From IMG/VR virus record IMGVR_UViG_3300028886_000075: a stretch of DNA of 64,000 bases, one strand, 5' to 3'. The notes beneath the pieces were generated by a model. It was not told the DNA's origin. It saw nothing but the letters and a program-made list of their open reading frames with translations, and did not search any database. Each line of letters opens with the position of its first letter. Within the stretch, counting starts at the first letter, position 1. This stretch comes from a virus. Its lineage: Duplodnaviria > Heunggongvirae > Uroviricota > Caudoviricetes. The position numbers were made by a program, and so were the translations under genes. This document shows, one piece after another, positions 1 through 64,000 of the stretch.

Positions 1-123
1 TTAAATGCTTATAAAGATAATGAAGATCGTAAAAATAATCAAGGAAATGGACGTCCTACTGATAAACAATTAGATAAAGTAATTGATTGGTGGAATGACT
101 ATAAAAGTTATAAAATGAAATAA
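1..123 (+). CDS. 3-prime end of an upstream CDS (partial); stop overlaps the next start (TAATG)
   Basis: Open frame 1 runs from the window edge to TAA at 121-123, which overlaps the ATG at 123. Confidence 0.4.
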   Translation, partial: LNAYKDNEDRKNNQGNGRPTDKQLDKVIDWWNDYKSYKMK

Positions 124-1520
124 TGGATCATTTAATAGATAAATATTTAAAGAAGCCTGAAGTAGTTAAAGAACTATTTCAAAAGGAAGTATCAATAAGT
201 CTTAAAGTTGATGGGGCAGCATTTCAGATATCTTATGATAAAGAAAATGATAGCATAACATATCATAAGAGAGGTGGTAGTTCTAAATCTTTAGGTCCTA
301 TTATTGATGAATATACTCAGTTAATGAGAAAGAACATTAATGATGCTATTGATTATTTTGAATCTAAAAAGGAAGTAGTTAAGAAGTATAAATTCTATGC
401 TATTGAAATGTTTAATGATTCATATATTCTTTTAACTGTTATTGATAATGATGACAATATTATTGATGATAGAAACAAGTTAATAGAAATATCAAAATCA
501 TTAGGTATAGATTGTGTTCCTATTTTATTTGAAGGTAAGTTAAATTCAGAACAAATAGAATCATTATTATCTATGATGACATTAGAACCTGAGACTTCTA
601 ATGATGTTTATAAAAAATATTTAACAGATATTTTTGGTAAAGGTGAATATGAAAAGTTCTTAAATGGAGATGAAGTTGAAGGTATAGTATTAACTTGGTC
701 TATTAATGATAAAATACAACAATTTAAAATAATAAATCCTGCATTTAAAACTCGTCATGATAAGGAGATTAAAAATGGTAATGAAGAGTTTAAAAAAGAA
801 ATGGAAGATCTTAGAAAATTATTTGAATTTTTTTATGAATCATTAAATAAATATGGATCTTATCAGTCAGATAATTGGATTGAAAATTTAAATAAGAATT
901 TTATAAATATAGTTAATAAAGAAGATTCAAAATTTAAAGAATTTAATAAGAAAATAAAACCATATTTTAAAGATTTCTTTACATTACAAATTAATAAAGT
1001 TTCAAAAGATATTAAAGAACTTATTGATAATAATGGAGATCAAATGAAATTTTATTATGAAAAATTCTTATTATTATTTAATAAATCAAAGAAACGTAAT
1101 TTTACAATATCTAAAGAATTTCAAAATAAAGTAAATAATTTAATTGAAAAACTTCAATCAAAAAATGAATCACTTAAAACATATACTATACGTAAAATGA
1201 AAAATTTAAATGTTTATATAAAAGAAGAAAAGAAAACAACTGGTTCGGGTTGTGTTAATATGGTTCAAACAATTTTAGATGAATTATCACAAAATCATCC
1301 AAATTGTAAATATGATAAAGAAAAAAATGCATGGGTTGGTAAAGATGCTGATTTATGGAAAGGTGCTGGTCAGTTCTTATATGATTATTTACATGAATTA
1401 GACCAAAAGGATTTTAAAGAAATTATAAATCATTTTGGGTGGGAACAATATATTCCTGACGTAAATGATATACATCCTGCAGAAATATCAATGTGTGTTG
1501 CTTTAGCATTACATTCATAA
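123..1520 (+). CDS. RNA ligase, T4 Rnl1 (RnlA)-like
   Basis: The nucleotidyltransferase motif I region [27 protein letters not shown] parallels T4 Rnl1 [48 protein letters not shown] parallels the Rnl1 EGYV...KIK motifs IV/V. The T4 sequence is recalled from memory. Confidence 0.65.
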   Translation: [465 protein letters not shown]

Positions 1521-1540
1521 ATAAAATATAGATTAATAAT

Positions 1541-2281
1541 ATGAAAGACTTAAAACAGTTTATATTAGAATATAAAGCTCGTATAAAAAAATCTTTTGAT
1601 TATAAAACTATTAAACAAACAATAGAATCTTGTAAACCATCATTTTTTGGTAAATCAGTAAGTATGGCAATATTATGGACTCCACAAATTTATTTTAATT
1701 ATGATAAAGGGTGGTCTACAGGTAAACCTAATAAAGAACTTTTTCATGGAAAAGATTATAAAGAAATAACATTAGGTGCATCAACAGTATTATTTATTGA
1801 ATGGTTTGCTAAGAAACATATTTTTAAAGATAATGAATTTACTGGAAGATTAGGTTGTTTTTATCCTAATATTATGAATGATGATGATAAACATAATTGG
1901 GAAGAAGTTGAAAAATATTTAGAATCTAAATATAATGCAAAAACTCAAGATAATTGTGATTATATAAAATTTGATTCTTATGAAGAATTAGAAGAAATTC
2001 TTAAAGATTTAGAAAAAATCATTAATGAATATAATACTAATTATGATAAAAATAATGCAGCATATATTTATTTTGATAAATCTGAAGCTGAACAAAATTC
2101 TTCTGATAAGAAAAAACAATATCAAATATTATCTTGTGAAGAAGAAATTATTAAACTTAATAAACAATTAGAAGACACTAAGAAAGCCGCATCTGCATCA
2201 GATACAGACCTTTCAGTAGTAATTGACATGATTAATGATAAAATTAAATTCTTTAAAAATAAAAAAGATAATATAAAATAA
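1541..2281 (+). CDS. hypothetical protein with capsid-targeting-sequence (CTS)-like N-terminus (MKDLKQFILE)
   Basis: Long ORF with a conserved N-terminal motif shared with about 24 ORFs in the window. Tightly packed. Confidence 0.65.
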   Translation: MKDLKQFILEYKARIKKSFDYKTIKQTIESCKPSFFGKSVSMAILWTPQIYFNYDKGWSTGKPNKELFHGKDYKEITLGASTVLFIEWFAKKHIFKDNEFTGRLGCFYPNIMNDDDKHNWEEVEKYLESKYNAKTQDNCDYIKFDSYEELEEILKDLEKIINEYNTNYDKNNAAYIYFDKSEAEQNSSDKKKQYQILSCEEEIIKLNKQLEDTKKAASASDTDLSVVIDMINDKIKFFKNKKDNIK

Positions 2282-2282
2282 T

Positions 2283-2597
2283 ATGAAAGATATCAAACTT
2301 TATTTGGAAAGTAAATATATAAATGAATCAACTCAAGGAGAAGATTTACATGAAGAAATAGGTCTAGCTCTTAAAGAGTTTGGTAATATCAAAAACGGTT
2401 TTAAGATGGTTAAAATCGATGATATTAAAGATGCGATGTATAAAACAGGATTTGACTTTGTTGAAGAAGATTCATCAGATGAAAAATTAGTATTTGTTGG
2501 TGAATATGTTGATACACAATATGAAGTTACTCTTTATGCAGAAGATCATGTATCAGGGAAATTCAAAATTAAAAATTTCAATGAAATAGAAGTATGA
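2283..2597 (+). CDS. hypothetical protein, CTS-like N-terminus (MKDIKLYLES)
   Basis: ORF whose start lies 2 nt after the upstream stop. Carries the conserved motif. Confidence 0.65.
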   Translation: MKDIKLYLESKYINESTQGEDLHEEIGLALKEFGNIKNGFKMVKIDDIKDAMYKTGFDFVEEDSSDEKLVFVGEYVDTQYEVTLYAEDHVSGKFKIKNFNEIEV

Positions 2598-2905
2598 AAG
2601 ATTTAAATAATTTTATAAATGAATCTATAAGTGATGTTAAGTATGCTATTCGATGGTATTATTATGCAGACGAAAAAATGTCAATATCATATCAGTCATC
2701 ATTAAATAGAGCACAATCATTTGTTCAAAAAATGCAAAAACAAGGTATGAAAATATATGAAATATATGAAATACCTTCAAATAATATAAAGCAATTTAAA
2801 ACTCTTATTAATAAGAAAGGTGATAATGAAAATCAGTTTAAAGAACTTTATAATAATTATTGGAACAAATCAGATATAGAAAAATTTTTAAGTGAAAAAC
2901 AATGA
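2594..2905 (+). CDS. hypothetical protein, CTS-like N-terminus (MKDLNNFINES)
   Basis: ATGA start/stop overlap with the upstream gene. Carries the conserved motif. Confidence 0.65.
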   Translation: MKDLNNFINESISDVKYAIRWYYYADEKMSISYQSSLNRAQSFVQKMQKQGMKIYEIYEIPSNNIKQFKTLINKKGDNENQFKELYNNYWNKSDIEKFLSEKQ

Positions 2906-3195
2906 AAGATATTAATCAATTCATTAATGAAGAAATAAATAAGTATTTCACACAACAAGAAATAGGTGAAATAATGAAAGATATGTGGGCTAAAGATGGT
3001 CAATTTTATAAATTTGTTAAAGATAAAGTTGATTCATTAAAAGCTACTGACATAAATGATTATTTAGATCAATGTTTAGATGATGATAGATGTACAGCAG
3101 AATTTGCAGCATATATAGAAATGGTTATTGGTCGTCATAATTTTAGTTTAGAGCAAGTTCAGAAATTTATAAATACAGAAGATTTAAAAGGATGA
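2902..3195 (+). CDS. hypothetical protein, CTS-like N-terminus (MKDINQFINEE)
   Basis: ATGA overlap with the upstream gene. Carries the conserved motif. Confidence 0.65.
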   Translation: MKDINQFINEEINKYFTQQEIGEIMKDMWAKDGQFYKFVKDKVDSLKATDINDYLDQCLDDDRCTAEFAAYIEMVIGRHNFSLEQVQKFINTEDLKG

Positions 3196-3217
3196 AGAAT
3201 TTATAATTTGTAAACAA

Positions 3218-3769
3218 ATGAAGAACCTAAAAGACATTATATCTGAAAAGTTAATTATAAATAAGAATATAAAGATTAATAAATATAATTATTTTCCAAA
3301 GAATAGAAGAGAACTTACGGAAATTGTTACTAATAAATATAAAGATCTTAAAGATAAAAATGAAGTATTAGATTTAAATGATATTGATGTTTCAAAAATA
3401 AAAGATCTTTCTTATTTATTTGAACTTATATATCCTAAAAAAGTAGATATGAATAACTGGAATGTAAGTAATGTAACAGATATTCATGGGTTATTTTGGA
3501 ATAATCAAATTATTGAAGAAGTTCATATAGAAGACTGGGATGTACGTAATGTAGAAACAGCTTATGGTGCTTTTTATTTTTGTAAAAACATTAAAGAATT
3601 AAATTTAGATAATTGGGAATTCAACAAATGTACAGAATTTGATTTAATGTTCAAAGGATGTAAAGAGTTAGATACTCATTTTACAGATAACTGGAAAATA
3701 ACACAAACAATAACATGTGATAACATGTTTGAAGGTTGTAAATATGCTCCAAAATGGTATAAATTATGA
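3218..3769 (+). CDS. BspA-family (DUF285-type) repeat protein, CTS-like N-terminus MKNLKDIISEKLIINKN
   Basis: Repeats of WNVSNVTDIHGLF / WDVRNVETAYGAF type. First of three tandem paralogs. Confidence 0.7.
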   Translation: MKNLKDIISEKLIINKNIKINKYNYFPKNRRELTEIVTNKYKDLKDKNEVLDLNDIDVSKIKDLSYLFELIYPKKVDMNNWNVSNVTDIHGLFWNNQIIEEVHIEDWDVRNVETAYGAFYFCKNIKELNLDNWEFNKCTEFDLMFKGCKELDTHFTDNWKITQTITCDNMFEGCKYAPKWYKL

Positions 3770-4233
3770 AAAATCTAAAAGACATTATATTAGAAAAATT
3801 AATAATCAATAAAAACACTAAAATTGATAATTATCATTATCATCCTAAAGATAAAGGTGAACTAATGAAATTATTAGATAAACTTATTGAAGAAAGAGGA
3901 TGGGAAGGTAACTTTAATGATATTGATACATCTAATATAACAGATATGTCTATGTTATTTACATTCTCACGTCCAAAGTTTAATGGTGATATATCGGAAT
4001 GGGATGTAAGTAACGTTACCAATATGCGTTTTATGTTCTGTGATACAAAATTCAGTGGCGATATATCAAATTGGGATGTAAGCAATGTTAAATATATGAC
4101 TGAAATGTTTTATGGGTGTAATGATTTTAATTGTAATTTAAATAAATGGGATGTAAGTAAAGTTGAAGATACAAGAGATATGTTTTATGGATGCCCATTA
4201 GAAAAAAATCCACCAAAATGGTATAAAATATAA
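3766..4233 (+). CDS. BspA-family (DUF285-type) repeat protein, CTS-like N-terminus
   Basis: Four or more repeats of GDISxWDVSNVxxMxxMF. ATGA overlap with the upstream paralog. Confidence 0.7.
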   Translation: MKNLKDIILEKLIINKNTKIDNYHYHPKDKGELMKLLDKLIEERGWEGNFNDIDTSNITDMSMLFTFSRPKFNGDISEWDVSNVTNMRFMFCDTKFSGDISNWDVSNVKYMTEMFYGCNDFNCNLNKWDVSKVEDTRDMFYGCPLEKNPPKWYKI

Positions 4234-4245
4234 ATATATTAAACT

Positions 4246-4917
4246 ATGAAAAATCTAAAAGACATCATTTCAGAAAAACTTATAATTAATAAGAATAGTA
4301 AAGTTAAAAAAAATGTTAAGACAACAAATGAACTTAAACAACTTATTAATAAACTTATTGAAGAACGTGGTATAAATGCAGATCTTAATGATATAGACAC
4401 TTCTGAAATAACAGATATGTCATATTTATTTTCTGATTCTAAATTTAATGGAGATATATCTGAATGGAATGTAAGTAATGTAAAAAATATGACATGTATG
4501 TTTAATAATTCTAAATTTAATGGAGATATATCTGAATGGGATGTTAGTAATGTTACTAGAATGAACGGCATGTTTATGCGTAGTAATTTTAATAATAATA
4601 TATCTTATTGGGATGTTAGTAATGTTAAACATATGAGTTTTATGTTTGCTAAAAATAAAAAATTTAATGGAGATATATCTGAATGGGATGTAAGTAATGT
4701 TGAAGACATGGAATGTATGTTTGAATATTCAATTTTTAATGGAGATATATCTAAATGGGATGTAAGTAATGTTACTAATATGAAAGAAATGTTTTATCAT
4801 TCAAAATTTAATGATATAAATGGTGATATCTCTAAATGGAATATTCGTAATGGTGTAAATATGGAACGTATGTTTAAAGGATCACCTATAGAAAATAATC
4901 AACCAAATTTTTATTAA
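4246..4917 (+). CDS. BspA-family (DUF285-type) repeat protein, CTS-like N-terminus
   Basis: Seven repeats of FNGDISEWDVSNVxxMxxMF. Confidence 0.75.
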   Translation: MKNLKDIISEKLIINKNSKVKKNVKTTNELKQLINKLIEERGINADLNDIDTSEITDMSYLFSDSKFNGDISEWNVSNVKNMTCMFNNSKFNGDISEWDVSNVTRMNGMFMRSNFNNNISYWDVSNVKHMSFMFAKNKKFNGDISEWDVSNVEDMECMFEYSIFNGDISKWDVSNVTNMKEMFYHSKFNDINGDISKWNIRNGVNMERMFKGSPIENNQPNFY

Positions 4918-4920
4918 ATA

Positions 4921-4975
4921 TTAAACTATGAAAAACTTATAATTTATAAACAAATGAAGAACCTAAAAGACATCA
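4921..4975. repeat. duplicated 5-prime module (vestigial start 'ttaaactatgaaaaa' plus 37 nt matching 3201-3237 with 1 mismatch)
   Basis: Direct comparison: 3201-3237 'ttataatttgtaaacaaatgaagaacctaaaagacat' against 4938-4974 with one substitution. 4921-4935 matches the 4240-4254 start context. Confidence 0.7.
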
Positions 4976-5457
4976 TATTAGAAAAACTTTCACCATTTAA
5001 TGTTTGGATAATGGTAGGTCTTCCTGGTGCGGGTAAATCAACATATATTAAAGAAAAATTACCTAAATCAATTAATATAGTTAGTCAAGACTATATAAGA
5101 CAAGAATTGGGTATAATAAAAGATGATACTCATAAGGCAATAGGAACCACTGAACAGGAAAAAGAAGTTACAAAAATAAATGATGAAAGAGTTGAAAAAC
5201 TTATTAAAGATAGAAAAGATTTTGTAATTGATAATACAAATGTTAAAGTAGGACGTGTTGAAAATTATTATAATAGGTTAAAGAAAATTGGTGCTAATGT
5301 TAAAATTGTTGTTGTTGATACACCTATAGAAACTTGTATTAAACGTAGAAATGATTGTATACCTGAAAACGTTATAAAACAAATGAATATTGGCATACAA
5401 AATGTTAAACAACAATTCAAAGATAATAAAGATTTAGAAATTGTTCATAATACTTAA
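4954..5457 (+). CDS. P-loop nucleotide/polynucleotide kinase-like protein (T4 Pnk kinase-domain-like), CTS-like N-terminus
   Basis: Walker A GLPGAGKST. VIDNTNVK parallels T4 Pnk ISDTNLN. 167 aa, so there is no phosphatase domain. Shares its first 12 aa with the DUF285 paralogs. Confidence 0.55.
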   Translation: MKNLKDIILEKLSPFNVWIMVGLPGAGKSTYIKEKLPKSINIVSQDYIRQELGIIKDDTHKAIGTTEQEKEVTKINDERVEKLIKDRKDFVIDNTNVKVGRVENYYNRLKKIGANVKIVVVDTPIETCIKRRNDCIPENVIKQMNIGIQNVKQQFKDNKDLEIVHNT

Positions 5458-5475
5458 ATAATTTCATATATTATT

Positions 5476-5516
5476 AAAAAATGCTTAGAAATATTTAAAT
5501 ATTTCTAAGCATTTAC
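5476..5516. terminator. perfect 30-nt palindrome tgcttagaaatattt/aaatatttctaagca flanked by A and T runs (bidirectional terminator-like)
   Basis: Read directly from the sequence. Confidence 0.6.
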
Positions 5517-5565
5517 TATATTATATCTGTAAATAAAATAATAAACAAACAATAAAAATAAAATT

Positions 5566-5874
5566 ATGACAAAGGCAAACAATTATTTCAATCTGAATGA
5601 GTTTAAGGCAGGTAAGACATGTACAACAAAGCTTGGTAATCCTGCAAAGTTCATTACAATGTGCGGAGATGGTAAAATGCTTGTTCAGGTGACTCCACGT
5701 TATCGTATTATTGAAGGTCCTACAAAGTACGCAGTAGGTGGATGTACTCCATATACTTGTAAATATAATGTAAATGGAAAGAAATACAATGGCACAGATA
5801 CAGAGTTTGACCTAGTTATGGAGGCACCAAAAATGCCACGAGATGAGAAGGGTCGTTTCGTAAAGAAGGGTTAA
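5566..5874 (+). CDS. small Lys/Gly-rich protein, putatively highly expressed
   Basis: ORF bracketed by two strong hairpins. Its codon usage (AAG, GGT, GTG) resembles the capsid and SPFH genes rather than the neighbouring genes. Confidence 0.6.
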   Translation: MTKANNYFNLNEFKAGKTCTTKLGNPAKFITMCGDGKMLVQVTPRYRIIEGPTKYAVGGCTPYTCKYNVNGKKYNGTDTEFDLVMEAPKMPRDEKGRFVKKG

Positions 5875-5905
5875 CCTAATCAATATATATATCTTTAATT
5901 AGAAA

Positions 5906-5934
5906 TTGAGGGAATTTATATTCCCTCTTTTTTG
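5906..5934 (+). terminator. rho-independent terminator (gagggaat-ttat-attccctc then TTTTTTG)
   Basis: GC-rich stem followed by a T-run. Confidence 0.75.
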
Positions 5935-6014
5935 AATATTATTTAATTTATTTTTGTTTATTATTGAAATTTTTTAAATATGTACTATATTGTATATAAC
6001 AAATAATAAATAAT

Positions 6015-6443
6015 ATGTATAGTACAGAAGATCTCAAAAATCAAGAATTAATTAATGAAGTTACTGAAGCTGCAATTGGTAAAGCTCCTGGATGTCCAAA
6101 AGGAATGGATAGAGGTACTTGGCTTCATAAAGAATTGGGTTTAGATAAAGTCAAAGGAATTCGTAGAAAATCTTCAGGAATTAATTCTTATATTGATGAA
6201 GACATTGAAAGACGTAAGGCTTTAAATACTGCATATGATATAGCAAAGAAAAAGAAATGGAATCTTGCTAAAGAAGAGTTTATTATTGATGAACAGTTTA
6301 ATTTTTCCCATACAACATGGAAAGGAGTTTTTTGTAAAGGTGGAGATACTGTAATTGCAACAGTAGAAATTATCAATAAATATATTGATGAATGTAATAA
6401 ACCTTATGGAGAACGTGATTTATCATTTATTCATTTAGTATAA
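6015..6443 (+). CDS. hypothetical protein
   Basis: 142-aa ORF with coding-like composition. Confidence 0.55.
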   Translation: MYSTEDLKNQELINEVTEAAIGKAPGCPKGMDRGTWLHKELGLDKVKGIRRKSSGINSYIDEDIERRKALNTAYDIAKKKKWNLAKEEFIIDEQFNFSHTTWKGVFCKGGDTVIATVEIINKYIDECNKPYGERDLSFIHLV

Positions 6444-6781
6444 ATATAATTATGGAGTGGTACGAAAAGTTTGAAAAGATTCGTGAGTTTGTTTGTGATG
6501 AGGAAATTATCACAGAAATGGGAAATTATTTCAATTCAGACCAAATGGAAGATTTTGTAAATGAATTAATTATTAATAATGATCTAGATTCAGAGTTTCC
6601 AGAAGATGAAGATTAAATATGATATAGAAACATACGGAGATATGTTTCCTGATGGTTTTCCAATACCTGAAAACCACAATATACACGAGAGTTCAATGAT
6701 GAATGAATATCGTAATTTTTTTGAAAATTATTATAACAAATGAATATAATTACGATAATTTATTGAAGTAATATTTTAATT

Positions 6782-7282
6782 ATGGCTGATAATTTTAGAA
6801 ATAAACAATGGTTTAAAAATATGTCTCAAAATCGTAAAGATGAGATATGTAAGAAGTTTGATATTAATGAAAAGACTTTAAAGAAATGTGGAAGAGAAAC
6901 AGATGATGGTAGAATAGTAATTGATATTCTTCGTATAGATAAGCTTCTTCATACACCTGAATGTTGGGATGAATGTTATAATAATCTTAAATCTATAAAT
7001 ATTAATAATATTCATACTAATAATTTAGATGAAATGATAGTTAATTTGCAATACATTTATATATGTATGCATCCAGAATGTTCATTTCTAAAATATAAAT
7101 CATCAGTTCATAATGATTTGTTAACTAAACAGTTTTATGATAATTTTATATATTGGTATGAATATATGTCTGAAACAAATAAATCAGATATAGATCATAT
7201 GAAATATTGTTGTTATCAAATATATAATTGTAGTAAATATTTATTTGAATCCGATTTAAAATTAATTAAGAAAAATAAGTAA
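6782..7282 (+). CDS. hypothetical Cys-rich protein
   Basis: 166-aa ORF. Its stop overlaps the next start. Confidence 0.55.
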   Translation: MADNFRNKQWFKNMSQNRKDEICKKFDINEKTLKKCGRETDDGRIVIDILRIDKLLHTPECWDECYNNLKSININNIHTNNLDEMIVNLQYIYICMHPECSFLKYKSSVHNDLLTKQFYDNFIYWYEYMSETNKSDIDHMKYCCYQIYNCSKYLFESDLKLIKKNK

Positions 7283-7560
7283 TGAGTATAATGGCAAGTA
7301 AGGAGTTAAAAACTCCACAAAATTTTAATGAAATACAAAATTTAATTAATGAGTATAACTATATGCAAGACCTCATTAAGAAAGCTGAAGATGGTAGAAA
7401 AATTTTATTAGGATTTGTTTATACTAATTCTTGTGGTACTGCCGGTAAAAATCATGAAACATTGGATTATACTTGGGGTAGAGTGTTTGCAGATTGTCTT
7501 AAAGAAAGATGTAAATTTATAGAAAATTTAATATCTAAAAATTTATCTAAAAATATTTAA
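7282..7560 (+). CDS. hypothetical protein
   Basis: 92-aa ORF with an overlapping stop/start. Confidence 0.5.
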   Translation: MSIMASKELKTPQNFNEIQNLINEYNYMQDLIKKAEDGRKILLGFVYTNSCGTAGKNHETLDYTWGRVFADCLKERCKFIENLISKNLSKNI

Positions 7561-7606
7561 TTTTTTTAATATTTACTATTTTAATAAAAATTATAAATTT
7601 TAAATA

Positions 7607-8164
7607 ATGGCTTGGTATACAATATTATTTATAACAGTTTTTAGTTTCTTTTTTATTAAATTGTTTATATCATTATTTGTTGGTGATATAGATTTGGATG
7701 TAGATTTAGATGGAGATTCAGATGTTGATTCTTCCAGTGTATTTTCTTTTAAAGGTATATTACATTTCTTAATGGGATTTAGTGCATTTCTTTTTGGTAA
7801 AGCACATATGTCAAATATAACTATTGAAAATGGATATGTACAATTTACATTATTTGACTATGTATTTGCGATTTTATCAGGAATAATTTTGGTTGTTATA
7901 TTATATTTTGCATATAAAGTTGCACTGAAAGCAAATTGTGATCCTAAACAACCTGAAGATTTAATTAATAATTCAAAAGGAAAGATCTATTTAAATATGG
8001 GTAATGGAAAATATTCTGTAGAAGCGTCAACACATGCAGGAACAATTAATGTTGAAGCATATTCTACAAATAAAGATTTAAAATCTGGAGATGAAGTTTT
8101 TTTAAAAAAGAATAATGATAGAATTATAATTGATTATGATACTGAAGGATCTACTATGGAATAA
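7607..8164 (+). CDS. membrane protein (3 predicted TM segments, acidic DxD repeats)
   Basis: Hydrophobic stretches WYTILFITVFSFFFIKLFISLFV, FLMGFSAFLF and AILSGIILVVILYFAY. Confidence 0.55.
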   Translation: MAWYTILFITVFSFFFIKLFISLFVGDIDLDVDLDGDSDVDSSSVFSFKGILHFLMGFSAFLFGKAHMSNITIENGYVQFTLFDYVFAILSGIILVVILYFAYKVALKANCDPKQPEDLINNSKGKIYLNMGNGKYSVEASTHAGTINVEAYSTNKDLKSGDEVFLKKNNDRIIIDYDTEGSTME

Positions 8165-8404
8165 AACAGTTAAGAATACTGCATTAGGAATATGGATATT
8201 TACTACATCATTAGTTGTTGGTAAGGCATTATATGATTACACTATATATTCTAATTTGAAATATATTAAAAAGAAGTTAAATAACGTAACATTTGATGAA
8301 ACATAACAATAATATATTTAATTAAGTATAAAATTACACAATATGATAAAGTATATTAATAACATTTTTAATTATTAACGTTTTTAATTTAAAATTTTTA
8401 ACAA

Positions 8405-10498
8405 ATGAGTGAACAAATTATTACTATGGCAATGATCGCCGGTTTTGTATTACTTGGCATTATTACAATTTGGGTAGTTCTTTCTAGATACCGTCGTTCT
8501 GCGCCTGATGAACTTTTGGTTGTATTCGGTAAATCTGGAAAGATTAAGGTTACCGACGAAAATGGTAAGGAACAAACAATTGTAGTTCCGTCTAAGATTA
8601 TTCAAGGTGGTGGTGCTTTTGTTTGGCCAATCATTCAAGATTACAAAAAGATGTCAATGGCACCTATTCAGATTAAGGTTACTGTTGATGGTATTGATTC
8701 TCAAGCTATTCCAATGCACTTGCCTGTTGTATTGACAACTGCTATTAGTAGGGATAAGGAAATTCAACAGAATGCTGCAACACGTTTCTTGAGTGCTAAG
8801 CCTGAGGAAATTCAGAAGCAAGTATCTGAAATTCTTGTTGGTGAAACACGTGCTATTATGGCAACAATGCTTATTGAGGAAATTAATGCTGAACGTGATA
8901 AGTTCTTGAATAAGGTTCGTGGTTCTCTTGAACAGGAGTTGGCTAAGGTCGGTTATGATGTTACTAATATTAACATTTCAGAAATTACTGATGATGCCAA
9001 TTATATTAAGAACTTAGGACAGAAGGCTGCTACAAAGGCACAAGCTAATGCTGAGGCTGATATTGCTGAACAGAGAAAACAAGGTAATGTAAAGATTGCT
9101 AATACTAAAAAGGAAGAGGAAATTCAGGTTGCTGCTGCAACTAAGGAGCAGGAAGTAACTGTTAACCAGACACGACAGGAGCAGGAAGTACAAGTTGCTG
9201 AGATTCAACGAGATAAGGAAATTAAACTTGCTGAGGCTGCTAAGGAACGTGAGTCAGGTATTGCTACTCAGGAAGCAGAGAAGGTTGCTAATATTGCTGA
9301 AGCTCAGGCTGATGCTGAATCTAAGAAAGCTGAAGCTATGGCAAAACAGGTAGCTAATGTATCTAATGCTGAGGCTGATGCTGAATCTAAGAAAGCTGAA
9401 GCTGATGCTCGTAAGGTTGCTGCTGTTGCTGCAAGAATGGCTGAAGCTGAGTCTGCTAAAGCAAAATCTGAATCTGAACAGAAGAAAGCTGTTGCTACTG
9501 CTGAGGCTGATGCTGAGGCTACTGAAAATGAACAGGAAGCAAAGAAGCAAACTCGTATTGCACAAGCTAATCAGTTAAAGGAAGCAGAAATTATCAAGGC
9601 TACACAGGAAAAGGAATCTAGGGCTGCTGAATATGAATCTCAAAAGAGACAAAAGAAAGCAGAACAGGACAAGAAGGCAGGTGTTGCTGAACAAATGGCA
9701 AAGATTGAGGTAGCTCAAGCTGCTGCTAAAGCAGGACAGGCAGAAGCTGATTCTATTAAAGTTTCTGAATCTGCTAAGGTTGAGGCTGAGATGTCTGTTG
9801 AAAAGATTCGTCAAGATCGTCAAATGGAAGTTAACAAGGCTGCTGCTAAGGCTGCTGAAGAAAAGTTAAATGCTACTGAGATTATTCCTGCACAGAAAGC
9901 TAAAGAGAAGGCAGTTATTGAAGCTGAAGCTGTGAAAATGAAGGCAGAACTTGAGGCTGAAGCTATTAAGGCAAAGATTTTACGTGAAGCTGAGGCTGAT
10001 GCCGAAAAGATTCGTTTGGCTAAGAATGCTGAGGCTGAAGGTACAAGAAATATTTTGATGGCTGAGGCTGAAGGTAAGAAGGCTTCATTGCTTGCTGAAG
10101 CTGAGGCTGAACAACAGAAAGCATTAGCTCCTGCTATGGCTCTTGAACGAATGGTTGCTGCTGTTGGTGGAAATCCTGATCTTGTTGTACAGTATAAGAT
10201 GGTTGATCAATATAAGGGTATTGCTGAGGCTCAGGCTAAGGTACTTGAACACATTCAGATGGGTAATGTTACCGTTTACGGTGATAAGAACACTGGTGCT
10301 GACTTCGCTAAGAGCTTCGTACAGAACTTTGCACCTGCTCTTGATATGATTAACAATGGAGTTAAGGGACAATTCTCTGAATTGTTTGGTAAGAAGAAGG
10401 ATGAACTTCCACAACCTGAACAACAGATTAATGAGGATAAGAAACCAAAGAGAAATTCTAAAAAGACAGATGATACTGCCTTCGATGAGGTAAAGTAA
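8405..10498 (+). CDS. SPFH/band-7 (flotillin/YqiK-like) membrane protein with long Ala/Glu/Lys coiled-coil
   Basis: N-terminal TM segment, then SAPDELLVVFGKSGK...IIQGGGAFVWPIIQDYKKMSMAPIQI, which is typical of flotillin-like SPFH proteins. About 450 aa of AEADAESKKAEA-type heptad repeats. Host-optimal codons. Confidence 0.75.
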   Translation: MSEQIITMAMIAGFVLLGIITIWVVLSRYRRSAPDELLVVFGKSGKIKVTDENGKEQTIVVPSKIIQGGGAFVWPIIQDYKKMSMAPIQIKVTVDGIDSQAIPMHLPVVLTTAISRDKEIQQNAATRFLSAKPEEIQKQVSEILVGETRAIMATMLIEEINAERDKFLNKVRGSLEQELAKVGYDVTNINISEITDDANYIKNLGQKAATKAQANAEADIAEQRKQGNVKIANTKKEEEIQVAAATKEQEVTVNQTRQEQEVQVAEIQRDKEIKLAEAAKERESGIATQEAEKVANIAEAQADAESKKAEAMAKQVANVSNAEADAESKKAEADARKVAAVAARMAEAESAKAKSESEQKKAVATAEADAEATENEQEAKKQTRIAQANQLKEAEIIKATQEKESRAAEYESQKRQKKAEQDKKAGVAEQMAKIEVAQAAAKAGQAEADSIKVSESAKVEAEMSVEKIRQDRQMEVNKAAAKAAEEKLNATEIIPAQKAKEKAVIEAEAVKMKAELEAEAIKAKILREAEADAEKIRLAKNAEAEGTRNILMAEAEGKKASLLAEAEAEQQKALAPAMALERMVAAVGGNPDLVVQYKMVDQYKGIAEAQAKVLEHIQMGNVTVYGDKNTGADFAKSFVQNFAPALDMINNGVKGQFSELFGKKKDELPQPEQQINEDKKPKRNSKKTDDTAFDEVK

Positions 10499-10519
10499 AA
10501 TTTACCTAACAATATATAT

Positions 10520-10556
10520 GAAAGGTTACTGATTAATTTCAGTAACCTTTTTGTTG
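10520..10556 (+). terminator. rho-independent terminator (aaaggttactg...cagtaaccttttt)
   Basis: 11-bp stem followed by a T-run, directly after the SPFH gene. Confidence 0.7.
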
Positions 10557-10632
10557 TATATTTACATCCTTATAAATTATTTTATTATTTTTATTAAATA
10601 ATATTATAACAAAAATAATTCAATAAATTAAT

Positions 10633-11265
10633 ATGAATTACGAAGGTAAATTTGGAACAGTAGATCCTCAAGAAAAGGGTAATGCTTTAGATGATTTATT
10701 TCTAAAAAGTGAAGCTCCTGATTTACAAGATACAGATGAGGCTTTAGAAACTCCATTATTGATAATTGATATGGAGGATGTAGATAAAAGAACTTTAGAT
10801 AGAGCTACATTAATTATTGATAAATTAGCAGCGTATTATTTTGATCAAAGATATATTGATAATCATCCTTATATTAAATCAAAGATAACTCAAGAAGTTG
10901 ATAATATTCGTCGTCTTCTTAAGATGTTAATGATTAATGAAAAGGCACAAGATACATTAATATTATCTATAACATCAAATTCTGGTAGAGGAACATTATA
11001 TACATCATTAACATCTTTACAGAATTCTATGTTATCGATGCAGTCACAATTAAATTCTTTAACATCAAACCTCGAAAATATATTTAAAGAAATGCAAGAT
11101 AATTGTGATAAGACATTCCAAGAAAAGGATAAAGAAGAATCAGATGATGGTTCTATGGTTGTTCGTGGTTCTCGTGATTTCATTAAAGAAATTGAAAGAT
11201 CTTTAAATAATAAATCTACACAAGAAACAAAAGAAGAATCTCAAGAAAACATAATAGCCCAATAA
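10633..11265 (+). CDS. hypothetical protein
   Basis: 210-aa ORF. Confidence 0.55.
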   Translation: MNYEGKFGTVDPQEKGNALDDLFLKSEAPDLQDTDEALETPLLIIDMEDVDKRTLDRATLIIDKLAAYYFDQRYIDNHPYIKSKITQEVDNIRRLLKMLMINEKAQDTLILSITSNSGRGTLYTSLTSLQNSMLSMQSQLNSLTSNLENIFKEMQDNCDKTFQEKDKEESDDGSMVVRGSRDFIKEIERSLNNKSTQETKEESQENIIAQ

Positions 11266-11325
11266 GAAATTATTATACTATTTAAATTTTATTTTTATAT
11301 ATAACTAATATATAAATTAATTAAT

Positions 11326-13524
11326 ATGTCTAGAAGTTTTACAGATAATAATGTAACATTTAATAATATTAGTGCTAGTACTAATACTGGAGGAACTAAA
11401 ATAAGTTCAGGTGATTATATATATGATGAAGAAGGTAATATCATTGAAAATAATCCAGTTATTAATAGTATTGATATTGATTGGAATAGTGCAGTAGTTC
11501 CAGGTTTAGAAAATCCTATTAATTCAACAGGTCAATTATTAAATATTGTTGGAACTATATATTCAGATTTAGAAGAATCACAATCTAATTTAAATAATTT
11601 ATCTGAATCTCAAAGTGAGTTATCTACTTTAGTTACTGAAAATAATGCAACATATACAGATTTATTTAATGAAATTAAACAACAAATTCAACAAATTATA
11701 GATGGACAAACTCAAATTGGTGGTTCAGGAAATCATGAATTATTAACACTTGCTGAATATGAAGCATTAATTGAAAAGGACCCCGATACAATATATTTTA
11801 TTGTTGATGATGATTCTGAAGAAGGTGAGGAAGAATTTGTAGAACCTGTTTCAACACAACTTTATGTTAATGGTGTTTTACATACTGAATCAAATGTTGT
11901 ATTACAACCAGGTCAAGTATATACATTAGAAGGTGATGTTGTCGGTACTTTAATAATTGATACTACATCAGTAGAAAACACAAACACTTTAGAAAACACT
12001 GAACTTAGACTTCATAATGTTAGAATTATAAGTTCTGAAGATTTCGGTATTAAATATTTAACACCTGTAGAAAACAAAGGTTATAAAGATTTAGTAATTA
12101 CACTTGAAAAGAATACAAAAAACTATATAGTATGTACTCAAACAACTGGTGCTGGTGAAGATGAACCTGGTGCAGTATATTCAATGAATAATTTAACTAT
12201 ACAAGGTGCAGGTTATTTAGCAGTACATAATACCGCAGGACATGGTATTAGAGCAACAGAAGTTAAGTTATTGGCTCCACATATTTATGCAGATGTTAGT
12301 CATGATGCAATACATGGTAAGAAAATTTGGATATGTGGTGGTACATATTATGTTGAAAACGCAAATGATGCATTTGGAACAGGAATTGGTGGTACAATTA
12401 AATATGCATACGGTAAATTATATGCACGTACATTGAGAGGTAAAACATTTAATGCTAAATCAGGATTAGATGAAAATGAAGTACAAAAAACAGGTGCATT
12501 AATTAATATTGAAGATTTTGACATTGAATCTTTAGGAACATATTCTAGAACAGAATCAGTTAATATCGCTGATTATTATACAACTGGTAATGTTAAAGAA
12601 TATACATCTGCTAATGGAGCAAAATTAATGACGGGTGGTACTGCAGTTGAAGAAACTACTGAAATGTATATTATATCTCAGCAATTTGTTGTAGTAAGCG
12701 GTAAAATAACAAAACCTATTAATATTCCATCAACATTAACTGATGTAACAATATATCTTAATGATGCAGCAATTATAACTAATTGTATTACGGTTAATGA
12801 AAACCAAGTTAATGAACCATGTATTTCATACGATAGTTCAAAATCTAATGTAAAGATTTTCGGTTTTAATGATACATATAATGTAATTATTAATAATTGT
12901 CCTGAAGTACAAAACGGTTATGATTGTGATGCAATTAAATCAGAACATAATATTAAATTTGAAATTAAAAATGATTCATACATTTATGTAACATCAAAAT
13001 CTGGTGATGGTATAGATGGTACTGATGTTGAAATAACTGATTCAAAGGGTGTTTTAATGATACATAACTGTGGTGAACGTGCAATTAAAGGTACTACTAT
13101 TATAATAGGTCCTGCAGGTAATACATTAGGTACAGATATTACTTTAATAACTACTCCTACAGATCCTGAATATAAAACTTTTGATGGTGTAGTTATTGCA
13201 TATGGGAATAGTTTAATTTATGGAAATAAAGAAATTGAATTGTCTTCAAATAAAATTGCTGTAGGCACTGGTTATGCAGATATATTTGCAAGAAAAGGTA
13301 AAGCTATCGATAAAGGTACATTTATTACTTCTGCAAATGAACTTAAAGGTTTACTTATATGTGGTTCAATAGGTGCTACTATTGCAATTAATATGGATAA
13401 CTCTGCAAATATTTATTATAATAATTTGGTTATATTAGATAATGTTACACTTTCAAATATTTCCAATGCTACTGATGAAACATATGTAGCATACCCATAT
13501 AAAAACAGTCCAATTTCTGCATAA
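11326..13524 (+). CDS. tail fibre / receptor-binding protein with a parallel beta-helix (pectate-lyase-like) domain
   Basis: N-terminal coiled region with the fibre motif HELLTLAEYEALIEKDPDTIYFI. The central part is Gly/Asn/Thr-rich with beta-helix-like repeats (HNTAGHGIRA..., GGTYYVENANDAFGTGIGG). It sits in the structural module. Confidence 0.5.
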   Translation: MSRSFTDNNVTFNNISASTNTGGTKISSGDYIYDEEGNIIENNPVINSIDIDWNSAVVPGLENPINSTGQLLNIVGTIYSDLEESQSNLNNLSESQSELSTLVTENNATYTDLFNEIKQQIQQIIDGQTQIGGSGNHELLTLAEYEALIEKDPDTIYFIVDDDSEEGEEEFVEPVSTQLYVNGVLHTESNVVLQPGQVYTLEGDVVGTLIIDTTSVENTNTLENTELRLHNVRIISSEDFGIKYLTPVENKGYKDLVITLEKNTKNYIVCTQTTGAGEDEPGAVYSMNNLTIQGAGYLAVHNTAGHGIRATEVKLLAPHIYADVSHDAIHGKKIWICGGTYYVENANDAFGTGIGGTIKYAYGKLYARTLRGKTFNAKSGLDENEVQKTGALINIEDFDIESLGTYSRTESVNIADYYTTGNVKEYTSANGAKLMTGGTAVEETTEMYIISQQFVVVSGKITKPINIPSTLTDVTIYLNDAAIITNCITVNENQVNEPCISYDSSKSNVKIFGFNDTYNVIINNCPEVQNGYDCDAIKSEHNIKFEIKNDSYIYVTSKSGDGIDGTDVEITDSKGVLMIHNCGERAIKGTTIIIGPAGNTLGTDITLITTPTDPEYKTFDGVVIAYGNSLIYGNKEIELSSNKIAVGTGYADIFARKGKAIDKGTFITSANELKGLLICGSIGATIAINMDNSANIYYNNLVILDNVTLSNISNATDETYVAYPYKNSPISA

Positions 13525-13709
13525 TGATTAGATTTAAAAATAAAGAAGCAATTAGTGTATACTTTAAAGGACGAACTATTATACAAATTTATCATAAGAA
13601 TAAATTAGTTTGGCCTGATGTAGATGGTAATTTAGCATGTTTTAATAATTCATTAAATAGCTGGAATGATGATTTACCATGGTTAGATGATATACCATGG
13701 ATTGATTAA
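13524..13709 (+). CDS. small protein downstream of the fibre gene (possible fibre chaperone)
   Basis: TAATG overlap with the fibre gene. 61 aa. Confidence 0.4.
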   Translation: MIRFKNKEAISVYFKGRTIIQIYHKNKLVWPDVDGNLACFNNSLNSWNDDLPWLDDIPWID

Positions 13710-13751
13710 TAATATATAACGATAATAATAAAAAATCTAACATAAATTATA

Positions 13752-16700
13752 ATGGCAAAAAAACAAGAAACTTATAATGGTAATATTACTGAGTTTATTG
13801 ACTGGGTTAATGGTGTAGATTCAATAACTGGACGTAATAAAACAAATAATTTACAAGTATCTGGAGGAGCTATTAGAAAACTTATTCAGAATCATTTAAA
13901 AAATCCTATAACCATGATTGAAGATAAAGAAAATGGTTTATATAGAATATTCTCAAGTGAAGCTGCATATAAAGCTTGGGAAAGTGATCCGGATACATAT
14001 TCAAATTTAGAATTGTTTAATTTTGTTAGACCAAGTGATTATACAATTGAAACTAATTTGAATATTGATAATAGATATCTTATTTCAGGTTTGCATGATC
14101 AATCAATTACAAAATTAGTATATGATTGGGTTGTACAAAATGATAAAGGTACTTTTGAAGACAATATTGTTGCAACATATACAATAACCACAGCTGCAGG
14201 AGCAGTTACTAAATTCTCACAAAACTATGATACTTCTAGTAAACATGTTGAATTAGATGTTTATGATTACTTAGATGTTGGTCAGACTTCAGTAAGAATT
14301 GATTTACGTGCAGTATCAACAGGTGCTACTCGTAACTATACAATATATATTACTCAACTTATATTAGAATTAGAATCTGATTTTCCATATTATAGTGAAC
14401 ATACTCCTGGTGTTGCTATTACATATTCGTGGAATTTAAAAAGAAATAATGCAGATAATGCATCATCATTATATGTATATGTAGATGGTATTGAAGTAAA
14501 CAAACAAGATATACAATTAGGATCTGCTAATGTAAGTGGTACAGTTACTATATTAACAGATAATTTAGCTGGTAGTTTTATACCACCATTAAATGATGTT
14601 ACATCTGACGGTAGAGTTTCTCATGTATTACAGATGTGTGTAAAAACAAAATATAATAACTTTGATTTTACAAGTAACATTCTATATTATACATTTGAAA
14701 TTAAATCATCAGATAGTGGTATTAAAAACTACTTTATAAATAATTTCTTTAATTTCTCTGCAGGTACAAAGATATTCCCAATATCTTTTGAAGGATTATA
14801 TTTATCTGCTACACAATATATGCCAGTTAGTATGAATTGGGCATATTATACTGATATGTTAGCATCAGAAAATACTGTACAAATTAATTGGAAATTATAT
14901 GAAAATGATGAAGGAACAGATCTTGCTACAATGGAAGCTTCTAAAGGATATAAACCTGACCCATTAGAATTCATACCTGCTACATATTCTAAAGAAGTAG
15001 AATTTAGTCCTGCAACAGCAACAATTAAATTAGTTGGTGAATATACATCTCAAGATGGACAAACTCGCAAATTATGTTCTATACCTATGTATATTGCAAA
15101 ATCTGCATTAAATATGGTTGAAACATCTGGTTATGATTATAAATTATCTGCTTATGGTAGATCAAATGCTAGTCAAACTAAATCAATATGGAATGGAGAA
15201 AAGGCAGTTTCTAATTTAGATAATATTACAACAAAATTTACAAATATTAAATGGGATGATAATTCAGGATGGTTTGAACATTCTTTTAGAACATCTGGAG
15301 ATAATTCATATTGTGAAATATCATATAACCCATTTAAAGGTAACCCTTCAGCTGGTCGTACAATTGAAGTTGAATTTGAATCTGAAAAAATATCTGACCC
15401 ATCAGATATATTGATAACAATTGGTGTACCTTATGATCCTGCAGATCCTGAACATACAAGAGGTCCTCGTATTGAAATTGGTGCTAATAAGGCAACATTA
15501 TATGATAAGGCAGGTAATGATTGTATACATACAAACTATAAAGCAAATGAAAGAGTAAAAATTGCATTTATAATTAATCCTGAAAATAATACTTCAGATT
15601 CAGGTTTGATTTATATTGTTTCTGATGGTGTTTTGGAACGTGGTGCTATGGCTGCAGGTCATGACTTTACAACACAAAACGGTAAAATTATAATCGGTAA
15701 ATCTGCATCAGGTGTTAAATTCTATAACTTCCGTACATATTTACGTAATATTGGTTATAGTGATGAATACAATAATTTTATTTATGATAATGACGAAAAA
15801 TTAAAATTAATCAATAATAATGCAGTTGTAGATAGTAGTACACAACAAATTGATTATCAATTATGTTGTAGAAAACTTGATACAATATTAATTTCAGGTA
15901 ACCTTTCACAAATTCTTAAAGGTGAAACTGGTAAAGAAGAATCAGAAATAGATGTAACAATTGAACGTTTCTGTCCATTTGATACAACAAAAAACTTTAA
16001 AGTTGAAGGATGTAGAATTAGAAAACATGGTCAATCAACATTGAACTATCCTATCACATCAATGAAATTCTGGTTAAATAAATCAGTTAACCCTGAAAAA
16101 ACTCCTAAATTTACTTGTGAAGGACAAGCATATCTTGGTTTAAATAAAAACCGTTATAAGATGAAAGACAATTCTGTTCCAAGTAATAAGTTTATTCTTC
16201 AAGCTAACTACGCTGATTCATCAGGTGTACATAACGGAAGTATACTTCGTGCAATTAATGATAGTTGGTTTAATGCAGATATAAATGGAGAATTTAAATT
16301 AAGAACAGAACCACAGTTATTCTCAACAAATCAAACTGCTACATTAAATGATGGAACAGTAATGGGTAAAAATTCAGAAGGTCAAAACTGGGATGATTGT
16401 ACAAAGAATCCATCTACAGGTCAAACATATACATTCCCATATCAAATAAGAAATGCTCCTGATTCATTCCCTTGTGTAGTATTCTATAAAGATACAGAAG
16501 GTACAAATAAGACAACATTCTTAGGCCAGTATGTATTTATGGAAGACAAGAAATCTGATTTTACATTTGGTGAAAGATCTATTTATAAAGCAGATCCTAA
16601 AGATCCATTCTGTATGTATACTGAAAATAAAGATTATGATACAGATGATAATAAGATTTGGGATAACGATAATGTATTAAGAATTGAAGTACTTAATATT

Positions 16701-19700
16701 AATACATTCTTCACATCTTATATGAGTGATCATGATGAAAATAACATAAGTTTTGATGCTAGAATTCCTCAATCACAAGGTTTAGATATATATCGTTGGG
16801 AACAAGATTTCGAAGTTATATATCCTGACCCAGATGATTTAGCTGGTAAAGTTGAAAAAGGAACAGATAAATGGGGTACAAATTCTAAATTTAAGAGAAC
16901 AACAGATCCATTTGTTAATTGGTTTAAATGGTTAGTAAGTACTTATAATAATCATGAAAAATTCCGTACTGAAGCACCTGCACATTTAGATTTATATAAG
17001 ATGGCAGCATATTATATAACAATGCTTCGTCTTGGTCTTGTTGACTCTGGTGAACGTAACGTTCAAATTAAGACATATGATGGTGTTCACTTCCATTATG
17101 AACCTTGGGATATGGATATTGCGTTAGGTAATAAGAACACTGGTGGTATTGCATATGATCCTCCAATTAATCGTAATACTAAATTAGGTGCAGAAGAATG
17201 GGCTATATCTGGTAAATCTACAGTAACATCTAACTGGTTATGGGATGCATTAGAAGCGTGGCCATTATTTATGAATACAATTGTTCCTACAACTGCGGAA
17301 GCATTATCAAAGGCAGGATTCAATTATAATTCATTAACAAAAATGTTTGATGAAGAATATTCTGGTAGATGGTGTGAAATAATATATAATGAATCTGGTC
17401 ACTATAAATATATTGAAAATGGTGGTAGTGAACGTCAATACCTTGATTGGTTACAAGGTTCTCGTATTAATCACAGACACTGGTGGTTATCTACATCAAT
17501 GGACTATTATGATGCAAGATGGACTTGTGGAGATTTCAAATCTCACTTTATATATATTGCTGCAGGTCACACACAAACAACTGCAGGTACAGATATTATT
17601 ACAGTAACTCCATCTAATCCAACATTCTTAACATTAACACAAAATGATGGTGAAGTAAATACAGATATTGAAGTTAGTCAAGAAGGTGATTCAACGGGAG
17701 ATAATACTGAACAAGTAGTTGTTGCTAAAGAATGTTCTAGAACAAATCCTGCAACATTTGATATTTCAACTTTATCATTCTCAAATAAAGTACCTACAAA
17801 GATTTTGGGTGCAACTTATATTGAAACATTAGATATAGCTTGTCTTGCTAATCGTATCGACCTTTTGGATATTAAAGGTGCATATTCTGAAGTAAATGGC
17901 GCTTCTATTAAAACAATTAATGTTGGTAATACTATAACAAAAGATCCTGATTATAATGATAATTATCACTATATCGGTGGTGTTAATACAACATATAATT
18001 TACGTTTACAAGTAAGCCCACAAAATGATAACCTTGAAAACTTAAATACACTTAATATTAGAGGTCAATTAGGTAAACGTGGTTCTAACCCATCAGTTAA
18101 CCCTAACTCATTATTCCGTGGTGGTAATGAAAAGACTGGTCGTCCACAGATTAAGAACTTATATGCTATGGGTGCTCATTTTAACTATTTCCAAAGTTCT
18201 AAATCTGGTAATGATTTTGAAAATCTTGAATTACCTGCAATAAACTATGATGGTGTTAAAGATGCATATGAAAATCTTTTACCACTTTCTACTATGGGTA
18301 GTATTGAAATGCATAACAGTTCTTGGCAAAACATATCATTCTGGAATGGTGTAGTTGACCCTGTAACTAATAAGATTAAATATGAAAGATATAATATTAA
18401 TGGTAATTATGATTATTATGTACCTACATCTATATCATCAATAACATTTACAGGTAGTACAGCAAACTCTGCAAAAGCTAAAGATTTTATATTTAATTGG
18501 ATTAATGGTATTATTTATGAAACAACATTAGCACATGAAGGAGAAACTGAAGAACAAATACAAGCCGCTGTCGATGCTGCACTTGCAGAAAAAACATTAA
18601 TACTTAAGGATGTTAATTGGCAGAAAGAAACATGTGGTAATGATTTTGCTTTATCATATGATGACTTAATATTATTATCTAAACTTAATAATGGTGAAAA
18701 TAATAATGGTGGTACAACATATAAAGGTTATGTTATATTAACTGGTGGTGCAAAACTCACTCCAATTGAATTAACAAGATTACAAATATTATTTGGTGAA
18801 TCTGCATTTGAACGTACTGGTTCTGGTTTAATTATTGACCAAGAAAATGAAGATGTTCAAATTAATCTTGCTGGAGATGCATACATTGGAGATAATGGAG
18901 AATTCTATTTAAGAGAAGTACCAACTAATGCAACCAATAAAGGTAAAGGTGGTATTGCTGTACTTAATGCTACTAAGTTCAGATTACAAGAAATAACCAA
19001 TACTGATTATAACTGGTATGTTAAATCAGAATTTGGTTCTGATGATCCAACAAGTTCATATAAATCATGTAGAATATCTGTAGGACAAGATGGTAGAACA
19101 TATTTGACAGCATCTGAAAGTCAATATGGAAATTATCGTGTTAATGTAGGTGTTACTATTGGGCAAGAACAAAAATGGATAGTAATTAATATTATTGGAA
19201 CAACATATCCTGATAGTTTTGAAATTAATGCTAATCCAATTAATGGTCAATATCTTTATAATGTAGATGAAGGTTATATCTTTGGTAGTGGTTCTTCATC
19301 ATCTGAATTCTATATCACACCTAATAAAGAATATGATGGTACTATATATGATGTAGTTTGGACATTAAAACGTGATGCCGATAATGTAACTCTTATTAAT
19401 AAAGAATCATATAAGATTTATGAGCAAACTCGTTCATTAGAAGAAGTTATGTTAGCAGAAGCTGATTCTTATTTAAAGAAATGCTATAATGTTAATGGTA
19501 CTGTATCTAATCCATTAGATTCACCTTATGGAATAATGTTAAAGGCAATTAATTCACCTGTTACATCAGATATGTATTACTATACATTAATTGTAGATAT
19601 TATTTATGTATCTGGTAAAACAATTTCTACATCAAAGAAAATTATCATAATGGATGATCAACAACCAATTATGACAAATGGTACATTGTTATATCAATTA

Positions 19701-20318
19701 ATTAATACATTCTATAAAGCTAATCATATTACTACAGAATATCCTGAAGGTAAATCATTAGAACCAAGAGTATATAGATATCAATTATTAGATGTTGGTG
19801 ATACAATTGATTTTACAACTTCATTTATAAATCAATCAACTGGTCAAGAAACTCAGATACAACATATGATAACGGATTATTCTAATGAAACAATATTAAA
19901 GTATTTGATTAATGTTAAAAATGTTATATTTGATGGTCTTTCATTAACTAATATATATACTAATTCATCTTCAAATACAGAGATTAATCAATTCGATTTT
20001 AGTTATATGGTTAATCTTGAAACTGTTTCAATAGTAAATTGTGATCAATTAACTGCGAATATTGATTTATCTAATAACAATAAATTAGTTTCTGTAGATG
20101 CAAGAGGAACTACAATTAATATTATTGTACCTGAAAATTGTACAACATTAACTACATATAAACTAGGTACGCCAACAAGTGTAACATTACATGGATGTAC
20201 TGGGTTAGTTCCTGCTAATGTATCGACTGATGATTCAGATAATATTAATTATATTGATATTGTTAATTGTGGTAACAATCAATCATTCTCAATATTTGGA
20301 AATGTAATGGGAGTATAA
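13752..20318 (+). CDS. giant virion-associated protein (2188 aa) with C-terminal leucine-rich-repeat-like repeats
   Basis: Uninterrupted 6.5-kb ORF inside the structural module. The C-terminus carries LRR-like repeats (LSLTNIYTN..LETVSIVNCDQLTANIDLSNNNKLVSV). A central region is rich in His/Trp/Asp motifs (HFHYEPWDMD, HRHWWLS). Confidence 0.6.
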   Translation: MAKKQETYNGNITEFIDWVNGVDSITGRNKTNNLQVSGGAIRKLIQNHLKNPITMIEDKENGLYRIFSSEAAYKAWESDPDTYSNLELFNFVRPSDYTIETNLNIDNRYLISGLHDQSITKLVYDWVVQNDKGTFEDNIVATYTITTAAGAVTKFSQNYDTSSKHVELDVYDYLDVGQTSVRIDLRAVSTGATRNYTIYITQLILELESDFPYYSEHTPGVAITYSWNLKRNNADNASSLYVYVDGIEVNKQDIQLGSANVSGTVTILTDNLAGSFIPPLNDVTSDGRVSHVLQMCVKTKYNNFDFTSNILYYTFEIKSSDSGIKNYFINNFFNFSAGTKIFPISFEGLYLSATQYMPVSMNWAYYTDMLASENTVQINWKLYENDEGTDLATMEASKGYKPDPLEFIPATYSKEVEFSPATATIKLVGEYTSQDGQTRKLCSIPMYIAKSALNMVETSGYDYKLSAYGRSNASQTKSIWNGEKAVSNLDNITTKFTNIKWDDNSGWFEHSFRTSGDNSYCEISYNPFKGNPSAGRTIEVEFESEKISDPSDILITIGVPYDPADPEHTRGPRIEIGANKATLYDKAGNDCIHTNYKANERVKIAFIINPENNTSDSGLIYIVSDGVLERGAMAAGHDFTTQNGKIIIGKSASGVKFYNFRTYLRNIGYSDEYNNFIYDNDEKLKLINNNAVVDSSTQQIDYQLCCRKLDTILISGNLSQILKGETGKEESEIDVTIERFCPFDTTKNFKVEGCRIRKHGQSTLNYPITSMKFWLNKSVNPEKTPKFTCEGQAYLGLNKNRYKMKDNSVPSNKFILQANYADSSGVHNGSILRAINDSWFNADINGEFKLRTEPQLFSTNQTATLNDGTVMGKNSEGQNWDDCTKNPSTGQTYTFPYQIRNAPDSFPCVVFYKDTEGTNKTTFLGQYVFMEDKKSDFTFGERSIYKADPKDPFCMYTENKDYDTDDNKIWDNDNVLRIEVLNINTFFTSYMSDHDENNISFDARIPQSQGLDIYRWEQDFEVIYPDPDDLAGKVEKGTDKWGTNSKFKRTTDPFVNWFKWLVSTYNNHEKFRTEAPAHLDLYKMAAYYITMLRLGLVDSGERNVQIKTYDGVHFHYEPWDMDIALGNKNTGGIAYDPPINRNTKLGAEEWAISGKSTVTSNWLWDALEAWPLFMNTIVPTTAEALSKAGFNYNSLTKMFDEEYSGRWCEIIYNESGHYKYIENGGSERQYLDWLQGSRINHRHWWLSTSMDYYDARWTCGDFKSHFIYIAAGHTQTTAGTDIITVTPSNPTFLTLTQNDGEVNTDIEVSQEGDSTGDNTEQVVVAKECSRTNPATFDISTLSFSNKVPTKILGATYIETLDIACLANRIDLLDIKGAYSEVNGASIKTINVGNTITKDPDYNDNYHYIGGVNTTYNLRLQVSPQNDNLENLNTLNIRGQLGKRGSNPSVNPNSLFRGGNEKTGRPQIKNLYAMGAHFNYFQSSKSGNDFENLELPAINYDGVKDAYENLLPLSTMGSIEMHNSSWQNISFWNGVVDPVTNKIKYERYNINGNYDYYVPTSISSITFTGSTANSAKAKDFIFNWINGIIYETTLAHEGETEEQIQAAVDAALAEKTLILKDVNWQKETCGNDFALSYDDLILLSKLNNGENNNGGTTYKGYVILTGGAKLTPIELTRLQILFGESAFERTGSGLIIDQENEDVQINLAGDAYIGDNGEFYLREVPTNATNKGKGGIAVLNATKFRLQEITNTDYNWYVKSEFGSDDPTSSYKSCRISVGQDGRTYLTASESQYGNYRVNVGVTIGQEQKWIVINIIGTTYPDSFEINANPINGQYLYNVDEGYIFGSGSSSSEFYITPNKEYDGTIYDVVWTLKRDADNVTLINKESYKIYEQTRSLEEVMLAEADSYLKKCYNVNGTVSNPLDSPYGIMLKAINSPVTSDMYYYTLIVDIIYVSGKTISTSKKIIIMDDQQPIMTNGTLLYQLINTFYKANHITTEYPEGKSLEPRVYRYQLLDVGDTIDFTTSFINQSTGQETQIQHMITDYSNETILKYLINVKNVIFDGLSLTNIYTNSSSNTEINQFDFSYMVNLETVSIVNCDQLTANIDLSNNNKLVSVDARGTTINIIVPENCTTLTTYKLGTPTSVTLHGCTGLVPANVSTDDSDNINYIDIVNCGNNQSFSIFGNVMGV

Positions 20319-20340
20319 TTATTTTATTAAATATTTATAA

Positions 20341-20375
20341 CATGGGTAATTATTCAATTAATTACCCATGTTTTG
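20341..20375 (+). terminator. rho-independent terminator (12-bp stem catgggtaatta/taattacccatg then TTTTG)
   Basis: Read directly from the sequence. Confidence 0.75.
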
Positions 20376-20489
20376 ATATATAATTGTTTCATTCATAAAT
20401 ATTTTTTTTATTTTTAAATAAAATAATATATAAATTCAAATAAAATATTATTTTTTAATATATAACAAAAATATCTGTAATGTATTAGT

Positions 20490-22193
20490 ATGACAAATAA
20501 GCGTTGCTTAATTTATGAAACATTAGGCAAAGTTTCAGATCTTCAGATTGTTGAGTCTGAAAATAGCAACGAAATGCGTCTTCATGGTATATTTGGTGTA
20601 TGTGGAATAAAAAACCAAAATAATCGTGTTTATGATAAAGATAATTACGGTCAAATGGTTGAATCTTTACAAAAAGAAATTCAAGAACATGGATGTCCAG
20701 GTGAATTAGAACACCCTAATTCTATGAATATTAATTTGCAAAATGTTTCACATAAGATAGAAGATATTCAAATGAATGAAGATGGTACAATTACTGGTAC
20801 AATACTTTTGCTTAATACTCCAAGTGGTAAGATTGCAAAAGCTATTGTTGAAGGTGGTTTACCACTTTATATTTCTTCTCGTGGTGCCGGTACAATTACT
20901 AATGAAGGTCGTGTTACGTTATCTACTATTAAGACATATGATCTAGTTGGTACTCCTGGATTTAGTCAAGCTAAACTTACTTTAAAGCCAAATCAAACTC
21001 TTGAATGTCTCAATGAAGGTCTAGATAATGATACAAATATCTGGGCAGTTATAGATGAAGGTAAAGATGATGATGATTTACTTGATAGTAATAATGACAA
21101 AGATAAGGATTCTAATGATAATGAATCTAAGGATAAATCTAAAGAAGAATCTAAGGATAAATCTAAAGAAGAACCAAAAGATAATGAAAATGACGATAAC
21201 AAAAATAATGGCAATGATAATATTGATATGAAAGAATTGAAAGAAGCTATAGATAAACTTACAGAAAAAGTTGAATCTTTAGAAGCTGAACTTCATGTAG
21301 CTCAAGAATCTTTGAATGAGACAAAAGAATCAATTAAGCCAATTAATTATGAAGCAATCGAGAAGTGGTGTACTGAGGAATTTGCTCCATCTTTAAAAAA
21401 TGAATTTAATGAAGATGTAGAAGAAAAAATTCAAAACAGTATCAATGAATCAATTGAATCATTAATGGATAATGTACAAAATTGGATAGTTGAAGAATTT
21501 GCTCCAGAAGTACAAAATTGGGTAGTTGAAGAATTTGCTCCAGAAGTACAAAATTGGGTAGTTGAAGAATTCTCACCTGAAGTACAAAATTGGATAACAG
21601 AAGAATTTGCTCCAGAAGTACAAAATTGGGTAGTTGAAGAATTTGCTCCAGAAGTACAAAATTGGGTAGTTGAAGAATTCTCACCTGAAGTACAAAATTG
21701 GATAACAGAAGAATTTGCTCCAGTTGTTGAAGGTTGGATAACTGAAGAATTTGCTCCAGAACAATCACAAACTATTGAAGCTAAAGTAAATGAAAATGTA
21801 TCTGCATTTATGGAATCTCAAAAGGCAGGTCGTTTAGATGAAATTGATAGCTTATTAGAATCTATTTCTCAAGATAGTAATTCAGATGTAAATAAGATTA
21901 TTAAAGAACAAGCTATTGAAAATAAATATAAAGGAGTTTTTGTTGTAGAAAATATGCCTTCTCAATATACACCTCAATGGGAATTATTAGATGAAGCACG
22001 TCAACAAGAAATAATCCGTACATCAAAAATGTATGATTTCTCTAAAGAAGGTGTTTTAGAATCATTCTGGGCTAACCAAGATTTATCAAAAACTACTGTA
22101 ACTAATAAAGTAAATGAATCAGTTAATCCAATTAATTCATACCAAATGTCTATAGTAGAAAAGATGAAAGCTCTTCGTAATCATGCAATTTAA
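20490..22193 (+). CDS. gp21: prohead protease (T4 gp21-like, peptidase U9 family) fused to an acidic repeat-rich C-terminal (scaffold-like) region
   Basis: The N-terminus aligns by eye with T4 gp21: PGELEHP against LGELNHP, YISSRGAGT against GVSSRGLGS, and DLVGTPGFSQA against DAVWGPSAP. The C-terminus has a KD/E low-complexity stretch and 8 copies of QNWVVEEFAPEV. Confidence 0.8.
   Translation: MTNKRCLIYETLGKVSDLQIVESENSNEMRLHGIFGVCGIKNQNNRVYDKDNYGQMVESLQKEIQEHGCPGELEHPNSMNINLQNVSHKIEDIQMNEDGTITGTILLLNTPSGKIAKAIVEGGLPLYISSRGAGTITNEGRVTLSTIKTYDLVGTPGFSQAKLTLKPNQTLECLNEGLDNDTNIWAVIDEGKDDDDLLDSNNDKDKDSNDNESKDKSKEESKDKSKEEPKDNENDDNKNNGNDNIDMKELKEAIDKLTEKVESLEAELHVAQESLNETKESIKPINYEAIEKWCTEEFAPSLKNEFNEDVEEKIQNSINESIESLMDNVQNWIVEEFAPEVQNWVVEEFAPEVQNWVVEEFSPEVQNWITEEFAPEVQNWVVEEFAPEVQNWVVEEFSPEVQNWITEEFAPVVEGWITEEFAPEQSQTIEAKVNENVSAFMESQKAGRLDEIDSLLESISQDSNSDVNKIIKEQAIENKYKGVFVVENMPSQYTPQWELLDEARQQEIIRTSKMYDFSKEGVLESFWANQDLSKTTVTNKVNESVNPINSYQMSIVEKMKALRNHAI
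21474..21762 (+). repeat. in-frame 36-bp tandem repeat x8 (encodes VQNW[IV][VT]EEF[AS]PE)
   Basis: Direct repeats of gtacaaaattgggtagttgaagaatttgctccagaa with minor variants. Confidence 0.85.
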
Positions 22194-22300
22194 AAAATAT
22201 TAAATAATATTTTTCTATTCAAAAAGAAAATTTTTATTTTTATATAAAATATAAAATTCTCATTAAGAGAGATAACAAATAAATTGAAGTTTTAAATAAT

Positions 22301-24058
22301 ATGTTTAATGAACAAAATGGCGCACAGACATGGGAGAAAATGTTGAAAGAAAACTTCAACGTAACAGACCAGGAAAAACTTAACTGGGTTTCTCAATATG
22401 CTGCTATTCACGAAATTCACGAATCTCAACTTGGAATCAATGGTGGTAACGTAGTAACAAGTACAGCTTATCCAGGTGTTGGTCCTATCTATACAACTCC
22501 AATGAATACTCTTGGTATTGGTAACCCAACTGCTCCAAGTCAATTAGATCCAATGAGCACTGCTCCTTACAATCAAGCTAACCCAACAGGTTCATTCTGG
22601 GGACAAACTCCAGGTTCTGGTGATATTCCAGTATCTACACTTCCAATGGCTCTTAACGTTGCATTGTTAACTATTGGTCTTGAACTTGTACCTGTTATTC
22701 CTGCTAAGGGTCCTTGGGCTATGTTAACATACATGGACTTCCCATACGCTGGTGGTAAACTTGGTCGTGTAAATGAAACATCTTTCGATGGTAAAGGTGA
22801 AAAGAATGAAAACAAACCAATCTACATCAAGATTAAAGGTTTAACACTTCCACAAATCGCTGAAATACGTGAAGCTATGGAAGCTGCTCAAAATCCTGTT
22901 AAAGCTGACGATGCTGTAGTAGTTGCAGGTTTCAAAGGTACATTCATTATGCTTGGTCGTATGGATGCTTGTCCTCTTGTTAAGGTTGTAGAATGCACAG
23001 ATGCAAATACTTCAATAGTTGAAGAATTTAATGCTGCTACATCTGTTGTAATTGGTTCTAAGACAATTACTCTTGCTGCAGGTCAAAAGGTTACTCCTGA
23101 TTTCGTACAAACATCTGTTGATTTAGTTGACGGTTTCGCTAACTTCGCTACAGGTAAGAAAGAATCTATGACACGTGCTCAAAATGAAACTGGTACAGGT
23201 AATGTAATTGGTCTTCGTTTATTCAGTAAGTGGGTTCAAATGGGTTCATACGAAGTTACTGGTACTGTAACTCGTCAACAATTACAAGATCTTCCACTTT
23301 ATGGTGTTGATGCTGTAGGTAAAGTTATGGAAGCTCTTCAAAACGAAATTACACAACACATCAACCAACGTATTCTTGAAAGAGTATTTGCTCTTGGTGT
23401 TACAAATGCTGTACAACAAAAGGCTCGTCAAGGTGTTGATTTGAACTTGTGGATGGGTAAGACAGGTGCTTCTGTTGACATGGCAGATCATTATGCTGGT
23501 GTTCCTCACTTCACAGATATCTATGGTACAGACCATAAACCATTATGGAAAGGTATTTCTAACTCTGAAGTTAACACTTCTGCAGAAAATCTTTCAACAC
23601 GTCAACGTCGTATCATGAGCCGTATCTTAGCTGCTGCTAACTTAATCCAATTGGTAGGTCGTCGTGGTCGTCCAACATGGATCGTTACTAACGGTAAGAT
23701 TGCTTCTGCTCTTCAAGATGTATCTGGTTATGTAGTTGCTCCAATGCTTAATACAATGTCTCAAGCTAATACTCAAAACTTATATCACGCTGGTACAGTT
23801 GCTGGTCTTCAAGTTTATGTAGATCCATATATGGACTGGAATGATACACGTATCTGTATTGGTCGTAAGGGTACAGGTAATGAACCTGGTGTAATATTCA
23901 TGCCATACATTCTTGCTGATACTGTATCTATCACTGCTGAAGGTACAATGGCTCCTAAGATGTTGGTTAACAGCCGTTATGGTATCGCTGAAGCTGGTTT
24001 CTTCCCAGAACTTGCATACTTCACATTGGTTGTTGATTCAGAATTTGATTTGATCTAA
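22301..24058 (+). CDS. gp23: major capsid protein (T4 gp23-like)
   Basis: Several collinear matches to T4 gp23: DLPLYGVDAVGKVMEALQNEITQHINQRILE against LRAVHGMDADAELSGILATEIMLEINREVVD, GRRGRPTWIVTNGKIASALQDV against GRGEGNFIIASRNVVNVLASV, and the C-terminus MPYILADT...RYGIAEAGFFPE against APYVALTP...RYGIGINPFAE. Host-optimal codons. A terminator follows the gene. Confidence 0.88.
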   Translation: MFNEQNGAQTWEKMLKENFNVTDQEKLNWVSQYAAIHEIHESQLGINGGNVVTSTAYPGVGPIYTTPMNTLGIGNPTAPSQLDPMSTAPYNQANPTGSFWGQTPGSGDIPVSTLPMALNVALLTIGLELVPVIPAKGPWAMLTYMDFPYAGGKLGRVNETSFDGKGEKNENKPIYIKIKGLTLPQIAEIREAMEAAQNPVKADDAVVVAGFKGTFIMLGRMDACPLVKVVECTDANTSIVEEFNAATSVVIGSKTITLAAGQKVTPDFVQTSVDLVDGFANFATGKKESMTRAQNETGTGNVIGLRLFSKWVQMGSYEVTGTVTRQQLQDLPLYGVDAVGKVMEALQNEITQHINQRILERVFALGVTNAVQQKARQGVDLNLWMGKTGASVDMADHYAGVPHFTDIYGTDHKPLWKGISNSEVNTSAENLSTRQRRIMSRILAAANLIQLVGRRGRPTWIVTNGKIASALQDVSGYVVAPMLNTMSQANTQNLYHAGTVAGLQVYVDPYMDWNDTRICIGRKGTGNEPGVIFMPYILADTVSITAEGTMAPKMLVNSRYGIAEAGFFPELAYFTLVVDSEFDLI

Positions 24059-24125
24059 TAAATATATGTGAGACATTTCTGACTCGCCTCTATATATTAA
24101 TCACGTTCCTAAATGGAACAACACT

Positions 24126-24156
24126 GAGCAGGGTTTTTAAACTCTGCTCTTTTTTG
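24126..24156 (+). terminator. rho-independent terminator after the capsid gene (gagcag-12nt-ctgctc then TTTTTTG), preceded by a second small hairpin gttcc-taaat-ggaac (24105-24119)
   Basis: Read directly from the sequence. Confidence 0.7.
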
Positions 24157-24303
24157 TTAAAAAATATTCATTATTAATAATAATATTTGAATATAAATTT
24201 TCAAATGATATTAAAAAATTTTATTTTTATTAAATTGTATAATATTCTATTTGCATAAATTATGGTTATAGAATATATTAATACAATTAATGCATATAAT
24301 AAA

Positions 24304-24311
24304 TATAAATA
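24304..24311 (+). promoter_or_regulatory. TATAAATA T4-type late-promoter-like motif upstream of the tail sheath gene
   Basis: Exact TATAAATA lies 15-22 nt upstream of the ATG at 24326. Confidence 0.35.
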
Positions 24312-24325
24312 AAAGATATACAAAT

Positions 24326-27300
24326 ATGGCAATTCCAGTACATTTGCAACAATTTAAAGCCGCAGGTATATACCGTGTTGTATTTGATCATTCAACTGTA
24401 TTGAATATGGACACACAAATGCTTAGATTGGTTGTAGGATATTCAGAAGTTGGTCCTTTTAATGTTCCAGTTCTAGTACAAAATCCTCAAGAATTTAAAG
24501 CAATATTTGGAGATATATCTAAAAAGCTTGAAAAACGTGGTATTTATTTCCACCGTTTAGCATTACAGATGCTTCAGGTAAGTCCAGTGTTATGTCTTAA
24601 TCTTAAAAAATTCGATGGCGAAACAGTAGGTGCTGCTACTATTAATACTGAGTTTAACCCTAAGTTTACTCCAATTGATGAAGTTAAGTTAAATGTTGAA
24701 GACATATATGACACAACACGTTTCTGGACTTTGGATGCTGAACGTCTTAATAATTTACGTTCTGTAGAAGGTACATTGTTAGATCAATATATTAATATTG
24801 CTACAACTAATGTAAAGAATACTTCTGCAACATACTTTATTCGTAAAGCTTCAGGTTCTAAAGTTGCTGGTTATAATATTACAGTTAACGATTGGTATTC
24901 TGACGAAACTATGCCAGATTACATGGAACCTTATAAGAATAATTTAATTTCTGACTTCTTTGCAGAAATTTATGTATTCAAAGGAAAATTTGAAGCTAAA
25001 CAAATTCTTGCATCAGATACATTAAAAGATTATTTCATTGTAACAAATGAACTTGATGAAGATGGTAACCAAGTATTAAAACTTCGCGATAAAGTTATTA
25101 ATGCATTTGGTGAAGCTGTCGATACTCTTGATGCATTATATAGAGATGAAACATCTAATGCATTAGGTCATTATATTGGTTCTATTATTCCTTATTTCAA
25201 GAATAAACAAGGTGCTTATGCTTGTCTTGATGTAATTTTCAATACTGATCTTGATGTTCATAATATGATGTTAACATTCAATAAGGATTTACTTGAAGAA
25301 GAACTTGCTGCTAATATTGATCTTTCTGGACGTATGTTTATTCCAACAAAGTCAAATCCTAATAAAGCAAACAGTTCATTAAGTATTGATAAAATTTATG
25401 CAGGTACTGCTACAACAACAGTATTAGGTAACGTTAATGCTCCTGTTATTGCTGATGTTATTTCATTTAAATCTAGTATTTATGATCCTGAAACAGAAAC
25501 TGCTATTCAAGATTTGGTTGTTTCTCGTAATCGTATTTCAGGTACTCTTTATGTTAAAGAAATTACTGAAAATCAAATATTCCTTGCTCAAGTAGGTTCT
25601 GAACAAGAAGTTGTTTTGACTTTTTACGATGAAACCGATACAAAAGCTAAGACTGTAGCTGCAGCTAAAACTCTTGGTGTAATATTTGATGGTAATGGCG
25701 AACCAATTGATGAAACTGGTACAATGTGGAAAGCTGGGGATGCATTCCTTAACAAGATTGACCCACTCGCTGGTCCTCAACAAGTAATTACTGCTCTTTC
25801 TCGTCTTGAACATAAATCAGATGATGGTACAGAATATACTGACATTGATGAAAACATGAAACCTTCATTAAAAGAAAGTGAAGTACAAACAATAGCTAAG
25901 TATGTTAATACAAATACTGTTGGTGCTGATTCAGTTTATGGTTCTTCTATTTCATTCATTGATTTCTGTGATGATAACTGGGAATATGTAGAAGACGCTG
26001 AAATTCAAACTGGTGTTAAGCAAGCTGCTTTGATTGGTACTGCACAACATGATTCTTCATTGATTAATGTACTTCAAAAAGGTGATTGTATCTTAGCAAA
26101 AGACAATACTGTTGATGTTAATGATAACGGTGAAAATGATGATGCTGATGGATTTGAAGATAATGTTTATGTACAAGAAACAGGTACTAAGACTGATGAA
26201 AATGGTAACTTCTTATTCTATTATATTATTCTTTCTGCAGAACCTTACTTCTATGAAATATTAGATGAAGAAACTGGTGCTATGGTTAATCAATGTTTAG
26301 TTCGTGTAGATGCTGCTCTTAACCAAGAAATTGGTACAATGACTCCTCAATATCTTGAAGGTTATACATATAAGAATGATCGTCCACTTGGAACAGGAAT
26401 GTATGCTAAAGTTAAATGGCAAGAATTTATACTTTCTGCATTAACTGATTATAAGGGACTTCGTACTGGTCTTTTGAATAAATCTGAAATTGATTATCGT
26501 TATGTAATTGATACATTCGAATCATTCCCAGTAACTAGTCTTAAGAATGCACTTTCTTATTTATGTAAAGAAAAACAATCTGCATTCTGTATTGCAAACT
26601 TCCCATCAGTACAAAATTTTATTAAGTGTCCTTATACATCATTCACAGACTCTAAAGGTGTATTTAATGTAGATTATGTAGTTAAAGGATTCAATAAGAA
26701 GAAAGCTGCTTCTATGATGTTTAGTTTACCTTCTGAAATTGATGGTGCTTCATTTATCGCATTCTATACTCCACTTAAGTTTACTGATGGATATATTGAT
26801 ACAATAGTTCCATCTGCAGGTTTAGTTTCTAACTTGTTTGTAGGTAAATATTTGGGTCGTCAACCTTACTACATTGTTGCAGGTCCTAATTATGGTAGTA
26901 TTACTGCTGCCGGTTTAGTTGGTCCTGATTATAAATACTCTCAAGATGAACTTCAAATAATTGAACCATTTGGTGTTAACTGTATGGTATATCGTCCAAA
27001 CTTTGGTACATTCATTAATGCTAACCAAACTGCTAAACAAACTCCTGTTTCAGCACTTTCTAAGGTTAATGTTCGTGAATTGGTAATTTACTTACAGGAC
27101 GAAATTGAAAAAGTTCTTCAATCATATCAATGGGAATTTAATAACCCACGTACCCGTAATGCAATTCTTGATAAAGCAAATCAAATTTGCGCAGTTATCA
27201 TGGCAAATGGTGGTATACAAGCTTACCAAAATATAATGGATGAATCTAATAACACACCTGAAATTATTGATAATGAAATGGCTGTTATTACAACTCGCAT

Positions 27301-27385
27301 TGAACCAGGTATGGGTTGCGGTAAGATGGTACAAGAACTTCACCTATACAGAACAGGTCAAATGTCTTCAAATATTATAGATTAA
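24326..27385 (+). CDS. gp18: tail sheath protein (T4 gp18-like), enlarged with insertion domains
   Basis: Sheath-like N-terminus (AAGIYRVVFD...VVGYSEVGPFNVPVLVQNPQEFKAIFG). The C-terminus DESNNTPEIIDNEMAVITTRIEP parallels T4 gp18 CDTTNNTPSVIDRNEFVATFYIQP. The start is moved from the ORF-track ATG at 24290 to 24326, because the TATAAATA motif would otherwise fall inside the coding sequence. Confidence 0.8.
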   Translation: MAIPVHLQQFKAAGIYRVVFDHSTVLNMDTQMLRLVVGYSEVGPFNVPVLVQNPQEFKAIFGDISKKLEKRGIYFHRLALQMLQVSPVLCLNLKKFDGETVGAATINTEFNPKFTPIDEVKLNVEDIYDTTRFWTLDAERLNNLRSVEGTLLDQYINIATTNVKNTSATYFIRKASGSKVAGYNITVNDWYSDETMPDYMEPYKNNLISDFFAEIYVFKGKFEAKQILASDTLKDYFIVTNELDEDGNQVLKLRDKVINAFGEAVDTLDALYRDETSNALGHYIGSIIPYFKNKQGAYACLDVIFNTDLDVHNMMLTFNKDLLEEELAANIDLSGRMFIPTKSNPNKANSSLSIDKIYAGTATTTVLGNVNAPVIADVISFKSSIYDPETETAIQDLVVSRNRISGTLYVKEITENQIFLAQVGSEQEVVLTFYDETDTKAKTVAAAKTLGVIFDGNGEPIDETGTMWKAGDAFLNKIDPLAGPQQVITALSRLEHKSDDGTEYTDIDENMKPSLKESEVQTIAKYVNTNTVGADSVYGSSISFIDFCDDNWEYVEDAEIQTGVKQAALIGTAQHDSSLINVLQKGDCILAKDNTVDVNDNGENDDADGFEDNVYVQETGTKTDENGNFLFYYIILSAEPYFYEILDEETGAMVNQCLVRVDAALNQEIGTMTPQYLEGYTYKNDRPLGTGMYAKVKWQEFILSALTDYKGLRTGLLNKSEIDYRYVIDTFESFPVTSLKNALSYLCKEKQSAFCIANFPSVQNFIKCPYTSFTDSKGVFNVDYVVKGFNKKKAASMMFSLPSEIDGASFIAFYTPLKFTDGYIDTIVPSAGLVSNLFVGKYLGRQPYYIVAGPNYGSITAAGLVGPDYKYSQDELQIIEPFGVNCMVYRPNFGTFINANQTAKQTPVSALSKVNVRELVIYLQDEIEKVLQSYQWEFNNPRTRNAILDKANQICAVIMANGGIQAYQNIMDESNNTPEIIDNEMAVITTRIEPGMGCGKMVQELHLYRTGQMSSNIID

Positions 27386-27401
27386 TTTATTATTAAATAA
27401 A

Positions 27402-27425
27402 GGAGATGGGTTTAAACCCATCTCC
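27402..27425. terminator. 24-nt perfect GC-containing palindrome ggagatgggttt/aaacccatctcc between the sheath and tube genes (terminator or RNA-processing hairpin; no T-run)
   Basis: Read directly from the sequence. Confidence 0.4.
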
Positions 27426-27468
27426 ATATATAAAAAAGAATATAAGAAATACATAATTAATATAAATA

Positions 27469-28080
27469 ATGGCAACTAAATCATTAACTCATTTACCTCA
27501 TATTAAGAATGTAAAATCTGGTATTAATAAATACGACCCAGTACATAATTCAATATATGAAGTATATTTTACATTGCCTGATGCTTTGAAACCTGAATTT
27601 GCTGAAGATGAAGTTTTATTAACAGAACAAGTAACAAATGTAAGTGGTTTGGATGTATTACAAAAGACAACTCCAGCAGGTGAACAAAAATTCTATGGAG
27701 TTACTGTTTCATATTTAAATCCTGTTCTTGATACAACTGCTGCTGATATTACAATTGATTTCAACCTTAACTTACGTAATGTTACAGATAACTTCGTTCT
27801 TAAATTGTTTAAGGCTTGGGAAAATCTTTCATATAATCTTGCTGACGGTACACGTTCAATTAAGGTAGGTTATATTTCTGATAATTTAAGAATTGCTGTT
27901 GCAACTCGTAATGGTGATGTATGGAGAAGTACTATATTCCACCACATTATGTTAACTAATGTTACATCTGAACTTGATGCATTAGATTATCAAAATAATG
28001 ATGCTATGAAACTTCACTGCACATTCCGTTGTGACTATTGGGAAGATGAACTTTCTGGTCCACAAGAATCAGCTGCATAA
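27469..28080 (+). CDS. gp19: tail tube protein (T4 gp19-like)
   Basis: C-terminus LDALDYQNNDAMKLHCTFRCDYWED against T4 gp19 LQLDWDSNNEIQTFEVTLALDYWE. Sits directly after the sheath gene. Confidence 0.75.
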   Translation: MATKSLTHLPHIKNVKSGINKYDPVHNSIYEVYFTLPDALKPEFAEDEVLLTEQVTNVSGLDVLQKTTPAGEQKFYGVTVSYLNPVLDTTAADITIDFNLNLRNVTDNFVLKLFKAWENLSYNLADGTRSIKVGYISDNLRIAVATRNGDVWRSTIFHHIMLTNVTSELDALDYQNNDAMKLHCTFRCDYWEDELSGPQESAA

Positions 28081-28111
28081 TGTTGAATTTTTTATAAATT
28101 ATCTAAATATA

Positions 28112-28149
28112 AAATACACATACTCAGAGTATGTGTATTTTGTTTTTTT
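28112..28149 (+). terminator. rho-independent terminator (aaatacacatactc-aga-gtatgtgtattt then TGTTTTTTT)
   Basis: Read directly from the sequence. Confidence 0.75.
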
Positions 28150-28175
28150 ATTATTATATATATTAACAAAACTAT

Positions 28176-28183
28176 TTATAAAT
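28176..28183 (+). promoter_or_regulatory. TATAAATA late-promoter-like motif 9-16 nt upstream of the 28192 ATG
   Basis: Exact octamer in an intergenic region. Confidence 0.35.
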
Positions 28184-28191
28184 AAAAAAAT

Positions 28192-29826
28192 ATGAAACCT
28201 AATTTCTTATCATTTATAGAATCTCGTAATAAATTTATTAATGAATCATTTGATAATTCAAAAATTGATAAAGTATTTGAATTAATCAATAAAGTACTTA
28301 AAAAATATATAGATGGTTTAGTACCTTTAGTAGGATATGTAAAAATTAAACAAGGCAGTGATGAATTATATGCTAAACAATATATGGTTGTACCTAAGTC
28401 ATCACCACAAAACAGTACTGTATTTTGTATTAATCTAAAACAATCAAAAAATTCAACTGATTTTTATTCTATTGATTTCTTTAAAGATACTAATGTATTA
28501 TTCAGTGAAAAATCAAAAGCAGTTTTATCAATTTATACTTTAGGTAATTCTATATCATATTATTTACCTATTATTTGGACTATTGTTAATTCTAAAGATT
28601 ATAACTTATCTGAAAAAGAAGCTTTAAATATTGCTAGAAGTAAATTTACTGGAGTTAAAGAATCAAAATTCCAAATTGGGTCATTAAGATATATAATTTA
28701 TGAAAATCTTTCTGACAAAATTATTGAGGAAACATTTAATATTTATACTAATGAATCTATTTATAATTCTGAACAAGCAATAAATGAAATGAGTATAAAG
28801 GATTATAAAAAGAAAAAAGTTGATGAATTAATTGATGCACGTAATCATAAAAATGATTCTCCAGAAGCAAAAGATAAATGGAAACAAATAGTTTCTGAAC
28901 TTAAAGAAATTGATACTGCTATTAAAGGTGGTGCAACTACAATTGAAGATTTAAAACTTTCAATTAAACACAACATTCAAATAGTAAATGAATTAGATAA
29001 AGAAACACAAGAAGCTGAAGATAAGTTTAATGCAGAACGTGAAGATCCAGATTTAGTGTTTAAGAAAATGGATAAATACACAAAAATGGTTATAAAAGGT
29101 ATTAATCCTTCAGTAATTATTTGTGGTGCTCCTGGTGTTGGTAAAACATATCGTATTAAACAACAACTTAAAGCTAATGGATATAATGAAGGTCATAATC
29201 TTTTAACTATTAAAGGTAAATGTACACCACGTATTCTTTATCTTTCATTAATGCAATATAAAGAAAAAGGTAAGATTATATTAATTGATGATGCAGATAG
29301 CTTAGTTGGTCCTCATGCACCTGAAGATTGTATTAATATTTTGAAAGCTGCTTTGGATTCTACATCTGATGATGAAGGAAGAATTGTATCTTATGGAGTT
29401 TCAGGTCCACTTAAAGATGATGAAGGTACTCCAGTTGAAAAAAGATTCTTTTATAATGGTAGTATTATTGTTATAACAAATTATCAAGCATCTGCACTTG
29501 ATTCTGCTCTTAAAGGAAGATCATTTATTCAGGATATTAATTTCTCAAAAGACGAACTTCTTGAAATTATCAAAAAACTTATGCCTGCAATTGATCCTGA
29601 ACATCTTTCAGCAAAATCAAAAATTAAAGCATATGATTATTTAACAGAATTATCTAATACAAATCAAGATATGGAAATATCTATTCGTACTTTCGGCATA
29701 TGTGCAAAGATTTTTGAAACTGCTGCAGGTGATCCTGATTTTACTGATGATGATGCAAAATCAATGATTAAAGAACAAATGAAACTACAAGCTTCAAAAC
29801 GACAAGGTCGAGCTATTAAATATTAA
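28192..29826 (+). CDS. P-loop AAA-type ATPase with a long (about 300 aa) N-terminal extension
   Basis: Walker A VIICGAPGVGKTYRI and Walker B KIILIDDADSL in the C-terminal half. Confidence 0.55.
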   Translation: MKPNFLSFIESRNKFINESFDNSKIDKVFELINKVLKKYIDGLVPLVGYVKIKQGSDELYAKQYMVVPKSSPQNSTVFCINLKQSKNSTDFYSIDFFKDTNVLFSEKSKAVLSIYTLGNSISYYLPIIWTIVNSKDYNLSEKEALNIARSKFTGVKESKFQIGSLRYIIYENLSDKIIEETFNIYTNESIYNSEQAINEMSIKDYKKKKVDELIDARNHKNDSPEAKDKWKQIVSELKEIDTAIKGGATTIEDLKLSIKHNIQIVNELDKETQEAEDKFNAEREDPDLVFKKMDKYTKMVIKGINPSVIICGAPGVGKTYRIKQQLKANGYNEGHNLLTIKGKCTPRILYLSLMQYKEKGKIILIDDADSLVGPHAPEDCINILKAALDSTSDDEGRIVSYGVSGPLKDDEGTPVEKRFFYNGSIIVITNYQASALDSALKGRSFIQDINFSKDELLEIIKKLMPAIDPEHLSAKSKIKAYDYLTELSNTNQDMEISIRTFGICAKIFETAAGDPDFTDDDAKSMIKEQMKLQASKRQGRAIKY

Positions 29827-29831
29827 ACATA

Positions 29832-29858
29832 AAGGAGATATCTTACGATATCTCCTTA
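29832..29858. terminator. bidirectional hairpin (ggagatatc-ttac-gatatctcc) between convergent genes; overlaps the stop of the minus-strand gene
   Basis: Read directly from the sequence. Confidence 0.6.
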
Positions 29859-30214
29859 TCTTGTATTATCTTAATTGGTAAATCTTTTCTAAATAAACCT
29901 TCAGAATTAACAAATACTCTAAATGTATCTATAAATTCATCTATATCTAATATAAATAATTCATCATTATAGTTAACAGTTATTTCAGTTAAACTATCAT
30001 GAGTAAAACATTTAGTATTATCATTCTTAGGAACATGTAATATATAACATTTACTTAATAAATATTTTGGAGTAACATTCAAAATAATTTGATTAATTAA
30101 ATAAATATAATAACGATCATATTCCTTATCTGAACGTTTCATATATACATATTGATTTAATAAAGATTCATTCGCATAAGAATTAATTTTTACTATATTA
30201 TCTATTTTTTTCAT
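29843..30214 (-). CDS. hypothetical protein
   Basis: 123-aa ORF on the minus strand. Confidence 0.5.
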   Translation of the reverse strand: MKKIDNIVKINSYANESLLNQYVYMKRSDKEYDRYYIYLINQIILNVTPKYLLSKCYILHVPKNDNTKCFTHDSLTEITVNYNDELFILDIDEFIDTFRVFVNSEGLFRKDLPIKIIQDKEIS

Positions 30215-30276
30215 TTATTATAATTTTAAATTATTTTATTCTATTTTATTTTATATAAAATAATAAAATTTTAAGT

Positions 30277-31107
30277 ATGGGAAAGAAACAATTAACAGAA
30301 GAAGAAAAGAAAGAAAAAAAATTACAAAAGTTATCTATAATTTATGGACAAGTAGATAATGAATTACATATTTCTGGTAAACCAATTAATGAACAAGTTC
30401 ATATTCTTGTAGATAAATGTAATGAATTACAAGGTAAAATTTGCCAATTTGCAGATACTATTAAAATTGATGATTTAACAAAAGTACAAGATATGACAGA
30501 TATTGATAAGAAAACATATCTTGATTTTGTTAATATTTGTGCATTAAAGAATAAAGATAAATTAAAAGAAAAAGCAATTGCAAAATTTGAATCTGATTTT
30601 AGTAATAGATTAATGATTGCAAATCTTAGGCATTCATTCTTGGAATCATATATGTCGGGGGATGATTTAAAAATTACTGATGAAACAGGATATGAATATA
30701 AAGCATTCTCTGATTATAAGTCTGAAGAATTTGAAAAGATAATGGAAAATTCTGCAAAGACTCGAATGTATATTAATGATGTTCTTTATAAACAATATAA
30801 AAAATATGCTGCAGCTGCAGAATATATTACTAAGCTTGAATTAACTTATGGAGAATTTAAACAATTAGTTGATTGGGAACATTATAAGGAAGGAGGATAT
30901 CCAACTGAAAATACTCCAGCTAAACTTTGGTCAATATTCAATAGATATAATGAAGCAATTCGTTTGATGAATAAATATGAATTTACTCAACAAAATGAAT
31001 TGAATAAAGAATTTGGATTAAGTGTAGAATTAATTGAACCACATCCAGTTAGGCACCCATGGATGAAAGCTAAAGAAGCAGAATTAGATAATGAGGAGGA
31101 AGAATAA
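30277..31107 (+). CDS. hypothetical protein
   Basis: 276-aa ORF. Confidence 0.55.
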   Translation: MGKKQLTEEEKKEKKLQKLSIIYGQVDNELHISGKPINEQVHILVDKCNELQGKICQFADTIKIDDLTKVQDMTDIDKKTYLDFVNICALKNKDKLKEKAIAKFESDFSNRLMIANLRHSFLESYMSGDDLKITDETGYEYKAFSDYKSEEFEKIMENSAKTRMYINDVLYKQYKKYAAAAEYITKLELTYGEFKQLVDWEHYKEGGYPTENTPAKLWSIFNRYNEAIRLMNKYEFTQQNELNKEFGLSVELIEPHPVRHPWMKAKEAELDNEEEE

Positions 31108-31199
31108 TATTTATATATTATATAAATTTTAACATAAATTAATTGAACTTATTTAAATTTTTTCTATATTAAATTTGTAATATTTAAAATTAAATAAAC

Positions 31200-31715
31200 A
31201 TGGAAGAAATTACAATTAAAGGTAGAAGGTTTAAAAGAGTTCGTTTATTTCCAGAAACTTGGGTTTATATTGGTGATCCTAATTTAGCTCCAAAAAGGCC
31301 AACAGAATATGTCATTCGAAATCGTCCAAATTCTTCATTAAGAAATCTGGTTTTAAAATCTGTTAAAACTGCTGCTATTAAATATGATTTTAATTTTAAA
31401 GATTCTAAAGATATTCCTCATCCATTTAGTATGTCTACTGATTGGTTTGTACATTTATTTACAGCAAAAAAATATGGGGGACGATATGGGGGAAGAAATA
31501 TTATAACTTTAGATATTGCAGATATTGAAGAAGGTATTATATCAATTATGTTTCATGATATTTGGTTTACTAAAAGTGATATGCTTTGGTTGAAATATTG
31601 TTTAACTGGAATTAATTATCTTGATGAAACCAATGAAAATAAAAAATTAGTATTTTCAATTAATGATATTGATAATATTTTAACAGCAATTGCAAAATAT
31701 TTTAGAAAAATTTAA
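31200..31715 (+). CDS. hypothetical protein
   Basis: 171-aa ORF. Confidence 0.55.
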   Translation: MEEITIKGRRFKRVRLFPETWVYIGDPNLAPKRPTEYVIRNRPNSSLRNLVLKSVKTAAIKYDFNFKDSKDIPHPFSMSTDWFVHLFTAKKYGGRYGGRNIITLDIADIEEGIISIMFHDIWFTKSDMLWLKYCLTGINYLDETNENKKLVFSINDIDNILTAIAKYFRKI

Positions 31716-31717
31716 TT

Positions 31718-32155
31718 ATGACAATATTTTTAACAGGTACTCCAGCAGATACGGCTGATGATTTAGATTCAAAAAGATTTAATAAGCAGATTGTAGAATG
31801 TCAATGGATTATAAATATGGCAGAAGGAAAAACAAAACCTTCTAATCACCCTGCTTATTTAATGTATAAAGATCATATTGACTGGGTAAAAAAATATAAG
31901 GAATGTTTTATTGCATATAAAAATAAAGATTATGAATTATGTAAGAAACTTTCACAAGAAGCAGATATTATCAAACCAGATTTTTTATGTGATGAATTAT
32001 ATACAAATTTCAAAAAACGATTATATACAAAAGATCCTGAATTTTATAAAAGATGGGAATACTTAGGTAAAACCGAAGCAAATTATTATTATGTTGATAA
32101 TAACTGGTGGAAATACGAAAATGGTAAAAAAGAAATAGTCAATAAAATACAATAA
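31718..32155 (+). CDS. hypothetical protein
   Basis: 145-aa ORF, 2 nt after the upstream stop. Confidence 0.55.
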   Translation: MTIFLTGTPADTADDLDSKRFNKQIVECQWIINMAEGKTKPSNHPAYLMYKDHIDWVKKYKECFIAYKNKDYELCKKLSQEADIIKPDFLCDELYTNFKKRLYTKDPEFYKRWEYLGKTEANYYYVDNNWWKYENGKKEIVNKIQ

Positions 32156-32166
32156 AATCATAATAT

Positions 32167-32240
32167 TCATCTTCTAAGCTTATCACAATTTAAGTTAATA
32201 TAATTATATTAAAAAATTGTTTGATAAGCTTAGAAGATGA
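32167..32240. repeat. perfect 19-bp inverted repeat (tcatcttctaagcttatca ... tgataagcttagaagatga) separated by a 36-nt AT-rich loop, between convergent genes
   Basis: Read directly from the sequence. Confidence 0.8.
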
Positions 32241-32290
32241 ATAACCGCTATCTATGAATGAATTTTACTATATATTTCATAAAAAATATT

Positions 32291-32608
32291 TTACATACTA
32301 TTTTTATTATTTTCGTTAGATTCTGTATTTTGATATTTCATTAAATTTATAGATAATATATCATTCATAGTACAATCTAAATCTGATGCCATATTAGTAA
32401 TATCAAATATGATATCACCTAATGTTATCATAGTGTTCATTCGTTTTTTATCATCAAATGAACCATGATTGTTTATTAATACATCATTAAGTTTTTCAGA
32501 TAGTTTACCCATATTTTTTACTAATGATAATATAACTGAATAAGGACCTATTTCTTTTGGGTAATCTATATATTCTCTAACATTTTTTTGATAATCATTA
32601 ATATCCAT
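32291..32608 (-). CDS. small MazG-like all-alpha NTP pyrophosphohydrolase
   Basis: DYQKNVREYIDYP...GPYSVILSLVKNMGKLSEKL...MITLGDIIFDITNMASDLD matches the short MazG / HisE-like layout. Confidence 0.5.
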   Translation of the reverse strand: MDINDYQKNVREYIDYPKEIGPYSVILSLVKNMGKLSEKLNDVLINNHGSFDDKKRMNTMITLGDIIFDITNMASDLDCTMNDILSINLMKYQNTESNENNKNSM

Positions 32609-32640
32609 ATTCTTAAATATATATTTATTTAATAATTAAA

Positions 32641-33414
32641 TTATTCTGTATATAACTTATTATAAACAATTGGTATTTCTTCTATTCTTCTATCATATAA
32701 TAGATCTCCATTTATTTCCATTTGATAATAAGGAAATTCTAATTTAACTTTTTTAATAAATTCCTTAGTTTCTACATTATCATCCATTGACAATAATAAT
32801 CCACCATCAATTCTACTTATTCCATGATATTCTGCATCATATTCATAGATATCATCTTTATTATTTCCTCTTAATTTAATATGTACTGTTTTATTTCTAG
32901 AATATGATAAAGTATAAGTAATTTTTTTCAATGAATCAAAATTACCATTTAGTTTTATAATTATCTTACCTTCTAATATACTTTGTCTATATGGTTCATT
33001 ATCATAATGGTTATCTTTTGATAATTTATCTTCACGATAACTGTTATCAATATATTTCGAAAGTATTAATATTTCTTCTCTATCATCTCCACTACCATGT
33101 ACAGTATTTGTTTCTTGACGTTCTTTAACTTTTTTAATTCCTATAGACATTATTTCATCAAGAGAAGTATCCATATCATCAGCAGCTGCCCATATATACC
33201 ATAATACATCTGCAAGTTCTTTTTTGATAGCATTTTTTGTTTCTTCATCAAAATTTCCTTTATTGTCTCGTAAACATTTCTTTACTTTTTCTGCAGCTTC
33301 ACCAGCTTCACCATTTAATCCAAGAATAGGATATATAATAGGTAGACAATCATATACTTTTGATGTTGACATTACGTCATCATATATTTCTAATATTGTA
33401 GTATCTAATATCAT
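32641..33414 (-). CDS. MazG-family nucleotide pyrophosphohydrolase domain protein with a C-terminal extension
   Basis: ILGLNGEAGEAAEKVKKCLRDNKGNFDEETKNAIKKELADVLWYIWAAADDMDTSLDEI matches the MazG EExxE / ELGDVLWY signature. Confidence 0.6.
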   Translation of the reverse strand: MILDTTILEIYDDVMSTSKVYDCLPIIYPILGLNGEAGEAAEKVKKCLRDNKGNFDEETKNAIKKELADVLWYIWAAADDMDTSLDEIMSIGIKKVKERQETNTVHGSGDDREEILILSKYIDNSYREDKLSKDNHYDNEPYRQSILEGKIIIKLNGNFDSLKKITYTLSYSRNKTVHIKLRGNNKDDIYEYDAEYHGISRIDGGLLLSMDDNVETKEFIKKVKLEFPYYQMEINGDLLYDRRIEEIPIVYNKLYTE

Positions 33415-33422
33415 AATATTGA

Positions 33423-35213
33423 TTATATATTTTTATTGACTATTGTATAAGGATATTGTTCTGCTTCATATATCTTTATTTTTGCTAAACCTTGCAAATA
33501 TATCTTATTTGATATTTCTTTTCTATCAAAACAATCTATAATATCATATAATACAAATTCATCTTTGAATTTACTTAGACCTAATCCACGTCCTATAGAT
33601 TGCATATTTACTACTTCTGATTTAAAAGATTCAAATAAAACTCCAAAACAAAGATTTGCAAGAGTAATACCAGTTGATAATGTTCCGTAAGAAGCTATCA
33701 ATATACAATCATTATTATCCTTAAGCATCTGTTTTATTTCTTCACGTTTCTTGGGTGATACTGCTCCAGTAATTGTATCAATATGTCTATTAGGATAATT
33801 TTTTTTAATGATATCTGTTATATAATTGATATATTCTGTATGATGTGCAAGTATTAATGTATTCTTATCACATAATGGTAATATTGTATTAATTAGATAA
33901 TCAATTCTTTCTGTCATAAAATGTGTCATCATTCTTTCAATTACTAACATATTTGTTGATGTTGACATTTTAATATATGTCTTTAATGATTGCACCCAAT
34001 TAATTCTAGTTTCTTCAGTATCTTCATTATAAAACTGCATTCGTAATTCATTAATACCAAATGGTAAAGTTTTCTTAAATTGTATTTGAAATTCAGGATT
34101 ATCTAATTTAACCTTTTCTTTAACATTTTTACCATTTCTATTGATTCGTTCTATAGTATCAAATTCAGATAAACCGTATTCTGCACACTTAATAAATAAT
34201 TTACGTTGTTTATCGATATCCTTATAATGTAATCTTACTTGTGTAATATTAACTTTAGATATATATCCTTCATCCATTAAGAACTTAGGTTTGATTTTTT
34301 GTATAGTTGCCCCTAATTCTGCCTTAAGACAATAATATTCTATTGTTTTCTCTTTAGGAATTGTACCCGTCATACCGAAAGCAAGTTTAACGTCTTTCAT
34401 AAATGGTTGAGTAATAATTGTCTTAATCTGACTTGCAGTAGCTCTATGTGTTTCATCAACAAACACTATATCATATCCATCAAAAAAATGTGGATTATAC
34501 TTCTTATTTGGTTTTGATTTTTTACCTTTATCTAAAAATTTAATTAAGCTTTGAAATGTTCCTATTGTTAAATTTGCTGATTCAACTAATTCTCCACCAC
34601 CCCATATACATTCAGTTTTGAAAAATTCTGCATATTCTTCAAAATCATCATATCCTTGAGTTACTAACTGAATTGATGGTACAATCATTAACATACGTTT
34701 AGCACCAAGATATTCAATACAATATCTAAAAACTATATATGCTATTAATGTTTTACCTGCACGTGTAGCTAACTGTGAAACTGATTGTCTCCATTGTAAT
34801 ATCTTATATGCTGCTTCATATTGATACGGACGCGGTGTTCTATCTAATCCCCAACTATTAATAATTTCTTTGAATTCTTCAAATGTATGTTTAATATTTC
34901 TTTTAAATAAATGTTGATTTTCTAAAAGACCATCAAATTCTATATTATTTGCTTTAAAAAATTTATATATTTCCTGCCAGAGTCCAATAGCACACCAATA
35001 TACAATCTGACCTGAAGGTTGTACATATGTATATAGAAAATCTTGTGTAAATGGAGGTCCTTTATATGTTGGTCTATAACATAATGGATCTACTAAATTA
35101 ATATGTTCTTTAAGTTTCTGTAAATTTATTTCGTCAAATTCATTATCGAACTTTAAAAATAAATATCTTGTATCTGCTTCTGAAAATATAAAATGTATCA
35201 TACTTAATGCCAA
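33423..35213 (-). CDS. uvsW: SF2 DNA helicase, T4 UvsW-like
   Basis: Motif I ATRAGKT and motif II DETH. The C-terminal region CILIASYGTLSTGITLANLCFGVLFESFKSEVVNMQSIGRGLG parallels T4 UvsW GIIIVASYGVFSTGISVKNLHHVVLAHGVKSKIIVLQTIGRVLR. Confidence 0.75.
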   Translation of the reverse strand: MALSMIHFIFSEADTRYLFLKFDNEFDEINLQKLKEHINLVDPLCYRPTYKGPPFTQDFLYTYVQPSGQIVYWCAIGLWQEIYKFFKANNIEFDGLLENQHLFKRNIKHTFEEFKEIINSWGLDRTPRPYQYEAAYKILQWRQSVSQLATRAGKTLIAYIVFRYCIEYLGAKRMLMIVPSIQLVTQGYDDFEEYAEFFKTECIWGGGELVESANLTIGTFQSLIKFLDKGKKSKPNKKYNPHFFDGYDIVFVDETHRATASQIKTIITQPFMKDVKLAFGMTGTIPKEKTIEYYCLKAELGATIQKIKPKFLMDEGYISKVNITQVRLHYKDIDKQRKLFIKCAEYGLSEFDTIERINRNGKNVKEKVKLDNPEFQIQFKKTLPFGINELRMQFYNEDTEETRINWVQSLKTYIKMSTSTNMLVIERMMTHFMTERIDYLINTILPLCDKNTLILAHHTEYINYITDIIKKNYPNRHIDTITGAVSPKKREEIKQMLKDNNDCILIASYGTLSTGITLANLCFGVLFESFKSEVVNMQSIGRGLGLSKFKDEFVLYDIIDCFDRKEISNKIYLQGLAKIKIYEAEQYPYTIVNKNI

Positions 35214-35848
35214 TCTATTGTTTCATCTGGTGTTATCTTATGATCTTTAAACCAATTATATGCTATAAAAGAATGTCTAAAATTATGACTAAATACTGAT
35301 TCGTTTTTGTTAATTTCGTTTTTAGAAAATATATGATGTTCTTCTAAACCACCCCATTTGTTACGTGTCATTATATGTGAATATACATTACCAAAAATCG
35401 AATGTTCTAATATTTTCCAATAATCAAAATTTAAAATAATTGTATTATCAAAAGTATTAAACTCACTAACAAAACCATTATATAATGATAACGAATGTAA
35501 TCTATCATTATTATGTATTTCATATAATTCAAAATCTTGACATATTTCCGATTTTAAAGATATCATATAACCGTTATAATCAAATAACTTATTGACTCTA
35601 AAATCCTTTTTAATAAAAGAAATATTATTATGTTTTTGATTTAAATAAAATTTTATGATGCAATCACACCATTCATGTGTTTCGGTTTCTAATTCTATTT
35701 TATTGATGTCATAAATAATTTTACTTTGAGTAATCAACTCAAATGGAAAACTATCAAATATCATTTTATTAATAAATAATTTAATATTAAAATAGTAAAA
35801 ATTTTTTATTTGTTTTAAATAAAATGGAGATTCATAATGAATCTCCAT
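35204..35848 (-). CDS. hypothetical protein
   Basis: 214-aa ORF that overlaps the helicase start. Confidence 0.5.
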   Translation of the reverse strand: MEIHYESPFYLKQIKNFYYFNIKLFINKMIFDSFPFELITQSKIIYDINKIELETETHEWCDCIIKFYLNQKHNNISFIKKDFRVNKLFDYNGYMISLKSEICQDFELYEIHNNDRLHSLSLYNGFVSEFNTFDNTIILNFDYWKILEHSIFGNVYSHIMTRNKWGGLEEHHIFSKNEINKNESVFSHNFRHSFIAYNWFKDHKITPDETIDWH

Positions 35849-36125
35849 TTAGTTTGAAATCTATATTGCATAATCTTATTATATCATTTAATTCTTCTAT
35901 TGTTTTTACATTTGATAAACTAGATCTTTTAACTATAGCTCCTTTATCATTTGTTATCCAACATGATACAGTGTACATTAATTCATTCGATAAAGATTTA
36001 TAATCTTGTTCAACTAAAATTAAATATTCAGGATGTTTACCATGTTTCTTATATTTACAAAGTACGCGTTCTGGATGATCTGTTTTAAATCCGTTTCTAA
36101 TTAAGATTTCATTAGTTATAACCAT
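35832..36125 (-). CDS. hypothetical protein
   Basis: 97-aa ORF. Confidence 0.45.
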   Translation of the reverse strand: MVITNEILIRNGFKTDHPERVLCKYKKHGKHPEYLILVEQDYKSLSNELMYTVSCWITNDKGAIVKRSSLSNVKTIEELNDIIRLCNIDFKLNGDSL

Positions 36126-36144
36126 AATTTAACAATAGATATAT

Positions 36145-36375
36145 TTAAAGATTCTTTGGTTCTAATAATTTATATGGTAATGTTAAACTATATCTGAATA
36201 ATGAATAAGGCCATTTTCTAAATGTCTTAATGCATTTATCATTATAATTTTTATATGTTTCTTCCCAAGGACAATATCCATCCTTCTGATAAAACATACA
36301 ATTATAACATATTTTTAATTTATCATTAAAACCAAGTTTAGATGTTGGCTTTAATTGTATTTTTTTCTTAGCCAT
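36145..36375 (-). CDS. small Cys-rich (zinc-binding-like) protein
   Basis: CYNCMFYQKDGYCPWEE, 76 aa. Confidence 0.45.
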   Translation of the reverse strand: MAKKKIQLKPTSKLGFNDKLKICYNCMFYQKDGYCPWEETYKNYNDKCIKTFRKWPYSLFRYSLTLPYKLLEPKNL

Positions 36376-36387
36376 TATTTATAATAA

Positions 36388-36412
36388 AAGGTAGGCATTT
36401 ATAACCTACCTT
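36388..36412 (-). terminator. rho-independent terminator for the minus-strand gene ending at 36427 (aggtagg-loop-cctacct, with a T-run on the minus strand)
   Basis: Read directly from the sequence. Confidence 0.6.
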
Positions 36413-36426
36413 AGTTAATTATTCTG

Positions 36427-36936
36427 CTACTTTTTAGTGTCATTATCTGCAGGTTTATTTAATTCTTCAAGTTTACGAATTACAATATCGTGCTTAGAAG
36501 CAATATCATATGTAGCTTCTGTAGCATCTACATAAGCATTATGAAGTGGTTCAAAATACTTATTAATTGCAACAACTGCAGACCATTCAGCATAACCTGT
36601 AAATTGCATCTGACCTAATGTACGAAGAATAGCATCAAGTTGAGCATAAGGAATCTTCTTTGCTTTCTTTTCTGGATTCCAAAAATCATAAAGACCAACT
36701 AAACCTAATGTATATTGCCATTGTACGGTCTGCTTATTCAAAAGCATTCTAATACCTTCGGCAACTTCCTTATAGTTTTCTTTTGGTAAATCAAATTCAA
36801 GTTTTGAAACTCGAACATCATTTTCATCAGCATCCCCAATAAGTTCAGCTTCAATCTTTTCTAACTCTTCCTTTGTTTTTCCTGTTAAAGAATCTTCATA
36901 TTCTTTAAGCATCTTTTGTTTTTCCTCTATATTCAT
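36427..36936 (-). CDS. hypothetical protein
   Basis: 169-aa ORF with host-like codons. Confidence 0.55.
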   Translation of the reverse strand: MNIEEKQKMLKEYEDSLTGKTKEELEKIEAELIGDADENDVRVSKLEFDLPKENYKEVAEGIRMLLNKQTVQWQYTLGLVGLYDFWNPEKKAKKIPYAQLDAILRTLGQMQFTGYAEWSAVVAINKYFEPLHNAYVDATEATYDIASKHDIVIRKLEELNKPADNDTKK

Positions 36937-36958
36937 TTATACGTATAAAATATTTTTA

Positions 36959-37477
36959 TTAGATCAACACAAATATAATTAATGCTATTATAAAATAGAT
37001 TAATAAATGTATTGAAAATTTCTTAAATTCTTTAGCAAATCTTTTTCTAGAAACAACATCAAATATAATCAAATAATTATCTCCATTCTTTGGACCAACA
37101 TGTTTAAATTCTAAATCAATAAAATGATAAAGATTTTCTATTTTAAACAAATCACCAATTAAATTTAATTGTTTATATGTCCAATGTTTTATATATTCAT
37201 TATTATTTGTGTTTTCTCCATCTAATTCTATTATAGTTTTTGTAAAATCAAATTCTCCTTTTTCATTTATATTTGGATTAATTATTCCATAAAGACGTCC
37301 AATCCAATCTTTTTTAATATTAACATTCAAATACTCCTTTAAAACAATTTTAAATGCTTCACTATATAATGTATCTGAAATATATTCATAATCTTTTATA
37401 TAATCAGAAATATATTTGATTATATTGAAAAACTTCCCTAATAATGTATAACTAAATAATGATTTTAAAAGTTTCAT
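36959..37477 (-). CDS. hypothetical protein with a C-terminal TM segment
   Basis: 172-aa ORF with a C-terminal hydrophobic tail, LLIYFIIALIIFVLI. Confidence 0.5.
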   Translation of the reverse strand: MKLLKSLFSYTLLGKFFNIIKYISDYIKDYEYISDTLYSEAFKIVLKEYLNVNIKKDWIGRLYGIINPNINEKGEFDFTKTIIELDGENTNNNEYIKHWTYKQLNLIGDLFKIENLYHFIDLEFKHVGPKNGDNYLIIFDVVSRKRFAKEFKKFSIHLLIYFIIALIIFVLI

Positions 37478-37730
37478 TTATGTATTCCATGATATAAGAT
37501 TTATATAAAAAATAGTAAATATAAATGAAACTTTTAAAAAAATGTAAAAATTTTTAATTTAAATAAAATATATATTAAAATATTAATATTATTGAAATAT
37601 TTTTAAAATATACTATATTAGATTATCATTAATAAAATCAAACAAATATGAATATATTTATATAAAATTTTTATTTTTATAAAATCTATTTAGTATAATA
37701 AGAATTAATTCAATTTAACATTTATATAAT

Positions 37731-38894
37731 ATGAAAAGTCTTAGTCAAAAAAAGTCTGAAAATAAAAATTTTAAAGTTCAATCAAACAGTATTAATTTTA
37801 TAGATGCTGAAGATTTAAAGAAGTATCTTAAAGTTGCAAATAATTTTATCGGAGAAGATACAAAGGAACTTATTGATTGGTTGATTGTTAATAATAAAAC
37901 ATATATCAGCGATCTTTCAACTGATGACGATGAAAATGCATTAGCAGGATTTTATAAAGCAGGTGAACCTTCAAAAGGTGATTTAAAAGCGCTTTATAAA
38001 TTACTCAAAGATATTATTAAAAGTAATCGTATAATGGAAATTCCTGTTTTTCAAACTAAAGAACAGTTTGAGAATATTATTAATAAGAAAGTCCCAGCTG
38101 ATACAATTATACTAGATCTTAATTCTGAAAGCGGTCGTGCTGCAGTTGCAAAGAAATACGAACCATTAGTACATAAAATTTGTCATCAATGGGTAGGTAA
38201 GATCAATCTTCCTTATGATGATCTTCTTGGATTTGCATATGAGGGTCTTACATATGCAATGAATAACTATGGTAAAAAGAATAAGAAATCTACTGCAACT
38301 GATGAAGCAGTATTATCATATACATTTGGACAGTTTGCTGCATATTGTATTCTTAATCAAATTAAGGGTAATGGAGTTTATGCATCACATCTTGTTAGAA
38401 TTTCACCATCTCAACAAAAGAAAGAACGTCAAGAAAAGGGACATAATACAAAGAACTTCTCTTTATCTGGTGATAAAGTAGTTGGACATAATGATGAAGG
38501 TTCTAAAACATTATTTGACTTTATTGGTTCTGCTGAAAATTCATCTAATGATTTAGATAAGCAAGATCTTGAAAAATTACTTTCTGAAGCATATAAGATT
38601 TTGGAAAAGAACTTTAGTGATAAGACTATGGAAATTTGGTATAGTTTCTATGGAGTAAATGGTCATAAACAACTTTCTAATAAAGAACTTGCCGCTAAAT
38701 ATAATGTAGCTGGTTCAAATATTAGTTATTATTGTTATAAAGTAAATGCATTTATTCTTAAGAACAAAGAAATTCTTGATAAATTTAAAGAAATTAAAGA
38801 ACTTATGAATGAATGTCTTAATGATATTGACCGTGATAGTGATATGCGTGGTACAATGGTAACTAATACTGAAAATATAGATAATGAAGAATAA
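37731..38894 (+). CDS. sigma-70-family RNA polymerase sigma factor (phage-encoded)
   Basis: Region-2-like AAVAKKYEPLVHKICHQWVGKINLPYDDLLGFAYEGLTYAMNNYG and a region-4-like C-terminal HTH (NKELAAKYNVAGSNISYYCYKVNAFILKNK). Confidence 0.6.
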   Translation: MKSLSQKKSENKNFKVQSNSINFIDAEDLKKYLKVANNFIGEDTKELIDWLIVNNKTYISDLSTDDDENALAGFYKAGEPSKGDLKALYKLLKDIIKSNRIMEIPVFQTKEQFENIINKKVPADTIILDLNSESGRAAVAKKYEPLVHKICHQWVGKINLPYDDLLGFAYEGLTYAMNNYGKKNKKSTATDEAVLSYTFGQFAAYCILNQIKGNGVYASHLVRISPSQQKKERQEKGHNTKNFSLSGDKVVGHNDEGSKTLFDFIGSAENSSNDLDKQDLEKLLSEAYKILEKNFSDKTMEIWYSFYGVNGHKQLSNKELAAKYNVAGSNISYYCYKVNAFILKNKEILDKFKEIKELMNECLNDIDRDSDMRGTMVTNTENIDNEE

Positions 38895-39084
38895 TAATAC
38901 TAATTATTCAGAATGGCATGATGTAATATGTAAGAAAGACTTAACTATTGAACGTAAAGAAGGAAATATTACATTTAAAGCTAATAATGAATATAAAGCA
39001 TCAAAAATAAATACTAATTGGTGGCTTATAGACCAAATTGGTGTAAAAAATAATGATTTTAAAAAGTATTTTAAAGATATATAA
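38884..39084 (+). CDS. hypothetical small protein
   Basis: 66-aa ORF that overlaps the upstream stop. Confidence 0.4.
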   Translation: MKNNNTNYSEWHDVICKKDLTIERKEGNITFKANNEYKASKINTNWWLIDQIGVKNNDFKKYFKDI

Positions 39085-39102
39085 AAAGATCAAATAAATT
39101 AT

Positions 39103-39333
39103 ATGAAAAATATCGGAGATAAAATTAACGAAGGACTAAATGTTTCAAAATCTTTTGTCTTAAATATGAAAGAACTTGATTACGATAAATTAATTGATTT
39201 TATTAAAGATATGCAATCTAAAAACGAAGACTTTATTGAATTACAAGTTGATTCATCTCGTAAATGGATTGGATATTCATTTTCAAAAGGAAAAACTGAT
39301 AATATTAGATACAATAAAACTGAATTAAATTAA
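39103..39333 (+). CDS. hypothetical protein, CTS-like N-terminus (MKNIGDKINEG)
   Basis: ORF with a weaker copy of the conserved N-terminal motif. Confidence 0.55.
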   Translation: MKNIGDKINEGLNVSKSFVLNMKELDYDKLIDFIKDMQSKNEDFIELQVDSSRKWIGYSFSKGKTDNIRYNKTELN

Positions 39334-39334
39334 T

Positions 39335-39529
39335 ATGAAACAAATAAAAGAATTTATTAATGAATCAAACGAATGGAATCCATCATTAGATTCTCATAAA
39401 GTTGCATATAATAACTTTGTTAAATGGTATGACAAATGTTTAAAACATTTAAATAAAGAAGAAATATTAGATTTACTTAATGGAGCAATTAAAGAAATTG
39501 AAGATGATTCATTAGATATCATAAAATAA
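39335..39529 (+). CDS. hypothetical protein, CTS-like N-terminus (MKQIKEFINES)
   Basis: Conserved N-terminal motif. Confidence 0.6.
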   Translation: MKQIKEFINESNEWNPSLDSHKVAYNNFVKWYDKCLKHLNKEEILDLLNGAIKEIEDDSLDIIK

Positions 39530-39547
39530 ATATATTGAAACTAATTA

Positions 39548-40069
39548 ATGAAATCAATAACTCAATATATATATGAAGCTGTAGAAAATTATAGATTGAA
39601 TTCTGTTGAAGTTACATATAATGTTCAACCAGAAGAATTAATATTACAAGCACCTGAAACATTCCAAGAGTCAGATATCCAACAATACATAGACGATATG
39701 TGGCTCAATCAACTTCCATCTTCTCAAGACTATTCTGAAAAATTCTTTGGAAAAAATAATGATAATATATCTGATGCATATTTTGAATATGATTCATTTG
39801 AACATCTTTCAGTAGAACCTAAAGATTATATTGAATGGAATTCAAAATATGATGTTAAGAAAAGTGGAGATGACATTACATTAGAATACTTTAAAATAAC
39901 AAATCTTAAATATCATATTAATTTTGATAGATTTGATATGGTTGATGTTGATGATGATAATGTAGAAGAAAAACTTAAAGATATATTTAGAACCACAGAA
40001 TCTAATAAAGAAAATGAATATCCTATAGAAATTCAATTTGATGAAGATTCACTTGAATATAGAAAATAA
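39548..40069 (+). CDS. hypothetical acidic protein, CTS-like N-terminus (MKSITQYIYEA)
   Basis: Conserved N-terminal motif. Confidence 0.6.
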   Translation: MKSITQYIYEAVENYRLNSVEVTYNVQPEELILQAPETFQESDIQQYIDDMWLNQLPSSQDYSEKFFGKNNDNISDAYFEYDSFEHLSVEPKDYIEWNSKYDVKKSGDDITLEYFKITNLKYHINFDRFDMVDVDDDNVEEKLKDIFRTTESNKENEYPIEIQFDEDSLEYRK

Positions 40070-40129
40070 ATAAAACAAAATAAAGATATTATATAGAGGC
40101 ATAATACCAAATACATCTATGATTATCTT

Positions 40130-40339
40130 TTGATTACAAAACCTCGATCTGACTGTAATAAACATATTATTAAACGTGAACATTACTGTAAAAAAGACGG
40201 TGAATGGAAACCTAAGAAAAAGTTTAATAGTGAAGAAGAAGCCAATACATGGATAACAAAATATAAAATGTACAAATATACTGCATATATATGTAAAGTC
40301 TGTGGAAAATGGCATATAGGTATTAAAAAGAAAACATAA
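40130..40339 (+). CDS. small zinc-ribbon-like protein
   Basis: CNKH...HYCKK...CKVCGKWH, 69 aa. Confidence 0.45.
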   Translation: MITKPRSDCNKHIIKREHYCKKDGEWKPKKKFNSEEEANTWITKYKMYKYTAYICKVCGKWHIGIKKKT

Positions 40340-40359
40340 AAACATTAAAAAATCAATAT

Positions 40360-40677
40360 ATGAAAGATTTAATTAGTATAATAACAGAATCAAGAAAAGA
40401 AATATGTCCTGAAGTTCAAAATGAATTCGAAAATGATTATGCATATCAATCTTATACAACAACAAAATCAAAATTTGATTATGGATTTTTAACATTTGAT
40501 GCTAATCAAGAATTTTATTCTGTTGTTGGAGTTAATGAAAACAGTGAATTCATTGATTCTTTATGTAATGATTTTAATTTAGATGCAGAAGAATTATTAG
40601 ATTTAAAAGTTGGTGAATCAATAAGTGATAAAAGCCATGGAGATAATTATAACTATTCAATTTTAAGAATTTGGTAA
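40360..40677 (+). CDS. hypothetical protein, CTS-like N-terminus (MKDLISIITES)
   Basis: Conserved N-terminal motif. Confidence 0.6.
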   Translation: MKDLISIITESRKEICPEVQNEFENDYAYQSYTTTKSKFDYGFLTFDANQEFYSVVGVNENSEFIDSLCNDFNLDAEELLDLKVGESISDKSHGDNYNYSILRIW

Positions 40678-40701
40678 AAATATAAAATATAATCACATAT
40701 T

Positions 40702-41196
40702 ATGAAAAATTTAACTGAAAAACTTAATATACAAAATATTAATGAATCAGTCGCAAAAGATATTAAGATTCCACGTAAAGGAAGCACTGTATATCTTTTA
40801 AAAGATGGTGATTCTAAAGCAATACCTGTAAAAGTCAATAATGTCACAAAGGTTAAGAACTCTTGGTATGGACGTTCAGGTGGATATGATGTAATTATTG
40901 AATTAGAAGATAATGAATATAAATTTGATGGCTGGAAAACATCACATTATGCAGACCCAAAATTAGATGAACCTATTCAAGTAGATACAAAATCAGTACA
41001 TGGAATTGGCACTTTTTACGTTGGTACATCTAAAGAAGTAATTTCAGAATTCATAAAGAATGGTGCGACAAAGAAACTTAAAATGTTACTTAAAGAAATA
41101 GAAGATGCAGAAAATCAACTTGCAGAATTAAATCGTCAAAAGAATGAACTTCAACAAAAGATTGACACTGAAATTACAGAATCTTTAAATAAATAA
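40702..41196 (+). CDS. hypothetical protein, CTS-like N-terminus, C-terminal coiled coil
   Basis: MKNLTEKLNIQNINES. C-terminus LKEIEDAENQLAELNRQKNELQQKI. Confidence 0.6.
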   Translation: MKNLTEKLNIQNINESVAKDIKIPRKGSTVYLLKDGDSKAIPVKVNNVTKVKNSWYGRSGGYDVIIELEDNEYKFDGWKTSHYADPKLDEPIQVDTKSVHGIGTFYVGTSKEVISEFIKNGATKKLKMLLKEIEDAENQLAELNRQKNELQQKIDTEITESLNK

Positions 41197-41205
41197 TTTA
41201 TAATT

Positions 41206-41487
41206 ATGAAAGACATTAAAGAAAAACTATTAAGCCAGATTAATGAAGACAGATTTGCATATTCATGGCAAAATGCTTTCATAAATGCTATCATATCATT
41301 AAATGATGTTGATGGTGAAATTCCTTGTCGTGAAATAGTCAATAAATGGTTTAATGATGAACAAGCTCTTCATGAATTATATACATTCTTATATCGTATA
41401 GATTGTAAACCTGAAAAGAAGGATGTAAATTCTATAGTTGAAGCAATTATAAATAAATCATCAAAATTGAAAACTTACAAGATATAA
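41206..41487 (+). CDS. hypothetical protein, CTS-like N-terminus (MKDIKEKLLSQINED)
   Basis: Conserved N-terminal motif. Confidence 0.6.
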   Translation: MKDIKEKLLSQINEDRFAYSWQNAFINAIISLNDVDGEIPCREIVNKWFNDEQALHELYTFLYRIDCKPEKKDVNSIVEAIINKSSKLKTYKI

Positions 41488-41508
41488 AAATATATGAGTT
41501 AAACAAAT

Positions 41509-41772
41509 ATGAAAAATTTAAAAGATAAATTAGTTTTGGAAAATGAAGAATCTGCAATATTTACATTAACTGCTAAAGATTTAGATAAGATACTTTTTTC
41601 ATTATCATTTACTGCTGGGTGGGCTAGCGAAGTTAATTCATATGAAATGAAAGAATATAAGAAACTTTGGGATGAATTAAATAAAGGAGCAAAGAAATCA
41701 TTTGATGCAGATATGTATGTAGATGACTGGGATGATTATGAACTGGCTCATACAGGAAGCTTTAAACATTAA
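41509..41772 (+). CDS. hypothetical protein, CTS-like N-terminus (MKNLKDKLVLENEES)
   Basis: Conserved N-terminal motif. Confidence 0.6.
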   Translation: MKNLKDKLVLENEESAIFTLTAKDLDKILFSLSFTAGWASEVNSYEMKEYKKLWDELNKGAKKSFDADMYVDDWDDYELAHTGSFKH

Positions 41773-41803
41773 TTATATAATAAATTATGAGAATACTTAA
41801 ATA

Positions 41804-42154
41804 ATGAAAGACATTAAAGAATATATTAATGAATCTAAAAATTTCAAATTAGAATCTGATGAACGTCAAGCTTTAGCAGACTTAATTGGTATGTTATGCG
41901 GTAATATTGGAAATGATGAAGATATAAACAAATTAAAATCTGTAATAGATCAATTAAGTAAAGAAGAAATAAAACAATTAGATAATCTTCATGATTGTTT
42001 AGATGATGAAGAAACATATAAGAAAATAAATCGTAATATTATTATTGATGATATTCCATTGATTAAAAAAATATATAAATTAATGGATGATAATAATTTA
42101 TTAGGAGAACAATGGGATCTTATTGATGCTTTAGAGAAAATAAATGAATATTAA
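41804..42154 (+). CDS. hypothetical protein, CTS-like N-terminus (MKDIKEYINES)
   Basis: Conserved N-terminal motif. Confidence 0.6.
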   Translation: MKDIKEYINESKNFKLESDERQALADLIGMLCGNIGNDEDINKLKSVIDQLSKEEIKQLDNLHDCLDDEETYKKINRNIIIDDIPLIKKIYKLMDDNNLLGEQWDLIDALEKINEY

Positions 42155-42156
42155 AT

Positions 42157-42558
42157 ATGAAACAAATAACATCATATTTGTTAGAAGGTCTTCGTATCAA
42201 TAAAGATATTAAAGTTAATTATGAAAGAGATGATATATACAACATTATAATTGCTGCTTATCTTTCTATATATCGTCTTAAATGTTGGACTGAAACATCT
42301 ACATTTAAAAAGAAAATTTTATATATTAAATATGAAGATATATTAAATATTCTTAATGATAATTTTGAATATACATTTACAAAAGACGATATAAAAAGAA
42401 CATCAGGATATATATGGAAAATTGTTAGAAAATATTTAATACCTATTCAGAATATGATTAATGGATATAATGTAATTATTAGAATTGAAGATGAAAAAAT
42501 AACAATTAATTATAAAGAAATTAATGAAAAGTATAAAGACATTTTAAATAAAAAATAA
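42157..42558 (+). CDS. hypothetical protein, CTS-like N-terminus (MKQITSYLLEG)
   Basis: Conserved N-terminal motif. Confidence 0.6.
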   Translation: MKQITSYLLEGLRINKDIKVNYERDDIYNIIIAAYLSIYRLKCWTETSTFKKKILYIKYEDILNILNDNFEYTFTKDDIKRTSGYIWKIVRKYLIPIQNMINGYNVIIRIEDEKITINYKEINEKYKDILNKK

Positions 42559-43496
42559 TGCAATCTTTGAATAACTATATAATAGAAACAAATATAGAAA
42601 ATATTTTTTTGGATAAATTATGTAATCATATATCATTATCATTATATATTAAATATGGTTACGGAATTTATCCATATGTTTCTTTATATGAATCATTTGG
42701 TAATTTTAAGAATACTCATAAAGTATTATATCATATTATTGAAGTATTAAAAAATGAATTCAAGTCTCAAGAAATAGATTGTACTAATGATAATGTATTT
42801 TTCAAGAAAATAAAAATAGATATAGTTAATGAAGATTATATAAGTGCAAGTTATTTAAATATTAATAATGATAAAATAGATATTGAAATATTATGTTTAG
42901 ATAAAGAAATGTTTATTGATAATATTGAAGAATATACTGAATTGATATTACATGAACTTTTACATGGTTATGAAGATTTTAACCGTAAAACAACTAATAA
43001 ACCAGATATATTTCAATTATGGAATGTTGATTATGAAAAATCTTATTTAAATATAAATAATTTTGATAAGATTAAAAGATATATAAGTAGATGTAAATAT
43101 TTTTTAAATTCACAAGAACGTAATGCGTATTTTTCATCTTTAGAATTATCTATTAAGAAAATAATTAAAGATTATCATATTACTGCAGATAATTTAGATT
43201 ATGAAAAATTCAAACATGGAATTAAACGCGAAACATTATGGGAAATTTATTTTGATTTAGGAACATTTATTCTAGGATTAAATAATATAAATAATGAATA
43301 TAAAAAGGAAATAGAAAAACAATATAATTCATTATATAATACAAACAAATCATTTAACGAAATCAAAAAAGAATTAAATAATAAATGGAAAAAATTTGAT
43401 CATAAATTCAATCAGTTAATTCCTAAAATATTATGTAAAAATATACAAATAAAAGAATTTAAAAATTCTTCTTTTAGTTTGAAAAAATTATTATAA
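42558..43496 (+). CDS. hypothetical protein with an HExxH motif (LHELLHGYEDF), CTS-like N-terminus (MQSLNNYIIET)
   Basis: An HELLH pentapeptide is followed by GY. A paralogous HELNHGY is present in the 63029 ORF. Confidence 0.55.
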   Translation: MQSLNNYIIETNIENIFLDKLCNHISLSLYIKYGYGIYPYVSLYESFGNFKNTHKVLYHIIEVLKNEFKSQEIDCTNDNVFFKKIKIDIVNEDYISASYLNINNDKIDIEILCLDKEMFIDNIEEYTELILHELLHGYEDFNRKTTNKPDIFQLWNVDYEKSYLNINNFDKIKRYISRCKYFLNSQERNAYFSSLELSIKKIIKDYHITADNLDYEKFKHGIKRETLWEIYFDLGTFILGLNNINNEYKKEIEKQYNSLYNTNKSFNEIKKELNNKWKKFDHKFNQLIPKILCKNIQIKEFKNSSFSLKKLL

Positions 43497-43508
43497 AAAC
43501 TTTACATT

Positions 43509-44396
43509 ATGAAGTCATTGAACAACTATATATTTGAATCTAAAGAAGTTTCTACAAAATCTAATAAAGAACGTCGTAAGGAATTGGAAAAATGGTTGAA
43601 ACATAAAAAGTATGACGATTATGTTGATACTTTAAATAAGATGCTTGAAGATCCTAAATCAGCTGCATTATTGGAAGATGGTTTTGGGGGAGAACTTGGA
43701 GATACAAAATTAACATTTTCAGTTAAAGAAATTCCAGTATCTCAGTTAATGCCTACACAAAAAGATATAGATTTAGATAAGTCATTAAAACATGCATTAA
43801 CAGATAAAGAATCTTTAATTAAGACTTTTGCAAATCCAATTGAAATCAATAAGCCTATTGTTACTTTTAGAGAGAATTATGTTATAGACGGTCATCATAC
43901 ATGGCTACAAGCTATAGCATTAAATCCAAAAGGAAAAATATTATCATTTAATTATGACGGTGATATTTCTCCAATTCAGATGCTTAAGGCTGTACAAGGA
44001 ACTATAGCAGCAGTTAAAGCTGATAAGAATAATAATAATGGTAAACTTCCATCAAATAATGTAAAAGGTCCTAATTTCTTTGATGAATCATTTGATGAAA
44101 AGAAAATTAGGAAATATATAGAAGATAATCTTAATGAAGACTTAATAGATCAATATATAGAAAAAATAGAAGAATGCTATGATTACGATTCTACTGTTGA
44201 TTATATAGTAGAACGTCTATTAGATATTAAGTCAAATAATTATCCATTTGATACAGCACCAGATAGAAAGAATATGCCACAAGTATTTAAAGGTGGCACA
44301 GATAAAGATGATAAAAGTTCTGCATTACCTGATAAAGAAGGTTCTGCGATGAATAAACTTAAAAATGATACCTTTTATAAAAAAGCTACCATTTAA
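43509..44396 (+). CDS. ParB/sulfiredoxin-fold nuclease-like domain protein, CTS-like N-terminus (MKSLNNYIFES)
   Basis: VSQLMPTQKDID ... PIVTFRENYVIDGHHTWLQAIALN resembles the ParB N-terminal domain (L-PTQ ... DGHHR). Confidence 0.45.
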   Translation: MKSLNNYIFESKEVSTKSNKERRKELEKWLKHKKYDDYVDTLNKMLEDPKSAALLEDGFGGELGDTKLTFSVKEIPVSQLMPTQKDIDLDKSLKHALTDKESLIKTFANPIEINKPIVTFRENYVIDGHHTWLQAIALNPKGKILSFNYDGDISPIQMLKAVQGTIAAVKADKNNNNGKLPSNNVKGPNFFDESFDEKKIRKYIEDNLNEDLIDQYIEKIEECYDYDSTVDYIVERLLDIKSNNYPFDTAPDRKNMPQVFKGGTDKDDKSSALPDKEGSAMNKLKNDTFYKKATI

Positions 44397-44436
44397 ATAA
44401 GTATAAATATGATAAATTTATAAAATCAGTTACAAA

Positions 44437-44892
44437 ATGAAAGATATAGTTAATTATATTACAGAAGCATCTTCATCAAAATTTGATTATTGGAAAGATG
44501 TAATTAAATTTCCTGGATATGAACTTAAAGTATCAAAGAAATACTTAGACAAGAAAATAAATACAAGATATTATCAGGAAGAATTCTTATATCAATATTT
44601 TGGTTGGATTAACCAATGGATTGATAAGAATGTTAAAAAGATTATTAGTATAGTAACTAAAGAAAATAAAGAGTTTCCAAAAGAAATTTCAATATCTTTA
44701 CCAAGTGAATTACATGGTGTTTTACAATTTGACTGGGATTGTGGTTGGGCAGATAATATACCAACAGGATCTCTTCGTGATGTTGAATTAAAAGTAGATA
44801 ATGTTTCACCAGGATCAATGAGTCATAGTTCATTCTATCAGGCACAAGAAGATTTACAAAATTTTAAATTAAAAGATATAATTAAATTTTAG
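44437..44892 (+). CDS. hypothetical protein, CTS-like N-terminus (MKDIVNYITEA)
   Basis: Conserved N-terminal motif. Ends with TAG, a rare stop in this window. Confidence 0.6.
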   Translation: MKDIVNYITEASSSKFDYWKDVIKFPGYELKVSKKYLDKKINTRYYQEEFLYQYFGWINQWIDKNVKKIISIVTKENKEFPKEISISLPSELHGVLQFDWDCGWADNIPTGSLRDVELKVDNVSPGSMSHSSFYQAQEDLQNFKLKDIIKF

Positions 44893-44943
44893 TTTAATAG
44901 ACAATAAATAATATTTTTAATAAATAGATATTAATATTAATTA

Positions 44944-45498
44944 ATGAAAGACATTAAAACATTTATTTCAGAAGCAAAGAAACAAACACCTAAAAAAGAA
45001 TACCCTATGAAAAAGAAAGAAACTTATGGAGATTTAGGTGAAAAATGGTTTGATAAGTGTAAAGACTTTGCTACGGCAGGAAGTACACAATGGACTAAAT
45101 ACGGTATCAATGATTTTAAAGGATTCTTAGAAGATATGGATAAAGAATTCAAACCAGGTGGAGAAGGCCGTTGGAAAAAGGATTGTGAAGTTCGTTGGGA
45201 AATGTGTCAAGCACTTAAAGATAAAGATTTAGATAAATTTGTAAAAATTGCTAAAGAAAACTATGTTGAAAAATTTACTTTTGGTGCACATCCTAATGCT
45301 GATTACACTTATGGATCATATTTTTTAGATACTTATATGCTTCTTAGAACTTACGAATATATTCTTGATGGCAATATGGTAATTCGTAATGGTATTTTAA
45401 ATGCTATCTGGAGAATTGATGATACTATGGATAATTGGTATGATAAATTTATTGATACAGTTCATAAATTAGAAAAACAAGTTCCTGGACATAAATAA
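44944..45498 (+). CDS. hypothetical protein, CTS-like N-terminus (MKDIKTFISEA)
   Basis: Conserved N-terminal motif. Confidence 0.6.
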   Translation: MKDIKTFISEAKKQTPKKEYPMKKKETYGDLGEKWFDKCKDFATAGSTQWTKYGINDFKGFLEDMDKEFKPGGEGRWKKDCEVRWEMCQALKDKDLDKFVKIAKENYVEKFTFGAHPNADYTYGSYFLDTYMLLRTYEYILDGNMVIRNGILNAIWRIDDTMDNWYDKFIDTVHKLEKQVPGHK

Positions 45499-45528
45499 AT
45501 AATATATCAAACATATAAACATATAAAA

Positions 45529-45840
45529 ATGAAACATATTAAGAATTATATATTAGAAAAAAATGAAGATAAAACTTTAAGTGGATTCTGTATCATAGAT
45601 ATGACAGATGAAACATTGATATCTAGGTGGGGAACTGGTGATTTAAGAAAATGTATAACAGAATTACAAAAGCTTAAAAAGGAAGAAGAAGATAAAGAAT
45701 ATTGGATAGTTGCTGAATTTAATGAAATATATGATTTAGAAGATACTGGTAATTATAGAGTATTATCTTCAAGAGAATATAATGAAAGAGAAGATGATTT
45801 TGGTATTAATCCAAAATTTAAAGAGTATATACTTAAATAA
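45529..45840 (+). CDS. hypothetical protein, CTS-like N-terminus (MKHIKNYILEK)
   Basis: Conserved N-terminal motif. Confidence 0.6.
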   Translation: MKHIKNYILEKNEDKTLSGFCIIDMTDETLISRWGTGDLRKCITELQKLKKEEEDKEYWIVAEFNEIYDLEDTGNYRVLSSREYNEREDDFGINPKFKEYILK

Positions 45841-45857
45841 ACACATATATATGATAT

Positions 45858-47234
45858 ATGAACGTTAAAATTGTTCAAGATAATAGTAGAACTGAACGTA
45901 ATGTTTCAGATGATGTAGTAGAAATACTTTATCAAGAAACTAAAAACTATGAAACACACGATAATTCTAAATTAATTGGTAGTATTGAAATCAATCGTGG
46001 GTATTCTGATGCAGTAGAATTTTTAAATAGAAATTATTCAAATTTAACAATATCTACTAAATTTGAATCATATATAAGATTTGAAGATCCTATTGTTGAA
46101 CAATTAATATTAGATAGATTTTCAACATTAGATACTCCAGTTGGTGATGGCATAGGTATAACACAATCTGATTTAAATAGTATTAATCAAGGTTGGTTTT
46201 GGGATACTTTTCAAAATACTGAAATAACTAAATTTAATGAATTTAAATTATGTATAAATTATAAAAATTTATCAAGTGCAAGTTTTAAAAATTGTACAAA
46301 ATTAGAAGAAATTAATTTAACTAATATTGAAATCATATCTGTAGCTTCATGTTTACAAAATACCAAAATAAAAGAAGCATATTTACCAAATTTAACAAAA
46401 ATAACTGCGGGTAATATTTTTTATAATTGTACAGAATTGGAATCGTTTAATGCTCCTTTATTAGAACAAATAACTGGTGCTTCACATTTTTATAATTGTA
46501 CTTCATTAAAAACAATAAACATACCTATATTTAATGGTAGAATAAGTGAGTCTATGTTTAGAAATTGTTCTTCATTAGAAACATTAAATATAGGAAATAT
46601 TACTGAAATAGTTGGGAGTTATGCTTTTCTTGGGTGTAAAGAATTGTCTTCAATAGATTTATCTGAATGTACAAAAATACAAAGCGATTCTGTATTTAAT
46701 GGTTGTTCTTCTTTAACTAATTTAGGAGATACATCAAATATTACTTATTTTAATGGAACTTGGACATTTTTTAATTGTTCAAATTTAACTGGTACTTTAG
46801 ATTTATCTAATATTAGTAATGATTTTAATTTAACTGGTACATTTAATAATTGTTCAAATTTAACAAAAATAAAATTAGGTGTTACAAATACTATAGGTAG
46901 TAGATGGCATGGTTTTGACAATGATAGAAAAGCATTTTACGGATGTACTAATTTAGTTACAATAGATATTAAACAATTAAACCATACAGCTCTTGAGTAT
47001 AAAAGTGCATTTGGTAATAATCCTGCATTAAGAAATTTTATAATACGTAATACTGAAAATATACCTGCATTTGATAATGAACAAACAACAGTAAATATAA
47101 ATTGTTTTGGTGGATCAAATGTTAAAGTATATGTTGATGATAATTTATTAGAAACATATAAAACTACAGAAGGCTGGGAAGATATGATAGATTATTTATA
47201 TCCTATTAGTGAATATGTTCCTATAGAAGATTAA
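45858..47234 (+). CDS. BspA-type leucine-rich repeat (LRR_5-like) protein
   Basis: Repeats of the form F..C..L..I.L.N.T.I....F..C..L. Confidence 0.65.
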   Translation: MNVKIVQDNSRTERNVSDDVVEILYQETKNYETHDNSKLIGSIEINRGYSDAVEFLNRNYSNLTISTKFESYIRFEDPIVEQLILDRFSTLDTPVGDGIGITQSDLNSINQGWFWDTFQNTEITKFNEFKLCINYKNLSSASFKNCTKLEEINLTNIEIISVASCLQNTKIKEAYLPNLTKITAGNIFYNCTELESFNAPLLEQITGASHFYNCTSLKTINIPIFNGRISESMFRNCSSLETLNIGNITEIVGSYAFLGCKELSSIDLSECTKIQSDSVFNGCSSLTNLGDTSNITYFNGTWTFFNCSNLTGTLDLSNISNDFNLTGTFNNCSNLTKIKLGVTNTIGSRWHGFDNDRKAFYGCTNLVTIDIKQLNHTALEYKSAFGNNPALRNFIIRNTENIPAFDNEQTTVNINCFGGSNVKVYVDDNLLETYKTTEGWEDMIDYLYPISEYVPIED

Positions 47235-47314
47235 TTTATATGTAAAAATTACATATATTATTTAAAAAATTTAATGTTTATACTATATTATATTTGTAAT
47301 TAATAAAATAATTA

Positions 47315-47758
47315 ATGAATATGGAGAATATGTATACAACAACAAATTTTTGTGAGGGTCTGATACAGTCAATTATTAATTATATGAATGAAAATAAGGT
47401 TAATATATTACCACTTGAATTCCTTGCAAAACGTAATGATTATAGTTCTTGTAAATCTGCCCGTATTCTATTTAATTCTGGTATTAAGTATTTTACTGTT
47501 GTAAATGGAGAACTTCATGTTACTACTCATAGTAAGTATACTAATAAGGATTACGAATATATTGTTTCTGCTGTAAGACATCCTTGGCCTGATACTTCTC
47601 ATTATTCATTCCATACTCAGGATTTGGTAATTTTAATTCAGATTGCTTATGATACCATTGGTTCATCACATTTTAAAGGTTGTGGAGTTGAAAGTTATGA
47701 TCCATCAGATATTGATGAACTAGAAAAGGAATATGAAAACCGTCGCAACGAAATTTAA
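47315..47758 (+). CDS. hypothetical protein
   Basis: 147-aa ORF followed by a terminator. Confidence 0.5.
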   Translation: MNMENMYTTTNFCEGLIQSIINYMNENKVNILPLEFLAKRNDYSSCKSARILFNSGIKYFTVVNGELHVTTHSKYTNKDYEYIVSAVRHPWPDTSHYSFHTQDLVILIQIAYDTIGSSHFKGCGVESYDPSDIDELEKEYENRRNEI

Positions 47759-47780
47759 TTAAATTTAAATCTAATACTTT

Positions 47781-47823
47781 TAGACAATATTTAACTTTTG
47801 TTAATTATTGTCTATTTTTTTAT
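47781..47823 (+). terminator. rho-independent terminator (tagacaata-17nt-tattgtcta then TTTTTTTAT)
   Basis: Read directly from the sequence. Confidence 0.65.
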
Positions 47824-47852
47824 ATAATCTAAAAATAAGATAGAATTAAAAT

Positions 47853-48299
47853 ATGAATAATGATAATAAATGGCATCGTGCAAAAGTTCCATTCTTTTTA
47901 GAAGTTGAATATTATGATGAATATAATCCTGAAACTGAAAGTATAATAATGAAAAGTCTATTAAAAGGCGATGATATTCTTCCAGGATTACGAGTTAATA
48001 AAATGTTTGCAAATTTTGTAGATAAAGATATTCTTGTTGCAGATGAAATTCATAAAGATTTACATCATCTTATGGAAGAATTTGAAAAGTTTTCAATTAA
48101 GTATGCTAATTTTATGGAGGATAAATCTAAAGATAATTGTATGAATAAATTAGGTATGAATCCTAAAGATTTTTCAGATAAAGAAAAGAAACATGCTGAA
48201 GAAATTAAACAAGTAACTTCTAATGGGCAGACTCCTAAAATTAATTCAGAAACAGGAAGATATATTGCATATGATGATTTATCAAATTTTCCAACATAA
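47853..48299 (+). CDS. hypothetical protein
   Basis: 148-aa ORF. Confidence 0.5.
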   Translation: MNNDNKWHRAKVPFFLEVEYYDEYNPETESIIMKSLLKGDDILPGLRVNKMFANFVDKDILVADEIHKDLHHLMEEFEKFSIKYANFMEDKSKDNCMNKLGMNPKDFSDKEKKHAEEIKQVTSNGQTPKINSETGRYIAYDDLSNFPT

Positions 48300-48553
48300 T
48301 GATACCAGGATTTGTAACAATATATATAGATAAAGATAAAAATAAACATTTATATTTTTTTCCAGGAATAGACGATAACGGTGAATCAATATATAGAGAT
48401 ATTGATTTACCTAATTGTCCATTTAAATATGATAAAGTTATAAATGAAGATTTTTCAATTGATTATAAGTTTTATAATAATATAAAGAAAATTACGTGTA
48501 ATCTTGTTAAAATTAATGGTGAAGTAGATATTAATGTTTTAATATTTAAATAA
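48299..48553 (+). CDS. hypothetical protein
   Basis: 84-aa ORF with a TAATG overlap. Confidence 0.45.
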   Translation: MIPGFVTIYIDKDKNKHLYFFPGIDDNGESIYRDIDLPNCPFKYDKVINEDFSIDYKFYNNIKKITCNLVKINGEVDINVLIFK

Positions 48554-48554
48554 T

Positions 48555-48809
48555 ATGATAAAAGGTAATTGTATAGATAAATTTATTTCAAAACGATTAG
48601 ATAATATTTTAGTTGAAATTTTAAATTTAAGATCAAAAATTCGTCAACGTCGGAATGATAGAGAAAATATAATTGATTATTTTAATTCTGGTTGTTACGA
48701 AAAAGATTTTTCAGATATAATAGAATTAAGAAATATTTCTATTGATTTAACTAATAAATGTAATATATTTTTGGAACGTATTTCAGAACAATATTCAAAG
48801 ATAAATTGA
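48555..48809 (+). CDS. hypothetical protein
   Basis: 84-aa ORF. Confidence 0.45.
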   Translation: MIKGNCIDKFISKRLDNILVEILNLRSKIRQRRNDRENIIDYFNSGCYEKDFSDIIELRNISIDLTNKCNIFLERISEQYSKIN

Positions 48810-48843
48810 TTATTATTAATTATATTTATTTTTATAATTAATA

Positions 48844-51147
48844 ATGAATCATATTAATATACAAAATGAATCAACAAATATCACTGAATATATAGATTCA
48901 AATATTTTAGAAAAAATTTATAATTTATTTTCTGGTGAGGTTACACCAACAGAATTAGATCATATTATATTAGATAATACATCTATATTAAAAGGAAATA
49001 TAACAGTACCATCAGTATATAAATTTATATATGATTGGTTATTAGAAAGATATCCAAATACATTAAGAATTAATTATAATGATTTGTATATTTATATTAA
49101 AGATCCATATATAGAAGCAAAATTATTAGAAAACAATTTTGGTGATAGCACTAATTCACATGTAACATATTCTAAAGTATTTGCTGCAACAACATTACCG
49201 GTTTTTGGTATTACTGGTTCATATAGTGAATATGAAGAAAACATTACTGAATTTAAAGAATTGGCAGAATTCACTAATATTAAAAAACTCTCAGATAGAA
49301 TATTTAGACAATGTAGAAATTTAGAAACAGTTGATTTAATAAATGTTACAGAATTAGGAAATGCTGCATTTTATAGATCAGGTATAAAACATTGTTTAAA
49401 TTCGGGTAATGTTGAAATTATTGGGGAGCAGTGTATTGAAGATTGTACTAATTTAGAAACATTTGATTTTTCTTCAGTAAAAAAAATTGGAACACATAGT
49501 ATATATAATACAGGATTAACTGCAATACATTTTAATGGTTCTGAAGATATAATTTTAATGAACCAGGCAATCAATAATAATAAAAGTTTAACAGTTATAG
49601 ATGGATTACAAAATGTTAAGCAATTTACTGCCGGTAATATATTTTCGAATAACACTGCGTTGTTAGAATTAAGATTAGATAATTTGGAATTATGTGACGG
49701 AAATAATTTCGTTAACAATTGCACTTCATTACATACATTTTATGCACCTAAATTAGCGACAAAAATAGAATACGGGACATTTGGTGGTTGTAAAGCATTA
49801 AAAAATTTAACTATTGACTGGGAAAATATAACTACTATTAAAGGAAATGCATTTAATTCCTGTACATCATTAACATCAGATAAAGTTGATATATCTCATG
49901 TTACAGAATTTACAGGAAATGGACATTTTACTGAGTGTAGTAGTTTAACTTCATTAACGGTAAATCAAAATATAATTAATATTCCTGAATATTTTTGTTA
50001 CAGATGTACTAATTTATCAACAATTAATTTAACAAACTGTACTACTATTGGTAATTATGCTTTTATTGGTACATCATTAGTTAATGTTGACATAAGTGCA
50101 TGCTCATCTTTAGGAGCTGGTGTATTTGCTGAAGTGAATACATTGACTAGTGTTAAGTTATGTCCAAATTTGAAAACATTAAATACTGGAGTATTTAAGA
50201 GCTGTATTAATCTTTCTAACATCAACACTAATTTTGCAGTAATTACATCAATTGGTAGTTCTGCATTTGAAGGTTGTAAATCATTGACAACATTTGATGT
50301 TTCATCAGTTATGTCATTAGGTGATTGGTCATTTGCTTACTGTGACAATCTAACAACGTTAAATCTTTCTTCAGTAATAACAAACATACCTAATCAATGT
50401 TTTAGAACCAACCCTAAACTAACATCTGTTGGTGATTTGTCAAGTGTTAAAATAATAGAAAAACAGGCATTTTTAGATTGTCCTTTGTTAACTGGTCCAT
50501 TAGATTTAAGTAATTGTGAAACTATAAATGGAAGTGCATTCAAAGGATGTTCAGCATTGACAGAAGTAATATTGACTACAAAATGTACTTTAATAAAAGG
50601 TGAAGCATTTAGAGGATGTACGAATCTAGAATCAGTTGGGGATTTGTCTAACGTTACAATGTTAGGAACCCATTTTGCTAATGATATGCATACATTTAGT
50701 GGGTGTTCATCATTAGTTTCTGTCAACTTATCGAATAAATGTACATTATTATGTGGTAATACATTTAGAAACTGTACGTCATTAACATCTGTTGGTGATA
50801 TATCAGGTCTTATTGATATATATGTAGCGACATTCTACAATTGCTCATCATTGACTCAGAATTTTGATCTATCTAATATAACTGGAATAATTGGTGAAGC
50901 TGCATTCCAAGGATGTTCATCATTGACATCTATACTTGTTGGTGCTAATGTACAGAAAATTGATCAAAATGCATTTAAGGATTGCCCATTATTGACCGTC
51001 AAGTTCTTAGGAATTACACCACCATCAGATTTTGCAATCAATGCGTTCAATTCACAGATTTATAATATATTAGTTCCTAATGATTCATTGAATTCATATA
51101 AAGTAAAAATACCTGAAAGCTTACATTCAAAAATAGAAACATACTAA
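48844..51147 (+). CDS. large BspA-type leucine-rich repeat (LRR_5-like) protein (767 aa)
   Basis: About 20 repeats of CT(S/N)L..V.L....IG..AF.GC..L type. Confidence 0.7.
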   Translation: MNHINIQNESTNITEYIDSNILEKIYNLFSGEVTPTELDHIILDNTSILKGNITVPSVYKFIYDWLLERYPNTLRINYNDLYIYIKDPYIEAKLLENNFGDSTNSHVTYSKVFAATTLPVFGITGSYSEYEENITEFKELAEFTNIKKLSDRIFRQCRNLETVDLINVTELGNAAFYRSGIKHCLNSGNVEIIGEQCIEDCTNLETFDFSSVKKIGTHSIYNTGLTAIHFNGSEDIILMNQAINNNKSLTVIDGLQNVKQFTAGNIFSNNTALLELRLDNLELCDGNNFVNNCTSLHTFYAPKLATKIEYGTFGGCKALKNLTIDWENITTIKGNAFNSCTSLTSDKVDISHVTEFTGNGHFTECSSLTSLTVNQNIINIPEYFCYRCTNLSTINLTNCTTIGNYAFIGTSLVNVDISACSSLGAGVFAEVNTLTSVKLCPNLKTLNTGVFKSCINLSNINTNFAVITSIGSSAFEGCKSLTTFDVSSVMSLGDWSFAYCDNLTTLNLSSVITNIPNQCFRTNPKLTSVGDLSSVKIIEKQAFLDCPLLTGPLDLSNCETINGSAFKGCSALTEVILTTKCTLIKGEAFRGCTNLESVGDLSNVTMLGTHFANDMHTFSGCSSLVSVNLSNKCTLLCGNTFRNCTSLTSVGDISGLIDIYVATFYNCSSLTQNFDLSNITGIIGEAAFQGCSSLTSILVGANVQKIDQNAFKDCPLLTVKFLGITPPSDFAINAFNSQIYNILVPNDSLNSYKVKIPESLHSKIETY

Positions 51148-51176
51148 TTTATCATAATTGAATTTATAAATTTTAT

Positions 51177-51229
51177 AAATACCTAACTATTTTATATTTA
51201 GAATTAAATTATAGAATAGTTAGGTATTT
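51177..51229 (+). terminator. 15-bp stem hairpin (aaatacctaactatt ... aatagttaggtattt) then TTTTTT, ending 4 nt before the 51233 ATG
   Basis: Read directly from the sequence. Confidence 0.65.
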
Positions 51230-51232
51230 TTT

Positions 51233-51871
51233 ATGACAAATAATATTGAAATAATGAGAAAGTATATGGGAGACTTAGGAATTCCTGAAAGGCAGCTATA
51301 TAGAAAAGATCTTTATTTTGATGTTCAGTTGATTCGTCGTGGTAAAGATAATCCTGATATGCCAGCTGCAAATTATACCTTTAAGACTTATTATATTGAT
51401 TCATTAGAATTGTTTGATAGATATATTGAAGAAATCAAACAATGTTGTGAAATGTTTAAACTTCGTGCATATATCAGCGTTAATGCTAAATCCAAAATTG
51501 AACTTTCAAAAAAGACATTAGTTAAATATGCAGAAATGGTTGCTTTAGAAGAATCAAAGAAGCCATGGAGATTTTGTGATTCTGTAAATGGATCAATGTC
51601 AGGAAAAGAAAAACGATGGGTAATAGATATTGATGATTGTGAAGATGATAAGCAATATCTTTATTATGTTCGTGAAGCTATTGGGAGATGTTCAACTAAA
51701 TACGATAATGCAATTGTTGTTACGTTACCAACAAAATCAGGATTTCATGTTATAACTCACCCATTCAATACTTATGAATTCAATAATCATTGTAAAGACA
51801 TGGGTATTGAAATTCCAGAAATTAAAAAGAATCACATAACTTTACTTTATGAAAATATTAATTTAGAATAA
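51233..51871 (+). CDS. hypothetical protein (upstream neighbour of the NMNAT gene)
   Basis: 212-aa ORF. Confidence 0.55.
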   Translation: MTNNIEIMRKYMGDLGIPERQLYRKDLYFDVQLIRRGKDNPDMPAANYTFKTYYIDSLELFDRYIEEIKQCCEMFKLRAYISVNAKSKIELSKKTLVKYAEMVALEESKKPWRFCDSVNGSMSGKEKRWVIDIDDCEDDKQYLYYVREAIGRCSTKYDNAIVVTLPTKSGFHVITHPFNTYEFNNHCKDMGIEIPEIKKNHITLLYENINLE

Positions 51872-51891
51872 ATAATTAAAGAAATTAATAG

Positions 51892-52470
51892 ATGAAAACT
51901 GGAATAATATTAGCACGATTACAACCCATTCATAATGGGCATTTAGCATTAATTAATAAGGCATGGGAAGAAAATGATGAAGTATATATATTTGTTGGTA
52001 GTGCAGATAAATTTAATGAACGTAACCCAATACCAATTAATCTTAGAATGCAGTTAGTTGATGGTGCATTAGAAACACTTAGAGAAAAAAATAAAACACT
52101 TTCTAACCCAAAAATAATTAAAGTTGTACCATTAGATGATTTAACTGATGAATCAGATAATTCACATGATTGGGGATTTTATTTATATTCTAAAATTGTA
52201 AGTGAAACGGGTAATCCAAATTTTACTATATATTATTCAGATGGTTTTGAAATAATTACTACATGGTTTCCATCATTTATCCTAAGAAATAATGTAAGCT
52301 TATGTTTACTTGCTCGTAATGCTACAGTTGATGGTATATCAGCGACTGAGATAAGAAAGATGATACTTGAAGATAATGTTAATAAATTAAAACATTTTGT
52401 TCCTAATATTGTTTTTGATATGAAAGATACAATTAAGAAACATATTGAATTAGCAAAACTAATAAAGTAA
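51892..52470 (+). CDS. nadM: nicotinamide-nucleotide adenylyltransferase, archaeal NadM type
   Basis: GIILARLQPIHNGHLALINKAWEENDEVYIFVGSADKFNERNPIP parallels M. jannaschii NMNAT GLLVGRMQPFHRGHLQVIK...DELIICIGSAQ...RDPF. This includes the (H/T)xGH signature. Confidence 0.8.
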   Translation: MKTGIILARLQPIHNGHLALINKAWEENDEVYIFVGSADKFNERNPIPINLRMQLVDGALETLREKNKTLSNPKIIKVVPLDDLTDESDNSHDWGFYLYSKIVSETGNPNFTIYYSDGFEIITTWFPSFILRNNVSLCLLARNATVDGISATEIRKMILEDNVNKLKHFVPNIVFDMKDTIKKHIELAKLIK

Positions 52471-52472
52471 TT

Positions 52473-52760
52473 ATGAAATATAAAATTATTAAAAAGCACA
52501 GTAAAAGTTTAGTGGAAGTTCAACATAATGGGGATGAACCAAATACATATAACGTTAAATATTCAGAATGGTATGAAGCAAAACGTAAAGGTAAATTTTT
52601 TGGATTTTGGCATACAGTAGGACACGAATATGACTATTATGGAGATGTATTCCCACACACTGAAAAAACACTTGAAGGTATAGAAGATTATGTTCGTAAA
52701 TGGAATGAAGTTGAATATTTTAATGAGCCTATAGAAATAATTAAAGATTTAGAATTATGA
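52473..52760 (+). CDS. hypothetical protein
   Basis: 95-aa ORF. Confidence 0.5.
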   Translation: MKYKIIKKHSKSLVEVQHNGDEPNTYNVKYSEWYEAKRKGKFFGFWHTVGHEYDYYGDVFPHTEKTLEGIEDYVRKWNEVEYFNEPIEIIKDLEL

Positions 52761-52963
52761 AGAATTGTAATAATTGCCCACATGGTAGATATGATCCATG
52801 TTCAGATATATGTGATAATTGTATGCATGATTCAGAAACTGGTTGGTTTGGATTTACAGATCATAGAGTAGGTAAACATTTCAATAATGAAGAAGAACAA
52901 TCAGAATATTATCAAGATTATTTTGACAATGAATATGATGATGAAAATGAAAGTATAATATAG
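52757..52963 (+). CDS. small Cys-rich zinc-finger-like protein with an acidic tail
   Basis: CNNCPHGRYDPCSDICDNCMHD. ATGA overlap with the upstream gene. Confidence 0.5.
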   Translation: MKNCNNCPHGRYDPCSDICDNCMHDSETGWFGFTDHRVGKHFNNEEEQSEYYQDYFDNEYDDENESII

Positions 52964-52965
52964 TT

Positions 52966-53376
52966 ATGAATCCACGTAAAGAACGACAAGAACAAATAAG
53001 AGCAGCAGCAAAATATAATACTACTTGTAAAGATCCTGTTTCATTTGAAGCAGGAGCAAAATGGGCAGATTATCACCCTGATTGGAAAGAAGGATATCCT
53101 CAAGTTGAAGAAAATAAATATGGTTTACCACGTTTATATCTTTGTCAGATTTTGATTCTTGATATGACATTTGGTTATAGATATTCATATAGAGTAGGAT
53201 TTATTAATGAAGAAGGAAAATGGAATATTGAAAGAGAAGGATTTATAAAAGTTTTAAGATATATGAATATATATGCAGATGAATCTGATTCACAATTAGT
53301 ACAAAAGGATATTCCATCGTTTAATAATAATGAAGAAGATGAATCTGATGAAAATAATTTAAAAGATGCAGCATAA
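52966..53376 (+). CDS. hypothetical protein
   Basis: 136-aa ORF. Confidence 0.5.
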   Translation: MNPRKERQEQIRAAAKYNTTCKDPVSFEAGAKWADYHPDWKEGYPQVEENKYGLPRLYLCQILILDMTFGYRYSYRVGFINEEGKWNIEREGFIKVLRYMNIYADESDSQLVQKDIPSFNNNEEDESDENNLKDAA

Positions 53377-53511
53377 TTATGAAACAGTGGAGTGATTTAA
53401 CAAAGGGCGATGAATTATAACCTAAGTCTTTGTTACAAAAAGAAATTAGTAAAACATATTAAGAAATTGAAAAACAACAAGAAAACATAAAATATTTAAA
53501 AGGACTATTGA

Positions 53512-53949
53512 ATGAAACATATTGAAGATATTAAAGTAAACGATATATTATGGGTTATTGATGATTCTTTACATCCTTGTTTAATTGCATTACCAATTAT
53601 TAATATTGATGTTAAAAAATATCCTTGGACTAGTTATCATAATTTATTATTGAAATTTCCTGATGGTTCTGAGAAATGGATATCTTTATTTAATAACGGA
53701 TATAAACAAGATTATGATAAACCATTTTTAAGTTCTATTTTAGAAAATTTAAATGATTATGAAAATAACGATACTTATTTAGTTTGTTTTGATAGGATAA
53801 ACTTATATAATGAATATGTATCTGGTTTAAAATCATCTATAAAAAATGTTGAAAAAGTAATTGAAAATGGAAATAAAAATCTTATAGACCTTAATTTTAA
53901 GTTAGATTATATATTAACACAAATAAAATTAATTGAAGATAATGAATAA
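53512..53949 (+). CDS. hypothetical protein
   Basis: 145-aa ORF. Confidence 0.5.
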   Translation: MKHIEDIKVNDILWVIDDSLHPCLIALPIINIDVKKYPWTSYHNLLLKFPDGSEKWISLFNNGYKQDYDKPFLSSILENLNDYENNDTYLVCFDRINLYNEYVSGLKSSIKNVEKVIENGNKNLIDLNFKLDYILTQIKLIEDNE

Positions 53950-54343
53950 TTTAGAAATTGATAATCAAAATAAATCTCCAAGATTTACTAAATTAGGAGA
54001 ATCATTAGTAAAATGGATTAATAGTTATCCTGAAGATGAATTTGATAATATTAATGAAGGAATAGAATTATTAGTTTTAGGAGTAGATAATAAACATAAA
54101 GCAAGAATATGTTTTATGTTAGGAGATGATAAATATCCGATTGATTCAGCGTTTAATGCAATTAATCATGGTATTGGAGATTTTAGAAATAAAGATAATT
54201 ATTTAGAACAAGATATATTTACTGGTGTAGCAGACTATATTGCAAGAGTATGCGCAAATAATTCATATATTTGGAAACAATTTAAAGAAGGTGTAGAAAA
54301 ATACATTAAAGAAATCAATAATGATAATATTCAAGAAGGGTAA
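53933..54343 (+). CDS. hypothetical protein
   Basis: 136-aa ORF. Confidence 0.5.
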   Translation: MKIMNNLEIDNQNKSPRFTKLGESLVKWINSYPEDEFDNINEGIELLVLGVDNKHKARICFMLGDDKYPIDSAFNAINHGIGDFRNKDNYLEQDIFTGVADYIARVCANNSYIWKQFKEGVEKYIKEINNDNIQEG

Positions 54344-54836
54344 TTTATTTGATTCTAAATGTCAGACATTAGTTAATACTGTTAATTGTAATGGCATTAT
54401 GGGTAAAGGTATAGCATTACAATTTAAACAAAATTACCCAAGTATGTTTAATGAATATAAAAGAGTATGTTCAGGAAAATCATATAATGGTATTGGTAAA
54501 TTAAAAAATGGGGGTGATCTTTGGTTATATACATATATAGATTTATATAAAGAACGTAATATATTGTGTTTTGCTACAAAAGAAAATTGGTGGAATAAAT
54601 CAAAATTAGAATATATTGAACGAGGATTAAAAACATTAACGCAACATTTTGAATTTGAAGATACCTATGATACACCAGGACAATCATTTTACTTCTATGA
54701 AAAATTAAAAATCAAAAGTATTGCATGGCCTAAACTTGGTTGTACAAATGGTGGATTAAACTGGGAAGAACAAGTAAAACCACTTATGATAAAATATTTA
54801 GGTGATATAGATATTATAAATGAAATATATGAGTAA
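54321..54836 (+). CDS. macro domain (ADP-ribose binding/processing) protein
   Basis: KKGNLFDSKCQTLVNTVNCNGIMGKGIALQFK parallels the macro-domain N-terminal motif (GDIT...VNAANxxLxGGGGV.GAI). IAWPKLGCTNGG parallels the AFPAISTG(V/I)YG distal motif. Confidence 0.65.
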   Translation: MIIFKKGNLFDSKCQTLVNTVNCNGIMGKGIALQFKQNYPSMFNEYKRVCSGKSYNGIGKLKNGGDLWLYTYIDLYKERNILCFATKENWWNKSKLEYIERGLKTLTQHFEFEDTYDTPGQSFYFYEKLKIKSIAWPKLGCTNGGLNWEEQVKPLMIKYLGDIDIINEIYE

Positions 54837-55020
54837 GAAATTAGTAAAAGGAAACGATTTTGGAGAATCAAAATTATGTGGTGTGTGTTGTGGATTATCA
54901 GAGTATTTTGGAATTGATGTAACAATACTTCGATTTATATGGGTGATAGCAGTTCTATTTTATGGAATAGGATTGATTCCATATATAATTTTAGCAATTA
55001 TAATGCCGGATAAAGAATGA
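54820..55020 (+). CDS. PspC-domain small membrane protein
   Basis: KLCGVCCGLSEYFGIDVTILRFIWVIAVLFYGIGLIPYIILAIIMP closely follows the PspC domain (GVCAGIANYFDVPVKLVRILVVL...YIIL). Confidence 0.7.
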   Translation: MKYMSKKLVKGNDFGESKLCGVCCGLSEYFGIDVTILRFIWVIAVLFYGIGLIPYIILAIIMPDKE

Positions 55021-55148
55021 GAACAAAAGAAGAAATACAAAATCATATTAATGAATGCAATTCAATAATTAGCGATCTTTATGAAGAAATAAGATATTAT
55101 GAAGAACTTATTGAAGAAGATAAAGCAGATCTTTTCAAGATCGAATAA
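55017..55148 (+). CDS. small acidic ORF (43 aa), start overlaps the upstream stop (ATGA)
   Basis: Found by manual reading because it is below the ORF-track length cutoff. Confidence 0.3.
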   Translation: MRTKEEIQNHINECNSIISDLYEEIRYYEELIEEDKADLFKIE

Positions 55149-55235
55149 AACGGAATATCAAGATCATATAATTGAAGATGATATATTACCATTACAAGCA
55201 ATGTATTATAGTATAAATAAATTAAAATAAAGTTT

Positions 55236-55598
55236 ATGGGGGTAGATAATTTTACAAGAGCTATTTATGGTTGGAAAGTGGAGGGCAGTGATAAGGTAAA
55301 AAAATTTGAAAAGGCTTTAGAAAAAGTTAATTCAAATTATTATGATGATTACTGTGATTTTTTCGCAGATGATACTATGTGTGGAAATTATATTTATTTT
55401 GGAGCTAATTTAGTGTATTATGATGCTGATGAAGGTGGAGAAGCAATTATAAACAATGAATTAATTAAAGAAGCTACAGATGAATATCATAAATTTTTAG
55501 ATGAGCATCCTGAACTAAAAGAATTTCTTAAGAAACAAATTGGTAAGAAAACAACAAGTAAAGAACCACAATTATTTATATTTCAACAAATTTGGTAA
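55236..55598 (+). CDS. hypothetical protein
   Basis: 120-aa ORF. Confidence 0.5.
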   Translation: MGVDNFTRAIYGWKVEGSDKVKKFEKALEKVNSNYYDDYCDFFADDTMCGNYIYFGANLVYYDADEGGEAIINNELIKEATDEYHKFLDEHPELKEFLKKQIGKKTTSKEPQLFIFQQIW

Positions 55599-56719
55599 TG
55601 AAAGTATTAACTAAAGAAAACTTAGTTGCAAAAATAAAAGCAGCTGAAGAAAAATATTATAAAGAAAGCCCATGTCTTCATTGCGGTCCTGGTAATGGGT
55701 GTGATGATTGCAGGGGATGTGAAGATTCAAAAAGAAATTATGAATTGGAAATGATGCTTCATAATGCAAAGGAAGCATATAAAAATAGATTCGGACATTC
55801 TTATGAACAAGATTGTGATTATGATTTAATAATTAAATATGAAAATGAATTTAAACAATCTAATGATAAATGTAATGAATGTCATGGAAATTTTGGTGAT
55901 GACTGTGTTTATTGTGATGATTTTGATAAAAAATATAAAATAAAAGAACGTTTACAATGGGCAGTTAATGAATTTAAAAGAAAATATAATATTGAATATA
56001 TTGATTTTAAAAAACAAATAAATAATTTAGGTATTATGAATGATAATTTAAAAGTTAATAATGGTGTGTCAATCAAAGAATGGATTGAAAATGGAATTAA
56101 TGAGTATGGTGCAAAACAATTTCATGAAGATATAAATAATAATTGGGCATTCATTAATAATTCTATTAAAGATGCAATATTGTCTGAGATTGATAAAAAA
56201 ATTAAACCAGAAAAAATTGAAACAATTGATGATGTTGCTAAATTACTTGATGGTAATCAATATGGAGATGAATTAAGAAATGAGTCAGATATTAATATCG
56301 AAGAATTGTGTAGAAAAAATAAATGGGTTATTGTTTTTGGTTATTCTGATGATAATGTTGAACTACGTGGAGCTATTGATGATGAATTAGGAGCATGGAA
56401 TGGAACAATACTTAAATTAGTTAATAAAGGAGATTTTTATTTAGAAGATTGTGATGAATATGGAGAGGATGATGCAACATATAGAAAGGCAACATATTCA
56501 ATGTTTGTTGACATATCTGAAAATGAATTAAATGATATTAAAGAAACAAATTATAAAAATATATGTATTATTGAAGCACTTTGGTCTCCAGAAGATTCTG
56601 ATGCTTCATGGCAGTTTAATTGTAAAGGAGCTAACTATGCAAGATTCAATATCATGGAAGAAGAAGAATTATATGCTGAATGCTTAGTTATAGATTTGAA
56701 TAGTTTAATCAATGGGTGA
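55592..56719 (+). CDS. hypothetical protein with N-terminal Cys clusters (CLHCGPGNGCDDCRGCED; CNECHGNFGDDCVYCDD)
   Basis: 375-aa ORF. Confidence 0.55.
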   Translation: MVMKVLTKENLVAKIKAAEEKYYKESPCLHCGPGNGCDDCRGCEDSKRNYELEMMLHNAKEAYKNRFGHSYEQDCDYDLIIKYENEFKQSNDKCNECHGNFGDDCVYCDDFDKKYKIKERLQWAVNEFKRKYNIEYIDFKKQINNLGIMNDNLKVNNGVSIKEWIENGINEYGAKQFHEDINNNWAFINNSIKDAILSEIDKKIKPEKIETIDDVAKLLDGNQYGDELRNESDINIEELCRKNKWVIVFGYSDDNVELRGAIDDELGAWNGTILKLVNKGDFYLEDCDEYGEDDATYRKATYSMFVDISENELNDIKETNYKNICIIEALWSPEDSDASWQFNCKGANYARFNIMEEEELYAECLVIDLNSLING

Positions 56720-56972
56720 TTTTGGAATATATAAATCTTTCGGTCTAGTAATTAGTAAAAAAGAATTAGATTATAAAATAAACTATTATTTTGCACCGTT
56801 TTATTTAAAGCCATATTATAAATTTATGGAATGGATAGAACGATGCAGAAGATGGATTCACGCTGACTATAAGCTCAAGTCACAAAATCCATTTCTTGGT
56901 TGCTTTACATTCTTTATGATATTTGTTGTTATAATATTTATGATAGGTATGATTTATATAATTGGAAAGTAA
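56712..56972 (+). CDS. small membrane protein
   Basis: C-terminal TM segment FTFFMIFVVIIFMIGMIYII. Confidence 0.45.
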   Translation: MGDFGIYKSFGLVISKKELDYKINYYFAPFYLKPYYKFMEWIERCRRWIHADYKLKSQNPFLGCFTFFMIFVVIIFMIGMIYIIGK

Positions 56973-56974
56973 TT

Positions 56975-57169
56975 ATGGGAAGAAGAACAAAAGTTAGATT
57001 ATTTTTAGGTCGTTTGAATTATGCAACTGTCTATTTAGATGAGATTAAGAATCTTGAACAGAACTGTAATTATTGGTTTATTGAGATGAAAGATGGAAAT
57101 ATCTGGGAAGATGCAGACCATTTAGTTTTCACAAATGAAGATGTTCTAGTAGGATATCTTGTAAAATAA
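56975..57169 (+). CDS. hypothetical small protein (start moved to the internal ATG after the upstream stop)
   Basis: The ORF-track 56900 start overlaps the upstream gene in another frame. The ATG at 56975 lies 2 nt after that gene's stop. Confidence 0.4.
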   Translation: MGRRTKVRLFLGRLNYATVYLDEIKNLEQNCNYWFIEMKDGNIWEDADHLVFTNEDVLVGYLVK

Positions 57170-57192
57170 TATATTTTTATAAAAATACTTAG

Positions 57193-57420
57193 GTGTTAAA
57201 TATGATTAAAAGATCATTTAAAGATGTAATACGTTCTATTAAAGCAACTGGTGCAATTTATGAATATACTTCAAAAGACGGTATAACACATTATTCAAAT
57301 ACTCCTTTTACTGAAGAAGAAAAAAAGAAATATGATAATACTACAAAAAATAATTTAGATATCATAGTTAATCATTTACGAAAAGAAATTAATAAACGAA
57401 TTAATAAAAGATATCTATAA
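57193..57420 (+). CDS. hypothetical small protein
   Basis: 75-aa ORF. Confidence 0.45.
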   Translation: MLNMIKRSFKDVIRSIKATGAIYEYTSKDGITHYSNTPFTEEEKKKYDNTTKNNLDIIVNHLRKEINKRINKRYL

Positions 57421-57470
57421 AAAATAAATATTGTAAAAATTTTTTTAGATATTTTATAAAAAAATTAAAG

Positions 57471-57505
57471 TTGTTCTATATTATTGAATATATAGAACAA
57501 TTTTG
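57471..57505 (+). terminator. rho-independent terminator (ttgttctatata-tattgaa-tatatagaacaa then TTTTG)
   Basis: Read directly from the sequence. Confidence 0.65.
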
Positions 57506-57540
57506 TTATATCCCACAAAAATATAATAATGGGATAATAA

Positions 57541-58758
57541 GTGAGTAAACAGTTTAATTTAAGTAAGTCTTCGTTAAACGAAATAGAATTATTTTTTGAT
57601 AAGATAGATTCTTTTATTGATGATTATGAATTTTATGATACATTTAAAGAAATTGTATATAAAGATTCTAAAATGATAAAAGATTGTTCGGAAAAATGTA
57701 TTGTAAGTTTTTATATAGAGTCTTGTAAAGATATATTAGAAAAATCTAATTATGAAATATATGAATCTTTTTATAATGATTTAAAATATAAAACAAGATT
57801 AAAACTTGTTGATAAGTTTGTACCAAAAGTTTTATATGATAATAATATTGATATATATTTTAATGAAGTAAAAAGAGAATATATTATGCATCCTATGGGT
57901 GAATCTGAAGATATGGCGTTTGTACCAGAAAATAAAGAAGTTTTTATTAAGAATAATTTAAAACTTGTAATTGATTGTGCAAAACGTTATCAAAATTTAG
58001 GTATTCCATTGGAAGATTTAATACAAGCAGGCAATGAAGGATTATTAATAGCTTTTAATAAATTTGATGGTGAAAGATCAAATTTAAGAAATAATATCAT
58101 AAACGATATAAAGAAATCAGATTTATATTTTTTTAATAAATATGATGCAATAGATATTATTAAAAAAAATTTTCAATATACAAAAACTTTAGAATCAACA
58201 TTAAGTAAATTACCCGAAGAAGGATTTGAATGTAAAGATGATTTTATTGATTGGGCACAAGAAAACATTAAAAAAGCATCGTTTTCATCTATAGGTTTTG
58301 CGTGGATTAAGGCATTTATATTATCTGAAATTAATAAACTTGGAAAGATAATAAGAGTTCCTAAGTCTGCTCAAAAGAAAGGTGTATCTACAGTTAATGT
58401 TTTACGTTTAGATTCAATTAATCCACACACTGATGATTCATATCACGATAATCAAATTTCTTCAGTCGCAAATGAAGAATTTGCTATTGAAGATGAAACA
58501 ATGGAAAATATGGAACGTCAGAATTTATTCAAAGAAATAATTGAACGAATGCTTTGTAATGTTTCTGCATTAGATAGAAGAATAATAAAAAAGAAATTTG
58601 GAATTGATAAACCATTTCCAATGTCAATAAATGAAATAGCAGAAAATGAAGGTTTATCTGCAAATAAAGTTAAGTATAGTATAAGTAATACATTAAAGAT
58701 AATTGAAAAAAATTGTACACCAAATGAACGTAAAACAATAATATCACTTTTGAAGTAA
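57541..58758 (+). CDS. sigma-70-family RNA polymerase sigma factor (second phage-encoded copy; GTG start)
   Basis: Region 2: NKEVFIKNNLKLVIDCAKRYQNLGIPLEDLIQAGNEGLLIAFNKFDGER. Region-4-like HTH: MSINEIAENEGLSANKVKYSISNTLKII. Confidence 0.65.
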   Translation: MSKQFNLSKSSLNEIELFFDKIDSFIDDYEFYDTFKEIVYKDSKMIKDCSEKCIVSFYIESCKDILEKSNYEIYESFYNDLKYKTRLKLVDKFVPKVLYDNNIDIYFNEVKREYIMHPMGESEDMAFVPENKEVFIKNNLKLVIDCAKRYQNLGIPLEDLIQAGNEGLLIAFNKFDGERSNLRNNIINDIKKSDLYFFNKYDAIDIIKKNFQYTKTLESTLSKLPEEGFECKDDFIDWAQENIKKASFSSIGFAWIKAFILSEINKLGKIIRVPKSAQKKGVSTVNVLRLDSINPHTDDSYHDNQISSVANEEFAIEDETMENMERQNLFKEIIERMLCNVSALDRRIIKKKFGIDKPFPMSINEIAENEGLSANKVKYSISNTLKIIEKNCTPNERKTIISLLK

Positions 58759-59282
58759 TGAAAACATTTAAAGATTTAAAAATAGGAGATCATATATATT
58801 ATGTTATTGAACGTAATAAATCACAGCAAAATAATTTTATGTGTCAATTAGGTGATCCCATTATTGATTTTAATTTTATTGCTGAAAATGATTATAAATT
58901 AGAAGATAAATATAAAATATATGATTGTGAAATTATAGATTATATATATCCATCAACATATCAGACACCTGTATATCATATGAAAATGAATGGTAGTAAT
59001 CCTTACGATATAGGATCTTCTTATTGTGAACATATAGATGAACATAACGTTACATTAAAATTAAAAAATTCTTATGGAATAGGATTTATTAAAGTCCCAA
59101 TTGATACTAATGAATATCAAGTATTTACAGGATCATATTATTTTATTAAAAAAGCAGACTCATTAAAATATATTGATAATCTAATTAATAAACGTATAAA
59201 AACCAATATTAATAAAATAAATAAATTAAATAAAGAAATTGAAACATTAAAAGATATACAAAATAAAATTGATATAGAATAA
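58758..59282 (+). CDS. hypothetical protein
   Basis: 174-aa ORF with an ATGA overlap. Confidence 0.5.
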   Translation: MKTFKDLKIGDHIYYVIERNKSQQNNFMCQLGDPIIDFNFIAENDYKLEDKYKIYDCEIIDYIYPSTYQTPVYHMKMNGSNPYDIGSSYCEHIDEHNVTLKLKNSYGIGFIKVPIDTNEYQVFTGSYYFIKKADSLKYIDNLINKRIKTNINKINKLNKEIETLKDIQNKIDIE

Positions 59283-59356
59283 TATTCATATTTTTTTTAA
59301 TATTATTTAAAATTTTAATCCTAAGTACTATATTATAATTATAAAAAATAAATAAT

Positions 59357-60082
59357 ATGGCACTTAGGATTAGTTTTGCAAATAAGTATTATACTCTTTG
59401 GGAATACAATGTATCTTATCGTACTAATGAAAAGGGTATTTTATTTAAAACAGAAAGTTATAGATTCTTACATAATGCATCTAAGGATAAGGATCGTGCA
59501 TTTGCAAAATATCCTGATGCCGTATATGATGAAAATCTACGAGGAAGACATCATAGTTGGTCATATGAAAAACGAATAATTGATTATAATAAGTATCATT
59601 GTGGTAAATATATGGGTATTATGTTTACAGCATCTACTGATTATGATTATATGATGTGGTTCTATAATAATTGTGCTATTGATGAGCAGAAACCTATTAT
59701 TGAACAAATTCTTCTTGAAGAAGGTTATGAATTTGATTATGTAGGTGATACTAAGATATTTATTACACCAAAGGAGGTTGAGAAACGTAAACATTTGGAT
59801 GAACTTGGTAGTAAAGGTAAAACAAAACTTGCACAGGGTATACCGTTCGTAGTTACATTTGCTCGTTCACTTAATGAGGTTGGTGAATATTTTATTAATG
59901 ATCTTCAGATTACATTGAGTTTTGAAAACTATAAGACAATGTATTATGATGGATATTATTATTCATTACCTATTGATGCAAAAGGACATACAAAACGTAT
60001 AAAAAATAAACAGATAATGATTGAGAAATACGAACTAATAAATGAAAATAACGCACTTGTTAAATCTTGGAAGTTTATTTAA
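59357..60082 (+). CDS. hypothetical protein
   Basis: 241-aa ORF. Confidence 0.55.
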   Translation: MALRISFANKYYTLWEYNVSYRTNEKGILFKTESYRFLHNASKDKDRAFAKYPDAVYDENLRGRHHSWSYEKRIIDYNKYHCGKYMGIMFTASTDYDYMMWFYNNCAIDEQKPIIEQILLEEGYEFDYVGDTKIFITPKEVEKRKHLDELGSKGKTKLAQGIPFVVTFARSLNEVGEYFINDLQITLSFENYKTMYYDGYYYSLPIDAKGHTKRIKNKQIMIEKYELINENNALVKSWKFI

Positions 60083-60094
60083 GATTTAACATTT

Positions 60095-60140
60095 ATTCCT
60101 TCATAACTATATTATTTTAAATTAATAGTTATGAAGGAAT
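60095..60140 (+). terminator. 16-bp stem hairpin (attccttcataactat-14nt-atagttatgaaggaat)
   Basis: Read directly from the sequence. There is no clear T-run. Confidence 0.5.
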
Positions 60141-60275
60141 TATGAATATTGGAACATTTAGTATGTTAAATATGATGAGACATAACAATATGATGGAAGA
60201 ACAAAAACGTCGTCATCATAGAATGAGAGAATTAGTTGCTAAACGTAGAAAAGAAAATAATAATGAAGAAGAATG
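60141..60275 (+). CDS. small basic ORF (44 aa), stop overlaps the topoisomerase start (ATGA)
   Basis: Found by manual reading. Confidence 0.3.
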
Positions 60276-62165
60276 ACAAAGAAAATTGAAGAGAAATATC
60301 AGGAATTATCGGAAGTTCAACATATTCTTCAGCGCCCAGGAATGTGGGTAGGTTCAACAAAGTCTGAAGAAAAGGATGCCTTCATTTATAATCATAAGAC
60401 AGGAAAGTTCGAAATGAAAATCGTTAACTATATTCCTGCAATGCTTAAGGTTGTAGATGAGGTCATTTCTAACTCTTGTGATGAGTTCAGACGTAAAGAC
60501 AATATGGGTCTTACTGAACTTTATGTAAAGATTGATAAAGATAATGGAGAAATCATCGTAAGAGATAATGGTGGTATTCCAATTGTTAAGCATAAAGAAG
60601 CAGGAGTATATGTTCCTGAATTTATATTTGGACGTTTAAGAACATCTTCAAACTATGATGATACTGAAGATAGAAATGTAATAGGAACAAATGGTGTAGG
60701 ATCTGCATTGTGTAATGTATTTTCCACATTTTTTGAAATTGAGTCAGCAGATGGTAAAAATGAGTTTCACCGTTCATGGTCTAATAATATGGAGACTTTA
60801 AATGATGATCTTAAAGTTATAAAATGCGGAAAGAAGACTCATTATACACAGACACGTTTCAAATTAGATTTTAGTAGATTTGAAACTGAACTGACAACTT
60901 TTGATAATGACTTTATTAATATAATTCATAAGAGGTGTATTGATGCTGCTGCAGCTAATCCAGGTCTTAAGGTAACATTCAATAGTGGTGGCGAAGATAT
61001 TGAATGGAAATTTAAGAAACTTGATGAATACATTGATCTTTATTCTAATCTTTTGAATATATCTGATAAGATTCCATTTGAAAATGATTTATGTACTGCA
61101 TGGATATTTCCGGATAGTTCTGTTGATGTAGGTTTCGTAAATGGTGCAGAATGTTCAAAAGGTACTCACATGCGAGCTATCCGTCAAGAAATCAATCAGG
61201 CAGTTTGCGATTATCTTATAAAGAAAGATAAGCTTAAGGATTTAACTACACGTGGAGTTGATAATAAGTATTCTGTATTCATTAATATTAATGTATCTAA
61301 TCCTGCATACGATTCGCAAACTAAAGATTGCCTCACAACTCCTATTGATAAGTTTTCAAAAGATGAGAAACTAAAATGGGAAGTAAATGAAAAGTTCTTA
61401 AATAAGATCATTAAGTCTGAAATTGTTGCATTAGTAAGAGATTGGTATAAACAGAAATCTGCAGCTGAGGATGAAAAGGCACTTCGTAAAATCAATAGGG
61501 AAACAAATAAAGGATTGAAACGCCCTGATAAATATATAACATGTTCTTCAAAAGTAAGAGCAAATAAACAACTTTGGGTCTTTGAAGGAGACTCTGCAAA
61601 GGCGGGCTTTAGGGGAGGTCGTAATCCAGAATTTCAAGCAGGATTGATTATGCGAGGAGTTCCATTAAATGTATATGGAATGACTCCTGTTCAGATTATG
61701 AAGAATGAAGTATTTAATGATCTTGTTACCGTACTTGGACTTAAGTGGGGTAAAGAATTCAATATTAATGATCTGAACTTTGGTAAAATTGTTATTGCAA
61801 CTGATGCTGACGTTGATGGTGATAAGATTGCTAGTCTACTATTATGTTTCTTCAATAATTGGCCTGAACTATTTGAAAAGAATATAGTTTGTAGAAGCCT
61901 ATCTCCAATTATCATATCAAGAAAAGGAAAGGACTGCCAGAAATTCTATACAATGGATGAATTTAAAGAAGCTGAAAAGAAACTTAAAGGTTATTCTCAT
62001 AAATATGCGAAAGGTCTTGGTGGTCTATCAAATCAAGAATCAAAGGAAATGTATCAAGATCCTAAATTCTTATATTTCAAAAAAGATGAAGCTGCAGATA
62101 GTATGTTCAGAAAGTGGTTCAATAAGGGAGAATCTGAAGAACGTAAAAATATGTTGAAATATTAA
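60273..62165 (+). CDS. gp39: DNA topoisomerase II large subunit (T4 gp39-like, GyrB-type ATPase plus Toprim)
   Basis: N-terminus LSEVQHILQRPGMWVGS (GyrB/gp39 signature). GHKL ATPase motifs (IVRDNGGIPI..., GTNGVGSAL). Toprim motifs LWVFEGDSA and IATDADVDGDKIASLL. Confidence 0.88.
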   Translation: MTKKIEEKYQELSEVQHILQRPGMWVGSTKSEEKDAFIYNHKTGKFEMKIVNYIPAMLKVVDEVISNSCDEFRRKDNMGLTELYVKIDKDNGEIIVRDNGGIPIVKHKEAGVYVPEFIFGRLRTSSNYDDTEDRNVIGTNGVGSALCNVFSTFFEIESADGKNEFHRSWSNNMETLNDDLKVIKCGKKTHYTQTRFKLDFSRFETELTTFDNDFINIIHKRCIDAAAANPGLKVTFNSGGEDIEWKFKKLDEYIDLYSNLLNISDKIPFENDLCTAWIFPDSSVDVGFVNGAECSKGTHMRAIRQEINQAVCDYLIKKDKLKDLTTRGVDNKYSVFININVSNPAYDSQTKDCLTTPIDKFSKDEKLKWEVNEKFLNKIIKSEIVALVRDWYKQKSAAEDEKALRKINRETNKGLKRPDKYITCSSKVRANKQLWVFEGDSAKAGFRGGRNPEFQAGLIMRGVPLNVYGMTPVQIMKNEVFNDLVTVLGLKWGKEFNINDLNFGKIVIATDADVDGDKIASLLLCFFNNWPELFEKNIVCRSLSPIIISRKGKDCQKFYTMDEFKEAEKKLKGYSHKYAKGLGGLSNQESKEMYQDPKFLYFKKDEAADSMFRKWFNKGESEERKNMLKY

Positions 62166-62167
62166 AT

Positions 62168-63001
62168 ATGAAAAATTTAGGTGATTTAATAAAAGAATCA
62201 TTTATTAATACAGATATTAATGAATATGATAATTATATAATTGAAGGATTAAATATTGATCCTAATGAAAAAATTGTATCATTAACAGATAATCATAATA
62301 AAGGATTAGATTTATCATTAATTAATAATCCTGTATATAGTACATATAAAGGATATAATGTTATTTCTATTTTTAAAAGAACAAAATTATATGATATTAA
62401 TGATGTTCAAAGAGATGGAAATCCATTTATTTATGCATTAAAAAATAAAAATGGATGGAAATTTAAAATAACTGATAAAGAAATACATAAATATATTAAG
62501 AGATTTTTAGAAATATGTAAAAAAATTAAATCTTCATATGATACAATTATAATAACACCATCATCAAGTGATATTAATGAAAAATTTATGAAAGTAATAT
62601 CTAATCAAGTTAATTGTAAAGATATTATTAATGAATATTTTGTAAAATTATCTAAAGAAGAAATAATTGATGATGATTTAATTGATAAAGATCAAATTCA
62701 AAATGATTATGGAAATGATTATACTAAAGTTTTAGCAGAAATTAATAGAAGTTTTAGACGAATGAAAGGTGAATCATTTGAAGCTAAATATATTAAAAAG
62801 GAATATTTAAAATATATTAAATATATATCAACAAATTCAAATGATAATATAAGAGATAAAATAGATAATAAGGATATTTTATTATTAGATGATACTATAT
62901 CATCTGGAGAAACATTAAGTCAATGTATAGAAGGTATAATATCAAATTTTAATCCAAAATCAATTACAATTATAACATTATTATCACAGCTTAATGAATA
63001 A
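62168..63001 (+). CDS. type I phosphoribosyltransferase-fold protein, CTS-like N-terminus (MKNLGDLIKES)
   Basis: The C-terminal PRPP-binding motif DILLLDDTISSGETL matches the PRTase / PRPP-synthetase signature. Confidence 0.55.
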   Translation: MKNLGDLIKESFINTDINEYDNYIIEGLNIDPNEKIVSLTDNHNKGLDLSLINNPVYSTYKGYNVISIFKRTKLYDINDVQRDGNPFIYALKNKNGWKFKITDKEIHKYIKRFLEICKKIKSSYDTIIITPSSSDINEKFMKVISNQVNCKDIINEYFVKLSKEEIIDDDLIDKDQIQNDYGNDYTKVLAEINRSFRRMKGESFEAKYIKKEYLKYIKYISTNSNDNIRDKIDNKDILLLDDTISSGETLSQCIEGIISNFNPKSITIITLLSQLNE

Positions 63002-63028
63002 ACTTTATAGAAAATATATATCTAAATT

Positions 63029-64000
63029 ATGAAAACAATTAAAGAATATTTAGAAGATCAATTATATCAAGACTTATGCTATACATACACTGAAATAGAT
63101 GAATCTGGTGGGTTATATGATGGTCAATTAGAATTATCTACTAAAATTACTAATGATATAGAAAATAAGTTATCAAATACACTTAAATATAAATATAATG
63201 ACTTTAATATAAAAAATATATATTTTAATGAACTAGATATTAACATAACATATTTTGATGCAACAAATCATACAGTTAATGTCATATGTTTAATTGATTT
63301 TATATCAAGTGATAATAAGTGGGATGATTTTAAAAAATATAATTTTGATAAAGAAACAAATAGATTGAATAAAATTACTATTGATTTAAAATGCCCTAAA
63401 CAAGTAAATATATATTATGATAATATAAGATCTAGAATTTCGCATGAACTAAATCATGGATATGTATATTGGCAAATTATTAAAGATGATTTTTCAGAAA
63501 AAAATGTTGTTCCGGATAATTATCATAATAAATTACATGAATGGTCAAATAATATATATAATAAAATTACAAAACATATTAAAACCCCGACAAATAATGA
63601 AGCTGAACAAATTTGTTATAATTTAATTTATACTTTAACAAGATATGAACGAAATGCATTTTTATCAGAAATAATTACATATCTATTTGATAGGAATAAT
63701 GTTTTTAAAAATATAAATGATTTAAAAAGCGAATTAAATAAATCTACACAATATAAATTATATACTGATGAAGGACCAAAAATAATAGATATAATTAAAA
63801 AACATTGGTCTAAAGATAAACAGCAAATATTAGCAAACGCATATAATAAAATATATAATACAAAATACACTTCAGGAAAAATTATAAATTTATTAGAATT
63901 TAAAATTGAAGAAACAATTAAAAAAATAAATAAAAATATAAATACATTATCAAGAAAATATAAAAATGAAATAAATGAAACTATAAGTTATATACATTTT
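63029..64000 (+). CDS. hypothetical protein with an HExxH motif (SHELNHGYVYW), CTS-like N-terminus (MKTIKEYLED); 3-prime partial at the window end
   Basis: Open frame with no stop through the end of the window. Translated manually. Not in the ORF track because it has no stop. Confidence 0.5.
   Translation, partial: MKTIKEYLEDQLYQDLCYTYTEIDESGGLYDGQLELSTKITNDIENKLSNTLKYKYNDFNIKNIYFNELDINITYFDATNHTVNVICLIDFISSDNKWDDFKKYNFDKETNRLNKITIDLKCPKQVNIYYDNIRSRISHELNHGYVYWQIIKDDFSEKNVVPDNYHNKLHEWSNNIYNKITKHIKTPTNNEAEQICYNLIYTLTRYERNAFLSEIITYLFDRNNVFKNINDLKSELNKSTQYKLYTDEGPKIIDIIKKHWSKDKQQILANAYNKIYNTKYTSGKIINLLEFKIEETIKKINKNINTLSRKYKNEINETISYIHF

Follow-up and report, generated by a model that had tools for sequence, protein, structure and literature searches.

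RNA repair by the polynucleotide kinase Pnk and the RNA ligase Rnl1 of phage T4 is the textbook answer to an anticodon-nuclease defence. Repair of the T4 style needs new protein synthesis, the very process that an anticodon nuclease attacks. The 64-kb stretch of phage DNA analysed here (the window) begins with genes that raise the question whether a phage could escape from this dependence. A preliminary description of the sequence had proposed that two ORFs, a ligase and a kinase, form a tRNA-repair pair of which the kinase half bears a capsid targeting sequence. Both ORFs exist, on the plus strand, and encode 465 and 167 amino acids (Table 1). Taken as a whole, the best explanation of the locus is an RNA-repair pair provided with a presumed capsid-loading tag, an explanation that we consider an even call.

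Source of the sequence and gene content of the window

The window is part of an uncultured megaphage of about 25% GC with head genes of the T4 type; this lineage is apparently one of the rumen or gut. The major capsid protein contains a conserved I-H-E-I-H-E|S at residues 36-42 (nt 22406-22426). There are no tRNA genes within the window. The region upstream of it was examined on contig L021, which was found by an exact-match DNA scan and of which the last 127 nt are the first 127 nt of the window. The small tagged ORF that precedes the ligase has its start, MKELEQFITEK, in this overlapping contig.

Table 1. Features of the window discussed in the text
Feature	Coordinates	Strand	Characteristics
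Small tagged ORF, 3' end	1..122	+	stop overlaps ligase start (TAATG)
Putative RNA ligase ORF, 465 aa	123..1520	+	core, linker, internal tag, add-on domain
Nucleotidyltransferase (adenylyltransferase) domain, aa 1-205	123..737	+	motifs I, III, IV, V
Family-specific all-helical C-terminal domain, aa 206-347	738..1163	+	invariant basic patch
Internal tag copy, 10 residues, aa 359-368	1197..1226	+	in low-confidence linker of model
Variable add-on domain, aa 375-465	1245..1517	+	end of ligase ORF
Seven tagged ORFs between ligase and kinase	1541..4917	+	ORF calls, Pfam
Putative Pnk-type 5'-OH polynucleotide kinase, 167 aa	4954..5457	+	tag, P-loop, D-x-x-R
Peptidase_S77 prohead protease, T4 gp21 family	20490..22193	+	Pfam 5e-10
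Major capsid protein, T4 gp23 family	22301..24058	+	Gp23 match 3e-31
Second tagged cluster, about 14 ORFs with tag or looser variant	39103..45840	+	hypothetical proteins

A putative RNA ligase of a divergent family

The adenylation motif KxDG that had been noticed in the ligase is confirmed by an alignment of 29 homologs, on which all conservation figures for this protein are based. Motif I reads K28-V-D30-G31 (nt 204-215), and K28, D30 and G31 are kept in at least 90% of the sequences. The ligase was to be discarded if its motif I lysine disappeared in such an alignment; K28 is present and conserved. Furthermore, E95 (nt 405-407) is nearly invariant, while E186-G187 (nt 678-683) and K202 (nt 726-728) are invariant. 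By their order and conservation, these residues appear to sit at the places expected for nucleotidyltransferase motifs III, IV and V. The putative motif V contains one invariant lysine, K202, with Ile or Val at position x+2; motif V of Rnl2 has two lysines (K-x-K).

The only Pfam match of the ligase is a marginal one to PF09414, RNA_ligase of the Rnl2 type (E 2e-6, 28.5 bits against a cutoff of 27); matches to PF09414 are precomputed on many of its homologs. In an AlphaFold model (pLDDT 85.8), the top structural matches are all RNA ligases. The closest folds are those of Rnl5 and Rnl2, and T4 Rnl1 ranks below Rnl5, Rnl2, REL1, Trl1 and Rnl3. It could be imagined that the ORF encodes a DNA ligase or an mRNA capping enzyme instead. 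This is very improbable, given that the model has no OB domain, that RNA ligases head the fold ranking and that the Pfam match is to RNA_ligase only.

The preliminary description had called the ligase Rnl1-like, and this assignment has to be abandoned. No match to PF09511 is obtained at E<=0.1, the fold of T4 Rnl1 ranks low, the C-domain differs from that of Rnl1 and from that of any solved ligase, and hhalign aligned nothing between the ligase and T4 Rnl1 (RnlA). Against T4 Rnl2, hhalign aligned the motif I region only (E 0.075). Searches of the PDB with the single sequence and with a profile of the 29 sequences retrieved no ligase, and tblastn against GenBank phages found nothing. A structure search with the C-domain matched no solved ligase, Rnl2 included, and full-length Rnl2 (2hvq) aligns with the model no better than its N-domain alone (1s68). 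The Rnl2-type C-terminal domain, which is needed for nick sealing, is absent. The C-domain of the ligase contains a basic patch that is invariant in the family, F319-x-K321...R325...I329-S-K331-x-F-Q334. In homologous ligases, the add-on domain at the end of the protein is swapped for other small domains or absent.

On the basis of sequence and model, the ORF is a putative ATP-dependent RNA ligase of a divergent family, in which an Rnl2/Rnl5-like adenylyltransferase is combined with a unique helical C-domain. With 264 representative clusters and its unique C-domain, it defines a compact, previously uncharacterised family of RNA ligases.

Six out of ten long relatives of the ligase are fused to an NMNAT-type HIGH nucleotidyltransferase (GRFQPFHxGH). 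Such fusions in distant relatives hint at another context. An NMNAT-like gene also precedes the ligase by two or three genes in L021, L006 and L005.

A putative stand-alone polynucleotide kinase

The kinase starts with the tag MKNLKDIILE (aa 1-10, nt 4954-4983), followed by the P-loop GLPGAGKST (G22-T30, nt 5017-5043) and by D46-x-x-R49 (nt 5089-5100). In the homologs, G22, G25, G27, K28, T30 and D46 are invariant and S29 is present in at least 90% of the sequences. K28, S29, D46 and R49 align with K15, S16, D35 (the Asp general base) and R38 of T4 Pnk. R131-R132 align near R122 of T4 Pnk; the lid arginine R126 of the latter falls in an indel.

Profile searches matched PF13671 (1e-19) and phrog_505, 'polynucleotide kinase' (7e-24). 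In the PDB, the best match is the kinase domain of Pnkp1 (1.6e-5), and T4 Pnk (1e-3) and CthPnkp are also retrieved; the NCBIfam matches are PSTK on top, bacterial Pnkp and PNK-3'Pase. There are 396 matching phage records, and nearly all among the matches listed are annotated as polynucleotide kinase. A fused C-terminal HAD 3'-phosphatase domain is absent, and 167 residues leave no room for one; all 53 homologs are 105-185 aa long. The likeness to the kinase half of T4 Pnk, without a phosphatase, is as had been described. The protein has T4 Pnk, Pnkp1, bacterial Pnkp, PNKP and PSTK as neighbours, so that it sits with the polynucleotide kinases. It is a putative stand-alone kinase of the T4 Pnk type, and not the dNMP or thymidylate kinase that had been named as the alternative.

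Gene linkage and a candidate 3'-end-healing partner

The kinase starts 5 nt past the ligase in three related loci (L001, L002, L012) and lies 0.7-1.7 kb downstream in three others (L014, L013, L006) and 3.4 kb downstream in the window, in each case on the same strand. No kinase is found within 8-10 kb of the ligase in nine related loci. The tagged ORFs that separate both genes in the window are 1541-2281, 2283-2597, 2594-2905, 2902-3195, 3218-3769, 3766-4233 and 4246-4917, the last three encoding DUF285 repeat proteins. In related phages, this stretch is shorter or missing.

It had been suggested to look for a 3'-phosphatase elsewhere in the genome. A Pfam scan of approximately 50 ORFs of the window revealed no 2H, HD, metallophosphatase, HAD, RtcB or Tpt1 protein. 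A candidate is found on L021, shortly before the window begins: a tagged HAD hydrolase that ends 5.6 kb upstream of the ligase. Such a tagged HAD (DxDxT) hydrolase, with the motif FDIDDT, is present in 14 loci at a distance of 3-9 kb upstream of the ligase, also where the ligase is only 34% identical. Its profile matches are PF00702 (3e-8) and phrog_415, 'polynucleotide kinase' (6e-10). In hhalign, it aligns with T4 Pnk in the motif IV region only (probability 34%), and there are no fused kinase-HAD relatives among its top 120 homologs. For the HAD protein there are 924 homologs, of which the top 120 have at least 74% identity, versus 58 for the ligase and 53 for the kinase. Because it is so much more conserved and widespread than either enzyme, its role may be that of a core nucleotidase and not of a partner in repair.

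In L021, L001 and L006, the ligase is directly preceded by a Pol-beta-like ORF, recognised by eye only from a GS...GDIDVAV motif. Its identification as RlaP (PF10127) is not supported, as there is no Pfam, NCBIfam or PDB sequence match.

The neighbourhood also has to be weighed against a reading in which tRNA repair is not a joint task of ligase and kinase. The ligase would then seal nicks or have some other specialised role, in connection with a nucleotide- or NAD-linked counter-defence, and the kinase would act on a small molecule, on aminoacyl-tRNA (as PSTK does) or on DNA ends. T4 Rnl2, the relative closest to the ligase in fold, has itself no known biological role, and this counts in favour of such a reading, as do the NMNAT-type fusions, the NMNAT-like gene close upstream, the first place of PSTK among the NCBIfam matches of the kinase and the nine loci without a kinase near the ligase. 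However, the two genes directly adjoin and are co-directional in several phages, the kinase retains the Pnk-specific D-x-x-R, and sets of kinase, ligase and HAD protein are the standard RNA-repair complement of jumbo phages (PMC7824862). All in all, an absence of cooperation seems unlikely.

A ten-residue tag shared by many accessory proteins

In a six-frame translation of the window, the strict pattern M-K-x-[LI]-x-x-[FYI]-[IL]-x-E occurs 18 times versus 0.05 expected, always on the plus strand and at the start of an ORF in all but one case. More than 20 ORFs of the window carry the tag, and further ones are found upstream in L021. Kinase orthologs of as little as about 60% identity still have the tag, and it is also conserved in 13 related loci. 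A repeated DNA element or a promoter is ruled out: codons and upstream sequences differ between copies, and selection therefore acts on the peptide. The conservation of the tag is non-random and, to judge from these sequences, resides at the peptide level.

The T4 internal proteins IPII and IPIII start with MKTYQEFIAE, to which the tag is equal in length, spacing, register and [IL]-x-E end. The observation that the kinase starts with a sequence close to the T4 capsid targeting sequence thus holds; that only the kinase half would be tagged does not, since the copy at aa 359-368 of the ligase had been missed. T-even internal proteins, which are injected to counter host defences, have nothing but such a leader in common (PMC12373910; PMC5694885). 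In the megaphage lineage, the tag is internal or C-terminal in an NMNAT-like protein (L021:7713-8456) and occurs as two tandem copies in L006:5314-6381.

These unusual positions are relevant for a rival interpretation, according to which ligase and kinase do repair RNA together, but as ordinary cytoplasmic proteins. The tag would then have nothing to do with capsid loading: it might be a helix that docks to a partner shared by these proteins, a leader for regulation or degradation, or a leftover of cassettes shuffled among the starts of paralogous genes. T4-type targeting sequences are known at N-termini only, and the copy in the ligase is internal, after the core, while the two proteins just mentioned carry theirs internally, C-terminally or in tandem. 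Moreover, more than 20 tagged ORFs in 64 kb, with more upstream, are many for a capsid cargo. Against a cytoplasmic role stand the match with the IPII/IPIII leader and the presence of gp21-family protease and gp23-family capsid genes in the window. Furthermore, the helicase, topoisomerase, sheath, capsid and sigma-like proteins of the window are all without the tag, and tagged loci are hypervariable among related phages, like the T-even ip loci. We consider a purely cytoplasmic function less likely than not.

A possible model of pre-loaded RNA repair

Most likely, the kinase heals the 5' ends and the ligase does the sealing in a pathway that repairs RNA breaks. The stand-alone HAD phosphatase is probably a third member. 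The target of the pathway would be tRNA or another RNA cut by host ribonuclease defences; the scenario of tRNA-Lys cleaved by PrrC applies to this phage by analogy only. The kinase would add a phosphate to the 5'-OH end and the candidate HAD phosphatase would strip the 3' or 2',3'-cyclic phosphate, whereupon the ligase, adenylylated on Lys28, would join 3'-OH to 5'-phosphate.

Capsid delivery of the tagged repair enzymes is a plausible inference. The three proteins belong to a large accessory gene set marked by the tag. The products of this set would be taken up into the prohead, be cut after Glu10 by the gp21-family protease and leave the capsid together with the DNA. In the ligase, where the tag follows the catalytic core, such a cut would at the same time set the add-on domain free. 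If the repair enzymes are indeed pre-loaded, the dependence on new synthesis would be gone, which would be a new tactic in the arms race.

More speculatively, the tag may serve dozens of accessory proteins as a modular address label, placed N-terminally, C-terminally or between fused domains, and among these a complete split RNA-repair kit of a Pnk-type kinase, a HAD phosphatase and a ligase of a new family. RNA repair, like other functions directed against host defence, would in that case arrive along with the DNA, ahead of all phage gene expression, and the genome sequence would directly reveal which proteins are injected. This extended proposal is a tentative one, and we would sooner expect it to fail than to hold. 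The tag nevertheless offers a simple sequence rule to predict candidate injected proteins in uncultured giant phages.

Comparison with known systems

T4 Pnk (PseT) and Rnl1 (RnlA), which repair tRNA-Lys cut by PrrC, likewise combine a phage 5'-kinase with an ATP-dependent RNA ligase, and the order of events, with the ends healed first and sealed afterwards, is likely shared. The kinase has the P-loop, the Asp general base and the Arg in common with T4 Pnk. T4 Pnk contains a fused HAD phosphatase, whereas the kinase of the window is without one and the separate HAD protein is no more than a candidate partner. T4 Pnk and Rnl1 are not known to carry a capsid leader, and they are synthesised once the cell has been infected. 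For the kinase, the best solved relative is the kinase domain of Pnkp1, known from the bacterial Pnkp/Hen1 and Pnkp1-Rnl-Hen1 repair systems. The ligase differs from T4 Rnl2, kinetoplastid REL1 and the Naegleria enzyme NgrRnl (Rnl5) in that it has neither the Rnl2-type C-domain nor the Rnl5-type N-domain; instead, it possesses a helical domain of 140 aa without structural match.

RNA-repair sets of ligase, Pnk and HAD protein have already been described in jumbo phages (Iyer et al. 2021, PMC7824862). As here, the HAD protein stands alone and a Pol-beta-type gene is located beside the ligase, although the Pol-beta-like ORF of the present loci is not a PF10127 RlaP. Capsid-leader tags on repair enzymes are not described in that work.

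Polyvalent proteins of phages and conjugative elements are multi-domain accessory proteins for which packaging, delivery with the DNA and separation by a protease have been proposed (Iyer et al. 2017, PMC5512222). The architecture of ligase, tag and add-on domain resembles a minimal version of these. That work found no RNA ligases among them, and their joints are embedded peptidase domains, whereas here they are short leader motifs.

The closest parallel for the tag is found in the T-even internal proteins IPI, IPII and IPIII. Their N-terminal leader of 10 residues has M-K at positions 1-2, an aromatic residue at 7, Ile or Leu at 8 and Glu at 10, as here. Both systems also share hypervariable loci, a gp21-family protease and proteins with nothing but the leader in common. 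Unlike in the T4 internal proteins, the leader of the megaphage sits on recognisable enzymes (kinase, HAD and PRTase-like proteins) and on dozens of ORFs, also at internal or C-terminal positions. Known T4 internal proteins are small GmrSD inhibitors (PMC12373910); if the present proposal is true, the cargo of T4-type capsid targeting would be widened from small inhibitors to enzymes.

Phage origin and head genes

The window is phage DNA, with a GC content of about 25% and nearly all coding on the plus strand. Besides genes for a capsid protein and a prohead protease, it has those for a tail sheath, a helicase and a subunit of topoisomerase II. Its capsid protein shares 30-36% identity with the capsid proteins of a 462-kb uncultured phage, Sphingomonas phage PAU, Tenacibaculum jumbo phages and Lak megaphages, and the contigs bearing ligase or kinase homologs are metagenomic and reach 474 kb, which makes the source an uncultured jumbo or megaphage. 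The window begins at the same base as a near-identical contig, L004, and an exact-match scan showed nt 1-127 to be identical to the final 127 nt (L021 10429-10555) of a contig of 160,858 bp, which comes from the sample that also gave L004; this overlap looks like a k-mer assembly break. The window start is thus an assembly breakpoint and not a genome end.

Features of the window and of related metagenomic loci (L handles)
Feature	Position	Strand	Remarks
RNA ligase	123-1520		465 aa
Polynucleotide kinase	4954-5457		167 aa
DUF285 (BspA-like repeat) proteins, three in tandem	3218-3769, 3766-4233, 4246-4917	+	each: tag, then shared KLIINKNxKI linker
Prohead protease	20490-22193		Peptidase_S77 (gp21 family)
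Major capsid protein	22301-24058		T4 gp23 family
denV-like pyrimidine-dimer glycosylase	31718-32155	+	
MazG-domain protein	32641-33414	-	
NMNAT-like HIGH nucleotidyltransferase	51892-52470	+	phrog_3462 nicotinamide-nucleotide adenylyltransferase
Macro-domain protein, strongly DarG antitoxin-like (DNA ADP-ribosyl glycohydrolase)	54321-54836	+	NCBIfam 2.6e-45; Pfam Macro 2e-11; phrog_335 'phosphatase'
Protein with sigma-70 region 2 match	57673-58758	+	
277-aa protein, C-terminal phosphoribosyltransferase domain	62168-63001	+	N-terminus MKNLGDLIKES fits tag
NMNAT-like protein upstream of ligase	L021 7713-8456		C-terminal tag copy ...LKSLKNYILESIK
L006 ortholog of the latter	L006 5314-6381		two tandem internal tag copies, then extra domain
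Tagged ~294-aa ORF	L021 9453-10337; L001 9115-9999; L006 6388-7272		Pol-beta-type nucleotidyltransferase signature GS...GDIDVAV
Distant ligase relatives P0156, P0166, P0181, P0199, P0204, P0216			670-1040 aa; two-domain ligase core, C-terminal GRFQPFHxGH (NMNAT-type) HIGH nucleotidyltransferase

An RNA ligase and a polynucleotide kinase

The ligase ORF is intact, its start codon overlapping the stop of the ORF before it (TAATG). The lysine of motif I, K28-V-D-G, is indeed present. An alignment of 29 homologs, the most distant 34% identical, shows at least 90% conservation of K28, D30, G31 and E95 and no variation at E186, G187 and K202; the order of these residues is the one that nucleotidyltransferase motifs I, III, IV and V would have. 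The Rnl1 likeness proposed in the preliminary description was not recovered, since the Pfam Rnl1 model is unmatched and the sole Pfam match is PF09414 RNA_ligase (Rnl2/DRB0094 type), barely over threshold (28.5 versus 27 bits). Plain sequence and profile searches found neither a solved ligase nor a GenBank phage homolog. The best structural matches of an alignment-based AlphaFold model (pLDDT 85.8) are RNA ligases, with T4 Rnl2 first (Foldseek, 2.5e-6), followed by NgrRnl, Trl1-LIG and T4 Rnl1. The best-supported reading is an RNA ligase of a new family.

The kinase matches PF13671 (1e-19), phrog_505 'polynucleotide kinase' (7e-24) and, in the PDB, Pnkp1 (1.6e-5), T4 Pnk (1e-3) and the CthPnkp kinase domain (0.015). 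It also matches 396 phage records, nearly all of those listed being annotated as polynucleotide kinase, and the NCBIfam models PSTK, bacterial Pnkp and PNK-3'Pase, each under the full-length cutoff. In a multiple alignment, K28, S29, D46 and R49 correspond to T4 Pnk K15, S16, D35 and R38, and D93/T95/N96 to D85/T86/N87, while R131-R132 adjoin R122 and T4 R126 falls in an indel. These T4 residues are reportedly essential, according to mutational work by Wang and Shuman. The described resemblance to the T4 Pnk kinase half stands, as does the lack of a phosphatase domain, and there is no grouping with dNMP or thymidylate kinases.

In three loci with a ligase 78% identical (L001, L002 and L012), 5 nt separate the ligase stop from the kinase start; the kinase lies 0.7-1.7 kb downstream in L014, L013 and L006, and 3.4 kb downstream in the window and L004. 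Wherever linked, both genes share one strand, and the DNA between them consists of variable small tagged ORFs. Nine other related loci have no kinase within 8-10 kb of the ligase. One of the ligase loci, L010, and the kinase homolog P0100 are both recorded on a contig of 376,291 bp, so that this genome probably carries a kinase elsewhere. The linkage is real in the closer clade and looser beyond. In one of the two main rival readings, the ligase may work in a context other than an RNA-repair set: six of ten long ligase relatives carry a fused NMNAT-type HIGH nucleotidyltransferase.

A candidate 3'-end phosphatase

A search for a 3'-phosphatase elsewhere in the genome gave a divided answer: about 50 window ORFs scanned contained no phosphoesterase, and a candidate gene lies upstream in the overlapping 160,858-bp contig, with 5,620 nt between its end and the start of the ligase. 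It encodes a HAD hydrolase (213-214 aa); 14 related loci have this gene 3-9 kb upstream of their ligase, which in some of them is only 34-35% identical. The protein's motif I reads FDIDDT and is followed by T/S-A-R and then by K...DDD; the protein matches PF00702 (3e-8) and phrog_415 'polynucleotide kinase' (6e-10); its likeness to the T4 Pnk phosphatase is confined to the motif IV region. None of the best 120 of its 924 homologs, all at least 74% identical, is fused to a kinase. As this family far exceeds those of the ligase and kinase in both size and conservation, the HAD protein may instead be a core nucleotidase.

A leader-like tag on accessory proteins

The kinase does carry the tag, its N-terminus being MKNLKDIILE. 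A six-frame translation of the window has 18 matches to M-K-x-[LIMF]-x-x-[FYILV]-[ILV]-x-E (0.05 expected); 17 of them are at ORF starts (83 called ORFs), all on the plus strand and in two clusters (1541-5457 and 39103-45840). Codons and upstream DNA of the tagged ORFs differ, so conservation is at the peptide level. The tag is retained in kinase orthologs to about 60% identity and present on the HAD protein, and 13 related loci have 6-14 tagged ORFs per 20 kb. The putative repair set sits within a hypervariable array of tagged accessory genes. The A/T-rich 30 nt before the start codons of tagged ORFs hold no recognisable Shine-Dalgarno sequence, and many window genes overlap by ATGA or TAATG, which may reflect translation initiation in the low-GC host. 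An AAA ATPase ORF (28192-29826) begins with MKPNFLSFIESRNKFINES, which is tag-like, out of register or duplicated. DUF285 is fused to the ligase itself in the relatives P0012, P0018, P0034 and P0040.

In the ligase, the core is followed by a low-confidence linker, a tag copy (aa 359-368) and a 91-aa add-on domain. Of 29 homologs, 13 have the strict pattern at this position, or about 17 when looser variants seen in the alignment are counted; what follows the motif is either a domain of 87-107 aa and varying identity or just 4-7 residues. A free-standing window ORF (2902-3195) is homologous to one such domain. ORF 1541-2281, with a tag-like LKDLEKIINE mid-protein (2000-2029), may be another fused cargo pair. 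If the tag were both a protease site and a targeting site, proteins that carry it internally or at the C-terminus would be fusions of cargo that are severed from each other inside the head. We know of no T4 precedent for a targeting sequence that is not N-terminal. The capsid protein has a conserved IHEIHE/S near its N-terminus (aa 36-42, nt 22406-22426; identical in L008), which follows the same [I]-x-E rule as the tag and could be a maturation cleavage site.

The DarG-like protein could counter DarT-type defence, and the NMNAT-like and phosphoribosyltransferase-domain products of the window may serve NAD+ or nucleotide salvage. In L001 the tagged Pol-beta-like ORF is the immediate upstream neighbour of the ligase; in L021 and L006 one other ORF separates the two. 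Pfam, NCBIfam and the PDB gave no match to it, and an assignment as RlaP was not supported (PF10127 unmatched).

Comparison with known systems

The T4 genome gives MKTYQEFIAE as the start of both IPII and IPIII, which shares with the tag its length, the M-K start, an aromatic residue at 7, Ile at 8 and Glu at 10. In T4, such leaders direct their proteins to the prohead, and gp21 cuts them off (PMC5694885); in T-even internal proteins, which are injected anti-defence factors, the leader is the sole common feature (PMC12373910). Because of this parallel, capsid loading and injection of the tagged proteins is a reasonable inference, though, in the other main rival reading, the tag may have a different role. 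The Pnk-type kinase, the new-family ligase and possibly the HAD phosphatase are best read as a split end-healing and sealing set, and such a set is a known jumbo-phage counter-defence component (PMC7824862). A survey of polyvalent proteins found RNA ligases absent from packaged multi-domain proteins (PMC5512222), and in the literature we found no RNA-repair enzyme described as bearing a capsid-leader tag.

Follow-up and report, generated by a model that had tools for sequence, protein, structure and literature searches.

Unrelated genes of an AT-rich huge phage share an N-terminal peptide that is probably a T4-type capsid-targeting sequence

Positions 1541-5457 of the window, the 64-kb stretch of phage DNA analyzed here, hold eight consecutive plus-strand ORFs, each beginning at the first start codon of its ORF. 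All eight start with similar peptides, just as the original prediction had it; we refer to this shared N-terminus as the tag and to the protein behind it as cargo. The first gene (1541-2281) encodes 246 residues of no known family and starts with MKDLKQFILE. It is followed by genes for proteins of 104 (2283-2597; the variant tag MKDIKLYLES, continuing KYINES), 103 (2594-2905; MKDLNNFINES) and 97 residues (2902-3195; MKDINQFINEE). The gene at 2283 has homologues of about 81% identity in the related contigs L018, L052, and L021. Next come three genes for DUF285 (BspA-like repeat) proteins, at 3218-3769 (183 aa; MKNLKDIISEK; Pfam E = 5e-18), 3766-4233 (155 aa; MKNLKDIILEK; E = 1e-31), and 4246-4917 (223 aa; MKNLKDIISEK; E = 3.5e-65). 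The last gene (4954-5457, 167 aa) encodes a polynucleotide-kinase-like P-loop kinase (Pfam AAA_33, E = 1e-19; PHROG 505 polynucleotide kinase, E = 7e-24), starting with MKNLKDIILE and reading MKNLKDIILEKL before the kinase fold; in an AlphaFold2 model its tag is a separate helix (residues 4-12) in front of strand 1. These domain assignments agree with those made from the sequence beforehand. An (I/L/F)-x-E site at residues 8-10 had been claimed for every ORF, and the T4 register is indeed matched except in ORF 2283, whose tag lacks one residue and has its Glu at position 9. The claim that the downstream parts are unrelated held for the mature parts of the 21 other tagged proteins of the window, which have no mutual similarity, but not for the three DUF285 proteins, which are paralogues with a common 17-residue N-terminus.

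Directly upstream of the block, a ninth tag unit of 107 aa (MKNLNVYIKEEKK...; 1197-1520, plus strand), internal and in frame, scored 17.1 bits on a position matrix of the tag. It lies in the C-terminal part of ORF 123-1520, a member of the RNA ligase family (RNA_ligase, PF09414), as a fusion to this ORF or nested within it. In the relative L025, a 110-aa homologue of the unit is a separate tagged gene (9138-9470).

Searching all 78 ORFs of at least 60 aa in the window for the start pattern ^M[KQ]x4[FYILVK][ILV]xE returned 19 tagged starts, against an expectation of 0.09 calculated from how often the pattern occurs internally, or 0.34 if conditioned on K or Q at position 2. On the position matrix these 19 core tags scored 19-28 bits, clear of all other starts in the window. 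Five further ORFs carry shorter or longer variants of the tag, scoring 4.9-6.5 bits (2283, 40702, 41206, and 41509) or below -3.2 bits (28192). The total of 24, about one third of the genes in the window, matches the number originally put forward. The tag is portable; these 24 proteins represent 22 unrelated families. None of the window's structural genes (capsid, sheath, tube, protease) is tagged.

A second array occupies 39103-45840, also on the plus strand. Core tags start the proteins of 76 (39103-39333; MKNIGDKINEG), 64 (39335-39529; MKQIKEFINES), 105 (40360-40677; MKDLISIITES), 116 (41804-42154; MKDIKEYINES, the top-scoring tag), and 151 residues (44437-44892; MKDIVNYITEA). They also start those of 173 (39548-40069; MKSITQYIYEA; an acidic protein of pI 4.2), 133 (42157-42558; MKQITSYLLEG), 312 (42558-43496; MQSLNNYIIET), 184 (44944-45498; MKDIKTFISEA), and 103 residues (45529-45840; MKHIKNYILEK), and variants those of 164 (40702-41196; extended tag MKNLTEKLNIQNINE-S), 93 (41206-41487; extended tag MKDIKEKLLSQINE-D), and 87 residues (41509-41772; variant tag MKNLKDKLVLENEES). 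The highly conserved gene at 43509-44396 (295 aa; MKSLNNYIFES) has a core tag and 788 homologues, the best 120 of which are at least 79% identical; some of its orthologues have extended tags, for example MKSINNYIDNINLSSFLFE-S. Of 26 members, 25 match ParBc_2 below threshold, at a best E of 0.008, a hint that its product possibly has a ParB-like nuclease fold. Homologues of ORF 39548 occur in L116, L005, and L078 (77-79% identity) and one of ORF 45529 in L005 (85%), which is part of a 435-kb contig, and in L052 the homologue of ORF 41804 adjoins those of ORFs 2283 and 2594.

Two tagged genes lie elsewhere on the plus strand. The isolated gene at 62168-63001, just after the topoisomerase II gene, encodes a 277-aa protein (MKNLGDLIKES) with a phosphoribosyltransferase-like C-terminus (Pfam Pribosyltran, 28.8 bits). 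The AAA ATPase gene at 28192-29826 (Pfam AAA; 544 aa) has a possible extended tag, MKPNFLSFIESRNKFINE-S. It is the weakest of the set, falling outside the 40 best matrix scores, and was counted as tagged only because [FV][IL]NE-S is conserved at residues 15-19, the homologue in L044 starting with MKNSYLDFIKRRQNVLNE-S.

The tags are 10 residues long (15-19 in the extended forms) and are conserved at residues 4, 7, 8, and 10, with hydrophobic residues at the first three positions and Glu at 10. They can be divided into a targeting part, M-K-polar-[L/I]-x-x-[Y/F/I], and a processing part, [I/L]-x-E, after which comes Lys or a small residue. Mutagenesis of T4 IPIII assigned targeting to residues 4 and 7 and processing to residues 8 and 10, and T4-type propeptides have 10-19 residues (PMC9026906). 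The residues conserved in the window are those same positions of the T4 capsid-targeting sequence (CTS), MKTYQEFIAE, which had been given correctly and to which the likeness holds at residues 4, 7, 8, and 10. Like the T4 internal proteins (IPI, IPII, IPIII, Alt), the tagged proteins of this phage start with an MK-initial propeptide-like segment of 10-19 residues with hydrophobic residues 4 and 7, I or L as residue 8, and a Glu at the site of cleavage, here putative, although position 4 is aliphatic here and aromatic in T4. The extended tags share the two-part layout of the 19-aa IPI propeptide (MKTFKEF...ITE|A), that of ORF 40702 in particular. When the window-only matrix was applied to 1,580 candidate T4 starts, ipII ranked third, ipIII fourth, and gp24, from which gp21 cleaves off an N-terminal propeptide, sixth; the top start was that of the uncharacterized gp61.1, no known virion protein, which we counted against a CTS. 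A link to virions comes from one protein family in two T4-like cyanophages: the cytidylyltransferase-like products of S-SM1 gene 190 (MKKFSAFLNE; PMC3037559 Table S8) and S-SZBM1 gene 140 (MRFRQFIIE-A; PMC9146016) were identified by mass spectrometry in purified virions. The motif is not peculiar to this phage but occurs in many viral contigs, marine T4-like phages among them; it is in how many genes are tagged and how these are arranged that the present case stands out.

The tag is conserved at the level of the peptide, not of the DNA. Position 4 (L/I) is encoded by six codons, position 7 by five, and position 8 by ATA and ATT, and the regions upstream of the tagged genes are not conserved. 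We collected 38 orthologues of the kinase by their kinase domain, a selection unbiased as to the tag. M1, [IL]4, [FYI]7, [IL]8, and E10 were kept in 38/38 and K2 in 37/38, whilst positions 3, 5, 6, and 9 varied (1.4-2.4 bits of entropy). Motif positions thus persist in kinases down to 60% identity as the interspersed ones diverge, which indicates purifying selection on the peptide. More distant kinase homologues have no tag and begin directly at the P-loop strand.

The window also encodes a prohead protease of the gp21 family (20490-22193, plus strand; Peptidase_S77, 39.6 bits; PHROG 207, E = 8e-37), its identification borne out by 27% identity to T4 gp21 (BLASTP, E = 4e-9), with His75 and Ser129 aligned to gp21 His85 and Ser140. 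Its own N-terminus, MTNKRCLIYE-T, has LIYE-10 where T4 gp21 has LIE-9. At its C-terminal end the protease continues into a long fused domain that is acidic, coiled-coil, and repeat-containing, with which it presumably combines the roles of processing enzyme and scaffold. Within this domain, eight tandem 36-nt (12-aa) repeats, NW[VI][VT]EEF[AS]PEVQ (21474-21761, plus strand; TRF period 36, 8.0 copies, 84% matches), each contain a hydrophobic-x-E site, and we consider them a candidate scaffold or tag-docking region; phage PTm1 has similar W-containing repeats. The adjoining gene (22301-24058, plus strand) encodes a gp23-family major capsid protein (Pfam Gp23, E = 3e-31), which in tblastn is 36% identical to that of the huge phage LR756500.1 and 29-34% to those of PAU, PTm1, and Lak phages.

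Together, the enrichment of the tag, the selection on its peptide, its agreement with T4, the protease and capsid genes, and the cyanophage virion proteins make a protease-cleaved CTS propeptide of the T4 internal-protein type the likely identity of the shared N-terminus. The 10-residue amphipathic tag helix would dock each protein onto the scaffolding core during head assembly, the core probably being the long domain fused to the protease. Once the gp23-type shell has closed, the protease would cut after the tag Glu and leave the mature protein free in the head, from which it would leave together with the DNA when the next cell is infected. The anti-defense role originally suggested for the cargo is conjectural.

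Other phages and a cellular system offer partial parallels. Phages phiKZ, 201phi2-1, and SPN3US are giant myoviruses with a gp21-related protease (gp175/gp245) that cuts after Glu, and they package and eject many different inner-body or ejection proteins, whose propeptides are thought to direct incorporation. Unlike the short tags here, those propeptides mostly have about 80-130 residues (one has 20), are cleaved at S/A/G-x-E rather than [I/L]-x-E, and share an N-terminus reportedly only between the paralogues gp53 and gp54; a short portable tag across unrelated proteins has not been described for them. In phage P1, the N-terminal 30 residues of the injected anti-restriction protein DarB suffice to send a reporter into the capsid, but this signal is unrelated in sequence, is not common to many proteins, undergoes no gp21-type cleavage, and acts in a stepwise incorporation dependent on other Dar proteins. 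Encapsulin cargo-loading peptides are likewise short and portable and send unrelated cargo into an HK97-fold shell, although they are usually C-terminal, shell-binding, and uncleaved, and nothing is injected.

Several properties of the cargo would suit a peptide signal for another destination or fate, such as docking on a different assembly or compartment built by the phage, binding by a chaperone, or timed removal of early proteins through a protease or adaptor, with the likeness to the T4 CTS convergent or co-opted. With a median pI of 5.6, most mature proteins are acidic to neutral, whereas descriptions of the T4 internal proteins call them highly basic; and they are very many for one head. 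The arrays resemble early-gene regions, with small, tightly packed, family-less ORFs on the same strand as replication and nucleotide-metabolism genes. We counted the acidity and this co-orientation against a CTS, together with the presence of ordinary enzymes that have no known role in virions (kinase, AAA ATPase, PRTase-like). The TATATAAC motif found upstream of several structural genes is absent from the tagged arrays, so late expression of the tagged genes remains presumptive. Against another fate, the conserved positions correspond residue by residue to the T4 targeting and processing determinants, the gp21-family protease has the same site in its own N-terminus, the tag-bearing cyanophage proteins are virion components, and no alternative machinery was identified within the window. 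We therefore regard another fate as unlikely.

The tagged genes are packed closely on one strand, in arrays that vary from one related phage to another and are mosaic in gene order. A 474-kb relative has the tag on 10 of its first 15 genes and on none of the next 23, and the equally AT-rich huge phage LR756500.1 has no tags in 42 kb. About 60 nt (-28 to +33) are common to the starts of the DUF285 gene 3218 and the unrelated kinase gene 4954, an identity resembling gene conversion. In L025 one tag runs into a stop codon four residues later, tandem or extended tags occur, and kinases of 90% identity carry different tags. The tag-coding 5' end appears to act as a recombination handle. Such traces, ghost and tandem tags included, could also mean that the shared N-terminus is merely such a handle, a functionless relic of common descent or recombination among neighbors. 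We consider this distinctly improbable, given that the tag is found on so many unrelated families and that its motif positions outlast the interspersed ones in the kinases; moreover, recombination of tags is compatible with a CTS and expected of one, as at the T-even internal-protein loci.

A nucleotide-level feature with an incidental peptide, either a regulatory RNA site or an A/T-rich, unstructured 5' coding region that aids initiation in a host without Shine-Dalgarno use, had been named as a refuting case and is highly improbable: a Shine-Dalgarno core in only 1 of 78 genes, a genome of 23-30% GC with AAA as the commonest second codon, and the common leader of genes 3218 and 4954 would fit it, but several synonymous or class-preserving codons serve each conserved residue whose class is fixed, presumably highly expressed structural genes and neighboring small genes of the same composition lack the tag, contigs ranging from 21 to 48% GC contain this peptide motif, and extended tags retain the [FIL]-x-E site beside the mature protein.

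On the favored CTS reading, the mechanism is already known from T4, which likewise places the tag, as the sole common sequence, on otherwise unrelated proteins from variable loci and combines an S77 protease with a gp23-type capsid. This phage, huge, AT-rich, and uncultivated, is distant from T4, its capsid match to Gp23 being at the Pfam level only, and its protease, unlike that of T4, carries the fused scaffold-like domain of about 400 residues; its cargo includes enzymes and repeat proteins. The tags are hosted by a clade of uncultivated AT-rich phages whose contigs reach 474 kb. What appears to be new is the scale, the cassette-like arrays, and this host clade. Three such internal proteins are present in T4 and at least 10 in total in the T-even phages, compared with about 24 in the 64 kb of this phage, where the arrays comprise 8-15 consecutive genes. 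The very large repertoire originally proposed is upheld at the level of tagged genes. Over a genome of 300-470 kb this density, if it holds, would mean that more than 100 protein species compete for head space, a further point against a CTS. Judging from its genes, the phage probably loads dozens of different proteins into its head and injects them.

All eight ORFs at 1541-5457 begin with exactly the N-termini given in the original prediction, each at its first start codon. The ten-residue tag (consensus M-K-x-[L/I]-x-x-[Y/F/I]-[I/L]-x-E) recurs elsewhere in the window: the pattern ^M[KQ]x4[FYILVK][ILV]xE stands at the start of 19 of the 78 ORFs of at least 60 aa, compared with 0.09 expected from its internal frequency. 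Scored with a position matrix, these 19 starts reach 19-28 bits, and the next real gene starts stay below 7 bits. Five more ORFs (2283, 28192, 40702, 41206, and 41509, named by their start coordinates) carry shorter or longer variants, which brings the count to the predicted total of about 24; the weakest, ORF 28192, scores below -3.2 bits and was counted solely for [FV][IL]NE-S at residues 15-19. All tags begin at Met1, the first start codon. The 19 have the 10-residue form, and extended tags of 15-19 residues occur in 40702, 41206, and 28192 as well as in orthologues. Position 4 is L or I in 19/19 tags and position 7 is Y, F, I, or L in 18/19. The anticipated (I/L)-x-E site at residues 8-10 is present in every case (I or L at position 8 and Glu at position 10, both 19/19), and in 16 of the 19 the site is followed by S, K, A, or G.

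Apart from the isolated genes 28192 and 62168, the tagged genes lie tightly packed on the same strand, in two arrays (1197-5457 and 39103-45840) where adjacent genes are separated by -4 to 51 nt. The first array opens with an in-frame internal tag (MKNLNVYIKEE) at 1197, inside the RNA-ligase-family (PF09414) ORF 123-1520. The 107-aa unit concerned is a separate tagged gene in the related viral locus L025, and ORF 123-1520 represents either a gene fusion from stop-codon loss or a nested start. Directly downstream of the second array lie two BspA-type LRR_5 proteins (45858-47234 and 48844-51147; 458 and 767 aa); these large proteins lack the tag, whereas three small DUF285 proteins have it. Between this array and gene 62168 are genes for a cytidylyltransferase-like nucleotidyltransferase (51892-52470), a macro-domain protein (54321-54836), a protein with sigma-70 region 2 (57673-58758), and a type II topoisomerase subunit (60273-62165).

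The source phage is an uncultivated, AT-rich huge phage. GC content across the 64-kb window is 19-37%, and metagenomic contigs with window proteins reach 290-474 kb. By capsid protein, the closest annotated phage is the 462-kb metagenomic LR756500.1 (36% identity), and Sphingomonas phage PAU, the Tenacibaculum phages pT24 and PTm1, and the Prevotella Lak megaphages are also near. A search of 50,697 GenBank phage records found no DNA nearly identical to window positions 1-25000, and no annotated close relative is on record; the tagged protein 43509 gave a single distant match in GenBank phage records. A Shine-Dalgarno core precedes only 1 of 78 window genes, which together with the identity of the relatives suggests a host of Bacteroidota type. 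Neither tRNAs nor recoding were found within the 64-kb window.

The myovirus structural module comprises a prohead protease of the gp21 family (Peptidase_S77, 20490-22193), a gp23-family major capsid protein (22301-24058), the tail sheath (24290-27385), and the tail tube (27469-28080). Pfam, PHROGs, and pairwise BLASTP all bear out the predicted gp21-type protease, which shares 27% identity with T4 gp21 (E 4e-9). In this alignment, gp21 His85 and Ser140, which we take to be the catalytic residues, are matched by His75 and Ser129 of the window protease, whose N-terminus has LIYE-10 at the place of LIE-9 in gp21. A PDB sequence search with the protease returned no match. The C-terminal 400 residues are acidic and coiled-coil; we infer that this domain is a gp22-like scaffold, and it is the likeliest candidate for a docking surface of the tag. 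Within it, eight tandem 36-nt repeats (21474-21761) encode the 12-residue unit NW[VI][VT]EEF[AS]PEVQ. A second short repeat of the gene, at 21123-21184, encodes an acidic SKDKSKEE stretch. We rejected the C-terminal repeats as a tag-specific feature, since comparable ones, W-containing in PTm1, occur in PTm1 and LR756500.1, whose regions examined here showed no tags.

The capsid targeting sequence (CTS) of T4 is MKTYQEFIAE (PMC8442874), and we read the same sequence from the T4 genome. Amber-suppressor mutagenesis of the IPIII CTS assigned targeting mainly to residues 4 and 7 and processing to residues 8 and 10; the propeptide is not cleaved when position 10 is Asp, and T4 propeptides span 10-19 residues (PMC9026906). 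These four determinants are the positions that the window tags conserve, besides M1 and K2. T4 IPI (MKTFKEFTSTTTPVSTITE, then A) also has a two-part layout in common with extended tags of the clade, for example MKSINNYIDNINLSSFLFE, then S. When a matrix built from the window tags only was applied to all 1,580 ATG starts of T4, gp61.1 ranked first, ipII and ipIII third and fourth, and gp24, whose N-terminal propeptide is cut off by gp21 (PMC9026906), sixth. ipII and ipIII score 3 bits against 19-28 for the window tags, and ten residues are too few to separate descent from convergence. The T4 gene 61.1 (NC_000866, 18966-19130, minus strand) encodes an uncharacterised protein of 54 aa starting MKTFKEFIKED; because it outscores ipII and ipIII, gp61.1 could be a T4 protein whose CTS has gone unrecognised.

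A degenerate DNA pattern for the tag matched at least 120 IMG/VR stretches. Among the matches listed, many contigs, of 21-48% GC, have clusters of tags at ORF starts, and those of higher GC are marine T4-like phages (cyanophages, pelagiphage HTVC008M, and Methylophilales phages). In cyanophage S-SM1 a single annotated gene has a clear tag, gene 190 (MKKFSAFLNE), annotated as a cytidyltransferase, and 25 peptide counts of its product were recorded from purified virions (PMC3037559 Table S8). The homologous gene 140 of S-SZBM1 starts MRFRQFIIE, then A, and encodes the one enzyme that the virion proteome contained (PMC9146016). A tie between the tag and virions outside the T-even phages thus has modest support, from a single protein family in two independent cyanophage proteomes. 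The gene belongs to a conserved cluster of T4-like cyanophages (S-SM1 6446-13353; S-SZBM1 3995-7677) consisting of a ligase-like gene, the tagged cytidylyltransferase-like gene, and hypotheticals, several products of which were detected in virions. The ligase-like homologue is tagged in an IMG/VR contig (L016, MKKFRQYITES) and untagged in S-SM1 and S-SZBM1 as annotated. In the searchable literature we found no description of the tag in huge phages or cyanophages.

We compared the mature tagged proteins, hereafter cargo, by all-against-all BLASTP with the first 12 residues removed. Only three DUF285 repeat proteins were interrelated, so the 24 proteins fall into 22 families; the predicted lack of relationship downstream of the tag holds across these families and fails within the DUF285 trio. 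Mature cargo ranges from 6 to 60 kDa and from pI 4.1 to 9.2 (median 5.6). Besides the DUF285 proteins it includes an AAA ATPase, a protein with a PRTase-like C-terminus, and, one gene from an RNA-ligase-family gene, a polynucleotide-kinase-like P-loop kinase (4954-5457, AAA_33), a pairing that may parallel the tRNA-repair pair of T4. Many of the others are small acidic proteins without known relatives. The most conserved cargo, with 788 homologues, is the 295-residue product of 43509-44396. Its motifs (..PTQSEIDLD.. and ..VIDGHHTW..) resemble those of ParB/Srx-fold proteins, and 25 of 26 family members gave sub-threshold ParBc_2 matches. Its AlphaFold2 model has a mean pLDDT of 45, owing to a shallow alignment, and a PDB sequence search yielded no meaningful match. 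Known anti-defence families gave no match to any cargo, and hints come only from the polynucleotide-kinase-like kinase beside an RNA ligase gene and the weak ParB-like nuclease signal in 43509; we therefore treat an anti-defence role as a hypothesis. Recent work showed that the three internal proteins of T4 inhibit distinct GmrSD restriction enzymes (PMC12373910).

We consider it probable that the tag is a T4-type capsid-targeting propeptide cleaved by the prohead protease, as the sequence comparisons predict. In favour of this reading, proposed from the N-termini of the first array, are the terminal position, residues 4, 7, 8, and 10, the S77 protease with its gp23-type capsid, and the unrelated cargo. 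The cargo itself departs from it: T-even internal proteins are small, highly basic, and DNA-associated, a description that the window cargo, with its pI and size range, does not fit. The non-basic cargo, the very large number of tagged proteins, and the shortness of the tag, which leaves homology and convergence indistinguishable, are among the main weaknesses of the reading. That the tag is a peptide signal for another destination appears unlikely, with the non-basic, numerous cargo to be set against the T4 determinants and the cyanophage virion proteins.

The tagged genes behave as exchangeable cassettes, which matches the variable internal-protein loci of T-even phages, where the signal is the sole shared sequence (PMC12373910). 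Kinases of 90% identity bear differing tags (MKNLKDIILEKL or MKNILSFILEKL), some orthologues have tandem tags, and cargo homologues in relatives differ in gene order and neighbours; 8 of the 24 cargo proteins had no homologue in the approximately 125 loci examined. The kinase gene 4954 and the unrelated DUF285 gene 3218 have about 60 nt in common (-28 to +33). Within this block, 25 nt upstream of each gene, are the four-codon mini-ORFs ATGAARAAYTTATAA (MKNL, stop) at 3192-3206 and 4928-4942, which may represent remnants of former tag starts or else short upstream ORFs. In L025, a nucleotidyltransferase ORF (5515-6273) ends with ...MISLKEYITESIIKQ and a stop, a complete tag plus only four residues; this resembles what the deletion of a cargo cassette would leave behind.

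A functionless relic of recombination is nonetheless an improbable account of the tag, given its conservation in 38 kinase orthologues, a set unbiased for the tag because it was fetched by the kinase domain. All 38 retain M1, [IL]4, [FYI]7, [IL]8, and E10; K2 and K11 are each present in 37, while positions 3, 5, 6, and 9 have diverged. Distant kinase homologues without the tag begin directly with the P-loop strand, for example MDNEMVIMVGLPGAGKST. In the AlphaFold2 kinase model the tag is a short helix (residues 4-12) before strand 1, and the rest of the fold is confident.

The first residues and codons of the tagged ORFs keep peptide classes across differing codons (TTA, CTA, TTG, ATT, ATA, and ATC at position 4; TAT, TTT, TTC, ATT, and ATC at position 7; ATA and ATT for I at position 8), contradicting a motif of nucleotides only. 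Tagged genes have no conserved upstream region, and no upstream k-mer distinguishes them from untagged window genes. The structural genes, presumably highly expressed, have no tag. A 20-kb stretch of a 474-kb relative begins with 15 genes, 10 of them tagged, and continues with 23 that all lack the tag. As composition controls, we searched 42 kb of the equally AT-rich LR756500.1 and 25 kb of PTm1, and neither region contained a tag. Judged from codon diversity, the kinase orthologues, the untagged structural genes, the 474-kb relative, and the LR756500.1 control, the motif is a selected, portable peptide and not an effect of composition or a translation-initiation element. An RNA-level element, for which the shared -28 to +33 block might speak, is very improbable beside this codon diversity. 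Separately, TATATAAC occurs at 5993, 11298, 13713, and 20459, in each case 22-39 nt ahead of a gene (6015, 11326, 13752, and 20490, of which all but 6015 belong to the structural module). This motif might serve as a late-promoter element, but with 12 occurrences against 10.5 expected it is not enriched in the window, and it is absent from the tagged arrays.

The CTS mechanism is already known. What appears to be new is the scale of its use, the arrangement of the genes in arrays, a cargo that is acidic and includes enzymes, the fusion of the protease to a putative scaffold, and the phage clade. More tentatively, we propose that the head of these AT-rich huge phages may be a bulk protein-delivery device, in which a portable ten-residue tag would load dozens of unrelated proteins and its coding sequence would be a recombination handle swapping cassettes between arrays and phages. 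By extrapolation, tagged proteins possibly exceed 100 per genome of 300-470 kb. Injected phage proteins act ahead of phage gene expression and are therefore good candidates for counter-defence and host takeover, and they are hard to detect because they have no common sequence. If the bulk-delivery reading is true, M-K-x-[LIFY]-x-x-[FYI]-[IL]-x-E beside an S77 protease would make injected effectors readable from metagenomes across the T4 superfamily. Should the tag work as in T4, the window alone would hold about 24 candidate injected proteins in 22 families. Extending the rule to related contigs and to marine T4-like phages would yield a large catalogue testable by virion proteomics, and the tags themselves would offer a natural set for packing foreign proteins into large capsids. 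The CTS mechanism would then reach far past the T-even phages and would account for the enzyme-like proteins in cyanophage virion proteomes.

Follow-up and report, generated by a model that had tools for sequence, protein, structure and literature searches.

We propose that a leader of the T4 capsid-targeting type heads a hyperplastic string of gene cassettes in this phage, and that the DNA encoding the leader provides the homology through which these cassettes are exchanged, a reading that we hold to be probable. The window, by which we mean the whole 64,000-nt stretch of viral DNA that was analysed, belongs to a huge T4-superfamily myophage, and its positions 1541-5457 form a hyperplastic string of small leader-headed cassettes. 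This is a known kind of phage arms-race locus, here encountered in a new lineage.

A leader family that resembles the T4 capsid targeting sequence

The pattern M-K-x-[LI]-x-x-[FYI]-[IL]-x-E heads about 24 genes of the window, with the MKNLKDII type as one variant; roughly one quarter of the genes of the window bear the leader, enzymes (a Pnk-like kinase and a PRTase-like protein) among them. Besides the genes described in the following sections, the leader is found on the plus strand in three further upstream genes at 1541..2905 (MKDLKQFILE, MKDIKLYLES and MKDLNNFINE), in a second cluster of 14 genes with the same pattern at 39103..45840, and in a protein at 62168..63001 that starts MKNLGDLIKE and whose C-terminus is phosphoribosyltransferase-like. 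When the window and the related loci are taken together 87 distinct genes fit the pattern, with L or I at position 4 in 84 of them, Y, I or F at position 7 in 82 and I at position 8 in 80. The Glu at position 10 was demanded by the search pattern, and its invariance is therefore not independent evidence. The leader is often followed by a linker, KL[IRV]INK[ND]xK[IV]. Behind the MKNLKDII leader stand 12 protein bodies, none of which matches another better than E = 0.08 and whose Pfam assignments differ or are absent.

The capsid targeting sequence (CTS) of T4 is MKTYQEFIAE (PMC8442874), in which residues 4 and 7 control targeting and residues 8 and 10 control processing (PMC9026906). The leader pattern agrees with the T4 CTS at these four functional positions, with a hydrophobic residue at 4 and 7 and, at 8-10 of an N-terminal leader of about 10 residues, the [LI]-x-Glu for which gp21-type proteases are specific (PMC9026906). 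Furthermore, both partners expected for a CTS system are encoded in the window. One is a prohead protease of the gp21 type (Peptidase_S77; plus strand, 20490..22193; PF03420 score 39.6 bits, cut-off 27; phrog_207), fused to a repeat-rich, scaffold-like C-terminal half, and the other is a Gp23-type major capsid protein (22301-24058; PF07068, 109.5 bits). The N-terminus of the protease itself reads MTNKRCLIYE/T, and the enzyme is presumed to cut the leader after Glu10. A further parallel comes from PAU (Sphingomonas phage, GenBank JQ362498), a related huge myophage whose capsid protein is 33.5% identical to that of the window. In PAU, 13 head-module genes start MKT[LI]xxL[YF]E (gp131-133, gp142-146, gp149-150 and gp152-154), and the record annotates gp152 among them as scaffolding and gp142 and gp154 as internal capsid protein. 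On the strength of its likeness to the T4 CTS, of the window's S77 protease and of the PAU annotation, we infer that the leader may be a T4-type capsid-targeting propeptide, in which case the tagged proteins would be packaged, cleaved and injected.

The leader could also be real and recombining and yet have nothing to do with the capsid, acting as some other sorting or stability signal (for a membrane, a compartment or a ClpXP-type protease) or, at the level of RNA, as a translation-initiation region. Many of the leader-bearing proteins are enzymes that one would not expect inside capsids, and the T4 counterparts of the tagged enzymes (the Pnk-like kinase and the PRTase-like protein) work in the cytoplasm. 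ClpX is encoded by a relative, and a search of 25-42 kb on and near the capsid genes in PTm1, Lak-C1 and LR756500 did not find the leader pattern, the Lak ORFs being fragmentary because Lak uses a different genetic code. However, synonymous codons vary freely across the leader variants while the peptide pattern is held constant, which indicates selection at the protein level, and the fit to the four functional CTS positions and to the specificity of the protease, the presence of that protease and the labels of the PAU head-module genes all argue for the capsid. We consider a role away from the capsid rather improbable.

Four genes share their first codons and two carry a 46-nt repeat

The ORFs at 3218-3769, 3766-4233, 4246-4917 and 4954-5457 all start MKNLKDII[S/L]EKL. 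The initial annotation had counted 12-17 shared codons, and this is what we find, as the three DUF285 genes run on with IINKN to a total of 17 codons with one S/L difference and the kinase shares 12. The bodies downstream had been called unrelated and indeed are: the kinase matches AAA_33 and Pnk-like models, the other three genes match PF03382 (DUF285), and the DUF285 body of gene 3218 has no BLAST match to the kinase body once the leader is removed. The three DUF285 genes, all on the plus strand, are cassette a (3218..3769, leader MKNLKDIISEKLIINKN, PF03382 E = 5e-18), cassette b (3766..4233, leader MKNLKDIILEKLIINKN, E = 1e-31, with best relatives 72-75% identical) and cassette c (4246..4917, leader MKNLKDIISEKLIINKN, E = 3.5e-65). 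With PF03382 scores of 65.3, 109.3 and 217.6 bits all three pass the gathering score (cut-off 25), and among these proteins the PARCEL repeat model TIGR02167 is matched at 66 bits (cut-off 30), as for PARCEL / BspA-like repeats. The stop of cassette a overlaps the start of cassette b (ATGA), and cassette c carries 72-nt internal repeats, with tandem repeats at 4436-4813.

Between the first and the last of the four genes the likeness reaches upstream of the start codon. The 37 nt with 1 mismatch reported earlier (3201-3237 against 4937-4973) are present and belong to a repeat that is longer than first noted, namely a 46-nt direct repeat on the plus strand with a left copy at 3192..3237 and a right copy at 4928..4973, 43/46 identical, for which no equal match arose in 100 shuffles. 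A repeat search returned the surrounding DNA as a 68-nt pair (family D6; 3182-3249 and 4918-4985), 85% identical and spaced 1736 nt apart. In each copy of the 46-nt repeat a scar is joined to the opening 20 nt of the leader; the two copies bracket the DUF285 array, and both begin with a dead start, MKNL-stop.

Collapsed leaders flank a variable slot

The conserved left flank of the slot is formed by a leader gene, g2902 (MKDINQFINE...; plus strand, 2902..3195), with homologues of 85-86% nucleotide identity in the related loci L004, L005, L010 and L014 and of 93% in L023. L004, L014 and L023 also retain the end of this gene, ...GATTTAAAAGG-ATGAAGAA. The left scar (plus strand, 3192..3217) is a collapsed, dead leader, ATG AAG AAT TTA TAA (MKNL-stop), followed by TTTGTAAACAA. 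Its ATG at 3192 overlaps the TGA stop of gene 2902 and sits where a functional leader begins in L005, L014 and L023. The same kind of dead start precedes gene 3218 as gene 4954, and the left scar has the same derived spacer changes as the right scar. The dead start ahead of gene 3218 had been missed by the initial annotation.

The right scar (plus strand, 4918..4953) consists of the intergenic DNA and start of the 4246 type, collapsed by a 25-nt internal deletion into MKNL-stop, and then of a degenerate remnant of the LIINKN linker. The vestigial start that had been recognised here is confirmed, with 4918-4935 (ATATTAAACTATGAAAAA) identical to 4236-4253 over all 18 nt. If a single stretch of 25 nt is taken to have been lost between the ATGAAAAA and CAGAAAAA repeats, the match to the 5′ region of gene 4246 extends over the whole of 4918-4944, at 27/27 nt (4236-4247 plus 4273-4287). 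The degenerate LIINKN linker codons that come next match at 14/18, a level that is reached at 11 of 63,982 window positions, including 4936 itself, the linker at 4279 with which it was compared and the linker of gene 3218.

When further copies of the scar spacer were sought, allowing its 20-nt form up to 3 mismatches across the window and comparing TTTRTAAACAAATGA with 28 loci, only the two known copies came back, and the spacer is therefore not a recurring regulatory element. Sigma-70-like sites around the scars occur at chance level (60 found, 60.7 expected), and no promoter or terminator signal is prominent around the leader, hairpins being present only after the kinase and after 5566-5874; a terminator-like hairpin with a 16-bp stem (plus strand, 5479..5514) ends the gene string. 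Short-word BLAST against all loci did not trace the origin of the last 11 nt of the scar, TTTRTAAACAA, as the matches were too noisy. By eye, 13 nt of the scar coincide with the 3′ terminus of a 153-aa L001 gene (...FINK-stop), which is suggestive only. We also considered the dead start as a functional upstream ORF and rejected it, the one point in favour being its preserved ATGA coupling to gene 2902.

The first codons of the kinase match those of its neighbours

Gene 4954 (plus strand, 4954..5457) encodes a putative Pnk-like P-loop kinase by domain similarity (AAA_33, 71.8 bits, E = 1e-19; P-loop GLPGAGKS). The closest solved chains in the PDB are Pnkp1 (1.6e-5) and T4 Pnk (1e-3), the NCBIfam Pnkp and PSTK models match far under their cut-offs, and an RNA ligase lies in the same gene string. 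The body of the gene has 71-75% nucleotide identity to its orthologues, and an exact look-up found no identical kinase protein in public assemblies. All six of the distinct orthologues found carry an in-register leader, e.g. MKNIIKFILEKLLPFNVW and MKHILSFILEKLNPFNVW. In the window, codons 2-7 and the DNA upstream of them are of the MKNLKD type, matching the neighbouring genes and differing from the six orthologues, and the family's own sequence begins at codon 8, codons 8-12 (ATA TTA GAA AAA CTT) being the same as in the leader native to the L009 kinase. This places the recombination junction between codons 7 and 8. The earlier suggestion that the kinase is newly captured cargo does not survive this comparison: we rejected newly tagged cargo in view of the in-register leaders of the orthologues, and overwriting was limited to codons 2-7 and the DNA upstream of the gene.

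Cassettes turn over between relatives

No match was obtained when window positions 1-25000 were compared by megablast with 50,697 phage records, and the relatives used here are all metagenomic assemblies. Where the interval between g2902 and the kinase is readable in these relatives and the window, the number of cassettes in it is 0, 1, at least 2 or 3. In L004 the slot contains no cassette and only a collapsed-leader scar, in L005 one 140-aa cassette, in L023 the 140-aa cassette together with a DUF285 gene, in L014 a 153-aa cassette plus more, and in the window three DUF285 genes. Cassette a is moreover more alike between phages than its surroundings. Gene 3218 has 93.2% nucleotide identity over 526 nt with a gene that lies at another locus, on contig Ga0247608_10000913 (L019), against 80.0% for the RNA ligase and 84.7% for gene 2902 in the backbone of the same contig; the 93.2% segment starts at the ATG of one leader and stops about 14 codons into the next. 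Judged by these identities, cassette a appears to have been exchanged between phages recently. A second and independent case is found in L004, in which about 70 nt are common to a DUF285 gene and the RNA ligase gene; they take in the 3′ end of the preceding gene, the intergenic stretch and the opening codons, MEHL.

The initial annotation had proposed that cassettes are shuffled with the tag-coding 5′ end as the recombination substrate, and had asked for related phages to be compared for other cargo behind the same module. That comparison yielded the 12 mutually dissimilar bodies behind one leader, and these, with the varying content of the slot and the leader-bounded 93% segment, uphold the proposal. 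The repeats, scars and mosaic junctions, the presence and absence of cassettes and the bounded segment can be read off the compared sequences themselves.

A dedicated site-specific system of an integron-like or homing-like kind, with the leader or the scar as the recognition site of a specialised recombinase or nuclease, could explain why junctions cluster in the first 8-9 nt (ATGAARAA) and around leader codons 7-14 and why the rare-codon core CTAAAAGA is unusually well preserved. We think this unlikely: no recombinase, integrase or nuclease Pfam match was obtained in the 10 ORFs scanned between 123 and 5874, the positions of the junctions vary from case to case, and synonymous sites drift. 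Moreover, homologous recombination at short repeats is documented in T4-type phages, for example in the mini-circles of PeSL cassettes (PMC2839356).

Ordinary descent would dispense with recombination at the tag altogether, the DUF285 tandem duplicates having kept one leader and the kinase having become similar through selection on the peptide motif. Such an account agrees with the leaders of the kinase orthologues, which are all of the same family, and with the codon identity among the four leaders, which at 7/10 is only a slight excess over the 5.95 expected from codon bias. It is at odds with the finer pattern of identity, which had been predicted to be confined to the peptide-coding positions if motif conservation alone were at work and which is not so confined. 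The rare codons CTA (3.1% of Leu) and GAC (9.8% of Asp, genome-wide) occur in all four genes, AAG AAC is common to genes 3218 and 4954, and the identity of these two genes continues for 26 nt into the non-coding DNA upstream of the ATG, including the shared dead start; it thus exceeds motif conservation. These 26 nt are not found as a regulatory element before other genes. Nor would descent lead us to expect a kinase that departs from six distinct orthologues exactly at codons 2-7 and there matches its neighbours, or a leader-bounded segment at 93% within a backbone at 80-85%. In a codon-unbiased IMG/VR scan for the leader peptide, Leu4 was CTA in 7/12 genes and Asp6 was GAT in 9/12. As Leu4 is mostly CTA and Asp6 is variable, the AAGAAC...GAC form is therefore a haplotype and not a selected sequence, with the proviso that the haplotype arguments depend on few nucleotides. 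On this evidence descent alone is a quite unlikely account. Finally, an assembly artefact, by which the repeat would have made a metagenome assembler join strains into a false mosaic, is very unlikely even though the window and its relatives appear metagenomic and repeats are classic mis-join points, since the longest exact run shared by the two repeat copies is merely 26 nt, the copies differ at 3/46 positions with each side in its own consistent context, and similar scars and mosaics occur in independent assemblies from other samples.

A model for leader-mediated cassette exchange

In the model that we favour, that of a capsid-targeting leader whose DNA recombines, the leader would dock the protein to the prohead core, the gp21-type S77 protease of the phage would remove it after Glu10, and the mature protein would enter the next host along with the DNA. 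General recombination would work on the 20-50 nt of homology that the leader offers, because its coding sequence recurs ahead of every cassette; RecA is encoded in a close relative of 148 kb. Two crossovers in successive leaders would swap a cassette, while a crossover between leaders of one genome would delete or duplicate cassettes and leave collapsed-leader scars behind. A short conversion tract would replace the leader of one gene with the variant of its neighbour, and the ancestral leader of the kinase may have been overwritten from the upstream DNA through codon 7. We infer both the recombination enzymes involved and the order of events.

As a broader and tentative extension, the T4-like leader may be the common plug of a fast-exchanged arsenal, tens of genes per genome, of pre-made proteins that are delivered with the DNA and include an RNA-repair-type kinase. 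The leader DNA would double as the site of exchange within and between phages, an integron-like logic that has no dedicated integrase. If the leader is a packaging signal, it provides a one-line sequence rule with which to list the injected proteins of an uncultivated clade of huge phages, and such a list would name candidate anti-defence and takeover factors, enzymes among them, that lie beyond recognition by homology. Furthermore, the turnover of the arsenal is visible at the resolution of single junctions, as a shared leader lets cassettes be swapped, duplicated, deleted and re-headed.

Comparison with known systems

In the giant phages SPN3US and phiKZ a protease related to gp21 cuts many head-internal proteins, which then pass into the host on ejection (PMC5694885, PMC7411985). 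The window, too, comes from a huge phage, whose leader-bearing proteins would be handled in a similar way. In phiKZ and SPN3US, cleavage takes place after a small residue-x-Glu motif, behind propeptides that are longer and dissimilar, and we know of no common 10-residue leader and no leader-mediated cassette exchange described for them. PAU places its L-x-E site equally far from the N-terminus as the window does. Its leader is, however, one residue shorter and of another sequence, and its tagged genes lie among the portal, protease and capsid genes, whereas those of the window lie outside the head module.

A close parallel can be drawn to the T4 internal proteins (IPs) IPI, IPII and IPIII and to Alt, which carry the CTS, and to the polymorphic IP loci of T-even phages (Mullaney & Black 1996; Repoila et al. 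1994, as described in PMC9026906, PMC3012670 and PMC12373910); Petrov et al. 2010 do not mention IPs or the CTS. As in the T4 IPs, an N-terminal leader of about 10 residues is the sole common part of otherwise unrelated small proteins, and the leader pattern fits MKTYQEFIAE at positions 1, 2, 4, 7, 8 and 10. As in T4 it is accompanied by a protease of the gp21 type and a capsid protein of the gp23 type, and the genes cluster in loci that vary between related phages, as do the T-even IP loci. Unlike the T4 IPs, the window has its own leader sequence, often with a KLIINKNxK linker, and tens of tagged genes per genome where T4 has 3-4. Its putative cargo includes enzyme-like proteins (Pnk-like kinase, PRTase-like) and DUF285 repeat proteins, and the crossovers mapped in the window fall inside the leader-coding sequence.

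In the mode of exchange the string resembles the PeSL cassettes of the T4-like phages RB49 and phi1 (Arbiol et al. 2010, PMC2839356; Comeau et al. 2014, PMC4122927), for which the proposed route is motif-motif recombination, possibly via mini-circles (PMC2839356; PMC4122927). In both, small ORFan cassettes lie between copies of one short conserved motif, and cassettes are present or absent among relatives with a single chimeric motif at the empty site. As at the PeSL and IP loci, copies of the motif flank the cassettes here, and the empty site of L004 holds a single collapsed leader. The PeSL motif is a non-coding early promoter with a stem-loop terminator, whereas the repeated unit in the window is the coding leader, the first codons of the gene itself. 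In this way the principle of the T-even IP loci and of the PeSL cassettes is carried into a distant lineage and into coding DNA.

Results

The peptide MKNLKDII[S/L]EKL opens ORFs 3218, 3766 and 4246 (PF03382, DUF285) and also ORF 4954, an AAA_33 P-loop kinase with a body unrelated to theirs, as the initial annotation had claimed; in the three DUF285 genes it is followed by IINKN. The upstream stretch said to be common to genes 3218 and 4954 is longer than first described, forming a 46-nt direct repeat (3192-3237 and 4928-4973, 43/46 identical, with no comparable match in 100 shuffles) that a repeat search lengthens to 68 nt at 85% identity. The vestigial 4246-type start reported near 4921-4935 is likewise real, 4918-4935 being an exact 18-nt copy of 4236-4253, and a dead start precedes gene 3218 as well as gene 4954, both copies reading ATG AAR AAY TTA TAA (MKNL-stop), then TTTRTAAACAA and the real ATG. 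Because codon bias is extreme, whole-codon identity of the four leaders, their common starts of about ten codons, is barely higher than expected (7/10 against 5.95). Alignment places identity beyond the peptide-coding positions: CTA (3.1% of the Leu codons of this genome) and GAC (9.8% of Asp codons) recur in all four genes, AAG AAC is common to genes 3218 and 4954, and identity between these two reaches 26 nt into non-coding DNA.

IMG/VR and JGI metagenomes were scanned with the leader DNA and for relatives of the kinase, which gave 36 loci from related AT-rich phages. An in-register leader is present in 6/6 distinct kinase orthologues, as MKSILTYIKESLNIFEKQNPFNVW (common to two of them), MKSIITYLFEKQNPFNAW, MKNIIKFILEKLLPFNVW, MKHILSFILEKLNPFNVW and MKSLITYIFEKQNPFNVW. 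The leader of the window kinase is MKNLKDIILEKLSPFNVW; at the DNA level its codons 8-12 (ATA TTA GAA AAA CTT) are those of the native kinase leader of locus L009, codons 2-7 and the 26 nt upstream match gene 3218, and the first 33 nt are those of a leader that heads a 168-aa gene, unrelated to the kinase, in a phage of 435 kb. In the body, identity of the kinase to its orthologues is just 71-75%. A neighbouring variant has overwritten the kinase's own tag as far as a junction that falls between codons 7 and 8. The proposal that the kinase is newly captured cargo is not supported, because its orthologues are already tagged and only codons 2-7 and the upstream DNA are 3218-like, and of the earlier interpretation it is recombination at the tag and cassette shuffling that stand. 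The closest solved structures to the kinase are Pnkp1 and T4 polynucleotide kinase, and an RNA ligase lies in the same gene string.

Where readable, the interval between the homologue of g2902 (the leader-bearing gene at 2902..3195) and the kinase varies among relatives, holding only a collapsed leader (ATGAAGAACCTTAAAGACATTAAATTAATAAGAA) in L004, one 140-aa cassette, that is, a leader-headed gene body, in L005, an L005-type 140-aa cassette and a DUF285 gene in L023, a 153-aa cassette and then another in L014, and three DUF285 genes in the window. Contig Ga0247608_10000913 (L019), with an RNA ligase and g2902 80.0% and 84.7% identical to those of the window, carries in a different neighbourhood a gene 93.2% identical to gene 3218 over 526 nt. 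High identity runs from the leader ATG through the stop to ~14 codons into the next leader and the flanks are unrelated on both sides, the footprint to be expected if a swap had its two crossovers in successive leaders, one in each. The collapsed leader at 4918-4953 corresponds to the 4246-type 5′ region minus a clean 25 nt between the repeats ATGAAAAA and CAGAAAAA (27/27 nt), followed by a decayed linker (14/18), and we take it and its counterpart at 3192 to be copies of one event, since the left scar carries the derived changes of the right. In L004 a run of ~70 nt is identical between a DUF285 gene and the RNA ligase gene (3340-3470 and 4100-4230). It takes in the 3′ end of the DUF285 gene that comes before, the intergenic DNA and the opening MEHL codons, and it leaves the DUF285 gene with the hybrid leader MEHLNNFITE; recombination at gene starts has here, to judge from the sequence, occurred a second time and independently. 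On the reverse strand of L019, at ~1530-1570, a tandem 18-nt duplication (ATGGTATAAATTATGAAA twice) at the junction of a DUF285 gene and the next leader has left another dead start, and an EKLxIN unit is duplicated in several leaders.

Twelve MKNLKDII-leader proteins have no mutual similarity once their first 22 residues are removed. In a codon-unbiased scan Asp6 is GAT in 9/12, a synonymous drift, and the rare CTA is kept in 7/12; since synonymous sites drift while CTA persists, the leader would thus represent one DNA lineage spread over many bodies rather than a sequence that selection holds constant.

On a 1.1-kb contig (L013), a gene start is immediately preceded by a truncated solo leader (MKNLKDIIVKKYKR-stop, 1090-1134), which may be another collapsed cassette. 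The RNA ligase ORF of the window (123-1520) has an internal leader at about residue 357 (…RKMKNLNVYIKEEKKTTGSGCV…), and in relatives the C-terminal ~108 residues are encoded apart, by a gene with a leader of its own that precedes or follows the kinase; the loci compared with the window ORF are L006 5672-5998, L010 5612-5944, L004 6528-6878 and L002 1187-2653. In L002 and L005 another leader-plus-linker protein (…NIKSFGEYFIDEKLKINKDTKIN…) is joined to the ligase instead. Leaders appear to be sites of gene fusion and fission.

The window is 26.6% G+C, and comparison with 50,697 phage records gave it no close match. Among its products are the major capsid protein, of Gp23 type (PF07068, at 22301-24058), the prohead protease, of gp21 type (Peptidase_S77, at 20490-22193, scoring 39.6 bits where the cut-off is 27), a tail sheath (1031 aa), a helicase and a topoisomerase II. 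Capsid proteins 29-36% identical to its own occur in PAU (Sphingomonas), in PTm1 and pT24 (Tenacibaculum), in the Lak megaphages and in several 460-640-kb metagenomic phages. These capsid relatives and genes place the source among the huge myophages of the T4 superfamily in its wider sense. In its C-terminal half the protease ORF holds eight tandem 36-nt repeats (21474-21761, 93% matches at period 108) encoding VQNW[IV][VT]EEFAPE, preceded by an acidic KDKS-rich stretch; in PTm1 the homologue carries the annotation 'prohead core scaffolding protein and protease', and the ORF looks like a protease-scaffold fusion. Immediately upstream of the protease and capsid genes, a 2188-aa ORF (13752-20318) has no Pfam match at E <= 0.01. 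A 697-aa SPFH/Band-7 (flotillin-like) protein (8405-10498), whose long repeat region is rich in Ala, Glu and Lys, comes after a membrane protein (7607-8164; no Pfam match, NfeD-like by eye only), a gene pair that is unusual in a phage. Two large BspA-type leucine-rich-repeat proteins (LRR_5; 45858-47234 and 48844-51147) lack the leader and, with the DUF285 genes, show heavy investment by the phage in repeat proteins of the BspA/PARCEL kind.

The pattern M-K-x-[LI]-x-x-[FYI]-[IL]-x-E begins not just these four but ~24 window genes, in clusters at 1541-5457 and 39103-45840 and at 62168. In T4 the capsid targeting sequence reads MKTYQEFIAE (PMC8442874), in which residues 4 and 7 act in targeting into the prohead core and 8 and 10 in gp21 cleavage (PMC9026906). 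These four positions are the ones conserved in the present leaders (I8 in 80 of the 87 distinct leaders from the window and fetched loci, Glu10 being imposed by the leader search pattern), and the window encodes the matching protease family; the linker KL[IRV]INK[ND]xK[IV] follows the leader in 30/87. The protease N-terminus reads MTNKRCLIYE|T, and ...AIHEIHE|S occurs close to that of the capsid protein. In PAU, MKT[LI]xxL[YF]E starts 13 genes among those for head completion, portal, protease and capsid, including record-labelled scaffolding (gp152) and internal capsid protein (gp142, gp154). Because the T4 key positions are conserved, an S77 protease is encoded and the PAU genes are so labelled, we infer that the leader is a putative T4-type capsid-targeting propeptide. 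The pattern was not found in sampled head regions of PTm1, Lak-C1 and LR756500, nor the phrase 'capsid targeting' in the jumbo/huge-phage literature searched. The run at 39103-45840 comprises 14 consecutive leader-bearing genes, the two scanned (42558-43496 and 43509-44396) having no Pfam match, and the separate protein at 62168-63001 has a phosphoribosyltransferase-like C-terminus.

Discussion

We propose, as the simplest reading of these observations, that leader copies recombine with one another through general homologous or short-homology recombination. The direct repeat of 46 nt that flanks the DUF285 array is the residue to be expected of a single-crossover insertion or unequal exchange; if its two copies recombined, the array would be lost and the arrangement would resemble that of L004. 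The 148-kb relative L001 encodes a full-length RecA (PF00154, E = 1e-125; 2333-3388, minus strand) and a ClpX-like ATPase with a ClpX zinc finger (7167-8348, plus strand). Rival readings are that a dedicated recombinase acts at the leader, or that the leader serves a function different from capsid targeting. Descent with peptide selection alone has against it the upstream identity, the orthologue comparison and the scars recurring in independent assemblies, and the same three observations speak against an assembly chimera.

Recombination between leaders would have its analogues in the excision and insertion mediated by PeSLs, demonstrated for RB49 and phi1 (PMC2839356), and in the IP loci, which vary among T-even phages (PMC3012670, PMC12373910). 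The principle of the T4 capsid targeting sequence and IP locus would be at work here in a distant huge-phage lineage, although the leader is different and longer, far more genes are tagged, the cargo is enzyme-like and the crossovers have been mapped inside the leader-coding DNA.

Follow-up and report, generated by a model that had tools for sequence, protein, structure and literature searches.

A flotillin-family gene and its NfeD-like partner in a very large phage, and a putative membrane cage with a long hendecad wall

Gene organization of the locus

The window, by which we mean the whole stretch of 64,000 nucleotides analyzed here (IMG/VR record IMGVR_UViG_3300028886_000075), is a region of a myovirus with a T4-like capsid, and it carries genes for a gp21-like protease, a gp23-like capsid protein, the sheath and the tube. 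This agrees with an earlier reading made from the letters alone (the sequence-only reading), which had placed an SPFH gene in a phage genome. That gene is part of a cassette located immediately upstream of the head/tail module (protease, gp23-like capsid), both here and in the relative L005. The features of the cassette are as follows.

7607-8164, plus strand: NfeD-like partner gene, 185 aa; three TM helices and a C-terminal OB-type beta domain
8136-8306, plus strand: small single-TM ORF between the partner and flotillin genes, 56 aa (tblastn)
8307-8404, plus strand: AT-rich untranslated leader with no Shine-Dalgarno sequence (read from the sequence)
8405-10498, plus strand: flotillin-family SPFH protein gene, 697 aa (profile searches, AF2, Foldseek)
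8408-8485, plus strand: N-terminal TM anchor, residues 2-27, followed by RYRR (hydropathy peak 2.62; AF2 helix 2-27)
8489-8989, plus strand: SPFH (Band 7) domain, residues ~29-195 (Pfam PF01145, AF2, Foldseek)
9002-10162, plus strand: predicted wall helix, residues 200-586 (~387 aa), rich in Ala, Glu and Lys (AF2; 11-residue periodicity)
9275-9472, plus strand: three tandem 66-nt repeats (22 aa, double-hendecad), copies 100/80/64% identical
10175-10354, plus strand: predicted cap helix 591-615, GNVTVYG strand ~620-627 and C-terminal helix 630-650 (AF2)
10355-10495, plus strand: disordered tail rich in Lys, Asp and Glu, residues 651-697 (pLDDT below 50)
10520-10551, plus strand: intrinsic-terminator-like hairpin with a 13-bp stem and a 6-nt loop, then a T-run

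The 697-aa reading frame was confirmed with the boundaries first given to it, and it is the only SPFH gene within the window. The host of the cassette is a very large gut or rumen phage. Related viral contigs reach 435 kb, and the gene contexts around flotillin homologues are of phage type down to 39% identity. Other lineages carry the same cassette among replication, nucleotide and RNA-repair genes; the neighbors vary by lineage, and gene context therefore offers no functional clue. Among the GTDB species genomes we found no convincing close cellular homologue, the sole close match being one 5.9-kb binned contig. This contig belongs to a rumen Methanobrevibacter MAG and was rejected as host evidence, as it is probably a misbinned phage contig.

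Assignment of the 697-aa protein to the flotillin branch

The membrane-anchored, SPFH/flotillin-like identity first proposed for the protein was upheld both in profile searches and at the level of the fold. The N-terminal TM helix corresponds to the only hydrophobic segment, at about residues 5-27, and the Pfam Band_7 model PF01145 matched residues 35-224 with an E value of 1.9e-21 and 77.4 bits (gathering cut-off, 23.6 bits). AF2 modeled the SPFH domain with a pLDDT of 85-95. In NCBIfam, the sole match was the FloT model, which aligned over residues 12-380; the score of 129.8 bits against this equivalog (NF058507) is far below its 700-bit cut-off, and by this measure the protein is not an orthologue of Bacillus subtilis FloT. 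A search of PDB sequences returned only flotillin-1/2 (E 5e-20). With the AF2 model as the query, Foldseek placed the flotillin complexes 9l3g and 9bq2 at the top and HflK/C, prohibitin, stomatin, erlin and QmcA-YbbJ lower, while BLASTP against Escherichia coli YqiK aligned the TM segment, the SPFH domain and the helix (E 1e-16, 24% identity). Both sequence and modeled fold place the protein in the SPFH superfamily, on its flotillin branch. Most of the protein would lie in the cytoplasm if the positive-inside rule is applied.

A predicted wall helix with 11-residue periodicity

The helical region had been described as a coiled coil of ~450 aa with heptad repeats, and neither the length nor the periodicity held. 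AF2 instead predicted a helix over residues 200-586, about 385 aa, with a pLDDT of only 50-70 in a monomer prediction, and a fold-back hairpin may exist in place of one straight wall helix. The composition of residues 225-620 is 24% A, 17% E and 13% K. Within residues 225-590, periods 7 and 3.5 did not rise above the shuffle level, their power being matched or exceeded by 797-2714 of 3000 shuffles. Period 11, in contrast, was the strongest peak across 2-30 residues and was equalled by at most one shuffle (0-1 of 3000). Such a hendecad (11-residue) pattern would be anticipated for the right-handed flotillin wall, in which the helices stand side by side. Of 86 family representatives sharing at most 50% identity, 68 showed helix-length differences that were multiples of 11.

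The near-identical nucleotide repeats reported for this region are present. A 36-nt string occurs exactly at 9368-9403 and with one mismatch at 9302-9337, both copies lying inside the 9275-9472 array, and two matches were reached by none of 100 shuffles. In some homologues a stretch of exactly 22 or 44 aa is missing from the repeat site, which indicates that the copy number of the module varies among close relatives.

Beyond the wall, the predicted cap helix, strand and C-terminal helix have a pLDDT of about 50-65, and GNVTVYG is conserved in the family consensus. At this low model confidence, the C-terminal order appears to match the cap, beta-barrel and CTD layout of flotillin (PMC11260169). 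The Pfam Flot model (PF15975) gave no match at E<=0.01 in the 697-aa protein; the relative P0232 has one.

The partner gene and its pairing with the flotillin gene

The partner gene upstream had been missed by the sequence-only reading. Its product has TM helices at residues 3-25, 48-66 and 82-109, an invariant acidic DxDxDG-like loop at residues 27-45 and a five-strand OB-type beta domain at residues 123-176. TM helices followed by a C-terminal OB fold are the layout of the NfeD family, and the NfeD C-terminal domain was the best fold match of the partner, which is of the short NfeD type that has no ClpP protease domain. The NfeD Pfam model PF01957 gave no match at E<=1 in the partner or its 30 aligned homologues. 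Pfam, PHROG and NCBIfam scans assigned the partner to no family and returned recurrent weak Big_3_5 matches to the beta domain only, and a profile search of PDB sequences gave chance-level matches only. In hhalign, the partner profile matched, with an E value of 1.9e-5, a bacterial protein that is encoded upstream of a chromosomal flotillin gene as its partner and has a faint NfeD match of its own. We also considered YqiJ and rejected it: the Pfam models PF21001 (YqiJ_N) and PF07290 (YqiJ_OB), both of which match E. coli YqiJ itself, had no match in the partner, and hhalign against E. coli YqiJ gave a probability of 0.2%.

The partner and flotillin genes were adjacent and co-oriented in all 80 related IMG/VR loci (80/80, 45-84% identity), and the same pairing occurs in csAssE-Sib, L002, L005, L008, L010 and L091. 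The gene pair resembles the bacterial NfeD/YqiJ-flotillin operon. The small ORF was found by tblastn at the same position in L019, L032, L014 and L020 (43-51% identity, E 1e-14 to 3e-11), with weaker matches in L006, L015 and L056. It is absent from L002, L008 and L010, where the partner and flotillin genes abut. Within the closest clade, the 56-aa product may belong to the cassette as a third component.

Codon usage and signals flanking the flotillin gene

The codon usage of the flotillin gene is capsid-like, as first proposed: its GC3 is 0.268, that of the capsid gene 0.217 and that of the bulk ~0.11, and on a codon axis that separates the capsid gene from the bulk it ranks second among 42 ORFs. 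The high GC3 could partly reflect the Ala/Glu/Lys codon composition, since the flotillin gene, unlike the capsid gene, is enriched in GAG and CAG. Codon bias like that of structural genes was also observed in L005, and four lineages avoid ATA codons. To account for the 40% GC of the gene, we considered a recent horizontal transfer from a host of higher GC and rejected it, because the gene and its partner are conserved across phage lineages to ~39% identity, because the flotillin and capsid genes have synonymous-codon preferences in common and because relatives show the same codon bias.

No SD-like 4-mer was detected upstream of any of the 40 genes surveyed in the window; leaders free of SD sequences would point to a host among the Bacteroidota. 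A search for a promoter motif shared by the flotillin and structural genes yielded TATAAC-like strings that were not convincingly enriched, and a sigma-70 consensus scan was uninformative in DNA of 25% GC. Downstream, the hairpin at 10520-10551 substantiates the strong terminator described before (dG -22 kcal/mol, z -6.6, none of 200 shuffles as stable), and similar hairpins lie 3' of the capsid, sheath, tube and 2188-aa protein genes. The statement that the protein is probably abundant stands by proxy only, through the codon bias like that of structural genes (here and in one relative) and the gene's own terminator. The flotillin gene is probably strongly expressed during infection.

A putative mechanism and its alternatives

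We propose, with a probability of roughly 0.7, that the cassette is a phage-borne NfeD/YqiJ-flotillin operon which, by analogy with cellular systems, makes an abundant membrane cage on the cytoplasmic face during infection and not a virion fiber. The analysis shows the identity of the domain, the fold class of the partner, the strict pairing of the genes, the periodicity, the stepwise helix lengths and the codon bias; the topology, the oligomeric cage, its abundance, its timing and its biological role are what we infer for the phage flotillin. The genes at 7607-8164 and 8405-10498, with the small ORF at 8136-8306 in its clade, would form the phage version of the operon. One N-terminal helix would anchor the 697-aa protein in the host cytoplasmic membrane, leaving the rest in the cytoplasm. 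As in the solved assemblies of flotillin, HflK/C and QmcA-YbbJ, many copies would line up next to one another and oligomerize, closing into a dome-shaped cage that covers a patch of membrane, with the SPFH domains on the membrane, the ~385-residue hendecad helices forming a right-handed single-layer wall and the cap helix and short strand closing the top. The three-TM, OB-fold partner would reside inside the enclosed patch and promote or regulate assembly. Because the wall is about twice as long as that of human flotillin, the cage would be roughly twice as tall, and its height would evolve in 11-residue steps. By analogy, the most likely role would be to stabilize or compartmentalize the membrane of the host while a very large phage completes its long infection cycle; the cage might, for example, preserve an intact envelope or sequester membrane proteins.

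A more specific version, which we regard as unlikely, is a phage-specific, proteinaceous, membrane-bound compartment of very large gut and rumen phages, in which an extra-tall flotillin cage (roughly 35-55 nm), tunable in 11-residue steps, encloses a defined patch of membrane for a dedicated infection step. This step could be prohead initiation, lysis/holin control or shielding against membrane-targeting host immunity. If true, the compartment would be the membrane counterpart of the chimallivirus phage nucleus.

Superinfection exclusion or anti-defense, with the cage covering or sequestering entry sites or buffering the membrane damage of abortive infection, seems quite unlikely to us. Both the protein and its partner are membrane proteins, the expression of the flotillin gene is presumably high, and the conservation of the pair in many large phages suggests that it brings them a benefit of their own; cellular SPFH proteins have also been tied to membrane stress protection (PMC8581546). 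However, none of the PADLOC models matched the flotillin, its partner or the products of the small ORF and of the gene downstream, and no defense or anti-defense genes are linked to the cassette. No known exclusion protein shares the fold, and the sequence carries no sign of specificity for DNA-entry machinery.

It is very unlikely that the cage is an HflK/C-like protease regulator, which would enclose host FtsH or another protease or channel and thereby protect phage proteins or reprogram proteolysis. This idea draws on the resemblance of the fold to the HflK/C-FtsH complexes 7vhq, 7wi3 and 9cz2 and on the historical association of NfeD partners with membrane protease regulation (3cp0 description; PMC13086221). 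Nevertheless, sequence and fold are nearest to flotillin and not to HflK/C, the one SPFH gene in the window provides no K/C-type heterodimer, and the missing ClpP domain of the partner also speaks against it. HflK/C has a periplasmic orientation, opposite to the cytoplasmic one expected for the phage protein.

A virion-assembly platform, for instance one on which proheads would be initiated at the inner membrane in the manner of T4, would suit the position of the cassette directly upstream of the head/tail module in the window and in L005, as well as the codon bias and terminator style common to the cassette and the head/tail genes, but the linkage to head genes is not conserved, other lineages placing the cassette elsewhere, and we judge this reading to be highly improbable. 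The virion fiber, whisker or decoration raised by the sequence-only reading, with its SPFH similarity being coincidental, has in its favor the long helical region, the position beside structural genes and the three peptides of a Vi01-like phage SPFH lipoprotein found in a virion preparation (PMC10892097), yet its chances are close to negligible because the SPFH match is too strong for coincidence, the helix is heptad-free with the hendecad signature of a flotillin wall, the TM anchor is kept, the polytopic membrane partner is always paired with it, the C-terminus is predicted to have a flotillin cap layout and the nearest structures are membrane cages.

Returning to the proposed flotillin cage, such SPFH cages have been visualized only recently, and here very large uncultivated phages keep a complete partner-plus-flotillin cassette that is codon-optimized like the capsid gene. 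With wall lengths that vary in exact 11-residue steps, these phages are a natural experiment in what determines the geometry of a cage. The cassette suggests that large phages actively remodel the membrane organization of their hosts. If confirmed, it would provide a compact two- or three-gene system for flotillin cage assembly and a new aspect of infection cell biology. A literature search returned no functional study of a phage flotillin.

Comparison with known systems

The human flotillin-1/2 cage (9bq2, 9l3g; PMC11260169) is the best sequence and fold match of the phage protein, which is predicted to have the same order of SPFH domain, long Ala/Glu-rich heptad-free wall, cap helix, strand and C-terminal part. 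In the flotillin structure, 186 aa build the wall, a right-handed barrel free of heptads, and the walls of SPFH proteins range from 44 to 189 aa (PMC11260169); the predicted phage wall has ~385 aa. The phage protein differs further in its true N-terminal TM helix, its prokaryote-type membrane partner and its failure to match the Pfam Flot C-terminal model. Flotillin-1/2 is a 1:1 heteromer; the single phage gene suggests a homo-oligomer.

E. coli yqiJ-yqiK and B. subtilis nfeD2(yuaF)-floT have the same gene order: the gene for a polytopic membrane protein with a C-terminal OB fold comes first, and that for a TM-anchored flotillin follows directly. A chromosomal bacterial homologue is 37% identical to the phage flotillin, and its partner is weakly related to the phage partner. 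In contrast to these operons, the cassette is phage-borne with phage-like codon bias, and its partner, which bears the invariant acidic loop, has no match to the Pfam models for YqiJ or NfeD. The phage wall is also 100-170 aa longer than that of typical bacterial flotillins of 500-560 aa. QmcA-YbbJ (8z5g) and HflK/C-FtsH share the superfamily and the cage logic, and QmcA-YbbJ has an NfeD partner as well, but they are of the stomatin and HflK/C types, with short walls and fold scores below those of flotillin. NfeD partners have been proposed to promote SPFH oligomerization, and QmcA-YbbJ forms a cage of 26 heterodimers (PMC13086221).

The view that such proteins are unusual in phages was only partly right. 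SPFH proteins had already been annotated in T4-like, Vi01-like and Kayvirus phages, among others (PMC1524935, PMC10892097, PMC7150955); these include the RB43/44RR/Aeh1 ORFs, the Vi01-like gp200 lipoprotein, Kayvirus MbpS and phrog_200, which are membrane proteins like that of the window. Most of them are short stomatin-like lipoproteins of ~280-340 aa that have no long wall. The annotation "flotillin family protein" has been given in phage csAssE-Sib, which carries the same partner-flotillin pair, and in Vibrio phage KIT04. The clade of the window is 29-38% identical to these two phage flotillins and has a longer wall; what is unusual here is the very long helical wall.

Genomic setting of the flotillin gene

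The window, with a GC content of ~25%, is a myovirus region, and the features discussed here are listed below.

Features of the window (coordinates, strand where assigned, description)
123-1520, RNA ligase
3218-4917, +, three tandem DUF285 genes
7607-8164, +, NfeD-like partner, 185 aa
7685-7741, acidic loop of the partner, residues 27-45, GDIDLDVDLDGDSDVD
8136-8306, +, 56-aa single-TM ORF between the partner and flotillin genes
8405-10498, +, flotillin-family ORF, 697 aa
9275-9472, three tandem 66-nt units enclosing both 36-nt copies
11326-13524, +, 732-aa protein, Cthe_2159 carbohydrate-binding beta-helix and phage tail-tip motif
13752-20318, +, 2188-aa protein, phrog_14959 (unknown function)
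20334-20373, strong hairpin after the 2188-aa protein gene
20490-22193, gp21-like prohead protease
22301-24058, gp23-like major capsid protein
24118-24157, strong hairpin after the capsid gene
24290-27385, tail sheath
27402-27441, strong hairpin after the sheath gene
27469-28080, tail tube
28105-28144, strong hairpin after the tube gene
32641-35213, -, block with MazG and SNF2/ResIII helicase
45858-47234 and 48844-51147, +, two BspA-type leucine-rich-repeat (LRR_5) proteins
57541-58758, sigma-70 region-2 protein
60273-62165, GyrB/topoisomerase II-like protein

The nearest GenBank phage matches of the capsid protein share only 29-36% identity and come from an uncultured 462-kb phage, Sphingomonas phage PAU, Tenacibaculum jumbo phages and Lak megaphages. 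The 732-aa and 2188-aa products, encoded just 3′ of the flotillin gene, are probably virion or tail-fibre proteins. DUF285 and BspA-type LRR_5, two families of surface proteins that typify host-associated bacteria, are phage-borne here. No tRNA genes were found within the 64 kb. A Shine-Dalgarno-like 4-mer at -20 to -4 occurred at 0 of 40 gene starts (random windows, 4.6 +/- 2.0), and the leaders were 90% A/T, which fits SD-independent initiation as in Bacteroidota, a candidate host only.

Identity of the flotillin protein

We assigned the 697-aa product to the flotillin-type SPFH proteins with high confidence. The family proposed by the sequence-only reading proved correct in Pfam (Band_7, residues 35-224, E 1.9e-21), PDB, Foldseek and NCBIfam searches. 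The only PDB sequence matches were flotillin-1 and flotillin-2 (E down to 5e-20), and Foldseek of the AlphaFold2 model ranked two flotillin complex structures best, followed by HflK/C, prohibitin, stomatin, erlin and QmcA-YbbJ. FloT was the sole NCBIfam match; because its 130 bits lie far under the 700-bit equivalog cut-off, the protein is, as judged by sequence score, flotillin-like and not a FloT orthologue. E. coli YqiK aligned across the TM helix, SPFH domain and helix (24% identity, E 1e-16). The flotillin gene was the only SPFH gene found in the window, and PADLOC defence models gave no match.

The model, built with 38 aligned homologues, comprises a TM helix (2-27), a confident SPFH domain (29-195), an uninterrupted helix (200-586), a helix at 591-615, a short conserved GNVTVYG segment, a helix at 630-650 and a disordered tail. 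The proposed N-terminal TM helix is thus borne out, and residues 5-27 form the single strongly hydrophobic segment. The helical region, previously put at ~450 aa, is about 385 aa because helix is predicted for 200-586.

A predicted, hendecad-quantised wall

The long helix had been described as a heptad-repeat coiled coil, a description that did not hold: of all periods between 2 and 30 residues, 11.05 gave the strongest signal and was reached by 0-1 of 3000 shuffles, and periods of 7 and 3.5 residues were no stronger than in shuffled sequences. Hendecad periodicity was also present in the flotillin of phage csAssE-Sib and in a chromosomal bacterial homologue, and was weak in YqiK. The near-identical nucleotide repeats were confirmed as a 36-nt string at 9302-9337 (1 mismatch) and 9368-9403 (exact); Tandem Repeats Finder reported 33-nt (11-codon) arrays as well.

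Residues between conserved anchors were compared with the window protein in 94 representatives of <=50% mutual identity. The difference was exactly divisible by 11 for 45-49 of the 94 and equalled 11n-1 for ~26 more; taking residues 227 and 542 as anchors gave exact multiples in 68/86. No mod-7 pattern was found in these lengths. The binomial p-values for the length steps are only indicative because the representatives are mutually related. The length differences among close homologues amount to exactly 22 or 44 residues and map to the 66-nt tandem repeat; therefore, the repeats are a double-hendecad module of variable copy number.

A conserved NfeD-like partner

The partner gave no Pfam, PHROG or NCBIfam match. 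In its AlphaFold2 model (pLDDT 78), three TM helices and an acidic loop are combined with a C-terminal beta domain of five strands. In the loop, D31, D33, D35, D39 and D41 are invariant and G36 nearly so, forming a motif that resembles, in sequence, the DxDxDG calcium-binding motif. In 80/80 IMG/VR loci encoding a flotillin relative, a partner homologue immediately precedes the flotillin gene in the same orientation, and the pairing recurs in csAssE-Sib and four other metagenomic lineages. Moreover, a bacterial chromosome (7.8-Mb contig) carries a 37%-identical flotillin, preceded by a 212-aa partner. In hhalign, the last TM helix and the OB domain of this bacterial partner match the phage partner profile (E 1.9e-5); its own NfeD match is faint and sub-threshold. 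The arrangement is that of yqiJ-yqiK in E. coli, and direct comparison of the phage partner with YqiJ was negative. The conserved pairing, the chromosomal alignment and the shared arrangement together support an NfeD-like role. The closest phage clade retains the 56-aa ORF in the same place between the two genes (43-51% identity); more distant lineages lack it.

Distribution

More than 1200 proteins matched at E<=1e-5, the top 120 being 68-84% identical and all metagenomic; the full HMMER scan returned 3061 clusters at E<=1e-3. The gene contexts examined, at 79%, 70%, 56% and 39% identity, were all phage-like, and at least 120 IMG/VR viral contigs carry relatives. Contigs reach 376-435 kb in the close clade and about 160-190 kb in the 46-55%-identity clade, and contigs of 456-460 kb carry partner homologues. 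On this distribution, the pair is a long-standing resident of several large-phage lineages and not a recent passenger. A search of 185,579 species genomes gave a single close relative (76% identity), on a 5.9-kb contig (CACYVR010000057.1) binned into RUG12316, an uncultured rumen Methanobrevibacter MAG. This contig is probably a misbinned phage fragment; a tie to an archaeal host is possible. Separately, the lineage of contig L010 (~160-219-kb phages, 39%-identical flotillin) encodes a release factor (RF-1 domain, 12872-13492) and a tRNA nucleotidyltransferase (16990-17677), which hint at stop-codon recoding.

Expression proxies

GC3 is higher in the flotillin gene than in any other of the 42 ORFs (0.268; capsid gene, 0.217; bulk, about 0.11). 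The flotillin and capsid genes deviate alike from bulk codons, favouring GCT, AAG, TCT, CGT, CTT, TTC and TAC and avoiding ATA. On the capsid-versus-bulk axis only one of the 42 ORFs outranks the flotillin gene; the tube and sheath genes place lower. The reported match to capsid codon usage therefore stands for the shared bias but not for GAG, CAG and ATC, which differ. The same bias was seen in L005, a contig with a flotillin relative and structural genes, and ATA avoidance in four lineages. A strong terminator-like hairpin is confirmed: a 13-bp stem with a T-run follows the stop codon (dG -22 kcal/mol, z -6.6, 0/200 shuffles as stable), similar in strength to the hairpins 3′ of the capsid, sheath, tube and 2188-aa genes. 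Codon bias and terminator are consistent with high expression, short of proof; no promoter was definable in our search.

Interpretation and comparison with known systems

Of the readings considered, a phage-encoded NfeD-like/flotillin membrane cage has the best support; it would stand on the cytoplasmic side of the host membrane and have an unusually tall wall. RYRR after the TM helix suggests the cytoplasmic orientation by the positive-inside rule, the oligomeric cage is presumed from solved relatives, and the partner's acidic loop is predicted to face the cytoplasm beneath it. A virion fibre built from a coiled coil is disfavoured: we rejected it, along with the heptad coiled coil, given the strong SPFH match, the TM anchor, the ever-present membrane partner and the lack of heptads. 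By analogy, the membrane cage may, during infection, stabilise or compartmentalise membrane, serve in exclusion or anti-defence, control a protease or provide a platform for assembly.

Because SPFH/flotillin proteins are annotated in several phages, the kind is already known. They were noted in T4-like phages (PMC1524935), in Vi01-like phages, one giving 3 peptides in a virion preparation (PMC10892097), in Kayvirus as MbpS (PMC7150955) and in a Gibbsiella phage, where the authors call the reason for its presence unclear (PMC13239085). BFVD holds about 30 viral SPFH-fold proteins, mostly short and stomatin-like, and GenBank annotates a 'flotillin family protein' in csAssE-Sib and Vibrio phage KIT04. 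A comparative jumbo phage review mentions neither SPFH, flotillin nor NfeD, and we found no functional study of a phage flotillin in the literature. Four features are new here: a partner-flotillin cassette that large gut and rumen phages strictly conserve, the divergence of the partner, a wall of double length that is hendecad-quantised, and a codon bias like that of the capsid gene.

In the solved flotillin structure, helices lie side by side in a right-handed barrel, and the cage measures 32 x 19 x 22 nm. The 186-residue wall lacks heptad repeats; a cap helix, a beta-barrel strand and a C-terminal domain close it off. For SPFH families at large, wall helices of 44 to 189 residues were reported (PMC11260169). 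The phage protein is predicted to have the identical order of parts, with a wall ~2x the longest in that survey.
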